Position numbers and translations under genes: made by a program. From assembly GCA_050302075.1 (NCBI GenBank), contig JBNLAH010000008.1, forward strand, positions 1-43,112: a DNA stretch of 43,112 bases, in the 5' to 3' direction. Position 1 is the first letter of the stretch. Every line of letters begins with the position of its first letter. The stretch comes from Parachlamydiales bacterium (GTDB taxonomy: Bacteria > Chlamydiota > Chlamydiia > Chlamydiales > SM23-39). Positions 1 to 43,112 of the stretch are shown here, piece by piece. The notes under the pieces are model-generated. The model was not told where the DNA came from. It did no database searches and worked only from the letters and a program-made list of their open reading frames with translations.

Positions 1-77
1 TTTTTTGCCGTGGCCTCTCATTGTTTTAGAAGAAAAATTAATTACCTGTAATAATCTTTTAGGTGAAAAGATAGAAG
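1..77. repeat. Exact terminal overlap with 43036-43112 (circular contig)
   Basis: TTTTTTGCCGTGG...AAGATAGAAG occurs at both ends; 77 bp matches a common assembler k-mer length. Confidence 0.97.
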
Positions 78-274
78 AGTGGAAAAAAATTGTTAGCTAC
101 ATACGTGATAGCAATTCTGATATTATTGATATAGAACAGCATATGCAAAAAGGAGAGATATATGATCTTTTGCGAGAAAATTCACAGCTCAAGGAAAGAA
201 TAAAGGGGCTGATGAAAAGTGTAGAAGACTTGCAGAGAGTAATATATGAAAAATCAGAAGAGGAGAAACCATGA
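5..274 (+). CDS. C-terminal part of a Cys-rich/coiled-coil hypothetical protein that starts at 42947 and crosses the junction
   Basis: In frame with MIMFEDSYNSLCRIYTCVCCQKKRPGCNHVFLPW read from 42947. Confidence 0.8.
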   Translation: MPWPLIVLEEKLITCNNLLGEKIEEWKKIVSYIRDSNSDIIDIEQHMQKGEIYDLLRENSQLKERIKGLMKSVEDLQRVIYEKSEEEKP

Positions 275-606
275 GCGAACTGATAATTGAAAGAGGTGTG
301 GCAGAAGGGCGAAAACTCTTACCTGCTCCCCATGTCATATTAATAGAAGCACTAGGAAATGAAGCAGAAGATCGAAAATATATACAGATATACAAGCCTG
401 CCACACCTTCAAATAGCGTTATGAAAGGAAAGGTAACCGTGGTAGGAGAATCTGTCTGTGATGATATACAGCTTAATGATACTGCGTATATACGGAAGAA
501 AGACCTTGAGTATCAGCATAATCATATTAGAATACAAGAAAAGATGTACTATCTCGTGCATGAAAAAGATGTAATGTTTTTAAGACGCGAAGTAAAAAAA
601 AAATAG
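271..606 (+). CDS. GroES/Cpn10-like co-chaperonin (copy 1, divergent)
   Basis: LLPAPHVILIE...KGKVTVVGE...IQLNDTAY...YYLVHEKDVMF follows the GroES pattern (PLxDRVLV, GxVxAVG, YLIxxExDIL). Confidence 0.7.
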   Translation: MSELIIERGVAEGRKLLPAPHVILIEALGNEAEDRKYIQIYKPATPSNSVMKGKVTVVGESVCDDIQLNDTAYIRKKDLEYQHNHIRIQEKMYYLVHEKDVMFLRREVKKK

Positions 607-696
607 CAGGTATTCAGTTATTTTCTTCTATGATAATAGACTTGAAAAAAGTATTAGAAAACATGTTAGAAAAAATGATAGAGGAGATGAAAAATA

Positions 697-951
697 ATGA
701 AAACGCTTAACAATAGAATAATATACGAATTGATTCCTTTAGAAAAAATAGGAACTATTCATGTACCAGTTAGCTTGCAGAAAAGTGCAGCCCAAATGGG
801 GAAGGTACGATATTTGCCTGAAAATGAAAGGTGGCTACGTGCTAATGATTATATACTTTTTCATCGTTTCTGCGGGAAAGAGATAGAGATTGAAGATGAA
901 AAGTTGTACTATGTAGATAGAGAGTATGTGTTAGCGGTGTTAAGGAAATGA
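697..951 (+). CDS. GroES/Cpn10-like co-chaperonin (copy 2)
   Basis: MKTLNNRIIYE, GTIHVP, GKVRY, DYILFHRFCGKEIEIEDEKLYYVDREYVLAVL. Confidence 0.8.
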   Translation: MKTLNNRIIYELIPLEKIGTIHVPVSLQKSAAQMGKVRYLPENERWLRANDYILFHRFCGKEIEIEDEKLYYVDREYVLAVLRK

Positions 952-1214
952 TAGAAAGACATAGAATATTACCAGTCTATGAGATTATTTGGTTATCTTC
1001 CCGAATCTTAAAGATAGAAGAAGAAAGAGAAGACTACCTAGAAAAAACATACTATTATTTTCGAATATCTGATATATTGTATATTGAAATATGTACTGAT
1101 CCGTCCACTATAACGATAGGCTATCGAAACGGACGATTTAAGTTTGATTTTAAAACGAAAGAGATAGCAGAAAAGTTTTTAAAAAAGCTAGAAGAAAAAA
1201 TAATAGAGGAGTGA
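948..1214 (+). CDS. Hypothetical protein
   Basis: ORF coupled to the upstream gene by an ATGA overlap. Confidence 0.7.
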   Translation: MIERHRILPVYEIIWLSSRILKIEEEREDYLEKTYYYFRISDILYIEICTDPSTITIGYRNGRFKFDFKTKEIAEKFLKKLEEKIIEE

Positions 1215-1591
1215 TAGTTATGAATGTTAAGGAAATGAATAAAGAAGGATGTTATTATTATGAAATTATAAGCGATAAGGAGTTTTTATATTTACAGAAA
1301 TATTTTTTAGGTCAAAATGACAGCTGGTATGTAACTTCTTTGAGAAAATCGAGAATTACAGACATTGACTACGATTCTGACTCTGACAAAGTAATTATTT
1401 ACAAAGATAATGGGGAAAAAACGATTATTAATGCAGTAAAATCCCGGAACACAGCCAAAGAAATATTTGAGAAAATTTTAGAAGAGCTAGAAAAAAAAAT
1501 AATAGAAAGAGAAAAAACGTGGAGTGAGAAGAACAAACAAGGTGAAAAAAGATTTTATGATTATTTAAAAACTTTAGAAGAAAAGAGGTGA
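1211..1591 (+). CDS. Hypothetical protein (start may be ATG 1220)
   Basis: ORF with GAGGAG RBS. Confidence 0.7.
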   Translation: MIVMNVKEMNKEGCYYYEIISDKEFLYLQKYFLGQNDSWYVTSLRKSRITDIDYDSDSDKVIIYKDNGEKTIINAVKSRNTAKEIFEKILEELEKKIIEREKTWSEKNKQGEKRFYDYLKTLEEKR

Positions 1592-1596
1592 TAGTT

Positions 1597-1770
1597 ATGG
1601 ACGATACATTTTTTTTAGTATTGGTAATTACTACCGGAGTAGTAGTAGGATTAATAATGAGCTAATATGTTTATCAATATAAGATATTGTTCTGTGGATT
1701 GGCTGGGTGGGTAGCGGTCGATATATATGAGCTTATTAGAAATTATTAGAAAGAAAAAGAAATGGAGTAA
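1597..1770 (+). pseudogene. Degraded small membrane-protein gene, or a 22-aa hydrophobic peptide (1597-1665)
   Basis: MDDTFFLVLVITTGVVVGLIMS*YVYQYKILFCGLAGWVAVDIYELIRNY*KEKEME* in one frame after a GAGGTG RBS. Confidence 0.35.
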
Positions 1771-1773
1771 ATT

Positions 1774-2229
1774 ATGGAAGTATTAGAAGGATGGTTAAAG
1801 TATGTTGTTTATGGGTGTCTGTTTGGGTGTTTTGTAAGTATATTGTTGGTAACCTTATTGCTAGTTGTTGATCAGCTAAAAAATTATTTTTCAGAGAAAA
1901 GGAAAGCGAAAGAGATAGATAAGCCAGAGATAGAAGCAGAAAGCAACATAATTGAAGTAGAGGAATGGTACAAGTGGGAAGCAGAGGAAAACGGGAAATT
2001 TTTAACACTTCAAAAATATGATATGAATGGGGATGTTATACAAATTTATAGTTTCATTATATCTAAAATAGCAGCTGTAAATGCTTTATGTAAAAATAAA
2101 AAAATAGAAAAGGTGTCATTTTCATTAGAAGGAAACCATTGGTATTGGATAGATTTTTATAAATATGCTTCGCCAGTGGAGAATGCAAACTTTTTTAATA
2201 AGGTTTTTTCTTTAATTAAGAGGGATTAA
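1774..2229 (+). CDS. Membrane-anchored hypothetical protein
   Basis: N-terminal hydrophobic helix; GGAG RBS. Confidence 0.7.
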   Translation: MEVLEGWLKYVVYGCLFGCFVSILLVTLLLVVDQLKNYFSEKRKAKEIDKPEIEAESNIIEVEEWYKWEAEENGKFLTLQKYDMNGDVIQIYSFIISKIAAVNALCKNKKIEKVSFSLEGNHWYWIDFYKYASPVENANFFNKVFSLIKRD

Positions 2230-2233
2230 CAAA

Positions 2234-3943
2234 ATGGATGAAGAAAAAATTAAGATTGCTTATCTGAAGCGGGAAATACAAAAGCATCCTGAGTTTATTC
2301 TCAAAAATTCTATGCTAAAGATAAAAAATAAGCTTTCCCAAAAAGTTAAGTTTAGTCTTAATTCTATTCAAAAAAAATTACATCAATTTATTATGAAGAA
2401 TTACCTTAAGACTCCTTTACGAATTATAATTTTGAAAGCCAGAAAAGAAGGGGTCTCTACGTACATTGGAGGGTTGTTTTATTCGTTTACCTCTCAATCA
2501 GAAAACACAGATACAGTTGTTGTTGCTCATGAAACAGAAGCAAGTAGCTATATTTTTAATATCTACAAGTTTATGCACGATAGCTTTGTAGAGAGTTATA
2601 GTCCGTTAGCTCCAGAATTGCAGAAAAATAATGCAAAGCAGTTAGAGTTTGCAGAGAAAAATAGCAATATCTTTGTGAAAACTGCGAGTGGGGAAGGTGT
2701 AGGACGGTCATTTACTCCACGTCTTGTTCATTGCTCCGAAGTGGCTTTCTACAAACAAGCAGAGCAGGTGTTTACAGGTCTTAATAATTCTGTACCAAAA
2801 GCTAATAATACAATAGTCGCATTAGAAAGTACTGCGAATGGGATTGGCAATTATTTTCATAGACTATGGGAACAGGCGAAAGATATAGAAGACTGGGACG
2901 GTACAGGATATGTAAGAGTTTTCTTTGCCTGGTTTGACAGTGAAGAAAACCAAATTCCTTTACAGCCAGGAGAAGTTTTGAATATTCCTGCGTTACATGC
3001 TGCTGATATATATGAGATGTGGAAAAGCTACCCAGATTTAACAGAACCTCAAATCAATTGGTATGTGAGAACTTTAAGGGAAGACTGCAATAACGATATA
3101 GACATTATGAGACAGGAACATCCCAGCTATCCAAAAGAAGCCTTTTTAGCGTCTGGGTCTCCTGTATTTAACCAAAAATTACTTATTAATATATATGAGT
3201 TTGAAAAGAAATTAAAAGAAGCGTTTACATGGAAAAGATATAATATTATAGATCAGTATGGAAGTGTAAGCCTTGTTTTAGGCGAAGAAAATGGAAGATT
3301 AGGAACCTATGATATATACAAGCATCCCCAAACATCGCTCAAATATCTCATGACTTGTGATGTAGCAGAAGGGGTTGAGGGTGGTGATTTTTCTATTGCT
3401 AATGTATGGAATATTGATAATGGAGAACAAGTAGCGCATTATAGGTTTGATGGAGAGCCTTTTTTATTCACAAAGGGATGTTTACAATTAGCAAAGATAT
3501 ACAATAATTGTACAATTGCAGTAGAAAGAAATAATCATGGTCATAGTGTAATATCAGAATTAAAGAACCATTATAAATATCCACATATCTATATTTTTAA
3601 AGATAAGAAAGAAGGCTTTTTATCTACGCAGGAAAGCAGACCAAAAGCTATCTCATATGCCCAGAAATATTTTAGTGAAGGCTATTTGAAGATACATTGT
3701 TTAGATACTATTAATGAAATGATGTCATTCGTAACGTATAAGGGCAAGCCTCAAGCCTCAAAGGGTAGCCATGATGATGAAGTTGCGACAATTTGGATAT
3801 TTGCGTATATAATAAGAGAAGATTTAATTTTAAATGATAATGCTAGTCAAGTTCATGAGAAAGAGTATAATAATCAAGCTATTCCTTATAGAGCTTTACA
3901 GCCACAGCAAAGTAATAGAGGAAATAAGATAACTGGCTATTAA
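2234..3943 (+). CDS. terL: Terminase large subunit
   Basis: IIILKARKEGVST (Walker A variant), GRSFT, LVHCSEVAF (Walker B), LESTANGIGNYF, nuclease motifs CDVAEG..GDFS, AVERNNHG and HDDEV. Confidence 0.95.
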   Translation: MDEEKIKIAYLKREIQKHPEFILKNSMLKIKNKLSQKVKFSLNSIQKKLHQFIMKNYLKTPLRIIILKARKEGVSTYIGGLFYSFTSQSENTDTVVVAHETEASSYIFNIYKFMHDSFVESYSPLAPELQKNNAKQLEFAEKNSNIFVKTASGEGVGRSFTPRLVHCSEVAFYKQAEQVFTGLNNSVPKANNTIVALESTANGIGNYFHRLWEQAKDIEDWDGTGYVRVFFAWFDSEENQIPLQPGEVLNIPALHAADIYEMWKSYPDLTEPQINWYVRTLREDCNNDIDIMRQEHPSYPKEAFLASGSPVFNQKLLINIYEFEKKLKEAFTWKRYNIIDQYGSVSLVLGEENGRLGTYDIYKHPQTSLKYLMTCDVAEGVEGGDFSIANVWNIDNGEQVAHYRFDGEPFLFTKGCLQLAKIYNNCTIAVERNNHGHSVISELKNHYKYPHIYIFKDKKEGFLSTQESRPKAISYAQKYFSEGYLKIHCLDTINEMMSFVTYKGKPQASKGSHDDEVATIWIFAYIIREDLILNDNASQVHEKEYNNQAIPYRALQPQQSNRGNKITGY

Positions 3944-3963
3944 AAAAGCAACAAAGAGGTATA

Positions 3964-4212
3964 ATGGGAACAATAAGAAAAATAGAAAAAGAAACTTGTA
4001 TAAATATAAAATCTACAATCAAAAAAGATAAATATGGTAGAGAAATAGAAGAATTTGAAGGAGGGATAAAAATAGTTCCTCTTTGTCATGGACTTACACC
4101 AAATTATACTTTTATTGTGAACCACGGAAAAATAGATAAAGAAATTGAAATTCCATTAAAACCTTTCTTTAAAAGTCTAATGCAAAAAAGAAAAGCTAAA
4201 AGTAAAAAATAG
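3964..4212 (+). CDS. Hypothetical basic protein
   Basis: ORF with GAGG RBS. Confidence 0.6.
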   Translation: MGTIRKIEKETCINIKSTIKKDKYGREIEEFEGGIKIVPLCHGLTPNYTFIVNHGKIDKEIEIPLKPFFKSLMQKRKAKSKK

Positions 4213-4245
4213 AGGAAATAAGATAACGGGATATTAGGAGGAATT

Positions 4246-4641
4246 ATTAATTACTATAAAAAATATGAAATACCAAGAGAAATAAATATTGTTGGAAGAA
4301 CAATAAAAATAGTTTTTCAAGATGATTTGTTTAAAAAAACAAACGCAAATGGAGAAGCTCATTTAAGGGATGGAATAATTCTTATTCAAGCCCCTGATAA
4401 AGGCCTAGGAATACCAAAAGAGGCTTTAAGAGTAGTTTTATGGCATGAAATATTGCATTTTATATGTTATTTATTTAGTATTCCAGATGATGACGAAAGT
4501 ATTATAGAAAGATTATCAGAAGGAATATATCAAGTAGAAAATCAATTAAAAAGGGGGTATAATGGGAAGGTTAACAAATGCAGAGAAAGAAAGACGGCAA
4601 AAAGAAAAGGAAAAGGAAACAAAATTAAAGGAGGTATCTAA
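4246..4641 (+). CDS. Small HEXXH metallopeptidase-like phage protein (start uncertain)
   Basis: VLWHEILHFI motif; the open frame extends upstream of TTG 4327 through IPREINIVGRTIKIVF. Confidence 0.65.
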   Translation: MNYYKKYEIPREINIVGRTIKIVFQDDLFKKTNANGEAHLRDGIILIQAPDKGLGIPKEALRVVLWHEILHFICYLFSIPDDDESIIERLSEGIYQVENQLKRGYNGKVNKCRERKTAKRKGKGNKIKGGI

Positions 4642-4963
4642 CAATGGGTTGCAAGGGAAAGAAGAAAAAGAAACCAATGACAAGGGGAAAATAATTAGAG
4701 AATATGTATCTAATACCCTAAAAATTTTTAACACTAAAAAAGAGATAAAAAGAAATGAAAGTTTTAGATATGTAAATGAAGTATCCAATATAAATGTTGA
4801 AAAGTGCGTGTTATTCAAAAGAATGGTAAATATTAACACTATTCAGTCTATAAAAGAAGATGTTACCAATAATGGAAGAAATATAGCAGAAATAACGTTT
4901 ACTGGTGGGGCTTTTATGTATATAGACGAGGCTTCTTTAATTAATATTATAATGGAGAAATAA
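4562..4963 (+). CDS. Hypothetical protein
   Basis: ORF with AAGGGG RBS. Confidence 0.65.
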   Translation: MGRLTNAEKERRQKEKEKETKLKEVSNNGLQGKEEKETNDKGKIIREYVSNTLKIFNTKKEIKRNESFRYVNEVSNINVEKCVLFKRMVNINTIQSIKEDVTNNGRNIAEITFTGGAFMYIDEASLINIIMEK

Positions 4964-4965
4964 TT

Positions 4966-5199
4966 TTGATACATTGTTTACAATGTGGACATTTGTTTGG
5001 GAAGCAAAGTGAAGGAGATTATACGTTTGGATGGCATTGTATAAGATGTGGGGCGTCTAATTTTGTTACAAATGAAAAAGTTCCAAGTAGAAAAAGAAAA
5101 AATTACTGTAAATACTGTAAAAAGTTTCTTTTTTATGGACAGACAACATCAAAAATTGAGGTAAAATGTTGTTATTGTGAAAAAATGTTATATTTTTAG
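4966..5199 (+). CDS. Double zinc-ribbon protein, Mu Com-like regulator
   Basis: Four CxxC pairs; CKYCKKFLF...IEVKCCYC resembles Com-family zinc ribbons. Confidence 0.65.
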   Translation: MIHCLQCGHLFGKQSEGDYTFGWHCIRCGASNFVTNEKVPSRKRKNYCKYCKKFLFYGQTTSKIEVKCCYCEKMLYF

Positions 5200-5228
5200 T
5201 TGACATTTATACAAAAACATTGTTTAAT
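5200..5228 (+). promoter_or_regulatory. Sigma70-type promoter upstream of the portal gene
   Basis: TTGACA-17 nt-TTTAAT. Confidence 0.6.
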
Positions 5229-5289
5229 TTAATTGCAAACAGCGATTGTTTGTAATTTTTCTATCTTTTATTTATTTATTTCTTAGCTT

Positions 5290-5328
5290 AAGAGCTATTA
5301 TCCTTATGGATAATAGCTCTTTTTTTTT
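5290..5328 (+). terminator. Intrinsic terminator/attenuator before the portal gene
   Basis: AGAGCTATTATCC-TTAT-GGATAATAGCTCT followed by T8. Confidence 0.85.
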
Positions 5329-5352
5329 GATAAAAGATAGCTGAGGTTTAGA

Positions 5353-7437
5353 ATGGCTGAAAATGAACAAGATAGAGAGAAAACGTTAGATACGACTGGT
5401 CAAATTAAAGATGTAGAATTATATGACGATATTACTATGTCAGAAGACGTTATTCTAACTGACAAACAAAGACAAGACCTTTCTTATAGCCTGCAAAGTG
5501 ATATTTCTAGTTGTTATTATGACAAAGAAGATATAATGAATGAGCTTATTGATATAAGAAAATCTATTCATATAGAAAAAAACGAAAAAGACAGGGTTGC
5601 TCCTTTTTCCGGGGCCTCTAATTATACTGATACTCTTACTGCTAGCCACACCAAAATAGTCTCATCAATCATGAAAAGAACTGTTATTTCTAATCCTGTC
5701 TGGCTTATAGACTTACCATTCCAAAAAGAGTATGAAAGATGGCTTAATGAAAGTTTTGGTTATTGTACTTGGAATTTTTTAGGGATTGAAAAAAAATTAA
5801 GAGATGCAATTGATTTATGCGTTAAGGAGTTTGTCTCTTTTATCGAAGTTTATGATTATACTGATGAAGCATATCATTTAGAGACTGAAACATACCTGAA
5901 AGGACAAATACTAGAATTTAAAAAGAAGTATCCGTCATATAAATTTTTGGGTCTTGAAAATCAAAAACAATATAATACTATTTATAATAATTTAGCTAAT
6001 CAAATAGATGAATTTGGAGAAGGAAAAATTAATTTATACAGAAAAAGAAAATATCATAAGATAGGATTAGAAGTAAGAAATTTAGATGAAATTTTTATTA
6101 TTCCATGGGATTCTACTAGTACAGAAACTGCTAAAGGAATATTTTCAAGGATTACAAAGACAGATGATGAATTAAGAGAAGCTGCTCGAATTGGTTATTA
6201 CAATAAAGAAGCAGTAGAAATGGTACTGAATTCTGGTTCTACAGACGAAAGCGATAGATCAGATTATAAGCAAGATATGGATGATAGATTTTATACTGAA
6301 GATGATCATCAAGAAGAATATTTTAGGTATATTTATCAGGGAACATATAGATTTGTTTTAGATGAAAATAAAGGCGAAGAGTCATTTTATATACATTTTG
6401 ATTATAGAACAAGGATAATATTAAGAATAGAACGTTATCAAAATTCTTATTTAGATCGTAATATTATTTCTTTTTCTATACTACCAGAGCATAATCGAAT
6501 TTGGGGCAGTTGTCTTGCAAAAGACCTTGAAAATTCACAATCCTTAGTTAATACGATGTATAATCAGATTATTGATAATAATCACATAGCTAATATTCCT
6601 ATATTTAAGGCCTCAAAAGAAGAAATGAACGATCCAGACTCATCTTTATATAAGAGAAGATTTAACGATAGACTTGAATTATACCCAGGAAAAGTTGTAA
6701 GTTTGAAAAATCCTGGGGATTTCGACCAAATGAGAACATCTCCTTTAAATTTAGAATCAATGCTTAAAATAATTAATACAGTACAAAGAAGTTCTGAAGT
6801 GATGGACGGGGCCACGCAATTACAATCTGGGCGTGAAAATCCTAGCGATCCAACAGCACCAGCACGAAAAACAGAATTGCAGTTGTCTCAATCTACTTTA
6901 AGAATAGATGATTATGTAAGAGAGATAAGACCAGCGGTGAATAAACTAGGACGTGTATTGCTTGGGAAATATATTAATATTCAACCACTAGAGTGGAAAC
7001 AATATCAGATCAAGTTTAATGCTGAAAATCGAAACAGTATAGATCAGGTAGCAAGAAGACCGCAAGATTTAAGTTTTGAAAATATTATAATTGATATAAA
7101 AGCGCAATCTGTTATGCATAATAAGGATTCAATAACAAGAGAGGTACAATTTGTGCTAGGAACATTAATGCAAGTTCCTCAATTACAGGCTAATCCTATG
7201 ACGATTTATATCATGCTTGACAAATTTTTGGCAAATTTGAATTATAATCGCTCTGAAATAGATAGTTTGCTATCACCTTTGAAACAAGCAGCAGAAATGC
7301 AATCGCAAATGGAAAATCAGAGCCCAGAACAAATTACACCAGAAGAGGTTGGCCCACAACCCCCTCAATTACCAATAGAAATAATTGAGGAGGCTAAAAG
7401 AAGGGGCATAAAGATAGAAAAACCAATAGCGGAGTAA
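5353..7437 (+). CDS. Portal protein (podovirus type)
   Basis: 694 aa, follows TerL; APFSGASN, RIWGSCLAKDLENSQSLVNTMYNQIIDN, LYPGKVV, Gln/Pro-rich C-terminus. Confidence 0.85.
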   Translation: MAENEQDREKTLDTTGQIKDVELYDDITMSEDVILTDKQRQDLSYSLQSDISSCYYDKEDIMNELIDIRKSIHIEKNEKDRVAPFSGASNYTDTLTASHTKIVSSIMKRTVISNPVWLIDLPFQKEYERWLNESFGYCTWNFLGIEKKLRDAIDLCVKEFVSFIEVYDYTDEAYHLETETYLKGQILEFKKKYPSYKFLGLENQKQYNTIYNNLANQIDEFGEGKINLYRKRKYHKIGLEVRNLDEIFIIPWDSTSTETAKGIFSRITKTDDELREAARIGYYNKEAVEMVLNSGSTDESDRSDYKQDMDDRFYTEDDHQEEYFRYIYQGTYRFVLDENKGEESFYIHFDYRTRIILRIERYQNSYLDRNIISFSILPEHNRIWGSCLAKDLENSQSLVNTMYNQIIDNNHIANIPIFKASKEEMNDPDSSLYKRRFNDRLELYPGKVVSLKNPGDFDQMRTSPLNLESMLKIINTVQRSSEVMDGATQLQSGRENPSDPTAPARKTELQLSQSTLRIDDYVREIRPAVNKLGRVLLGKYINIQPLEWKQYQIKFNAENRNSIDQVARRPQDLSFENIIIDIKAQSVMHNKDSITREVQFVLGTLMQVPQLQANPMTIYIMLDKFLANLNYNRSEIDSLLSPLKQAAEMQSQMENQSPEQITPEEVGPQPPQLPIEIIEEAKRRGIKIEKPIAE

Positions 7438-7440
7438 CAA

Positions 7441-7824
7441 ATGTCTAAACCAGATGAAGAAACTGTTAGAGATTTAGAGGCAGAATTACTAGAAATAAGC
7501 GGTGAAAATGAGGATTTATATCAGATAAGCGCTTTAGAAGATTTCGAGAATTGGCGAGCATTAGAAAAAATGCTAAAAGACTCAATTAATAAGACAATTT
7601 TAGCATTAGCTGATATTAAAATGAATGATTTTTTAATAAATCATGAAAAACAAGCAAAAGTACATAATTTATATACAAGAATAGAAATTATAAAAGAAAT
7701 TTTAGATATTCCAAGGCAAACAAGCCTGAAATTAGAAGCAAATAATAATTTGATTGGACAAATTAAAAATCAAATTATGAAAATAAAAAAAAATATAAGC
7801 ACGGGACGTCTTAGCCGTTATTAA
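7441..7824 (+). CDS. Small helical protein following the portal gene
   Basis: Synteny; WRALEKML motif. Confidence 0.6.
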   Translation: MSKPDEETVRDLEAELLEISGENEDLYQISALEDFENWRALEKMLKDSINKTILALADIKMNDFLINHEKQAKVHNLYTRIEIIKEILDIPRQTSLKLEANNNLIGQIKNQIMKIKKNISTGRLSRY

Positions 7825-7848
7825 GATGTAGCTTATAAAGGAGCATTT

Positions 7849-8598
7849 ATGTTAGACCAAGAAAATTTAGACGTAAACAATGCAGCATTATCGTCAAATG
7901 CTGAAAATGACGATGGGAATGATCCAAATAGCGTTAATCCAGACTCGCAATCTGGTGGAAATTCTCAAAACCCAGAAGAGTTACTCTATAATCGTCAACG
8001 TGAGCTTGATCGTAAGCTAGAAAAGGCTAATGCAATTATGGAAGAGCTAAATAGGCAAAAAGCAGAGTTCCAAAAAGCACAAGCTAATTCTAATTTTAAT
8101 GAAGACGAATTTTTGGGCGATATTGCAACACGTATAGGCATTTTAGATGAAAAAAATAAGCCTGATATTGTGTCTACAAAAAAACTTGTAAGCTTAATAG
8201 ACCTTGTAACAGAAAATAAGTTTAGGCCTAATATCGATAAGATAGAAGAGCTTATGACAACTAAAGATTACAATGATTACGATGTTTACAAAGATGAAAT
8301 GACAAATATTTTAGGGAATGAGTTGAAAAATGTCAGAATGCCTAGAAAAGAAAAGCTTAAGATTGCTTATGAAATGGCAAAGGGTCGTAATCCTAAGACA
8401 TCTATGCAGTCTAATGTTTCTGTTGCAAGACCTAATATGGCAACATCTTCAGTTGGGGCAAGTTCAAGTACAAAAACAAGTGGTTTAACAAAAGAAGAGA
8501 TTAATTATTATACGGAATATGCAAAAAGTAATAATGTTCCGTTAGATAGATTGCTTGAAAGAGCGAAAAAAATTAATAAAGGATATAGAGGGGCATAA
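7849..8598 (+). CDS. Capsid scaffolding protein
   Basis: Acidic disordered N-terminus, coiled coil, C-terminal LTKEE..YA helix; located before the capsid gene. Confidence 0.7.
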   Translation: MLDQENLDVNNAALSSNAENDDGNDPNSVNPDSQSGGNSQNPEELLYNRQRELDRKLEKANAIMEELNRQKAEFQKAQANSNFNEDEFLGDIATRIGILDEKNKPDIVSTKKLVSLIDLVTENKFRPNIDKIEELMTTKDYNDYDVYKDEMTNILGNELKNVRMPRKEKLKIAYEMAKGRNPKTSMQSNVSVARPNMATSSVGASSSTKTSGLTKEEINYYTEYAKSNNVPLDRLLERAKKINKGYRGA

Positions 8599-8819
8599 TG
8601 AGTTTACTACCGCCATCTACTTCAAGGTATATAGAGGATAGTCATCGATATTATACTTGTAGTAATTGCCGGTTTGTTTGCGATAAAGAAAAAGTTTATA
8701 CCGCCTCTATATATGAGAATGCAGGAGAAGTTTCGACAGTAATAGCTGGCACAGAAGGGGATCACACGACAAACCCTAGAGGGTGTCCTTTTTGTGGCTC
8801 GTTATTGTCTAATTTTTAA
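8598..8819 (+). CDS. Small zinc-finger protein
   Basis: CSNC...GCPFCGS. Confidence 0.65.
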   Translation: MSLLPPSTSRYIEDSHRYYTCSNCRFVCDKEKVYTASIYENAGEVSTVIAGTEGDHTTNPRGCPFCGSLLSNF

Positions 8820-8847
8820 TGGTATTTTATAGAGGAGGTTTTTTATT

Positions 8848-9585
8848 ATGATACCAGTCAAGAAACTATGTGATTTATATGAAACAGTGCAGTGGCCTAT
8901 TAAAACTGCTGCTGATATTTCAAACGGGGCACTCCTTATGCCTGGAGTAACAGCAGAAACAGACTTGGGAACCCTTATATTAGCGTCAACAGCTGGAGCA
9001 GACTCAGTTGGAACTATGGCAGGATTATTTGATTATTCTGTAGTAGGAACAAGTGCAGTAGATGGGTCAACATGGGTAACAGCACCAGTAAAACCAAATT
9101 TTGATGCAGTTGTTATGGAAGCAGAGTATGACCAGTCAGACACTATGGCTTTAGCAAGTGATGAAAGCACAAAAACTATTACAATTACATCATTAGAGGA
9201 TAATATTGATACTTCTTATTTGTATTGTGTAAGTGGGACAGGTATTGGACAGCTTAGATTTGTTGATACATCTGCATCTGGCAGTTGTACAATTGCTACT
9301 GCTGGCAATCCTGAGTGGGATGCTGCTGATACTTGTATTAAGATTTTAAGGCTTTTTCATCCATTGGCAAAACTTAATACCGCAGCTACAAAGATTGGGA
9401 CTGATGCAGCAGCAGGAAGCTGGACAATAGCAGTTATTCAAAATTATATTGAACGGCAGGGAAGACGTCAATTTATGGACCCTACAAAACACGATGGATT
9501 GAATAGTCTTAATGCAACAAATTTGAATACAAAGTTTATAGCGCATTTAGTTGTTAGAAATAATCTAGCTTATACAATAGACTAA
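8848..9585 (+). CDS. Head decoration/cement-like structural protein
   Basis: T/A/G-rich beta-type protein directly before the capsid gene; strong GGAGG RBS. Confidence 0.55.
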   Translation: MIPVKKLCDLYETVQWPIKTAADISNGALLMPGVTAETDLGTLILASTAGADSVGTMAGLFDYSVVGTSAVDGSTWVTAPVKPNFDAVVMEAEYDQSDTMALASDESTKTITITSLEDNIDTSYLYCVSGTGIGQLRFVDTSASGSCTIATAGNPEWDAADTCIKILRLFHPLAKLNTAATKIGTDAAAGSWTIAVIQNYIERQGRRQFMDPTKHDGLNSLNATNLNTKFIAHLVVRNNLAYTID

Positions 9586-9613
9586 TTTACTTAGATAAGG
9601 AGGAATAGTAATT

Positions 9614-10519
9614 ATGAGTATGATTTCAATTAATCAATTTCCGGGCTTACAGGAGCCTATTTTAGCTGATCTGTTTTGGGATCAGTTTAATAAAGAACGA
9701 CAAGTTTTTATGGCAATGTTTCCAAAAGAGCCATCAACAAAGATAAAAGAGACACTTTTAACCTTAACAGATATAGGACAGCTTACACAATTCTCTGGAA
9801 ATATGGAATATGCTGACCTTGAGCAAGCATATGAGTCTTATGTTACTAATATGCAGTATGCTAGAGGTTTAAAGTTCTCAAGGAAATATATAGATACAAA
9901 CCAGTATCCACAGTATTTCAAAGATGCAACTAGAATGCTAGGAAGGGCAGCAGGAAGAACATCAGAGCAAGTAAGAGCTGATATTTTTAATAATGCTTTT
10001 AATACAAGTGGTGATTTTGTTCATGGAGACCTCAAAGCTCTTTGTGCTACAGATCATCCTGTGCCTGACGGGTCTTTTACACAATCTAATGTTGGAACAA
10101 CAGCATTATCACCAGCAGCAGTTTCTACTGCTAGGGCAGTAATGAGAAGATTCAAAACCTATACTGGTGAGCCAATAGATGCTCAGGCAACTGCTTTGAT
10201 TGTTGCACCAGAAAATGAGGATTTAGCAGATAGGATAGTAAATTCGACGCAGTATGCGTTAACAGCTAATAATGATATAAATCCTAGAAATATATCAAAA
10301 CTTAAGATTATAACATCTACAAGATTAAGCGATTCAAATAATTGGTTTTTAGTAGATGAGTCATTAAAGGATATGTTTTTAAAATGTTTTGATGTTACAG
10401 CCCCAGAATTTGGGAGAGATGTTAATACTGATAGTTTATCGGTTAAGTATTATGCTTATATGTATTTTGGTGTTGGATATACAGATTGGCGTTGGATTTA
10501 TGGTTCTAATGTATCTTAA
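9614..10519 (+). CDS. Major capsid protein (Mu gpT-like, HK97 fold)
   Basis: YARGLKFSR, ADIFNNAF, GDLKALCATDHP, LIVAPENE, SNNWFL, GVGYTDWRWIYGS. Confidence 0.92.
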   Translation: MSMISINQFPGLQEPILADLFWDQFNKERQVFMAMFPKEPSTKIKETLLTLTDIGQLTQFSGNMEYADLEQAYESYVTNMQYARGLKFSRKYIDTNQYPQYFKDATRMLGRAAGRTSEQVRADIFNNAFNTSGDFVHGDLKALCATDHPVPDGSFTQSNVGTTALSPAAVSTARAVMRRFKTYTGEPIDAQATALIVAPENEDLADRIVNSTQYALTANNDINPRNISKLKIITSTRLSDSNNWFLVDESLKDMFLKCFDVTAPEFGRDVNTDSLSVKYYAYMYFGVGYTDWRWIYGSNVS

Positions 10520-10531
10520 TTTTTTTAATAA

Positions 10532-10566
10532 GGGGGATGACTATTAAAGTTATCCCCCAAATTTTA
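10532..10566 (+). terminator. Terminator after the capsid gene
   Basis: GGGGGATGAC...GTTATCCCCC hairpin with a weak T tract. Confidence 0.65.
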
Positions 10567-10582
10567 TATTAAGAGGTATTTT

Positions 10583-11068
10583 ATGTTAAAAAATTCTTTA
10601 AATCAAGGGATTGAACCTTTGGACCTTAGAAAGCAGTGTTTAGGCTATAATGAGCAGGAAAGATTGAGGCAAGAAATTTCTATATTAGAAAATGAAATTA
10701 AGTATAGAAATAATCTTAAGATTAATGGTGTAGATGCTTATATTCCGGATGATGTATATTCTGAAATGGTAAAAAAGTTAAAAAGAAAAAAAATAGCATT
10801 TGAAAGAAATAAGGCGCCTCATGTCTCGGGAAAAGATAAAGATATTCTATATCAAGAAGCTAAACAGTTAGAAGAAAAAATTAAAGAATTACAATTAACA
10901 AAAAAAGAACTTTATGAAGAAGACCCTATTAAGTTAGCGCAAATAACACAAAGGCATATGAAAAATTACGATAAATTAACTGAAATGGAAATGCGCTATA
11001 AGAATATTATGCGTAGATTAGAACCAGACAATCCTGAAATAACGGATGTCAATAAATTTAGGAGATAG
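10583..11068 (+). CDS. Hypothetical helical protein
   Basis: ORF with GAGG RBS. Confidence 0.7.
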   Translation: MLKNSLNQGIEPLDLRKQCLGYNEQERLRQEISILENEIKYRNNLKINGVDAYIPDDVYSEMVKKLKRKKIAFERNKAPHVSGKDKDILYQEAKQLEEKIKELQLTKKELYEEDPIKLAQITQRHMKNYDKLTEMEMRYKNIMRRLEPDNPEITDVNKFRR

Positions 11069-11070
11069 CA

Positions 11071-11772
11071 ATGAAAAAAATATTGATTTTAATGTTTATA
11101 TTATCTTTTGTTTCTTTTTCTATATCAGCTCTTACCCAAAGCGGGACAGATATATGGATGGTAGGAACAACAGACGCAGGAGCAGTTCTTGATAGTGATG
11201 GGAGCTTAACTGTTACAGCAGATTTAGTAGCGCAAGATGACCTTACAGTAACAGATGATGCCTCTATTGGCGGTGATTTAGCTTTAACAGGTGATTTGAC
11301 TTTAGACGAAATTACAGCGTCTACCGCAACAATTACCTATACTGTAACTGCTGGGACATTAACAGATGGAACAGCAAGCATAACAGGAGGGGCTGGATCA
11401 GGATTTGGGCTTATTACCGCTTCTAGCGTAACAGTTACCAACACAGCCACAGCTGGAACACTTACAGATGGTACAGCTTCTCTTACTTCTGGAGCTTTGA
11501 CAAGTGCAACAAATGTAGCAACATCAAGCGCTACGGTTACATATGCATTTACGCTTGGAGCAAGCGAGACTCTTGATTATGATGATAGCAATTACGAGAT
11601 AGATATAAGTACAGATATAAAAGTAGGCGGTGTTATAGGTTTTTCTGTTAATATTGATACCAGTACAGCCCCAAAAGCAGTAGGATTTTTAGGCATTGAT
11701 AGTTCATATCAACTTTATATGGCAACCGGAACGTCAGCTGGCCAATGGCAGCTTGTAGGAAGTCAGTCTTAA
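11071..11772 (+). CDS. Fibre-like structural protein with N-terminal signal peptide
   Basis: MKKILILMFILSFVSFSISA|; DLTVTDD/GDLxLTG and GTLTDGT repeats. Confidence 0.7.
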   Translation: MKKILILMFILSFVSFSISALTQSGTDIWMVGTTDAGAVLDSDGSLTVTADLVAQDDLTVTDDASIGGDLALTGDLTLDEITASTATITYTVTAGTLTDGTASITGGAGSGFGLITASSVTVTNTATAGTLTDGTASLTSGALTSATNVATSSATVTYAFTLGASETLDYDDSNYEIDISTDIKVGGVIGFSVNIDTSTAPKAVGFLGIDSSYQLYMATGTSAGQWQLVGSQS

Positions 11773-11789
11773 AATAGGAGAGAATTATT

Positions 11790-12185
11790 ATGTTAGTAAA
11801 TTCACAAATACAGATGACAGATAAAGACGGGACGGCAGATATTGCGGTAGCAAGCACAGGGACTGTTTATACAAAAAGTCTTGATTTAGGCTATAAAGAA
11901 TACTTTGCATTGTTTTTAACTGCAACATCAAGCGGCACTGTCAATGTAGTAGTTACATTAGAGCAGTCTTACAGGACACCTCGTCCGGAAGGTGTGGCAG
12001 ATACAGAATGGGTTGCACCTGAAGGGGCGTCTACTATTATTACTTTATCTGATGAAAATTCGCATATTACTCCTATTAGCAGTATGAAGGCATTACCGTA
12101 TTTTAGGTTAAAATTGGTAGGGGATACGGGCAATGATGCCTCGACAACAGTTAATATAAGGCTTGGATATGTTGATAATGTTTAA
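11790..12185 (+). CDS. Small beta-sandwich structural protein (no signal peptide)
   Basis: Alternating beta-strand pattern (VVVTLEQS, PYFRLKL). Confidence 0.6.
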   Translation: MLVNSQIQMTDKDGTADIAVASTGTVYTKSLDLGYKEYFALFLTATSSGTVNVVVTLEQSYRTPRPEGVADTEWVAPEGASTIITLSDENSHITPISSMKALPYFRLKLVGDTGNDASTTVNIRLGYVDNV

Positions 12186-12227
12186 TATGTTCCACGAGGA
12201 ACATACATAGTTATTAAGGGGTAAAGC

Positions 12228-12989
12228 ATGAAAAAAGTATTGATAATATTTTTCATTAGTTTATTATTTTCTACTGCATATAGCTATACTGCTAGTTTTT
12301 ATGAAATATCAAGAAGCACTAGCGGGAATAGTAATTTACAAGATATTCGAGTATTAGTTAGAGAAGAAATAAACGACTCTACTAATACATATAATACAAA
12401 CAGATATACAGATGCAGAAATAAATAAATATATTAATATTATTCATGAGGATGTATGTATAAATACTCAAGTATTGCTAACGCAATGTACTGGTCAGCTT
12501 ACTGCTGGGACCACAGAGTATTATTTACCCCTTAATTTTCTAGCTTTTCAAAGAGTTATTTATGATCCTGTTAATGGTGATACAGATTATTTATTAGAAG
12601 AAAAAAATCCGTACGACATGGATGTTGATAACTCTGGATGGTTTACAGTAGCACCATCTACTCCTACTAATTACTATCGCTATCCTGCTTATAATAAAAT
12701 AGGGTTTTATCCTGCACCTGCTTATAGCAGTTCTGTTGTTACAATTTGGTATATAAAAAGGCCAGATGAGTTAACAAGCGATACGGACGAAATATTTGAT
12801 AGTATTCCTGTATTAGAGAGCTTTAGACGTGCAATTGTAGTAGGAACAAGCGGAATTATTTATATGCAAGAAGGCAATCCTATGTATTCTATAAAATTAC
12901 AAGAATATTCGGGATATATAGAAAATATTAAGAAAAGTTATGATTTAATGCCAAATTATGATCCAAGTATAAGGGTATATAAAAAATGA
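12228..12989 (+). CDS. Head-tail adaptor / tail tubular protein A-like, with signal peptide
   Basis: LQDIRVLVREEIND...YTDAEINKYIN, YYLPLNF, PTNYY, IGFYPAP, WYIKRPDEL; N-terminus MKKVLIIFFISLLFSTAYS|. Confidence 0.8.
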   Translation: MKKVLIIFFISLLFSTAYSYTASFYEISRSTSGNSNLQDIRVLVREEINDSTNTYNTNRYTDAEINKYINIIHEDVCINTQVLLTQCTGQLTAGTTEYYLPLNFLAFQRVIYDPVNGDTDYLLEEKNPYDMDVDNSGWFTVAPSTPTNYYRYPAYNKIGFYPAPAYSSSVVTIWYIKRPDELTSDTDEIFDSIPVLESFRRAIVVGTSGIIYMQEGNPMYSIKLQEYSGYIENIKKSYDLMPNYDPSIRVYKK

Positions 12990-15900
12990 AGTATATTTTA
13001 GCCATTTTTTTTTCTTTTTTTTTATTTCTAGGCTTTGGGTTATGTGAACAGGTCAGTTTTAGTGATTTTAGTGGTGGTTTAAGGACTGATGTTAATTCAG
13101 ATTTATTACAAGCAAACGAGTCTCCTGATTGCGAAAATGTTATAGTCAGTGAAATAGGTACATCTTTATTGAAAAGACGTGGATTTGCTATATTTAGTAG
13201 TCTTGTAAGCTCTTTTACTGTAAATTCCTCAAATAAATATATTGATATGAGTATAGGCGCAGTATTCCCAGAGGAAAGAACGGCTATTGTGGCAGAGGGG
13301 ATTTATGAAAATATTACAGATTTATTAGCGGCCGTTACTACAGCTCTTGTTGCAGTAGGGGTAGGAGATGAATTTAAGGCAGAATTGTCAGGAGGCAAAG
13401 TAAAAATATATAGGGATATTCCAATAGGGAATATTCCATTAAATTTATATTTTGCAACTGGAACGCATGCGGATAAATCTATGGCATATATGCTGGGCTT
13501 TGCTGCCTCTGATTATACGGGCGTATGGGAGGGAACAGGATATACTGCCCCTAACGTATATGTTGAAAACACAGCAACTACAGATAGTTCAGGGTGTCAA
13601 GGGTTTAGCTTATTTCAAGAAGAGAGTACGGGTTATGATTATTTTATTACTCCACATGGCCAATATGTTTCTAAACTTTATATTGATAATGGCGATCGCA
13701 CTGATTTTATTACAGATCGTACTACTACAACAACAACTTATGATCAATATACTTTAGATGAAGAATATATTTACGGTTGTAATGGCTATGATTATAACTG
13801 GAGATATGACGGTACTACTTTAACAAGATTCAGCACATATACAGTAACAACAGGCAGTATTTATTTTGATTTTTTGATAGATAGCACTACTACTAATGTT
13901 ATTGCTGGAACAAATAATAGCCAATTAGCGCTTATAGATACAACAAATGACGATATAGACAGTTTATTAGATTTAGATAATAATGTTGGAGCAATAACTT
14001 ATGACGGAACGAGTCATTGGGTTACCATTCCAACATTAAACAAAGTAAACAAGGTAGATTTAGCAAATTCTACTATAGATGATACTGTAACGGTTGGGAA
14101 TAATCCAACATCAATTGAGGCTTATGTAGATAATATTTTTATTGTAAATGAAGATGACGATACTGTTACAATTTATGAAGACGGAGTAGGAACAGTAGAG
14201 ACTGTTACTGTAGGGGATAAACCAAGTGCTATTATAAGTGAAGACTATTACATAGGAGATGAAGCAGTAACATTAACTCAAACTGCTAGTTATCCAAATA
14301 TTTTAGACGGTGTAATAGACTCATCCTATTTATATTTTACTAATGGAACAAGTCTCTATAGATTGTATAATACATCAACAACAGCTGAATCTATAGGAAC
14401 TATTGCAAATCATTATCAAATAACCATAGATAGCAATAATTATACCTGGGCAGCATCAACTACTACTAGTAATATTTACAAAGTTTACAAAACATCTGAT
14501 GTTGTTATTTCGACATATAATTTTATAAGTGAATTAAATGTAATAAGTGTTGGAGACTATCCAAGTGCTTTAGAATATGACGGTAGTTATTTATATTGCA
14601 GTAATTATAATGATGATACGATTTCTAAAATAAATCCTTCTAATAATGTTATCATAAGCAGCCTTACAGTAGGAACTAATCCTAATGCATTACATTTTTT
14701 TAGTGGAGATTTATATTGTGCTAATTATAGCGATAATACTGTTTCTAAGATCAGTACAAATACTTTTACTATAATTAGCAGTATGACGGTAGGTGATTTT
14801 CCACAAGCATTAGAAGATGATGGAGAATTTTTATATTGCACTGGTGGGGATGGAGTATCTTTTGTTTCAAAAATAGATATAGATAATATGGTAATAATTA
14901 GCAGCATTCCTTTTTCTAATACAGCAAATCCTTATGATTTACATTTTTTTAATGGCGATCTATATGCAGCAAATGAGGGCGACGATACTGTTGTTAGGGT
15001 AAGCACAACTACACAAGTTATAGTAAGCACTATCACAGTAGGAACAACACCTAGAATTTTAAGTGATGATGATACTTATATATATTGTAGTAATGGGGGA
15101 GATAATACAATTTCTAAAATAAGCACAAGCGATGTTATTATTAGTAGTTTAACTGTAGGGAGTGTCCCTTGGGGGCTACATTTTTTTAATGGAGATTTAT
15201 ATTGTGCTAATGCTGGGGATGATAATGTTTCAAAAATCAGTACAAATACTTTTACTATAATTAGCAGTGTTACTGTTCAAAATTATCCTACAATTCTTTA
15301 TGACGATACAGAATTTGTATACTGTATTAATAGAGAAAGTGATACAGTATCAAGAATTAATATGAATGATAGAACAATAGCAGATAGTTTATTTGCTAAT
15401 AATTATTTATGGCTAGCATTTGAAGAAGATCGTATATGGCAAGTGGATGTAGGGAGTGCTTTTGATATTAATAATGTAGTTACTACTAATATAGATAATC
15501 CTAAAAAGTTAGGTTATTATGATAGTAGTATTTGGGCAGCTAATTATGATGGAGCGTCTGTTACAAGAATAGCCAAAGATAGTGCTACTGTTATAGCTGA
15601 AATATCTGTCTCAAGCAGCGCTTTAGATATGGCTTATGATACTTCGCAATATGTATATGTGGTAACAGAAGATAGCGCAACTATTGATAAAATAGATGTA
15701 AACACAAATAGCCTGGGAACAGGATTTACAACATCTGTTCAATATCCAGATTATGTAGAATATGGAAAGAATTATTTAGCATTTTCTAGTATAGCGTCTG
15801 ATGAGTTTTGGATAATCAATTTACAGGATAATAGTGCTCTTTCTAATGAAACCGCAAATTTTTCAGCTTCTTATTCTGATATATTTTTTAACAGTTCTGT

Positions 15901-17452
15901 AGAAAATAATTTTTACTTTGCTAACACAGAAAATACTTTTACAAAGGCAAATTTTGATGATTATCATTTATATGTAGCAAATGAAAACGATGATACAGTT
16001 ATAAAATTTAGACATAATGACTTTACTAATAGCAGCACTACTATTTCTGTAGGAACAACACCTATTGATTTAGATAGAGATACAAACAATATATATTGTT
16101 TGAATTATGGCGATGAGACTATATCAAAAATATCTAAAACTACTGATTTAGTAGTCTCAAGCATTACAACAGGAAGTACACCTCAGGATATTTTTGTTGA
16201 TAACGATACATATTTATATGTAACAAATTTAGGAAATGATAATATTTATAGGATAGAATTAGCTGGTTTTACATTAAATGCCACTATTCCTGTAGGAGAC
16301 CCAGTATATGTAACAAGAGTTGGAGACTATTTGTATTGTGTTCAATCTGATAATAATATTGTAAAGATAGATACTACAACGTTTAGTTTGACTTATATAG
16401 ACAATACAAAATATACAGTTTATGATTTTCCAAAGACTTTTACACATGCATTTTTTAAAGAAAGATATTGGATTGCTAATACTACTACTACACCAAATAA
16501 AATATGGCATTCTGTAGAGGAAGACCCACTTAATTTTGATACTTTATATAGCTTAGATGAGTTAAACTTGAATGCTGATAATTTTACAATAGGAGCTACA
16601 GGTAAAGGTATTAATAAACTATTCAATTATTCTGGTACATTAATGGTTTTTAAAGATGATAGTATTTATAGAATTGTTGGAGAAGAGACACCATTTTCCA
16701 TAATTCCTGTATCTAAATTTTTAGGATGTCCTTATGCTAATTCTATTTGTGAGGATAGCGGATATTTATATTTCTTTGGAAACGATAAATATTTTTATAC
16801 TTTTGATGGCGCTAATTTAACACGAATATCTCAAAATATAAGAGAATCAATAACTAAAAATATAAGTTATGTATCTTCTAAGTGGTATAGAGCTAAAATG
16901 TATTCTTATATACAATATACAGATGATACTGACGATATTTTTGTGTTCGATATTCTTACAAATTCGTGGTGGAGATATGATGGTTTTTATCCGTATCAGC
17001 TAGAAAGTTATAAAGATGATTTATATTTAGCAGATGAAAGATTTCCTTACATTTTAAGACAAGAATATTCAAGTCCTGTGTATTATGATTATTATTCAAG
17101 TACAAGTACAGCCCAGGCCATAAATTCTTATTATTATACTAGACTAGATTACTTAGATAATCCTGTTATGAAAAAGAGTCTTAATTATTTTTCTATTCTC
17201 ATGAAAGCTCAAAGTACAGGCAGTTTTTATTTAGATTATTTGATTAATGATGTTACATCTCAACAACTTACTTATAGTATGGTAGACAGCAACAGCAAGC
17301 CTTCAATCATCAGAAATAATAGATACCCTAGAGGAGAAAAGGGCGATTATTTTCAATGGAAATTTTATAATGCGCAGGCTAGTCAGACCTTTGATTTATA
17401 TAATTTCTTAACTGATTATGAAGTATTAGAATTTTTGGAGATAAGCGAATGA
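12986..17452 (+). CDS. Tail nozzle / tubular protein B (P22 gp10- or T7 gp12-like) with signal peptide and inserted YVTN-like beta-propeller repeats
   Basis: DFSGGL...ESPDCENV...LLKRRGF N-terminus; LMVFKDDSIY, GCPYANSI, DNPVMKKS C-terminus; ~40-aa TVGxxP...LYxAN...VSKI repeats. Confidence 0.8.
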   Translation: MKYILAIFFSFFLFLGFGLCEQVSFSDFSGGLRTDVNSDLLQANESPDCENVIVSEIGTSLLKRRGFAIFSSLVSSFTVNSSNKYIDMSIGAVFPEERTAIVAEGIYENITDLLAAVTTALVAVGVGDEFKAELSGGKVKIYRDIPIGNIPLNLYFATGTHADKSMAYMLGFAASDYTGVWEGTGYTAPNVYVENTATTDSSGCQGFSLFQEESTGYDYFITPHGQYVSKLYIDNGDRTDFITDRTTTTTTYDQYTLDEEYIYGCNGYDYNWRYDGTTLTRFSTYTVTTGSIYFDFLIDSTTTNVIAGTNNSQLALIDTTNDDIDSLLDLDNNVGAITYDGTSHWVTIPTLNKVNKVDLANSTIDDTVTVGNNPTSIEAYVDNIFIVNEDDDTVTIYEDGVGTVETVTVGDKPSAIISEDYYIGDEAVTLTQTASYPNILDGVIDSSYLYFTNGTSLYRLYNTSTTAESIGTIANHYQITIDSNNYTWAASTTTSNIYKVYKTSDVVISTYNFISELNVISVGDYPSALEYDGSYLYCSNYNDDTISKINPSNNVIISSLTVGTNPNALHFFSGDLYCANYSDNTVSKISTNTFTIISSMTVGDFPQALEDDGEFLYCTGGDGVSFVSKIDIDNMVIISSIPFSNTANPYDLHFFNGDLYAANEGDDTVVRVSTTTQVIVSTITVGTTPRILSDDDTYIYCSNGGDNTISKISTSDVIISSLTVGSVPWGLHFFNGDLYCANAGDDNVSKISTNTFTIISSVTVQNYPTILYDDTEFVYCINRESDTVSRINMNDRTIADSLFANNYLWLAFEEDRIWQVDVGSAFDINNVVTTNIDNPKKLGYYDSSIWAANYDGASVTRIAKDSATVIAEISVSSSALDMAYDTSQYVYVVTEDSATIDKIDVNTNSLGTGFTTSVQYPDYVEYGKNYLAFSSIASDEFWIINLQDNSALSNETANFSASYSDIFFNSSVENNFYFANTENTFTKANFDDYHLYVANENDDTVIKFRHNDFTNSSTTISVGTTPIDLDRDTNNIYCLNYGDETISKISKTTDLVVSSITTGSTPQDIFVDNDTYLYVTNLGNDNIYRIELAGFTLNATIPVGDPVYVTRVGDYLYCVQSDNNIVKIDTTTFSLTYIDNTKYTVYDFPKTFTHAFFKERYWIANTTTTPNKIWHSVEEDPLNFDTLYSLDELNLNADNFTIGATGKGINKLFNYSGTLMVFKDDSIYRIVGEETPFSIIPVSKFLGCPYANSICEDSGYLYFFGNDKYFYTFDGANLTRISQNIRESITKNISYVSSKWYRAKMYSYIQYTDDTDDIFVFDILTNSWWRYDGFYPYQLESYKDDLYLADERFPYILRQEYSSPVYYDYYSSTSTAQAINSYYYTRLDYLDNPVMKKSLNYFSILMKAQSTGSFYLDYLINDVTSQQLTYSMVDSNSKPSIIRNNRYPRGEKGDYFQWKFYNAQASQTFDLYNFLTDYEVLEFLEISE

Positions 17453-18060
17453 AAAAAGTTATAGTAGCTATTTTGTTGATTATTTTTGTTTTAATCCCTC
17501 TTTTATTTGCCGCGCAAAGCTTAAAACAGAAAACAAGAATATATAATTTTTATAATGATAACAGATTAAACGAAGAATTTGATAATGTCTATTATCAAAT
17601 AAACAAGATAGTAAAAGAATTTAATAAAATTAACAATAAATGCAGCCTCTATTTAAGTAATGATATTAGCTTAACAGGGGGCACTTTTATTGGGTTTACT
17701 CAAGAATATTTTGATATAGGAGATATGCATAGCACAAGTATAAACAATGAAAACATAACAATAACCCAGACAGACAAAATAAATTTTATTGTTAATTTAC
17801 AATGCAAAATAACTCCTGCCACATCCTTTACGAATGTAATACTTAGTATTTACAAAAATAATAATATTATAGGCAAAAAATATATTTATATAGATAAAGG
17901 TATTTCAAGCAGTACTTATATAGATTTTACAGTGGTGGATCAAGGACAAAAGGAAGATATTATAAAGTTATATATAGAGACAGACAATGCAATAACTATA
18001 GATATTAAGAATAATACTGATACAAACGAAGAATTTGGATTGGGAGTTTATCGAATTTAG
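17449..18060 (+). CDS. Tail-associated protein with signal peptide and C-terminal C1q/jelly-roll-like domain
   Basis: MKKVIVAILLIIFVLIPLLFA|; LNEEFDNV; FDIGDMHS. Confidence 0.6.
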   Translation: MKKVIVAILLIIFVLIPLLFAAQSLKQKTRIYNFYNDNRLNEEFDNVYYQINKIVKEFNKINNKCSLYLSNDISLTGGTFIGFTQEYFDIGDMHSTSINNENITITQTDKINFIVNLQCKITPATSFTNVILSIYKNNNIIGKKYIYIDKGISSSTYIDFTVVDQGQKEDIIKLYIETDNAITIDIKNNTDTNEEFGLGVYRI

Positions 18061-18071
18061 GGGGTTTAAAG

Positions 18072-19745
18072 ATGGGAAATGTAAGTATAATGCCAGTTCC
18101 TAGACCAGTTAATGTTAAAGGTAAAAAGGTTAAAGAAATATTACAAACTTATGATTTACCAACATTAACAGATGATCAAATAAATAATTTAGCAAATGAA
18201 TATGGATTATCTGCTGATGAAATTAATAATTATGTAAGTTTTATAACAAACCAGATTAAAACTCACGCTGGAATGGGAGCAACAGACAAAAGCGATGCTT
18301 ATAATAAATTAGTAGGAAAATATGAAAATATAGCAACAAATTTCAAAAGTATGGAAGATTATGTAAATAGTGTTGTTGACAATGTTTACAAGAAAGGATT
18401 AGAAGGATATGCGTTGCTAAAAACTGGAAAAGATAGCGATGGAAATTCTTTAATTTCAATGGCCCCTACAGAAGATGAATTAAAAGACTATTTTGATATA
18501 TTAGAAAATTCTGGATTAGCAGGCTCTAATTTAAAAAGTCGTTATAAAAGAAAAGGTTATCCTGATGAAGAATTTATAAAGGGTCAATATTTTGTTGATC
18601 AAGCATTGTTGAATGATCCTACAATCTCCGAAGATGTAAAGTTTAGTATTTTAAATAATCTATCTAAATTTGGAGGTAAATTTGAAGATTATAACATTAT
18701 ACTTGGGGATATGAATTTAGCAACCCCAGAAAAAACTGATAAATTTTTAAAAGATTATGTACAAATTTTGGCAAATCAGCCAGCCGAAGCCTTTGACGTA
18801 GAAGGAACACCAGACTTAAGAAATATTATTTTAGATAAATTAAGAGAGGGCATGGAAGTAACGGACATAGATCAAATAATTAATGATATCATTATGGAGG
18901 GAGAATCCCCTTATGTAGACGAAACAAAATATACTGACGATACTACTGATGATACTACAGATACTACAACACAAACAAGTAGAGAAGAAGTCCAAGATAT
19001 TTTAGACTCATTAGGAATATCTGCAATGTTTGACGATGCAGAAAGGGAAGACGCTTTAAATTATTTTTCTAATCTTATAGATGAAGGAACAGCGTCTCCA
19101 TATGAAATACGAGCGCTTTTGCAACAATCCCCTGAATATCAAAAGGTACAGCAAGAACAAGAAAGGGCTGCTATTCAACAAGAAGCAACAGAAACGAGAA
19201 GAGCATTAGGAACAGAGCTTGAAAAAGGTACAGGCAGGTTTTTAGAAACTACATTAGCACCCGCATTAAGACGTGAATTTAGTCAACTTGGGGGAAAAGA
19301 TAGGGCATCATTAGAAGCAGCAAGCTCAAGAGCTTTACGAGATATTGGACAAGAACGAGAGTCAACATTAGCACAAGCAGGCCTAGAACAAGCAGCAAGA
19401 CAAGAAGGATATCAAAGAGAAGATTATATAAGCCAAATGGTTAATCAATATAATCAAGCAATGTCAAAATGGAACCAGGCATATACCAAGCAAGCAGAAG
19501 CAAGACAGCAAGAAATTCAAAAATATTGGTATCCTATACAACAAGCAGGAATAAGACAGCAACAAGCTTATCAATCTAAGGAAGCAGATTTAAATAGAGA
19601 TTGGCAAACCTATATGGCTAACTTACAGAGAGGTTGGGACGAGGACGATTGGGCAAGAGGTGAAAGTTTAGCTAAACGTCAGAATTGGTATAATTTGTTA
19701 GGAACAGGCATAGGTGCTGGTATAGGTGGATGGGCTGGGAAATGA
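18072..19745 (+). CDS. Internal virion/DNA ejection protein
   Basis: Gln/Ala-rich helical C-terminal half ending in a glycine zipper LLGTGIGAGIGGWAG; podovirus synteny. Confidence 0.65.
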   Translation: MGNVSIMPVPRPVNVKGKKVKEILQTYDLPTLTDDQINNLANEYGLSADEINNYVSFITNQIKTHAGMGATDKSDAYNKLVGKYENIATNFKSMEDYVNSVVDNVYKKGLEGYALLKTGKDSDGNSLISMAPTEDELKDYFDILENSGLAGSNLKSRYKRKGYPDEEFIKGQYFVDQALLNDPTISEDVKFSILNNLSKFGGKFEDYNIILGDMNLATPEKTDKFLKDYVQILANQPAEAFDVEGTPDLRNIILDKLREGMEVTDIDQIINDIIMEGESPYVDETKYTDDTTDDTTDTTTQTSREEVQDILDSLGISAMFDDAEREDALNYFSNLIDEGTASPYEIRALLQQSPEYQKVQQEQERAAIQQEATETRRALGTELEKGTGRFLETTLAPALRREFSQLGGKDRASLEAASSRALRDIGQERESTLAQAGLEQAARQEGYQREDYISQMVNQYNQAMSKWNQAYTKQAEARQQEIQKYWYPIQQAGIRQQQAYQSKEADLNRDWQTYMANLQRGWDEDDWARGESLAKRQNWYNLLGTGIGAGIGGWAGK

Positions 19746-19759
19746 GGAGGTAAAAAATA

Positions 19760-20905
19760 ATGGCTACAAATAAATATTTAGATTGGTCAAGGCCTATAAT
19801 ATCAGGTTTTGAATTTGGATTTAATCTTGCACAAGAAAAGAAAGAGGCTAGAAAAAAAGATGATTGGAAAATGTTTTTATCTGGAGTTACTTTAATGAAA
19901 TCTAAACAACCTCTACCTGAAGGGTTATCAGATTTTATGAATAATTATATGGAAAAGAATTATGGCGTACAGGCTAATTTTGAAAGTTATGTGCCAGAAG
20001 ATAAAACAAAAACGCTTAGGCTAGATGATGCCGAAGGAATTATTAAAAATGCACAATCAGTATATGGACAGCCATTTTTAGGGAAAGAAAAAGATTTAGC
20101 AAAATTTATAAATGACAATACTACAGAAAATGGAAATTTTAAAATGTCAAAAGATGATTTAGAGGGATATTTAGATACTTATTACAGCAACCTGCTTAAA
20201 ACACAGGGCGATGTTAAAAAGCAACAGGAAGCTGCTAAAAAAGAAGTAAGAACATTTAAAAATTCTATTAAAAAGAAAGAACTTACTGATCTTATTACTG
20301 CTAAAACAAAATTAGATAAAGTAGATGGAATGATTCAACAGCTTAAAACTTTATATTACGAAGCTTATGATCCTATAAGTGTTAAAAAAGGAGATGTGAT
20401 AGGCGGGGTGGGGGCTAGATTAAGAGGTAAAGGAAAAGGCCTTGCAGGTTTCTTAGGAGCAAACCCACAAGCACGAGTATATAAAGATTTATCACAGGCA
20501 ATATCAAGTTTATTGGCAAAAGGAGTATGGGGAGAAGCAGGAAGATTAACTGATCAAGATATTGTAAGAGCGTTAGGAGCTCTTGGATCAGAAACTAATA
20601 CAAAGCAAGAAGCAGATGCAAAATTTAACCTTTTGACAAGTTTATCAAAAAAAGCTATGACTAATTTTAATAATCGCTGGAAAGTCTTAACTGGTGCGCC
20701 TTATAATGAAAATATTGCCTATGAAGCACAAGTTAATCTTACCCCTTATGAAATGGAAGATATAGATATGGAAGAGGAAGAGAATAGCTTTACAAGGCCT
20801 TTATATCAGTTAAGACCAGAAGCAGCAATAGAAGAAGATGTAGAAGTTGAAAAAGAACCAGAAAGCGCAATAGCAGTTAATCAGTTTTCTGATATAAATT
20901 TTTAG
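19760..20905 (+). CDS. Internal virion/DNA ejection protein
   Basis: GEAGRLTDQDI motif; helical; synteny. Confidence 0.6.
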   Translation: MATNKYLDWSRPIISGFEFGFNLAQEKKEARKKDDWKMFLSGVTLMKSKQPLPEGLSDFMNNYMEKNYGVQANFESYVPEDKTKTLRLDDAEGIIKNAQSVYGQPFLGKEKDLAKFINDNTTENGNFKMSKDDLEGYLDTYYSNLLKTQGDVKKQQEAAKKEVRTFKNSIKKKELTDLITAKTKLDKVDGMIQQLKTLYYEAYDPISVKKGDVIGGVGARLRGKGKGLAGFLGANPQARVYKDLSQAISSLLAKGVWGEAGRLTDQDIVRALGALGSETNTKQEADAKFNLLTSLSKKAMTNFNNRWKVLTGAPYNENIAYEAQVNLTPYEMEDIDMEEEENSFTRPLYQLRPEAAIEEDVEVEKEPESAIAVNQFSDINF

Positions 20906-20913
20906 GAGGAGTA

Positions 20914-22380
20914 ATGTATTACACAGAAGCAGCAGAAAAGATACGAGAGCAAAAACCTAGTTTATCTAATATGTATGATGATGACAAAGTTTTAGTAGAA
21001 GCTTTTATAAAAGCTCGTCCTGAATATGCAGAAAAAATAACCTTTGAAATGCCAGGCATGGAAGCCAGCATGCAGCAGACTACTCCACAAAGATATGGTT
21101 TTCTTGAGAAATTAACTGGTCAAAGAAGAGGAACTCCAACAGCATTACCGGGAATGCCTCAAGAAAAGGAGCCTTTATATCAATACCCGGGCACACCTTT
21201 AGGTAAAAAAAGAACAATAGACAAATTTTTGCCTTCTGGATTTAAAACCTTAACTTCTCCACGAGTAGCAGGACAGGTAGGACAAGAGGCTATAAATGCA
21301 GCATTATTAAATATGCCTAAAGCAATTTTAGGGAAACTAGGGTGGAGTTTACCAGCAGCAGAAACAGGAACAGAAAAACTAGCATCTATAGGCGGAACAG
21401 TAGCAGGCGCTTTAGCTCCAGTTGGACCAGCAGGACAAGTAGCGCGAGCGCCAGGGCGTATAAAAGCATTTACAAAACTTCCTGGAGTGGTAAAAGGAGC
21501 TATTGGCGGTGCTCTTGAAGGTTTAGCATGGACACCAGAAACAAAAGAAAGCGATTTAGTAGCTATTGATAAAAGATTAGGACAGGCTGGAATAGGAGGT
21601 TTAATAGGCGCAGCTTTAGGGGGAATATCTAGTGCTTGGGATAATTTAGGAAAAGTAAAAAATTTAAAAACAGATGAAGGACAGGTAAAACTTTCTAAAA
21701 TAATAGGGAAAAATTTATTTAAAGCCAAAAGAGAAGCAGGTAAAAAGTTTGAAACAGCCTTAAATACTCTTGCTGATAAATATCCAAAAACAATGGTAAA
21801 AACTACTGATATAGTAGATAATCTCGCAGAGGTAATAGATGATAATAGAATATTAAGATCATTAATGAGAAAAAGTCCTCTTTTGGAAGATTTAGCTACA
21901 AGTCCTCGAGATATAACAATAAAAGAAGCTCAAAAATTATCTAATGAATTAAATGCTTTAATGCCTAAGAAATTTGTAGAAGGCGATGTAGGGTTTTTAC
22001 AGCTTGAAGCAAAAGATTTAATAGATAATATAAGATTAGCACAATTAGAGGCATTCCCAGAACTTGCACCAGTTAGAGCAGATTATAAAAAATTTATGGA
22101 TAATTTTAATTTATTAGTTAAAAAAGTAAAAGACCCAGATATGCTTTTAAATGTTATTGCTAATGAATGGAGTGGTCCTGCAAAAAGGATCGCTGCAAAA
22201 AAAATATTAAAACCCAGTTTACAAAAACCAATTAAAAACTATCAAAAAATAAAGCAAGCAGAAAAATTTGGAAAAAAAATTAAAGAAAACGCAGTTATAG
22301 GAGTAACAGGAGGAGCAGCAGCAGGCGCAGCCGTTACTGGTTTATCTAAACTTTTAGGATTAGGAGGACGTAGAAGATGA
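20914..22380 (+). CDS. Internal virion/DNA ejection protein
   Basis: Several Gly/Ala zipper segments (GAIGGALEG, GIGGLIGAALGG, GGAAAGAAVTG). Confidence 0.6.
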   Translation: MYYTEAAEKIREQKPSLSNMYDDDKVLVEAFIKARPEYAEKITFEMPGMEASMQQTTPQRYGFLEKLTGQRRGTPTALPGMPQEKEPLYQYPGTPLGKKRTIDKFLPSGFKTLTSPRVAGQVGQEAINAALLNMPKAILGKLGWSLPAAETGTEKLASIGGTVAGALAPVGPAGQVARAPGRIKAFTKLPGVVKGAIGGALEGLAWTPETKESDLVAIDKRLGQAGIGGLIGAALGGISSAWDNLGKVKNLKTDEGQVKLSKIIGKNLFKAKREAGKKFETALNTLADKYPKTMVKTTDIVDNLAEVIDDNRILRSLMRKSPLLEDLATSPRDITIKEAQKLSNELNALMPKKFVEGDVGFLQLEAKDLIDNIRLAQLEAFPELAPVRADYKKFMDNFNLLVKKVKDPDMLLNVIANEWSGPAKRIAAKKILKPSLQKPIKNYQKIKQAEKFGKKIKENAVIGVTGGAAAGAAVTGLSKLLGLGGRRR

Positions 22381-25028
22381 AAAAAATTATTTTAGGACTA
22401 TTATTTTGTATTAGTTTATTGAGTTTAGGTCTAAGTTATAATACTGGTGGCTATGATGAAGGTGATTTATACATGGACGCAAACTCTATTAGGGGTAATA
22501 ATACTACTGGTTTATATTTTGATCCTGATAATGATGGAACTAATGAGATTATTTTTGATACAGCAGGTTATATAACCTCAAATGGTATAAATATTACAAG
22601 TACAACAATAGATGCAAATAGTATTGAAACTGATTATTTAACGGTTAATAGTACAAGTAGCTTTGGCGATACATCTTCTTTTTCCTATGGAATATCAGCA
22701 GCAACAGGTGTTTTTAGTGGGTCTATAGAGGCTGCTGACTTATCAGTAACCACGGTAACAGCCTTAACCCCTTTAGACGGCTTGCATATTATGAATAATG
22801 GAAATAAAGGCATTCGAGTAGAATTAGATGGCGATGTTACAATAGGCGATTATTCTACGTCAGCTTCTAATTACGATTTAACTGTTATTGGAGGAATGCA
22901 AACTCCCTCCGTATACGGAGATGGTATCCCAGGTCTTACATTACAGAATAGCGCAGGTGCTAGTATTGCTATTACTTATTCTACTGTTGCGGTTACCGCA
23001 ACAGAACTTACAGCCTCTGGAAATTTAGACGTTACAAATACAATAACAGGTGGCACATTAACTGATGGAACATTAACTATTAATAGCGGTCAACTTTTAA
23101 GTGGAGTAACTGTTGAGGCAGGAATAGGAGATTTTGATACAGTATATACATCAACAATACAATCTAAGTCCCCGCTTTATATACTATCTAATGACGAGAT
23201 GTACTTTGACGATATAAATACTACTTCTTTAATTACATTATCTGACTCAAACAATGCAGTATATAATAGCGATAACCAAACCCTTGTAGGAAGTGTAAAT
23301 AATGTTTTATCTGCTCTAGGGTGTGCAGGCCTTTTAATCGGGGGAGCAATAACAGATAATTTGGATGGGACAGTAGATGTGGCAAGTGGGCAAGGATATA
23401 TTAGAATAGAGGATAGCTCTACCACAACATTAAAGTATTTCACTTTTTCTGCGGCTTCTAGCGTTGCATTAACAGATAATAGCGAAAATTATATATATAT
23501 AGATTATAATAGCGGGACACCTGTGGTTGCAGTTACTACAAGCGGGAGCACTATTAGAGCTAATGAAAATGATCAATTTGAAATAGGAGAAGTATATAGA
23601 GAAGGAACAGATTTACATATTACTATGCATAATCAAAAAGCAGAACCTGGACGTTTGTTGCAACAGAGATTGTATGATGAAAATACCATTATAAGAGCTA
23701 ATGCGATAGGTGGCTTAATACTAGGGGAAACAGGAACAAGAAATGTAACAATGTCAGCAGGAAAAATTTGGATAAAGCTTAATTCTGAAAGTTTATCTGC
23801 AATTGATACATCTGTAGCAGATACTTTCGTAAGATATTATCAAGATGGAGTGGGCGGCTGGACTGAACAGACTGCACAGACACAGTGGAATAATACTCAA
23901 TATGATGACGGGTCAGGATCACTTGCAAGTATAGGCGTTGCGAAATATTCTTTTCAAGAATTTTATATTGAAAGCGATGGGGGACTAGTAAGTGTTTTTG
24001 GACAAAATGAATATAACTCACTAATTGGGGCGGAAAATGCTGGAACATTATCAACTATTCCTGATAGGCTAGGAGATCATGCGTTATATATTGGACGTAT
24101 AGTTTTTCAACAAAATGACAGTAGTGCTCAAAGTGTATTATCACCTTTTACCAATATATTAAGCCCCGCGTCAGTTACAAATCATAATAATCTAGCAAAT
24201 CTTGATTATGCTTCTGCCGGACATACAGGTTTTGCAGGCACAGGAGTTGCTAATACATTTACTTCTAGTCAAACAATTAATAATATAATAGAAACAAGCA
24301 CAGTAACAATAAACGGATCAACTACATTTCAGAGATTAAGTATAACAGGGCAAATGCGATTAAATGAAGATGCAGCAATTTTGGGAGGCGATCATATAGG
24401 GCTAGCGGCAAATACTGATGTATTAATAGTAGCAGATGTTAACGATACTTCTGGGCTAAGCGCTAATGATATAATTATGGGTGCAGGGAGTAGCTCTACT
24501 TCTGGATCGGATACCTGGGCAAACATATTTCCTACTGATCTACCTAGGAATGAATTTGTAAGAATAAAAGGAAATAGCGGGAGGGTAGGAATAGGCACAA
24601 ATGCACCTGACTATGAATTGGATGTTGTTGGAAATATCAATGCTGATTATGGAGTTATAGCATCAAGCGGTACGTTTGAAACAATAATAGTAAGCAGTTA
24701 TACTGTAACAACAGGAGTTGACAGCCTGCTTAATGGTAGTTATGGTACACAAATTTCGTCTTTTACAATTAGTGCAGAATATGACGTTCAAGCTCATGAT
24801 GCAACGCTAATTATAACTTCAGCAGATGCAGGAGCATATAATGTAATTTTGCCTGTTGTTGCTTCTAGCAATAGAGGAAGAATTATAACAGTAATAAACT
24901 CAGGCGCTGATAATTTCACAGTGGAAGGAACTATTAATGGGGGCAGTAATTATGTACTTATTCCTTGGGCAGCAGCAACATTTCAAAGTGATGGCACGAG
25001 TGGATGGGTAATTTTAAGTACAAAATAA
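22377..25028 (+). CDS. Tail fibre / receptor-binding protein with signal peptide
   Basis: MKKIILGLLFCISLLSLGLS|; HNNLANLDYASAGHTGF, GRVGIGTNAPDYELDVVGNI fibre motifs; C-terminal ATFQSDGTSGW. Confidence 0.8.
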   Translation: MKKIILGLLFCISLLSLGLSYNTGGYDEGDLYMDANSIRGNNTTGLYFDPDNDGTNEIIFDTAGYITSNGINITSTTIDANSIETDYLTVNSTSSFGDTSSFSYGISAATGVFSGSIEAADLSVTTVTALTPLDGLHIMNNGNKGIRVELDGDVTIGDYSTSASNYDLTVIGGMQTPSVYGDGIPGLTLQNSAGASIAITYSTVAVTATELTASGNLDVTNTITGGTLTDGTLTINSGQLLSGVTVEAGIGDFDTVYTSTIQSKSPLYILSNDEMYFDDINTTSLITLSDSNNAVYNSDNQTLVGSVNNVLSALGCAGLLIGGAITDNLDGTVDVASGQGYIRIEDSSTTTLKYFTFSAASSVALTDNSENYIYIDYNSGTPVVAVTTSGSTIRANENDQFEIGEVYREGTDLHITMHNQKAEPGRLLQQRLYDENTIIRANAIGGLILGETGTRNVTMSAGKIWIKLNSESLSAIDTSVADTFVRYYQDGVGGWTEQTAQTQWNNTQYDDGSGSLASIGVAKYSFQEFYIESDGGLVSVFGQNEYNSLIGAENAGTLSTIPDRLGDHALYIGRIVFQQNDSSAQSVLSPFTNILSPASVTNHNNLANLDYASAGHTGFAGTGVANTFTSSQTINNIIETSTVTINGSTTFQRLSITGQMRLNEDAAILGGDHIGLAANTDVLIVADVNDTSGLSANDIIMGAGSSSTSGSDTWANIFPTDLPRNEFVRIKGNSGRVGIGTNAPDYELDVVGNINADYGVIASSGTFETIIVSSYTVTTGVDSLLNGSYGTQISSFTISAEYDVQAHDATLIITSADAGAYNVILPVVASSNRGRIITVINSGADNFTVEGTINGGSNYVLIPWAAATFQSDGTSGWVILSTK

Positions 25029-25043
25029 AAAATAGGATAAGGC

Positions 25044-25418
25044 ATGGAAAATAATAGAAAGCGTCAAGTAGTAGAAATTAGAGCCGAGGATATTCAGAAT
25101 TTGCATGAAATAACCAAAATATCTAATATGATAGCTGCTATACAGCAGAAAATAGATGATGTAGTAATTGTAACCTTAAATAATCATACAAACGTACTAT
25201 TTGGGCCTGATATGAGAGGTGGTTTAGTTAATGATTTTGAACATTGTCATAGTAAAGTAGAAAATATGATAAAAGAAATAGAGTATAATGCTCAAAAAAT
25301 ACATGAACATAAAAAAAACCATTGGAAAACTACTACATTGATTGTAGGGGTTATAACTGCTATAATTAATTCTATAATTACTTTGTTTACAAAGTTTTTT
25401 ATAGCTCATCCTATTTAG
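25044..25418 (+). CDS. Coiled-coil protein with C-terminal TM helix (lysis-associated)
   Basis: C-terminal LIVGVITAIINSIITLF; lies just before the endolysin. Confidence 0.55.
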   Translation: MENNRKRQVVEIRAEDIQNLHEITKISNMIAAIQQKIDDVVIVTLNNHTNVLFGPDMRGGLVNDFEHCHSKVENMIKEIEYNAQKIHEHKKNHWKTTTLIVGVITAIINSIITLFTKFFIAHPI

Positions 25419-25430
25419 GAGTATGAAAGT

Positions 25431-25913
25431 ATGTTAAGCAATGAAGAAATAAATTCAATGTTAGATGTAGAAAATGTTAGGGGATATAAAACGCCTAAAC
25501 GTTTTTTTTGTATTGAAGAGCTTGTACATCCTGATATATATGTTGAATATGGTGAAGAAAAATGTTGGCAATTATTAGACTCAAGAATGTTGATAATGCT
25601 AGTAAAATTAAGGCTTAAGCTTAATATTCCTCTTGTTATTAATACTTATCATAAAGGAGGTGCAAGACATTATTCTGGACTAAGACCTCCTCTACATCCC
25701 GAGCATTTTAAATATGATTCAACATCTCAACATGTATTTGGTAGGGCTTACGATATAATATCAAAAGATATATCAGCAAAAGATATGAGAAAACATATCT
25801 TAGAAAATCAAGATTTTTATAATTATATTACATACATGGAAGATGGTGTTAACTGGCTTCATATAGATTGTAGAAATAGCACCTTTGACAAAATACATCT
25901 TTTTAAAGTATAA
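25431..25913 (+). CDS. Endolysin, peptidase M15 family
   Basis: SGLRP, SQHVFGRAYD, WLHIDCR zinc-peptidase motifs. Confidence 0.88.
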   Translation: MLSNEEINSMLDVENVRGYKTPKRFFCIEELVHPDIYVEYGEEKCWQLLDSRMLIMLVKLRLKLNIPLVINTYHKGGARHYSGLRPPLHPEHFKYDSTSQHVFGRAYDIISKDISAKDMRKHILENQDFYNYITYMEDGVNWLHIDCRNSTFDKIHLFKV

Positions 25914-25919
25914 TAAAAA

Positions 25920-27182
25920 ATGGAAAAAAAAATCCTTATAATTACATATAGCTTTCTTCCTTATGCTAAAAGTATGGGTGATTGTAGACGAATGTTAAAT
26001 TTAGCAGAGTATCTTTTAAAACATAATTATAAAGTTTTTGTATTAACATCTGATGGATATTATTTTGGATATTTCGGGTGTAGAGATAGAGTAAAAGATA
26101 TAAATATTACTTATTTGAAAGATAGGGTTAGATATTTACAGTATAAAAGATTGTATGATAAGGTTGATATTAGAAATCAATCAGTTAAATTCTTTTCTAT
26201 TTGGTTAAAAGTTAAGAAGTTTTTTTTTAATATAGTAAAGCAGTTAATTATTCCTGATTTTGGAATATTTATGGTTCCTAAATATTATAGAAAAGTAAGC
26301 CAGTTGGTAAAGGAGAATGATATTAGAAATGTTATTATATCATCGCCAATTCATAGCATACAAGTAACAGGTATTTTATTGAAGAGTAAATTTGGCAAAA
26401 ATATTAATTTAATTACAGATTATAGAGATAGCTGGAATTGTTCTAATGCTCATAAGAAAAGTTTTTTTGTTTCTGACTATTTCAATAAAAAAATTGAGAG
26501 AAAAATTTTGACTAATACGGATTATTTTACTTATGTTTCAGAACCAATGAGAACAAAACTTGAAACAATGTTTCATTTAAATTTATCAGATAAAGCAAAA
26601 TTAGTAATGACAGGGTTTGAAAATAGACAATTAGAAGAAAGCAGTTTAGTTAAGGATAAAAGTTTAATTAAGATAGGTTATTTTGGTTTTTTGGATGAGA
26701 GAGATAGTTCTTATAAAAGGATTACATGTTTCTTTGATATATTAGAAAATAATAAAAAACAATTAAGCAATATTCTAATTTCTCTTTATGGCATAGTAAA
26801 GCTTGTTAATAATTATTCAATGATTCATTTGCAAGGAATATTAGAACATGATACAGCATTAAAGAAAATGCAAGAAATGGATTATTTATTAATTTTATAT
26901 ACAAATTGCCAAAATTCTGATGAAGTGGTTACAGGAAAATTTTTTGATTATATTTCTACGAAAAAACCTATTGTTTGTATTGGCCCTAAAAACATGGAAG
27001 TAAAAAGATTAATTTCTCAATATAATTTAGGTATTAATATTAATATTTTTGATGAAAAGGATATATTGAAAAACTTATTATCTTTGAAGGATATAAATAA
27101 AGATAATTTTTATAAAAATATTGATGTAAATCTTTTTTCAAGGGATGTTCAATACCAGAAGTTTTTAGAGCTTTTACTTTAA
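25920..27182 (+). CDS. GT-B fold glycosyltransferase (GT4-like)
   Basis: KKILIITYSF.P, IISSP, DYRDSW, IGYFG, TGKFFDYISTKKPI. Confidence 0.88.
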   Translation: MEKKILIITYSFLPYAKSMGDCRRMLNLAEYLLKHNYKVFVLTSDGYYFGYFGCRDRVKDINITYLKDRVRYLQYKRLYDKVDIRNQSVKFFSIWLKVKKFFFNIVKQLIIPDFGIFMVPKYYRKVSQLVKENDIRNVIISSPIHSIQVTGILLKSKFGKNINLITDYRDSWNCSNAHKKSFFVSDYFNKKIERKILTNTDYFTYVSEPMRTKLETMFHLNLSDKAKLVMTGFENRQLEESSLVKDKSLIKIGYFGFLDERDSSYKRITCFFDILENNKKQLSNILISLYGIVKLVNNYSMIHLQGILEHDTALKKMQEMDYLLILYTNCQNSDEVVTGKFFDYISTKKPIVCIGPKNMEVKRLISQYNLGININIFDEKDILKNLLSLKDINKDNFYKNIDVNLFSRDVQYQKFLELLL

Positions 27183-27186
27183 AAGC

Positions 27187-27215
27187 TTGTAAAAATATGT
27201 TTTTAAATGTATAAT
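27187..27215 (+). promoter_or_regulatory. Sigma70-type promoter
   Basis: TTGTAA-17 nt-TATAAT. Confidence 0.55.
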
Positions 27216-27269
27216 AAACTATTATATTATTATTCAAATAGCTTATCTGCTATGAGCAGAAAAAGTAAC

Positions 27270-27304
27270 GGGGGAAGGCTTGCTGATTAGCTTCCCCTGA
27301 TTTT
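27270..27304 (+). terminator. Terminator-like hairpin
   Basis: GGGGAAGGCT...AGCTTCCCC followed by TGATTTT. Confidence 0.6.
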
Positions 27305-27547
27305 AAAAAAAAGATATATATATGAATAAAAAAAACAATAATGGAGTAAGCTGGGTAGTCTATTCTAAAAAAAAACAGTTAGGCAGCTTATATCAAATAT
27401 TGCCCCTCAATAAGAATTATTGGAATGATAAAAAGATTAATAATTATAATTTTATATCACAGATAAAAAATATATGGAAAAAATATATAGGAAAATATAG
27501 AGCTATAAAAATAAAATTGTTTAAAATAAAATTTTAAGAGGGAATAG

Positions 27548-28045
27548 ATGAGCCTTTTAGATAAAGAGTTAGAATATTATAATTATATTATAGATCATAA
27601 AAAGAATGTTATAAATATGTTTAGATTATTTTATTGTAAGTATTCAAATGAAAATTACGATTGGGAAAAAATAAGACAAAATATATATATGCATGACTTA
27701 TCAAACTTTTTTGTAGAAGAATTTGAAGGGTATAGGCAATATTTTTATCCGTTAAATGAGCAGAAAAAAAATAGAGAAATAATGGAAAAGAGTTGGAAGC
27801 ATCACATTGATAACAATCCTCACCACTGGGAATTTTGGAAGCTTAAGGGAAAACCTATCCCTATGCCAATGGAATATATTATAGAAATGCTTTGCGATTG
27901 GGGGGCGCAAAAATTAAAATTTGGGGAAATAATAGAAGATTGGTTTAATGAACAAAAAAATATTTTATTCCACGATAGAACTAGAGAAATAATTTTAAAT
28001 TTAATCCCAAAATTTGATAAAATTTTAAAAGTGGGAAATATATAA
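27548..28045 (+). CDS. HD-domain-like protein (DUF5662-like)
   Basis: HKKNV, HDLS, WKHH...NPHHWEFW, MPMEYIIEMLCDW. Confidence 0.8.
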   Translation: MSLLDKELEYYNYIIDHKKNVINMFRLFYCKYSNENYDWEKIRQNIYMHDLSNFFVEEFEGYRQYFYPLNEQKKNREIMEKSWKHHIDNNPHHWEFWKLKGKPIPMPMEYIIEMLCDWGAQKLKFGEIIEDWFNEQKNILFHDRTREIILNLIPKFDKILKVGNI

Positions 28046-28055
28046 GGAGGGGTAT

Positions 28056-28415
28056 ATGATGAATCATAAGGAACGAGTAGACAAGATAATGGAGAATGCA
28101 GACGAAATAGTATCATACACAAAAGAGATACTAGAGAATATGAAAAGTGCTATTTTAACGTATGTAAAGCAGAATTGTGAGGTAATAATAGATACTCCTA
28201 CAGAAAATGATTTTTTTAAAGACTTAGCAGAAATTGGAGATCGTCTTTATAAAGGCAATTTTTTCATTGAAAGAGTAGACGAGATCATCTTTTTTTATGC
28301 TGGAAAAATGCTAGATAAATATATACTTGACCGAATATTTGGAAAAAATTGGTTTACTGTATTACAGCAAAAAGCTATCGATTTTAAAAGAGAAAAAGAA
28401 AATATAATTTTATAA
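28056..28415 (+). CDS. Hypothetical protein
   Basis: ORF with AGGAGG RBS. Confidence 0.7.
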   Translation: MMNHKERVDKIMENADEIVSYTKEILENMKSAILTYVKQNCEVIIDTPTENDFFKDLAEIGDRLYKGNFFIERVDEIIFFYAGKMLDKYILDRIFGKNWFTVLQQKAIDFKREKENIIL

Positions 28416-28436
28416 GACTAAGGAAGGTACTTTTTT

Positions 28437-28754
28437 ATGAAAAAAATTTTTATTAGTCAGCCAGTGGCTGGAAAATCCGAGGAAGAAATTTTGCAAACGA
28501 GAGAAAATGCGCTTGTAAAAGTAAAAGATTATGTAAAAAGAACGATGGATGATAATTTTGTATTAATAGACACCTACTTTTCTGATTTTAATGGTAATCC
28601 AGTTGAATTTTTGGGAAAAGCTATTTCGGAAGGATTAGCAAAAGCTGATTTATGCGTTTTTCTCCCAGGTTGGGAAAATACAAACGGGTGTAGATGCGAG
28701 CATTTTATTGCAACTCAATATAATGTTCCTAAATTATATATCAATGAATTATAG
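28437..28754 (+). CDS. DUF4406 / nucleoside 2-deoxyribosyltransferase-like protein
   Basis: KKIFISQP..GK, LAKADLCVFLPGWENTNGCRCEH. Confidence 0.8.
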   Translation: MKKIFISQPVAGKSEEEILQTRENALVKVKDYVKRTMDDNFVLIDTYFSDFNGNPVEFLGKAISEGLAKADLCVFLPGWENTNGCRCEHFIATQYNVPKLYINEL

Positions 28755-28763
28755 GAGGATAAT

Positions 28764-28958
28764 ATGCTACAAGGAAAAAAATTATATTATAAGGTTTATT
28801 GTCAAAGTTTAGGAGATTTTTTATTTTCAAACTGTCCCTCATCCTCTAGCTGGCAAAAAGAATCTATTTTAAATTTTACAGCATATAATACTGATGTTAT
28901 CCCTGAGGCACCTCATAAAAACTGGATAAAACATAAAATTGAAAAAAAATGGAGATGA
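28764..28958 (+). CDS. Hypothetical protein sharing its first six codons with the holin-like gene
   Basis: GGAGG RBS; MLQGKK start. Confidence 0.5.
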   Translation: MLQGKKLYYKVYCQSLGDFLFSNCPSSSSWQKESILNFTAYNTDVIPEAPHKNWIKHKIEKKWR

Positions 28959-28964
28959 TAACTC

Positions 28965-29135
28965 ATGCTACAAGGAAAAAAAACTTATATAACAGGCGCA
29001 ATAATGATAGCAATATACATACTAGAAAATATTCTAGGTATTGATATTCCTACAGTAGATAGTTCAGGGAACCTTTTATTGCAAGGAATAGCTTTATTGA
29101 CTGGTAGATCAGCAATTAAAAAATTAGAGAAATAA
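28965..29135 (+). CDS. Holin-like small membrane protein (56 aa, not in the ORF track)
   Basis: MLQGKKTYITGAIMIAIYILENILG...GIALLTGRSAIKKLEK: GKKTY start, two hydrophobic segments, basic tail. Confidence 0.65.
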   Translation: MLQGKKTYITGAIMIAIYILENILGIDIPTVDSSGNLLLQGIALLTGRSAIKKLEK

Positions 29136-29138
29136 AAC

Positions 29139-29291
29139 ATGTGGTATAAAACAAATGATGTAGATATTTTTCTTACAATAATATATCTTCTGCTTTTTAT
29201 TCTATGTTTTGTCTTGTTCTCTTGGAAATTAGCTTTAATTGTTTTTTTAATTTGCGTGATAGCTAATAATACTAAGAAAGTCCAATATTAA
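29139..29291 (+). CDS. Small membrane protein (50 aa)
   Basis: MWYKTNDVDIFLTIIYLLLFILCFVLFSWKLALIVFLICVIANNTKKVQY. Confidence 0.5.
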   Translation: MWYKTNDVDIFLTIIYLLLFILCFVLFSWKLALIVFLICVIANNTKKVQY

Positions 29292-29495
29292 TTATATTCT
29301 TTAATCTATTTTATTTCATAGCTTTATTCTTTCTCTAACAATTTCTATCTGATAAAATAGGCTCTATAAGTTTAAAATCAAAAACCTCTTTATCTGATTT
29401 AAATGTAACCTTGGTATTTGTTATAATATCATATATAAATAAAGCACATAATATTTGTATCATTTTACTTGTTTTCCTTAATAATAAATTCTTTT

Positions 29496-29816
29496 TTATT
29501 CATATATTTTATCAAAAAAATCTATTAATATAAATTTGCATTGTCCTTTTTTAGCATTCTTGCTTATACTTATACTGTCCATCTGTTTTCCTCTAAAAAC
29601 ATATATACTTAATCTGTCCTCCCTCTTGGAGACCTCAATTTTTGATCCTACATAAAAGACATTCTTATCATCAAACTCTTTTTCATAGTCATCTCGTATT
29701 TTTTCTGCTAACTTTTTTATATTTTCTTTATTAGTTTTCCATTTTTTATCTTTATTCTCTTCTTTGTTTAATTTTTTAATAAATTCTTCAAAATGTTTTT
29801 TTTCTCTTTTATCCAT
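29496..29816 (-). CDS. Hypothetical protein
   Basis: ORF with GAGG/AGGA RBS. Confidence 0.65.
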   Translation of the reverse strand: MDKREKKHFEEFIKKLNKEENKDKKWKTNKENIKKLAEKIRDDYEKEFDDKNVFYVGSKIEVSKREDRLSIYVFRGKQMDSISISKNAKKGQCKFILIDFFDKIYE

Positions 29817-29834
29817 TTGTTCCTTTCCTCATTT

Positions 29835-30236
29835 TTATTCATGGGGACTAATTATTTCTATCTCTACAAACTCTTGATCCGTTTCTGTATAAGCTATCTT
29901 GTTCTCATCCCAGTTAAAATATTTTTGTCCATCATTCTTAAGACATCTTGCGATCACAAGCCCATCTAAAATATATTTTTTTATAAAACTAATATTGTCA
30001 AAATCCTTTTTTTTATTTTTAACGTACCAAGTAAAAATAAATTTAGCAGGAAATTTTAGTTTTTTAAACAATTTTTTATATTGAATAGACTCTTCTGCTA
30101 TAATTTGTGTACATTTTTTCTTAATATTTGCAGCTATATATTTATTCGCTCGTTCTAAATATATATATTCATTAAGAGTGGGGAAAGACTTTATTTTGCC
30201 TCCCTGTTTATATGTTATATTAAATTTTATTTTCAT
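29835..30236 (-). CDS. rusA: RusA-like Holliday junction resolvase
   Basis: PTLNEY, KKDFDNI...KYILDGLV...LKNDG. Confidence 0.85.
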   Translation of the reverse strand: MKIKFNITYKQGGKIKSFPTLNEYIYLERANKYIAANIKKKCTQIIAEESIQYKKLFKKLKFPAKFIFTWYVKNKKKDFDNISFIKKYILDGLVIARCLKNDGQKYFNWDENKIAYTETDQEFVEIEIISPHE

Positions 30237-30267
30237 TATTTTCTAATTTCTTATTTTTTTTTTAGAA

Positions 30268-30456
30268 TGCACAACTTAGGATTTGCACCTAAGATGATAT
30301 ATTAGGGGTTCACGTTTCTCACGCCATGGACATCTTACATGCATCATATCACGAGATAAAGTTTATCTTATCCCCTTATAGCAAAGCCCCAATTCCTAAA
30401 ACTAGTGATAATAGTCCTATATATCTACGCGCGTCTACCTTTTCCGCCATTGTGCA
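30268..30456 (-). ncRNA. tRNA-like RNA with an expanded anticodon domain
   Basis: Acceptor stem TGCACAA/TTGTGCA; Leu-type D arm TGGCGGAAAAGGTAGACGC; T arm CTTAGG-TGCAAAT-CCTAAG. Confidence 0.6.
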
Positions 30457-30586
30457 TTCTTTTATCTTTTCTTTCTCTTTATCATAGACTAGGGCAGAAA
30501 TTGTAACCTGAGGACTCTGCCCTAGGACGATAACATAAAAGGAAAAAACGCCCCCGTCTATGATTTATTATATTTATATAATTATA

Positions 30587-30802
30587 TCAAAAATTATCTT
30601 CAAAATCAAAACCATTAAGGTTTACTCTTATTTCTTTAATTTGTCTGTTAATTTTTCGCTTCTCTTTTCTTAAAGCAAATTTTTTATCTAATGCTTTTTT
30701 ATTAGTTTCTGATGATATTTTTTCTAATTGGCCGTCTATTAAATCAAGTTCTTTATTTTTTTTATTTAATTCTATTGATAACCATTTGGTATAATAGTTC
30801 AT
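30587..30802 (-). CDS. Small coiled-coil protein
   Basis: ORF with AAGGA RBS. Confidence 0.6.
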   Translation of the reverse strand: MNYYTKWLSIELNKKNKELDLIDGQLEKISSETNKKALDKKFALRKEKRKINRQIKEIRVNLNGFDFEDNF

Positions 30803-30813
30803 ATAATTTTCCT

Positions 30814-30963
30814 TTAGATAAATACTTTAAAAATTAGCGTTATGCCTGTTAGCCCAAAAGCTAACGCTAACAATAATATTAAAGCATCTTTCGTTTCATT
30901 AAGCCAGAGAATTACTCCCGCATTTAATAAAAAGCCAACAAATACTATTAAAAAATCTCGCAT
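30814..30963 (-). CDS. Small two-TM membrane protein (49 aa)
   Basis: MRDFLIVFVGFLLNAGVILWLNETKDALILLLALAFGLTGITLIFKVFI; GGAGG RBS. Confidence 0.6.
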   Translation of the reverse strand: MRDFLIVFVGFLLNAGVILWLNETKDALILLLALAFGLTGITLIFKVFI

Positions 30964-30982
30964 ATTTCCCTCCTGCTATAAC

Positions 30983-31096
30983 TTAAAATTCTGTTTTTAG
31001 AATTTCTTGTATAGCTCTATACAATAGATATATTATTATTCCTAATGCAACTAAAATAAAGCCAAACAAAATATATGCTAATAATTCTGTAATCAT
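30983..31096 (-). CDS. Small single-TM protein (37 aa)
   Basis: MITELLAYILFGFILVALGIIIYLLYRAIQEILKTEF; ATGA-coupled to the upstream gene. Confidence 0.55.
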   Translation of the reverse strand: MITELLAYILFGFILVALGIIIYLLYRAIQEILKTEF

Positions 31097-31287
31097 TCTT
31101 CCTCCTCTTCATCTATTATAAAGCCTGTTGTTTCTTGAAGAAAAACATCTAAACCCTCTCCTTTTACAGTTTCTTTTGTTATATCAATTCTATATGTTGA
31201 ATAAATATCTTCTTCTCCTTCTTTATATTTTACACATTTCACAAAAATTTCATCTCCTTCATGTACATAAATAAATTTTTTTCTCAT
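31093..31287 (-). CDS. Hypothetical protein
   Basis: GAGGAGG RBS. Confidence 0.6.
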   Translation of the reverse strand: MRKKFIYVHEGDEIFVKCVKYKEGEEDIYSTYRIDITKETVKGEGLDVFLQETTGFIIDEEEEE

Positions 31288-31297
31288 ATATCCTCCT

Positions 31298-32218
31298 CTA
31301 TACTGCTTTACTAAAAGCTCGATATTTTTGTAAATCTAAATAAGTGCTTTTATAATCTTTCTTATTTACAAACAGTTTGTATTTTAAGCTTTTTAGTATT
31401 TCATCAAAAGCTCGCATTACATTAATAACATTAACTCGTGGGGTATATGGGGTATACCCATATATTTTTCTATTTCCAAGAAATTTAAGCCCGTTGCCTA
31501 CTGCTCTTAATTCTTGTAGTAAATTTTGTATTATTACTACAGACATTAGACAATAATGATCTAATATTTCTTTTGTATATTTCATATTAGTAACAGTAGA
31601 ATAACTCTTATTTTCAATAATAATATTAATCTTTTTTTTATTTAATTTTTTCCTCTTTATTTCGCTTAAATATATGATATTAAAATCTGTTATACTATAT
31701 CCTAATCGCTTAAGCCCTCTCATCATAAATATTTCAGCTAATAATTCTGCTTCTGATATAGACTGATCTGGATTTTTGGGGAGTCTTTCTTCCCAATTTA
31801 AAATAACTTTTTTATTACATTTCATCCCAAAGAGTGATATATATTTTATATCTAAAGGGATATTAAGCTTTCTAAATAATTCTTTTGTGCCTCCTCCTAC
31901 TCCCCCTGTAAAAATATAATTTTTCCCAATTTCCGGATGAATATGATTCACGGCATAAAAATAATTGCTGCCACAGATAACCATTGCGTCTACTTTCTCA
32001 AAAGGTTGTGTATAAGCTACAGTTTTAAGCATTCTTGTAAAAAACCCTGGAAAAACATCAATTAGTTTTTGTATTCTTGAAAATTCTGGACGATTAATGT
32101 ATTGCATAATTTCTTCTTGGCATACATACGGATTATTGAATATTGTATTTGGTTGTAAGCCGAATACTTGAGTTCCTAAAATACTACAAATTAAGAATGT
32201 TATAATATATTTTCTCAT
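31298..32218 (-). CDS. Secreted DUF218 (YdcF/SanA/ElyC) family protein
   Basis: DAMVICGS, IFTGGVG, SEAELLA, IIIENKSYSTVTN, QELRA; signal peptide MRKYIITFLICSILGTQVFG|. Confidence 0.75.
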   Translation of the reverse strand: MRKYIITFLICSILGTQVFGLQPNTIFNNPYVCQEEIMQYINRPEFSRIQKLIDVFPGFFTRMLKTVAYTQPFEKVDAMVICGSNYFYAVNHIHPEIGKNYIFTGGVGGGTKELFRKLNIPLDIKYISLFGMKCNKKVILNWEERLPKNPDQSISEAELLAEIFMMRGLKRLGYSITDFNIIYLSEIKRKKLNKKKINIIIENKSYSTVTNMKYTKEILDHYCLMSVVIIQNLLQELRAVGNGLKFLGNRKIYGYTPYTPRVNVINVMRAFDEILKSLKYKLFVNKKDYKSTYLDLQKYRAFSKAV

Positions 32219-32655
32219 GATTGTATTTCCTCTTTTATATTTTTTTGGGTCAATTTTATATTTACGTATTTTTCAAAAAGGTTATAGTGATATATGTTTC
32301 CTATAATTTCAAATACTTTTTCATCATAATTATACAAATCTGCTAAACCATTATGAACATTTATGTCTACATAAAACAATAAATCTTTTTCTAAATATTC
32401 CACTATTCCAATTCCTTCATCTGTATCATTATCATGCATTTCTAAATTTTGATCCATTACTTTTATAATGTCCTTTTCAAAGATAGGGTTTTCGTTAATG
32501 TCAAAAAAGCCAGTCCCCCTATTAACTATATAAATTTCTGATGATAATTTTTCTTTCTTTTCATAATTAAAAATTGTTCCATCTTCTAATATTGAAATAT
32601 TCTCTTTTTCCCATTTGTTTTCATTTGTATTCCATATTCGATATGTTAAATCCAT
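32215..32655 (-). CDS. YopX family protein
   Basis: YRIWN, TGFFDINENPIFEKDII, EIIGNIY. Confidence 0.85.
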   Translation of the reverse strand: MDLTYRIWNTNENKWEKENISILEDGTIFNYEKKEKLSSEIYIVNRGTGFFDINENPIFEKDIIKVMDQNLEMHDNDTDEGIGIVEYLEKDLLFYVDINVHNGLADLYNYDEKVFEIIGNIYHYNLFEKYVNIKLTQKNIKEEIQS

Positions 32656-32666
32656 AACGTTATTTT

Positions 32667-32699
32667 CTCCTTTTAAGCAGCTTCTTTTAATTTTTTATA
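32667..32699. repeat. 33-bp direct repeat, copy 1
   Basis: CTCCTTTTAAGCAGCTTCTTTTAATTTTTTATA, identical to 33122-33154. Confidence 0.9.
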
Positions 32700-32746
32700 A
32701 TAATTTTACCTCACCTCTTGTTTTAATTTTTCTAGCTTTTCTTTTT

Positions 32747-33112
32747 TCACCAGTTTACCTCCCATTTAATTTTTTCTATATATCTTTTTTTAGGATATAT
32801 ATCAAAAGTAAAAGAATAAGATGGCAAAGCTAATGTTAATTTTTCACCCCATATTGTTTCTCTGGGGGTCATTAATTCTATTTTAAGTTTTTTCCTATCT
32901 ATAATTTTTAGCTGTAATCCATATTCTTCCATAATTTCTTCATATTTTTTTAAAGCAATATAATTAACATCATATAACTTATTTTGAAATTGGCGATCAA
33001 TAAATGCTTGTTGCCCATCTATGTATCCTTGATTATAATCTTTTTTAGGTTTATAGAATGCTTTTTTATAGAGCATATCTAATCCTACTTTTGCCATAGC
33101 ACTTAATTTCAT
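32747..33112 (-). CDS. Hypothetical protein
   Basis: AGGAGG RBS; YNQGYIDG motif. Confidence 0.7.
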   Translation of the reverse strand: MKLSAMAKVGLDMLYKKAFYKPKKDYNQGYIDGQQAFIDRQFQNKLYDVNYIALKKYEEIMEEYGLQLKIIDRKKLKIELMTPRETIWGEKLTLALPSYSFTFDIYPKKRYIEKIKWEVNW

Positions 33113-33121
33113 CTTTTTTTC

Positions 33122-33154
33122 CTCCTTTTAAGCAGCTTCTTTTAATTTTTTATA
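33122..33154. repeat. 33-bp direct repeat, copy 2
   Basis: Covers the last codons, stop and following RBS of the kinase-like gene. Confidence 0.9.
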
Positions 33155-34078
33155 GTGATTCATTCCAATTAAATCTGCTTCTATAAGTTTTTTATTTCGC
33201 GCTATTTTGGATAAAATTATTGTTGGTAATTGCTTTTTGAACATTTCATCTAAAAGAATTAATACATCTTTTTTTGCCCAGACTTGTACAGGGTTTTCCA
33301 TGTTGCGCCTATAAATCATATAATTTATATTGATCCAATATCGAGAATAATGTTTTTTATGTAACACAATACCTATAGCAACATCAAAGATATTATTTTC
33401 TTCTGGTAACAATAATGATCTATCCATATTTTTTACATATTTTTCTAATTTGTGAGGATGAATAAAGACATTATTACTTTCAAAGTCGATAAGTTTCCAA
33501 TCAACATTGTCTATATCTTTTATTCCCTCTTTTCTATGAGAGACAAACATAATGTTCTTTGTGTATGCAGCATTGAAAGGATCAGCTAAATCAATAAAAG
33601 AGACTCCTGCTGCTCCCATCCAACGCATAACCTCGTTATATTCAGCAGGATCGCCAAAGTAATCGCCCCATTCATCATATACAGGAATACAATATCCGTC
33701 TATTCCTTCTGCGTATTCCATGTAGTACCATTTTTTATATTCATTATCTACATACCCCAAAGGCTTAACTACATGCGGGAATTTATAGTAACCCTTTTTT
33801 CTAAAATATTTGTCTAAAATATAAACTATTGTATTTAGATAAGTTTGATATTCGCCTTTTTTCCTGCAAATCTTCATGAAAGAATTATTAGATAAATAAA
33901 ACAATCCTTTCTCTACCAAATGCGTAGAGGCTTGCTCTCCAAAGCGAATAAAATTGCTATCTAAGTCTTCTATCCACCCTTTATCATGTTTAAATTTTGA
34001 AGGTGGAGCTAAGCAATTTATGTTTTGACTTAATCCCAATCCCAGAATAATAATTGTAAATAAGATAAGTATTTTCAT
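33128..34078 (-). CDS. Secreted protein-kinase-like fold protein
   Basis: HVVKPLGY, YYMEYAEG, DL...KNIM, WKLIDFE; signal peptide MKILILFTIIILGLGLSQNINC|LAPPS. Confidence 0.6.
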   Translation of the reverse strand: MKILILFTIIILGLGLSQNINCLAPPSKFKHDKGWIEDLDSNFIRFGEQASTHLVEKGLFYLSNNSFMKICRKKGEYQTYLNTIVYILDKYFRKKGYYKFPHVVKPLGYVDNEYKKWYYMEYAEGIDGYCIPVYDEWGDYFGDPAEYNEVMRWMGAAGVSFIDLADPFNAAYTKNIMFVSHRKEGIKDIDNVDWKLIDFESNNVFIHPHKLEKYVKNMDRSLLLPEENNIFDVAIGIVLHKKHYSRYWININYMIYRRNMENPVQVWAKKDVLILLDEMFKKQLPTIILSKIARNKKLIEADLIGMNHYKKLKEAA

Positions 34079-34131
34079 TTTTTTTCTCTTATTAATATTT
34101 TTTTCATGATTGTATTTTCTCCTTCTTTTTT

Positions 34132-34368
34132 TTAACTTGGTTCGCCAAACAATATATTCCCTGCATGTTCTGGAAAAGGTGCTCCAAAATTTTCTATAAA
34201 CCTAGTGTCTTCTTCTTCATCTAATCCTTTCCCAATTCCAATATAATATTTAATACTAAATTTGTCTTTTACTTTTACAATTCCTATTGTATAGGCAATT
34301 CCCGTCGTTTTTCCCATATAGACTTCATACATCCCGCTAAACCATAATGATTTTATTTCTTTTTCCAT
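34132..34368 (-). CDS. Hypothetical protein
   Basis: GGAGGG RBS. Confidence 0.65.
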   Translation of the reverse strand: MEKEIKSLWFSGMYEVYMGKTTGIAYTIGIVKVKDKFSIKYYIGIGKGLDEEEDTRFIENFGAPFPEHAGNILFGEPS

Positions 34369-34379
34369 TTTCCCTCCAC

Positions 34380-35180
34380 TTAATTAATTGAAAAAACTAA
34401 GTCTGAAAATAAGATAGGTTTTTCAATAACCTTTTTTGATTTACAATAATCGCAAACCCCACATTTCGAAGGTTCAAATTGCCCTTCTTTTAGGGTTAAA
34501 ATTCTGCCTATATTTTGTTCAACTGTACCTAATGCCTCATCTAATTCTTGTTGAGTAAATATAAGGCATTCAATATCTGGTTCTTTTTCTTTTGATATTG
34601 CTGATATAAGACAGGGCAATTTTTCGCCTGTATTAATTTCTACAACTTTTTGGTAGATTGCTAATTGAATGTCATATCCCCAGTATTTCCCAAAATCAAT
34701 ATATCCCAAGTCCTTTACCCAGAATGCTTTTTGGATACTGGCGCACGTTTTTAAATCTACTATTGTTTTTCCCTCAAAATAAGAATCAATCTTAATTTTC
34801 CAGTTTGCGCCAAATATTTTGGCTTCCATTATCACTTGCTTTTCACCACTTAATGTTTTCATGAAATATGCATCGCGCTCTATTCGTTTAATTAGCACTT
34901 CTGCTTGTAGATATTCTGCTCGTAGCTCTCCTTTCTTTGTATATATTTCGGGATTATTATTTTTAAAATCGTCTATCGTTCCTTCAAAATATGCGTCAAC
35001 AAAACTACCTATAAGCATAGCCTTTGACGGTTCTTCTATATATTCTCCCTTAATTCGTGCTAATGCTCTAGCTTCACAACCCATGCTGCCTAGACTTCCC
35101 GCAAAATCTTTGTATTGCGAAGCGCTCATATATTTTTTGTTTGTTTCTTGATCATAGTAATTGCTGGGTGTTAATTTCAT
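34380..35180 (-). CDS. PD-(D/E)XK exonuclease-like protein (DUF3799/RecE-like)
   Basis: MKLTPSNYY...YMSASQYKDF, KIKIDS, IVDLKT, YDIQLAIYQ, CGVCDYC. Confidence 0.88.
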   Translation of the reverse strand: MKLTPSNYYDQETNKKYMSASQYKDFAGSLGSMGCEARALARIKGEYIEEPSKAMLIGSFVDAYFEGTIDDFKNNNPEIYTKKGELRAEYLQAEVLIKRIERDAYFMKTLSGEKQVIMEAKIFGANWKIKIDSYFEGKTIVDLKTCASIQKAFWVKDLGYIDFGKYWGYDIQLAIYQKVVEINTGEKLPCLISAISKEKEPDIECLIFTQQELDEALGTVEQNIGRILTLKEGQFEPSKCGVCDYCKSKKVIEKPILFSDLVFSIN

Positions 35181-35958
35181 TCTTGTTATTCTCCTTTTCA
35201 TAATTATTGGCGAATGGATCAATTATTTTATTATTATTATTATTATCAACATAATCTATTCGATTATCATTTAGTACCGCTTGATCGTTTATTATTGCTT
35301 TTTCCATTTTTGTTGATAATATTCCGTATTTTGATAAAAGCAATTTCAAAACAGTTTTTTTAGCCATCGCATCAAAATCATCTTTCCACATACCTTTATC
35401 TTTTTGATATGTTTTGCTATATTTTTTTGCGTGTTGTTTTACGGCTCCTAAAGACATGAAAAAGACTTTTTCAAAACCATTTAGAAGTCTATAATATGCT
35501 GAATATCCTATTATTTTACTTTTCTTTTTTTCTTCTAATTCTGAAAAGCTTAGTGGTTGCGCAAATTGAATTTCTCCTGTCATTCTATTGATGTATTCAA
35601 TATCCCCTTCTGATACTTCTGTAGTATGCATAGTTTTATATTGCCCTGTCCTTATTCCGAGCTGTATAAAACCTTTATATCCCATTTGAAATTGCGCTTC
35701 CCACACTTTTTTATAGCTATTGTAGTACGGAATAATATAAGCAAACCCTAGATTTTTATTGATAGGCAATTCGAGTGCTGCTGCTAATATTCCTGCTGAT
35801 ATGACAGTAACGGGCGTACATTCTTGTAATTTTGGGTTGTCATTAGTTACAGAGATCAGAGAGCTTATAAAAATATTGGTCTTTTCGCCTACTACTTCCC
35901 TAAGTCTTTCTTGCATGTTTTCCTTTTCAATCACTAATTCTAACTTATTTTTTGTCAT
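35152..35958 (-). CDS. recT: RecT family single-strand annealing protein
   Basis: LGFAYIIPY, AQFQMGYKGFIQLGIRTGQY, FDAMAKKTVLKLLLSKYG. Confidence 0.93.
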   Translation of the reverse strand: MTKNKLELVIEKENMQERLREVVGEKTNIFISSLISVTNDNPKLQECTPVTVISAGILAAALELPINKNLGFAYIIPYYNSYKKVWEAQFQMGYKGFIQLGIRTGQYKTMHTTEVSEGDIEYINRMTGEIQFAQPLSFSELEEKKKSKIIGYSAYYRLLNGFEKVFFMSLGAVKQHAKKYSKTYQKDKGMWKDDFDAMAKKTVLKLLLSKYGILSTKMEKAIINDQAVLNDNRIDYVDNNNNNKIIDPFANNYEKENNKNEINTQQLL

Positions 35959-36034
35959 TATTTTTCCTCCATTTCTTTTTTAAAAATTAATTGATATTTT
36001 TATATCATTTAAATATTACTTTTGTATTATAATA

Positions 36035-36256
36035 TTAATACTGTCGCTCACGTATTATAATATTAATACTGTCTACTACTTGACTGTAAATTTTTTCCTC
36101 TATTTCGTTTAAAAGCACTACATCTTTTATTTTTTTTGCTTCCCCTGTTATTTCTTTAGCTTTTTCGAGTACTTCTTGTGGTACTTCATAATCAGTTTCT
36201 ACACAAGTACCTGTATATCCTATATCAATAGTAACTCTGTATTTTTTTTTAATCAT
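36035..36256 (-). CDS. Hypothetical protein
   Basis: AAGGAGG RBS. Confidence 0.65.
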   Translation of the reverse strand: MIKKKYRVTIDIGYTGTCVETDYEVPQEVLEKAKEITGEAKKIKDVVLLNEIEEKIYSQVVDSINIIIRERQY

Positions 36257-36266
36257 TGTTTCCTCC

Positions 36267-36533
36267 TTATTTATTTAATTCATATTCAATTTGATCTTGA
36301 ATTTCTTCATATTCTTCTTTTGAGAAATCTACTAGAGAAATATTATTTTGATTTTCCCTAATATCTTCAATCTCAAAATTAAGACTTCCAAAACCGAGCC
36401 TATTTTCTATCACCATAATATCTACTTCTAGCGTTCTTTTTTCCCCTAAGAAAACCTCTAAGGTGTGAGGATAAGCCGCTGGGATATTATTAACATCTCG
36501 AAAATCATCTAAAATTTTTGTAAATACGTCCAT
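36267..36533 (-). CDS. Hypothetical acidic protein
   Basis: GGAGGTG RBS. Confidence 0.65.
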   Translation of the reverse strand: MDVFTKILDDFRDVNNIPAAYPHTLEVFLGEKRTLEVDIMVIENRLGFGSLNFEIEDIRENQNNISLVDFSKEEYEEIQDQIEYELNK

Positions 36534-36877
36534 TAAATCACCTCCCTTAAATTAAAGCTAAAATTGTTATTTTCTACTTTTTCTATCAATCTATAGAAAA
36601 CTTGAGATATTCTATTTTTTTCTTTCTTCATAGCTGGGATATAACATTTTTTAGTACAATGTGTAATTCGTAATTCTAGGCAAGCCAAAACTTCTTGCAA
36701 ATGTTCTTTAATCCGCGCCAATACGTTCTCAAAAATGTCATCTTCCCATAGCTCTACATATCGAGGCCTCATCCCGTAAATTTCCATGAGATTAATAATA
36801 TCTCTTAATTGCTCTAGCTTCTCCTGGTTTCCTTCTTCTACATGTTTTTTTTTCTCGAAAAATTTAAACAGTTTCAT
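36533..36877 (-). CDS. Hypothetical protein (start revised to MKLFKF)
   Basis: AGGAGG RBS before ATG 36877; the longer ORF runs into the promoter. Confidence 0.65.
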   Translation of the reverse strand: MKLFKFFEKKKHVEEGNQEKLEQLRDIINLMEIYGMRPRYVELWEDDIFENVLARIKEHLQEVLACLELRITHCTKKCYIPAMKKEKNRISQVFYRLIEKVENNNFSFNLREVI

Positions 36878-36923
36878 TTTATTTTTCCTCCTTTTTTTAG
36901 GATATTTTTTCATCCTTGTCATA

Positions 36924-36952
36924 AGCATATCACGAAAAAGAATTAATGTCAA
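36924..36952 (-). promoter_or_regulatory. Leftward sigma70 promoter (recombination operon)
   Basis: TTGACA-17 nt-TATGCT with extended -10 TG. Confidence 0.75.
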
Positions 36953-36973
36953 GAAATATTTTATTTTTTTTTC

Positions 36974-37002
36974 TTGACATCTCTAGCTTATTTTTCTATT
37001 AT
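36974..37002 (+). promoter_or_regulatory. Rightward sigma70 promoter (Cro/replication operon)
   Basis: TTGACA-17 nt-TATTAT. Confidence 0.7.
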
Positions 37003-37038
37003 ACTTTTAGTTATTTAAAAAAATAAAGGAGTAAAACA

Positions 37039-37245
37039 ATGGCTAAAAACATGAAGTTTTTTGAAAGGATTAACAAATTGAGAGAAATAAACGGATGGAC
37101 GATTAAAGAACATGCAGAAAAGCTAGATATTTCACCAAAAATGTATGCGCATTATTTGAAAACAGAATATATGCCTGCAATAGTTTTTAAAAGAGCTATT
37201 AAATTACATAATTTAGATGTAACTAAAGCTCTTGAATGGCTATAA
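37039..37245 (+). CDS. Cro/XRE-type HTH regulator
   Basis: INKLREINGWTIKEHAEKLDISPKMYAHY. Confidence 0.8.
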   Translation: MAKNMKFFERINKLREINGWTIKEHAEKLDISPKMYAHYLKTEYMPAIVFKRAIKLHNLDVTKALEWL

Positions 37246-37264
37246 AACTAGAGAGAGGTGGGTT

Positions 37265-38365
37265 ATGGCAAAAAAACGAATGTTTTCGTTAGATATTATT
37301 GATACAGACATTTTTCTTGATCTTCCTGCACAAGCACAATTACTATATTTTCATCTCAATCTTAATGCTGATGACGAAGGGTTTGTAGGAAGGCCTAAAA
37401 AAATTACAAAAATCCTTCAAATAGATATAGATAATTATGAATTGTTAGAAAAAAATAATTTCATAATAACTTTTGCAAGTAAAATTTGTGTAATTACAGA
37501 TTGGTATATTCATAATACAATCCGTAGCGATAGATGTACTCCCACAAATTACATGGAAGAGAAAAAGTTATTGAAAATAAAGGAAAATAAGCGCTATATA
37601 AAAAATGGTTGTCATAATGACAACCATTTGACAACCATTTGGCAACCCAGTATAGATAAGTATAGTATAGATAAGTATAGTATAGTAGAGAAGAGTATAG
37701 AAAAGAAGAGAAGAGTAGAGGGGAGTGCAGAGGGGAGAGACCTTGAAAGAAGAGAAAAAAACAGAAGAAATATTAAAATAACACCTAATGAAGAAAAAAG
37801 AAATAATGAGAGAAGAAAAAAAAGTAATAGTACTACCGCAGAAAAGCTGACACAAAAAGGATATATTCAACATGCAGACTATGTTTTTCTTCTTCCTGCT
37901 GAATATGAAAAGTTAGTACAAGTATACAGTACAGTGCTTACAGAAAATAGTATAAGCGCTTTTAATTTTTGGAAAATAGAAAAATATATTGATAATCCTA
38001 AAAATGCCTATAAATTTGATGATGCTATGAAGATTGAAAAGTGGGTAATGAAAATAGTAATTGACATAGCCGAAAACCAAAATAGAACAATCGTGAAAAA
38101 AATGAAAGAAAAAGAAAATCAAGAAAAATTAGAAAAAATAAGAAAAGAAAAACTAAAATCTGATACAAAAAAACTCAAAGACTTAGAAAATGAAGAAAAA
38201 ATCCTTAATAATTTTTATACTACGCTTTCTGATCAAGAAAAAAAACAGATAGAAAAAGATATTCAGATAGAAATAGAAAGGAATATATATAATAAGCAAT
38301 TTCCACAACAGATAAGATTAGCAGTAATTGAAAAATATTTTCAAAAAAAAGATAAAAAAACTTGA
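37265..38365 (+). CDS. Replication initiator (replisome organizer)
   Basis: MAKKRMFSLDIIDTDIFLDLPAQAQLLYFHLNLNADDEGFV...ITDWYIHNTIRSDR; GAGGTG RBS. Confidence 0.88.
   Translation: MAKKRMFSLDIIDTDIFLDLPAQAQLLYFHLNLNADDEGFVGRPKKITKILQIDIDNYELLEKNNFIITFASKICVITDWYIHNTIRSDRCTPTNYMEEKKLLKIKENKRYIKNGCHNDNHLTTIWQPSIDKYSIDKYSIVEKSIEKKRRVEGSAEGRDLERREKNRRNIKITPNEEKRNNERRKKSNSTTAEKLTQKGYIQHADYVFLLPAEYEKLVQVYSTVLTENSISAFNFWKIEKYIDNPKNAYKFDDAMKIEKWVMKIVIDIAENQNRTIVKKMKEKENQEKLEKIRKEKLKSDTKKLKDLENEEKILNNFYTTLSDQEKKQIEKDIQIEIERNIYNKQFPQQIRLAVIEKYFQKKDKKT
37603..37705. repeat. Putative origin of replication (iterons) inside the initiator gene
   Basis: 13-bp palindrome AAATGGTTGTCAT-A-ATGACAACCATTT; tandem TGACAACCATT; 15-bp tandem AGTATAGATAAGTAT. 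Confidence 0.65.
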
Positions 38366-38389
38366 CAAATAAAAAATATAGAGTATACT
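38362..38389 (+). promoter_or_regulatory. Sigma70 promoter upstream of the ssb leader
   Basis: TTGACA-16 nt-TATACT. Confidence 0.65.
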
Positions 38390-38553
38390 TAAGTCATGAT
38401 ATTTATGCTTATACTATGAAATCAATTAATTAATACCCAGAAAGCCTGTAAAAAGCCTTATTTTTTGCAGTTTTTTTCTCCTAATAAATATCATATTATC
38501 ATACGCTTTCTGGGTATTTTTTTTAAAAATAAAAAATAAAAGAGGATAAAAGA

Positions 38554-39048
38554 ATGAATGAAATGAAAATGATTAATATAAACAAGATTATGGTCTGTGG
38601 CAGGGTTACAAAAGATATTGAAATTAAGAAATATAAAGACAAAAAAGTAGCTAATTTTCGAATTGCAATTAACAGATACTCAAAAGATAAAAACGGACTT
38701 GATTGGAAAACAGACGTAACTTACATTAATTGCACGGCTTGGAATTATTTAGCTGATACTTTAGAAAAATCACCACAGAAGGGCACTCCGGTATATCTTG
38801 AAGGAAAATTAGTTCAAGCAAGCTATACAGATAAGAACGGAATAGAAAAATCTGTATTGAAAATAGCAGTAGATCAATTACAACTTATGTGGAAAGTGCC
38901 ACAACAGAATGTTTCCTATTCACAAGATTTTGGGGAAGGTGAAATTCCACCTGATTATTTAGATGCGGAAGAAACGGACAGAGATGAAATTCCTCCTGAT
39001 CCTCCAAAAAATACCGAGGAAATAGACAACGAGGAAATTCCTTTTTAA
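38554..39048 (+). CDS. ssb: Single-stranded DNA-binding protein
   Basis: INKIMVCGRVTKD, ANFRIAINR, INCTAW, KGTPVYLEGKL; acidic tail EEIPF. Confidence 0.95.
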   Translation: MNEMKMININKIMVCGRVTKDIEIKKYKDKKVANFRIAINRYSKDKNGLDWKTDVTYINCTAWNYLADTLEKSPQKGTPVYLEGKLVQASYTDKNGIEKSVLKIAVDQLQLMWKVPQQNVSYSQDFGEGEIPPDYLDAEETDRDEIPPDPPKNTEEIDNEEIPF

Positions 39049-39063
39049 GAAAGGGGTATATTT

Positions 39064-39324
39064 ATGAGAAAAAAAGAAATTAATAATCTTGCTAATGCAA
39101 TAGCAGATTTATCAAGAAATGTTTTGAGTGAAAATTATATGTGGATTTTAATTTTCATTCAAAAACTAAAACTTGCACAATATCAAGTCCAAGAATTGTT
39201 TACTGCGCTTAGCAAAAAAAGTATGCCTTTTATTTTTGAGCAAGAGAATGAAGAAGAAGAAAGGCTTTTGATTGTGAAAGAAAGAAAAAGCGGTGAGGTA
39301 CAAGCCGTAATCAATTGGAATTAG
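39064..39324 (+). CDS. Hypothetical protein
   Basis: AAGGGG RBS. Confidence 0.6.
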   Translation: MRKKEINNLANAIADLSRNVLSENYMWILIFIQKLKLAQYQVQELFTALSKKSMPFIFEQENEEEERLLIVKERKSGEVQAVINWN

Positions 39325-39425
39325 TAAGGTTTTCTTGATCCAGAAAAACAAGGAATGAGTCTTGTAGAAAAAAGCTAGAACTGATCTTTGTTGCAATATT
39401 CAACTACGAAATAGCTAGCTTTTTG

Positions 39426-39462
39426 AAGGGGAGGGGTTGTGCTTCACCCCTCCCTTTTTTTT
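39426..39462. terminator. Terminator between convergent operons
   Basis: GGGAGGGG...CCCCTCCC followed by T8. Confidence 0.8.
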
Positions 39463-39470
39463 ACCACCAT

Positions 39471-39680
39471 TTACAGTAATTGAAGTTTTGCCTTCAATTC
39501 TGCTAGCACCTTTTTTGCTTCGTCTCTTTTCTTTTTTGCTTTTGCCAGTATTTCTTCTCTATTTTCTTTGTATTTTTCTCTTCTCTTTTCTAATAATGTA
39601 GATCGATTATCTATATAATATCGATCATTGTATTTTTTTTTAGTTTTCTTTTTCTCTTCTTCTGTTTTTTTCTTTCCCAT
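39471..39680 (-). CDS. Lys/Arg-rich small protein
   Basis: YYIDNR...YKENREEIL repeats; GGAGG RBS. Confidence 0.65.
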   Translation of the reverse strand: MGKKKTEEEKKKTKKKYNDRYYIDNRSTLLEKRREKYKENREEILAKAKKKRDEAKKVLAELKAKLQLL

Positions 39681-39692
39681 TCTTTCCTCCTG

Positions 39693-40007
39693 TTAGCAAT
39701 ATGAGTTTTCTTGCCAATACTCTTGTATTAGCTTTGCAGTTTTTTCTGTCAATGCTGCTATATGCCACCTACATATCATTTCTAGCGGATATGGATTGTG
39801 ATAATCATAGATGAGAAAAGCCTCTCCGTTGATTTTCCCTACCCATTCTGCTTTCGTTTGATTGTCCGCAAAATTCATTGAAGGTTGTCCAAAAATTTCT
39901 ATCATCTTCCTGTACGGGGCATTCACTAGATGATCTACCAGAAATGTTTCATCCGTAGCAAAGTTTTCGATTGTATCGATTGTGCCCATTTCTATTGTAT
40001 ATTTCAC
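39693..40007 (-). CDS. Hypothetical phage early protein
   Basis: GGAGG RBS; FGQPS...AEW...IYDY...WHI. Confidence 0.65.
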   Translation of the reverse strand: MKYTIEMGTIDTIENFATDETFLVDHLVNAPYRKMIEIFGQPSMNFADNQTKAEWVGKINGEAFLIYDYHNPYPLEMICRWHIAALTEKTAKLIQEYWQENSYC

Positions 40008-40022
40008 TTTTTTTATCCTCCT

Positions 40023-40289
40023 TTATAAGATTTTTTCTTCTTTATTTCTTGCTCTTTTTTTTATTTCAAAAAAGGAGCAAAATTCTTGCTTCATATATGG
40101 ACTGTAGATGAAATATCCTTCTCCTGGTTGATTTTCTACACAACATAACATGTCATTGTAATATGTCTGACTTGTAGCGATGAGGCTACTATTTCCTCTT
40201 ACTTTTTTCTGCCATGCCTTTTCTATTCCTTGCATAGTTTTACTTTTAGCGATTATTTTCCCCGTCTGATCCATGATTTTATATTTCAT
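40023..40289 (-). CDS. Hypothetical early protein
   Basis: GGAGGTG RBS. Confidence 0.65.
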   Translation of the reverse strand: MKYKIMDQTGKIIAKSKTMQGIEKAWQKKVRGNSSLIATSQTYYNDMLCCVENQPGEGYFIYSPYMKQEFCSFFEIKKRARNKEEKIL

Positions 40290-40290
40290 C

Positions 40291-40542
40291 TTACACCTCC
40301 TCTACTTCGATTTTTTCATATAGAGCAATATTAGTATCATATTGATCATTATGCGCGATTATCTTCTCGTTTTCTTTTTCGAGAAGATAATTATCATAAT
40401 CTCTCGACAAAAATTCTTCTAAGTTTTGCGGTTCTTTGTCATTGCTCATATCATGACACCCAGCTTCATAGAGCGTGTACCATTCCCCGTAGATGCGAAG
40501 ATATTTACGCTCAAAGTCTATTTGAATTTGTAATGTTTTCAT
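40291..40542 (-). CDS. Hypothetical early protein
   Basis: GGAG RBS in a shared leader motif. Confidence 0.65.
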   Translation of the reverse strand: MKTLQIQIDFERKYLRIYGEWYTLYEAGCHDMSNDKEPQNLEEFLSRDYDNYLLEKENEKIIAHNDQYDTNIALYEKIEVEEV

Positions 40543-40617
40543 TTGTTTTTCTCCGTTTGTTTATTTATTTGTTTTAGCGATCTCTAGTCTAATAGCCAGA
40601 CTAGAGATCGCTGGTTT

Positions 40618-40983
40618 TTATTCCTCTTCCTCTTCCTCTTCTTCTTTCTCGTATTTTTCTCTTAGTTCTTCAATTTCTTCTCGCAGTCTCTCATTTTCTC
40701 TCACTAGTCTTTCTTTCTCTTTTTCGTCTTCTTCTCTTCGTATGATCTTTTCCCACTCTTTTTGGCTTTCTAATCTTCGCAGATTTTCTTCTTCAGTGTT
40801 CAACGGGTCCGTTAGAAGAAAATGTCCGTTATCGTACTTGTATTCTTCTGTTGCTTCTAACCATTTTTTCGTTTCTGTGAGCCAATCGTACACACAGTCA
40901 ATTTCTGCTTGCATTTCCGGGTAGTACTTTTTGATCCATTCTAATTTTTTTTCTTGAATAATTTTTTCGTTTTCTTTTTCCAT
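40618..40983 (-). CDS. Glu-rich coiled-coil early protein
   Basis: Shared leader motif; poly-E tail. Confidence 0.7.
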   Translation of the reverse strand: MEKENEKIIQEKKLEWIKKYYPEMQAEIDCVYDWLTETKKWLEATEEYKYDNGHFLLTDPLNTEEENLRRLESQKEWEKIIRREEDEKEKERLVRENERLREEIEELREKYEKEEEEEEEE

Positions 40984-41062
40984 CTTTGTTGCTCCTTTTT
41001 GTTTTTTTTAGAGTTCTCTATTGATAGAGAGCTCTATTTCGTTTTCTATTCTTCGTTTTTGT

Positions 41063-41320
41063 TTATTTTTTTTCATATGTAAGTTGACCATTTTCAAAAA
41101 TGTCTTTTTCTCTTTTTTTCATGTGTTCGATCATTTCTTCTTCGTCTACTTTCTCCCATCGATCATACCAATTTTGCCCCTCACTCATCCAAAACCATTC
41201 TCCGTCTTCATAGCTAATCTTTGTACACCCTCCTCCTCGACGATCGATTAACGAATCGTAAAATCCTAGCTCACAATTTCCAATTTTTTTCATTTTTGCA
41301 ATTAATTTTTGTAATCTCAT
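41063..41320 (-). CDS. Hypothetical early protein (start revised to MRLQKL)
   Basis: AAGGAG RBS before ATG 41320. Confidence 0.65.
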   Translation of the reverse strand: MRLQKLIAKMKKIGNCELGFYDSLIDRRGGGCTKISYEDGEWFWMSEGQNWYDRWEKVDEEEMIEHMKKREKDIFENGQLTYEKK

Positions 41321-41393
41321 TTTTTTTCTCCTTTTTTGTTTTTTTTTAGCGTACACTGTGATGAACAGCATACGCTTTTTTCTATGCTCTTTT

Positions 41394-41645
41394 CTATTGA
41401 TACTCTATCGTTATATCGATAGCTTCTTCTTCTTCAATTCCTTGAGCCTCTAGCTCATCAAGAAATTGATAACTTTCACGTTCATTTCTTATTTCTACAT
41501 TATTGAGATAAGAAAGACATTGATTGTTCTTGTGATTGCTTAGTGCGTCTATTGCTAGCAGTAAGCATTTTCTTTCTACTTTTTCTGTAAGATTTGAGAC
41601 TCCCACAATCTTCACTGTTCCTTCGTAGCTGCTGATTATGATCAT
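41394..41645 (-). CDS. Hypothetical early protein
   Basis: AAGGAG RBS; first gene after the promoter. Confidence 0.65.
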   Translation of the reverse strand: MIIISSYEGTVKIVGVSNLTEKVERKCLLLAIDALSNHKNNQCLSYLNNVEIRNERESYQFLDELEAQGIEEEEAIDITIEYQ

Positions 41646-41722
41646 GATTTTTCTCCTTTTTGTTTATTTATTTTTTCTCCAGCGCCTTACCTCCTCTCGA
41701 CGCCGTTCTTAGTCTTGTTATA

Positions 41723-41751
41723 AGTATATCACACGCTTGCTATTTTGTCAA
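41723..41751 (-). promoter_or_regulatory. Strong leftward sigma70 promoter (early cluster)
   Basis: TTGACA-17 nt-TATACT with extended -10 TG. Confidence 0.8.
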
Positions 41752-41907
41752 GTACTTTTTATATATTTTTTTTATTTTTTTTGAAAAAAGTTGAAAAGCA
41801 TTGAAAACACAGGGCTTTTTTATTTATTTTTTTTTGAAAAAAATTATTTTTTCTTTCATATTATATATACTTGAAAAAATATTAAGCTTACATCTTTCTT
41901 TTTTTTC

Positions 41908-41936
41908 TTGACTTTTCCAAAAAAATATGCTACAAT
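41908..41936 (+). promoter_or_regulatory. Rightward sigma70 promoter (packaging operon)
   Basis: TTGACT-17 nt-TACAAT with extended -10 TG. Confidence 0.7.
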
Positions 41937-42030
41937 GAATGTGCTACCGCACTTCAATTATATCACGTGAGTTGATCTCGACTTGAGCGATAGCGAGACC
42001 AAGAGCTACCGACGAGGGGAAAACGAAAAT

Positions 42031-42216
42031 ATGAGGAATGAAAAAGAAATTCTTGACGACGATGACGGAAGGAGAGTGAAAAGAAACTGTGAAGAGATGC
42101 AGAAAATGATTGATGTTGCGAGACGAAGAGCGAAGATTGAAAAGATCATGAATGCTGAAATATTGCGAATACGTTTGAAGTATGAAGATATTTTGCGAGA
42201 ATTAGAGATAGACTAA
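42031..42216 (+). CDS. Hypothetical helical protein
   Basis: GAGGGG RBS before ATG 42031. Confidence 0.55.
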   Translation: MRNEKEILDDDDGRRVKRNCEEMQKMIDVARRRAKIEKIMNAEILRIRLKYEDILRELEID

Positions 42217-42276
42217 CATCCAGTAAAACAAGGATTGAAACATAGTAGACAATGTTTACATTGTAAGGAAAGGGAA

Positions 42277-42684
42277 ATGGCTAAAAAAACTATAAAAAAT
42301 CCACGAGGAGCAGGTCGAAAGCCTTTAGACGGTGCTGATTGGGATACAGTTATAGCGAAATTAGAGCATGCTTGGTCATGCGGTTGTCCGGATGTAGAAG
42401 CGGTGTTGTATGCTGGGATTAGCATAGATATGCTGAATTATACTATCTATGTGAAACAGCCTGAGTTGAGAAAAAGACGAGACGAATTGAAAGAACGTCC
42501 TGCTATGAATGCAAGAATTAATGTTGCTGAGTCTATTAAGAAAAAAGACTTAGAAAATTCTAAGTGGTATCTTGAGAGAAAGAAAAAGAAAGAGTTTTCT
42601 AGTCGCGTAGAGAAAGTAGAGAAAGATGAGAAGATAGAAGACTTAGACGAGCTTATCGAAAAAATAAGAGGTGAGAAAAAATAA
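42277..42684 (+). CDS. Terminase small subunit-like HTH protein
   Basis: GAGRKP...KLEHAWSCGCPDVEAVLYAGIS...ARINV...SKWYLERKKKKEFS. Confidence 0.7.
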   Translation: MAKKTIKNPRGAGRKPLDGADWDTVIAKLEHAWSCGCPDVEAVLYAGISIDMLNYTIYVKQPELRKRRDELKERPAMNARINVAESIKKKDLENSKWYLERKKKKEFSSRVEKVEKDEKIEDLDELIEKIRGEKK

Positions 42685-42950
42685 TGAGTGATACGTCGCT
42701 TGCTATATTACTACTTTTCATATCTATTATATCTATTATTATATATATAGTTGCTTATCGCAATATGTTTGAAACTCAGAAAAAGCTTGAAGAACATCAA
42801 GATTTCTTTTTCTTTTTGCTTAGAATTTCTGAAAAAATCAAGAGAGGGGAAGAAATAGAAGAGCTGAAGAACTGCAAGGTTGGAGATATAGAAAATACGT
42901 CGAGAATAATTCGAGAGATGTGGCAGAAAGAAAAAGAAGGGAAAAAATGA
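42684..42950 (+). CDS. Small membrane-anchored protein
   Basis: N-terminal TM helix LAILLLFISIISIIIYIVAY. Confidence 0.65.
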   Translation: MSDTSLAILLLFISIISIIIYIVAYRNMFETQKKLEEHQDFFFFLLRISEKIKRGEEIEELKNCKVGDIENTSRIIREMWQKEKEGKK

Positions 42951-43112
42951 TAATGTTTGAAGATAGTTATAATAGTCTGTGTCGTATATATACTTGTGTA
43001 TGTTGTCAGAAGAAAAGACCTGGCTGTAATCATGTTTTTTTGCCGTGGCCTCTCATTGTTTTAGAAGAAAAATTAATTACCTGTAATAATCTTTTAGGTG
43101 AAAAGATAGAAG
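42947..43112 (+). CDS. N-terminal part of the junction-spanning gene (continues to 274)
   Basis: ATGA-coupled start; open frame through the terminal overlap. Confidence 0.75.
   Translation, partial: MIMFEDSYNSLCRIYTCVCCQKKRPGCNHVFLPWPLIVLEEKLITCNNLLGEKIE

Follow-up and report, generated by a model that had tools for sequence, protein, structure and literature searches.

Predicted export signals on podophage tail proteins and a possible two-compartment route of virion assembly

The window analysed here, a stretch of 43,112 nucleotides that constitutes a circular ~43-kb podophage contig, encodes five tail-module proteins with signal-like N-termini, and comparative evidence strongly supports their being authentic Sec-type signal peptides under selection, carried by true tail components of the virion. 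Predicted export signals are kept on recognisable podophage tail parts by a deep and populous lineage. We propose, with a probability of roughly 0.5, that virion assembly in this large lineage of uncultured short-tailed phages is split between two compartments, the complete tail being exported by Sec. As to the route, the balance tips slightly towards cleaved Sec signals and export of the whole tail, including the adaptor, which would join cytoplasmic heads after the inner membrane is breached. That the tail proteins are exported and cleaved, accumulate in the periplasm and join the heads late is what we infer from the sequence signatures, their conservation and their strict partition by place in the virion.

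The five N-termini combine a basic n-region of the MKK or MKY type, a short hydrophobic core within the h-region range of roughly 7–17 residues (~17 residues for the genes at 17449 and 12986), and small residues at positions -3 and -1 (Table 1). Their hydropathy over 12 residues is 2.9–3.9, compared with 1.7 or less for TerL, the portal, the putative scaffold, the capsid protein, the 131-aa protein and the ejection proteins. The original prediction of five such N-termini, with none on head and ejection proteins, holds for the reading frames and their translations, but the set was incomplete: a crude von Heijne-type rule from our own rule set flags 7 of the 61 ORFs in the window, which are the five tail genes and two minus-strand early genes that had been missed. 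The same rule flags 208 of 1301 long ORFs (16%) in the remainder of the genome, so the number of calls in the window is unremarkable by itself; what goes beyond chance is the placement and the conservation of the signals.

Table 1. Features of the window discussed in the text; a slash marks the predicted cleavage site.
Feature	Coordinates	Strand	Predicted signal	Predicted cleavage	Matches and remarks
Portal	5353..7437	+	none		PF23899 SU10_portal, E 2.6e-16; hydropathy 0.23
Major capsid protein (HK97 / Mu gpT type)	9614..10519	+	none		PF25209, E 3.5e-20
161-aa helical protein	10583..11068	+	none		After capsid gene; last gene before signal-bearing block
233-aa fibre-like protein (lead)	11071..11772	+	11071-11130	...SISA/LTQSG	
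131-aa protein	11790..12185	+	none		Within signal-bearing block; phrog_28213, E 3.2e-13
Head-to-tail adaptor (SU10/T7 type)	12228..12989	+	12228-12284	...AYS/YTASF	
1488-aa nozzle-like protein (putative)	12986..17452	+	12986-13045	...GLC/EQVSFSDFSGG	
203-aa small tail protein	17449..18060	+	17449-17511	...LFA/AQSLK	
Three putative ejection (internal virion) proteins, 557/381/488 aa	18072..22380	+	none		No cysteines
883-aa tail fibre	22377..25028	+	22377-22436	...GLS/YNTGG	
Lysis genes: 124-aa protein and 160-aa endolysin	25044..25913	+			phrog_689, 2.2e-5; phrog_894, 1.2e-19
Early gene	31298-32218	-	rule-called		Crude rule
Early gene	33128-34078	-	rule-called		Crude rule

A Shine-Dalgarno-like motif lies 5' of each of the five tail-module starts, and those at 12986, 17449 and 22377 overlap the preceding stop as ATGA, so that the annotated starts are well supported; with no in-frame start at the signal boundary in the window, downstream starts were rejected. 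The N-termini could also be viewed as an annotation artefact or a compositional accident, with the real starts downstream, since codons for Ile, Leu, Phe and Lys abound in AT-rich genomes and the rule flags so many host ORFs. However, among related loci spanning 31–60% GC the trait persists in those of 46–60% GC, which led us to reject AT-rich composition as its cause, and an artefact would also have to spare every ORF of the head module. We give this explanation practically no credence.

In the window and eight related loci, rule-called signals are found in none of the 57 head-module ORFs, in 41 of the 44 ORFs from the post-capsid gene through the nozzle, and in 5 of 37 further downstream. 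The partition of the signals follows the geometry of the virion.

The adaptor profile retrieved 1053 cluster representatives (E ≤ 1e-3), most of the 155 examined bearing the signal. A hydrophobic extension is present in 129 of these 155 homologues (130 with a slightly looser cut). It has a median length of 21 aa (range 16–54) and runs up to the point where the conserved domain begins; at this boundary, residue -1 is small in 111/129 (A72/S18/G11/C7/T3) and residue -3 is A, S, G, V, L, C, T or I in 120/129. The early mature region of Sec substrates is known to avoid positive charge, and a Lys or Arg among the first six mature residues is seen in 23 of the 130 adaptors with a signal versus 15 of the 18 without one, although the latter mostly form one clade and do not count as independent points. 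Against the export reading, several arginines follow from about position 7 of the mature adaptors, whose net charge is +0.21 over 18 residues. Between relatives, sequence is lost more quickly in the signal than in the mature protein (21–53% versus 52–74% identity for adaptors, 14–25% versus 48–57% for nozzles), yet its hydrophobicity is kept in the orthologues. On a tree of 143 adaptors the signal state changes three times, one of these being a truncated row, against 17.2 times in shuffles, and is thus stably inherited. All nine clade nozzles aligned (the window and eight loci) have a hydrophobic N-terminus, which in the window, L003 and L004 stops just before a conserved start that aligns with the start of the signal-less nozzle of L017.

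With regard to the type of signal, a lipobox L-[AS]-[GA]-C with Cys at +1 is found in none of 130 adaptor extensions and an RR-like motif in only seven, so that lipoprotein and Tat signals were rejected. The G-F-G-L-C sequence of the window nozzle does not form a canonical lipobox and lies at a position where the orthologues end in A or S; a separate protein of L004 (9136-9921) looks lipoprotein-like. A disulfide rationale was also discarded, as the signal-bearing proteins of the window are not enriched in cysteine, and cysteines per adaptor do not differ (mean 1.80 in signal-bearing, n=125; 2.41 in signal-less, n=17). SecY and signal peptidase I are both encoded by the genome that holds the contig.

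The initial assignment of the adaptor is confirmed by family and fold, and that of the fibre by family. The adaptor matches PF24175 with 73.8 bits (cut-off 27) over residues 36–204, which places the predicted signal outside the family domain; its cleavage site was positioned from the orthologue alignment. Its AF2 model (pLDDT 91) has the adaptor fold, with a helix bundle, a beta domain and a C-terminal loop, and is matched by Foldseek to solved podophage adaptors (9k09_d, 1e-9; 7z47_B from SU10, 8e-9; 8jov_2, 1e-8; 7box_N, 8.5e-3), while the adaptor profile finds only a weak match (E 0.95) in the PDB by sequence. The tail fibre matches phrog_5668 tail fiber protein (E 3.1e-24, residues 312–595), with no match in the PDB by sequence, and a protein of L004 (7663-9078) has a mature start like that of the fibre behind its own signal.

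The nozzle assignment is putative, and is based on the position after the adaptor, whose stop the gene overlaps, on size, on beta-propeller content (Vgb_lyase 1.3e-6, below cut-off; 1L0Q 4.5e-16, residues 534–761) and on a shared N-terminal motif. This motif, DFSGG, does lie just behind the predicted cleavage site, as originally described, and aligns with the extreme N-terminus of the signal-less L017 nozzle. Pfam and PHROG gave no nozzle family for this protein, and the PDB by sequence only a YVTN beta-propeller protein. The 203-aa protein, with signal-bearing orthologues in L003 and L004 and viral 'minor tail protein' clusters as its nearest in the Atlas (0.93–0.94), may be needle- or fibre-knob-like, and this role is a lead. 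The same applies to the fibre-like role of the 233-aa protein, for which no family was matched in Pfam or PHROG: its mature part contains TLTDGTAS-type repeats and begins with a conserved D-I/V-W-x-V-G stretch, as do the orthologues of L004, L013 and L014, which likewise bear a signal.

Among the signal-less proteins, the 131-aa protein has a weak PKD-like match below cut-off and a likewise signal-less orthologue in L004, and the 161-aa protein, with orthologues in six loci, gives an all-helical model (pLDDT 80). The ejection role is assigned by gene position only, and in related loci signal-less orthologues of these proteins also come after the nozzle. Of the two lysis proteins, that of 124 aa has a single C-terminal membrane helix and a weak holin match (phrog_689, 2.2e-5), and the endolysin a Peptidase_M15_3 match below cut-off, with neither signal nor anchor in a hydropathy scan.

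From these observations we propose the following route. The five N-termini would be Sec-type signal peptides cut by signal peptidase I. Heads, comprising portal, scaffold, capsid, packaged DNA and the internal ejection proteins, would be made in the cytoplasm, whereas everything distal to the portal would be translocated through the inner membrane, unfolded and in precursor form: the adaptor, which is normally the first to bind the portal, the nozzle, the small needle- or knob-like protein and the two fibre-like proteins. The mature tail parts would gather, and perhaps pre-assemble, in the periplasm, and would meet the heads only once the inner membrane is breached, most simply through holin lesions at the end of infection; an endolysin with no signal of its own needs such a membrane-breaching holin. 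Joining could take place within the still-enclosed cell envelope or shortly after the cell lyses. Against such a route stands the direct contact between adaptor and portal in solved podophages, and filled heads of P22-type phages lose their DNA when they have no adaptor. Our search for a protein that could seal the portal before tail joining gave no candidate: the 161-aa protein, considered as a cytoplasmic portal plug, gave no PDB fold match at E ≤ 1e-3 and no match in the Atlas, Pfam or PHROG.

The original prediction left open whether the tail apparatus is exported or tethered to the membrane, and the comparative sequence evidence supports the export part. For tethering, the N-termini would be uncleaved signal-anchors that hold the tail proteins at the inner membrane and organise assembly there, the helix being later removed or kept. 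N-terminal hydrophobic helices could indeed serve as type II anchors; residues 2–13 of the adaptor are helical in the AF2 model, the uncharged run reaches at least 20 residues in 19 of 130 adaptor extensions, and in the window the cores of the 17449 and 12986 signals are ~17 residues long. Nevertheless, with median lengths of 21 aa for the extension and 17 for its longest uncharged run, most would be too short for a stable span, and the small -3/-1 residues at the homologous boundary would have no purpose without cleavage. A basic n-region would, moreover, still put the bulk of the protein outside the cytoplasm, leaving the topological problem unchanged, and we consider anchoring unlikely.

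Hardly more probable is a dual fate, in which only a fraction of each protein is exported and serves some other end, for instance to block receptors and so prevent superinfection, or to loosen the envelope from inside. The copies found in virions would be those retained in the cytoplasm, either because export becomes saturated late in infection or because translation starts internally, behind the signal. This would preserve the classical route of cytoplasmic assembly, and in 14 of the 130 signal-bearing adaptors a Met lies exactly at +1, where the signal-less relatives start, so that some members may have a second, cytoplasmic isoform. In the window, however, neither a Met nor another possible start lies at the boundary in the adaptor, nozzle or fibres, it is not obvious what a portal adaptor would do away from the virion, and the contrast of 41/44 tail with 0/57 head ORFs suits a shared compartment better than five moonlighting roles.

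The N-termini could instead be kept in the virion and act at infection, for example as membrane-inserting peptides freed as the tail opens. Podophage tails must cross two membranes, and rearrangement of the SU10 tail on attachment is known (PMC9509320). Still, the adaptor sits at the portal, distant from the host membrane, the ejection proteins, which are expected to form the trans-envelope channel, have no such segments, and the segments are poorly conserved in sequence, with a cleavage-type motif that would go unexplained. Such a role seems very improbable, and export with cleavage remains our preferred reading.

The contig lies within the assembly of a chlamydia-type genome, which it resembles in GC content (31.1% versus 33.5%), tetranucleotide usage (r 0.94) and RSCU (r 0.93), and the rest of which encodes four full TLC transporters, in line with an intracellular way of life. 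It shares no DNA or protein with the rest of the assembly and carries no tRNA. In addition, it is contained in part in 'marine metagenome' sequencing runs, none of those listed being an RNA run. The portal of the window had no counterpart among 400 further genomes scored from the phylum (one more genome was left out), while PF24175 adaptors occur in five other genomes of the 401 searched; the ORFs at the seven match positions in these five podophage elements (L027–L031) have no hydrophobic N-terminus, and an adaptation specific to chlamydiae is thus unsupported. The special host membrane compartment suggested earlier likewise finds no support, the trait tracking the phage lineage, over loci of 31–60% GC, and not the host phylum. 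An obligate intracellular, chlamydia-type bacterium as the host of this tailed phage is a tentative assignment with the odds against it, and the combination of two-compartment assembly with such a host, where heads and tails would be confined together in the closed host vacuole upon release, is rather doubtful.

According to textbooks, tailed-phage morphogenesis is wholly cytoplasmic. If export is real, head–tail joining must wait for the membrane breach, the DNA must be held in tail-less heads by some further means, and the timing of lysis becomes part of assembly. In phage annotation pipelines, a signal peptide counts as a reason to discard a virion-protein candidate, a practice that would then have to change. 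As exported tails imply a diderm host, the trait could also serve host prediction.

In the full-text literature outside subscription journals we found neither podophage adaptors or nozzles described as having signal peptides, nor any account of tails assembled in the periplasm or of a tailed phage that infects chlamydiae, in keeping with the earlier remark that this route was not known from characterised tailed phages. Searches with tblastn of 50,697 GenBank phage records gave no match for the adaptor (two queries), the portal or the N-terminal 505 aa of the nozzle. The capsid protein has 24 matches there, all below 60% identity, and in the two matched records inspected, an uncultured podophage (L032) and Roseobacter phage CRP-901 (L033), the tail proteins have no signals. 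Pattern scans of species-representative genomes, with a four-sequence alignment and a single protein as queries, found no prophage copies.

In T7 (gp11/gp12) and P22 (gp4/gp10/gp9) all tail parts are cytoplasmic and are joined to filled heads before lysis, whereas the tail parts of the window carry predicted export signals. The window adaptor nonetheless shares the adaptor fold class (7box_N, E 8.5e-3), and separately made heads and tail parts of T7 and of P22 join after mixing in in-vitro complementation, which is exactly what the proposed late joining needs. Host export signals are known in tailed-phage lysis proteins that use Sec, the spanin lipoproteins and SAR endolysins; these are non-structural, while in the window the endolysin is signal-less and the signals are on structural tail proteins. 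That the P22 tailspike has no signal since export is unneeded is the usual view, as worded in a preprint legend (10.64898/2026.09.13.751334). The filamentous phages (Inoviridae) have Sec/YidC-dependent virion proteins, such as G3p of M13, whose precursors bear signal peptides that are cleaved off and whose assembly takes place outside the cytoplasm (PMC8310372), but they are an unrelated virus type, whereas the window has an HK97-type capsid, a terminase and a portal, with the signals on the tail only.

Escherichia phage SU10 (Kuravirus) has a tail built of portal gp6, adaptor gp11, nozzle gp17, needle gp18 and fibres (PMC9509320; PDB 7z47, 7z4b, 7z4f), and shares with the window the order adaptor, nozzle and small tail protein, as well as a small Ig-like gene close to that of the capsid protein. 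The two are also alike in the portal (PF23899) and adaptor (PF24175) families, in the adaptor fold (7z47_B, E 8e-9, TM 0.58/0.64) and in the beta-propeller content of the nozzle, which is putative in the window. They differ in that the window, with a genome of ~43 kb, has an adaptor, portal and nozzle with no tblastn match (E ≤ 1e-3) to any GenBank phage, and in that its adaptor, aligned only from residue 36, carries a hydrophobic leader of ~20 aa outside the Pfam domain.

Five tail-module genes of the window, starting at 11071 (233 aa), 12228 (adaptor), 12986 (nozzle), 17449 (203 aa) and 22377 (fibre), begin with the candidate Sec-type signal peptides given in the original prediction, with which our translations agree. 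No such N-terminus is present on TerL, the portal, the proteins encoded from portal to capsid, the capsid protein, the 161- and 131-aa proteins or the three proteins that follow 17449–18060. One rival explanation is that such N-termini are an artefact; as to the objection that the real starts lie downstream, a Shine-Dalgarno-like motif precedes each of the five starts, and three of them overlap the preceding stop as ATGA. Using our own von Heijne-type rule set (basic n-region, hydrophobic core within an uncharged stretch, small residues at −3 and −1, total length ≤26), hereafter the crude rule, 7 of 61 window ORFs were positive, namely these five genes and two in the early region, absent from the original list. 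The rule was also positive in 208 of 1301 long ORFs (16%) of the remaining genome, so that the count of signal calls alone is not remarkable; it is their position and conservation that are.

The window is an entire contig (C8) of a 1.84 Mb assembly of 89 contigs. Its first and last 77 bp form an exact direct repeat (1–77 and 43036–43112), by which it closes as a circle of ~43,035 bp. From its sequence we read it as a complete podophage genome or a circularly permuted assembly of one, with the features listed in the table below; no tRNA genes were found in the window. An annotated GroES gene is also present in the head module of two distant capsid relatives, an uncultured podophage (L032) and Roseobacter phage CRP-901 (L033), upstream of the capsid gene in both and adjoining the portal in L032.

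Features of the podophage contig (window coordinates)
Feature	Coordinates	Strand	Remarks
Two adjoining GroES/Cpn10-like genes	271–606 and 697–951		Pfam E 8.5e-4 and 1.5e-4; phrog_3188
151-aa protein	1774–2229		N-terminal membrane helix; immediately upstream of TerL; weak holin PHROG match (E 0.03)
TerL	2234–3943	+	Plus-strand block
Portal	5353–7437	+	SU10-type
Capsid protein	9614–10519	+	HK97 / Mu gpT-type
Adaptor	12228–12989	+	SU10-type
Tail fibre	22377–25028	+	phrog_5668 match
M15-type endolysin		+	After the tail fibre gene and the holin candidate at 25044–25418
124-aa tail-anchored protein (weak holin match)	25044–25418		Holin candidate
Low-GC segment	25920–28000		GC 24% vs 31% for the contig; GT4-like glycosyltransferase gene straight after the lysis genes
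Two small ORFs	28965–29135 and 29139–29291		Holin candidates; one and two membrane helices
306-aa early protein	31298–32218	−	Signal-peptide-like N-terminus; weak DUF218 match
316-aa early protein	33128–34078	−	Signal-peptide-like N-terminus
Other arm			RecT, PDDEXK nuclease, SSB, DnaD-like loader, RusA, small-terminase candidate
Small-terminase candidate	42235–42684		Away from TerL

The distribution of signals was followed over whole tail modules in the window and eight loci, with alternative starts allowed under the crude rule; six of the loci, from IMG/VR and with 46–60% GC, had been located by an alignment of four adaptor sequences and were read over their whole length, and the start was corrected in two cases. 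The rule called a signal in 0/57 ORFs of the stretch that begins with the portal and ends with the post-capsid gene, in 41/44 of the following stretch, which ends with the nozzle, and in 5/37 further downstream. Of the three ORFs without a call in this second stretch, two are probably the 131/132-aa protein, one each in the window and the close relative L004, and the third is probably a long-leader L004 protein. The partition tracks virion geometry, separating head parts and contents from the parts beyond the portal.

The survey of related genomes suggested with the original prediction revealed the same gene-by-gene pattern in the two close loci L003 (55% identity) and L004 (42%), both with a signal on the adaptor, the nozzle and the ~200-aa gene after it, L004 also on the gene after the post-capsid protein, and neither on the head and post-nozzle proteins. 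L004 further encodes (9136–9921) a 261-aa tail-module protein with a lipoprotein-type leader ending in Cys, which has no counterpart in the window. A word-indexed protein search retrieved four close adaptor homologues (52–71% identity); in each of the three that are full-length a hydrophobic N-terminus, different in sequence, precedes a mature start that is conserved. Identity is 21–53% in the signal region versus 52–74% in the mature part for the adaptor, and 14–25% versus 48–57% for the nozzle. In the signal-less relative L017 both adaptor and nozzle begin directly at conserved motifs, among them D-F-S-G-G, which in the window comes after the predicted cleavage site.

An adaptor profile searched against 1.84 billion cluster representatives gave 1053 matches with E ≤ 1e-3, 209 of them with E ≤ 1e-10, and the best 150 together with five close ones were examined with a mature-domain HMM. 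In 129 of these 155 adaptors (130 with a slightly looser cut) a hydrophobic extension, 21 aa long in the median (range 16–54), ends at domain position 1, and 18 start at the domain itself, one of these being a truncated fragment; the rest comprise six partial matches and two others. At this boundary residue −1 is mostly small (A72, S18, G11, C7, T3; n = 129) and residue −3 is A, S, G, V, L, C, T or I in 120/129, while among the 130 extensions the median length of the longest uncharged run is 17 residues, an RR-like motif occurs in seven and a lipobox in none. An uncleaved anchor is one rival reading of these extensions. Sec substrates avoid positive charge early in the mature part, and a positive charge lies within the first six mature positions in 23/130 signal-bearing versus 15/18 signal-less adaptors. 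On a FastTree phylogeny of 143 mature domains, with the columns of the trait itself excluded, the signal state changes three times, versus 17.2 in shuffles; the signal-less adaptors form few clades and so are not independent points. Another rival is that export is partial and a second isoform stays in the cytoplasm; in its favour, 14/130 signal-bearing adaptors have a Met at +1, exactly at the start of signal-less relatives (P0019, P0021, P0026, P0028, P0042 and others). This Met could have been retained from the ancestral start or could serve as a second site of initiation.

The adaptor model (96-sequence alignment, pLDDT 91, pTM 0.83) places residues 2–13 in a separate helix, with the first 20 residues at lower confidence. 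The rest matches solved podophage adaptors, those of cyanophage A4 (9k09_d, 1e-9), SU10 (7z47_B, 8e-9), GP4, VP1, N4 and T7 (7box_N, 8.5e-3). In SU10 the adaptor is bound to the portal clip and bears the nozzle and long fibres (PMC9509320). The gene at 12986 encodes a putative nozzle, judged by position, size, propeller content and the common N-terminal motif; residues 534–761 (~14585–15268) are a YVTN-type beta-propeller segment, for which 1L0Q, the structure of a surface-layer protein from an archaeon, is a match (E 4.5e-16). The 233-aa protein has fibre-like repeats, and among Atlas clusters the 203-aa protein lies nearest to minor tail proteins of viruses, which is a lead to its role and no more.

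In the simplest reading, these N-termini would be Sec signals that are cleaved off, and the tail parts would be exported as one set. Head parts and contents would then stay in the cytoplasm, the parts beyond the portal would be exported, and heads and tails would join after the inner membrane opens. A role of the N-termini in infection is a further rival. Searches with the conserved 161-aa protein identified nothing that would seal the portal before the adaptor arrives, and no disulfide rationale for export was found. The endolysin itself lacks a signal, so that a holin able to breach the membrane is to be expected. Within 24.9–29.5 kb no spanin-like pair, with a lipoprotein of the outer membrane and a partner in the inner membrane, was recognised.

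The remaining genome of the assembly encodes SecY and signal peptidase I, and on contigs C1, C4, C5 and C6 carries seven TLC ATP/ADP-transporter genes, three of them partial and four full-length, the latter consistent with an obligate intracellular bacterium; a search for Chlam_PMP gave no match. GC is 31.1% for the phage contig vs 33.5% for this genome, the tetranucleotide correlation is 0.94 (>0.995 for the other large contigs), the RSCU correlation is 0.93, and no DNA or protein common to contig and chromosome was found. A search for the window portal in 400 other genomes of the phylum was negative (one more genome was unscored), PF24175 adaptors occur in five other genomes among 401, none with a signal, and two 'marine metagenome' runs contain about half of the sampled contig words. 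On these grounds, the bacterium of the assembly is a candidate host, and the trait belongs to a phage lineage and not to this phylum. The elements with PF24175 adaptors (L027–L031, in G298, G228, G014, G320 and G288) are podophage-like, with a GC of 39–61%.

GenBank phage records contain no match to the adaptor, portal or nozzle. The original prediction knew of no such morphogenesis route, and our full-text search of literature outside subscription journals likewise found no precedent and no description of signal-bearing podophage tails. The nearest capsid relatives share <30% identity, and in the two inspected, L032 and L033, the tail proteins are without signals.
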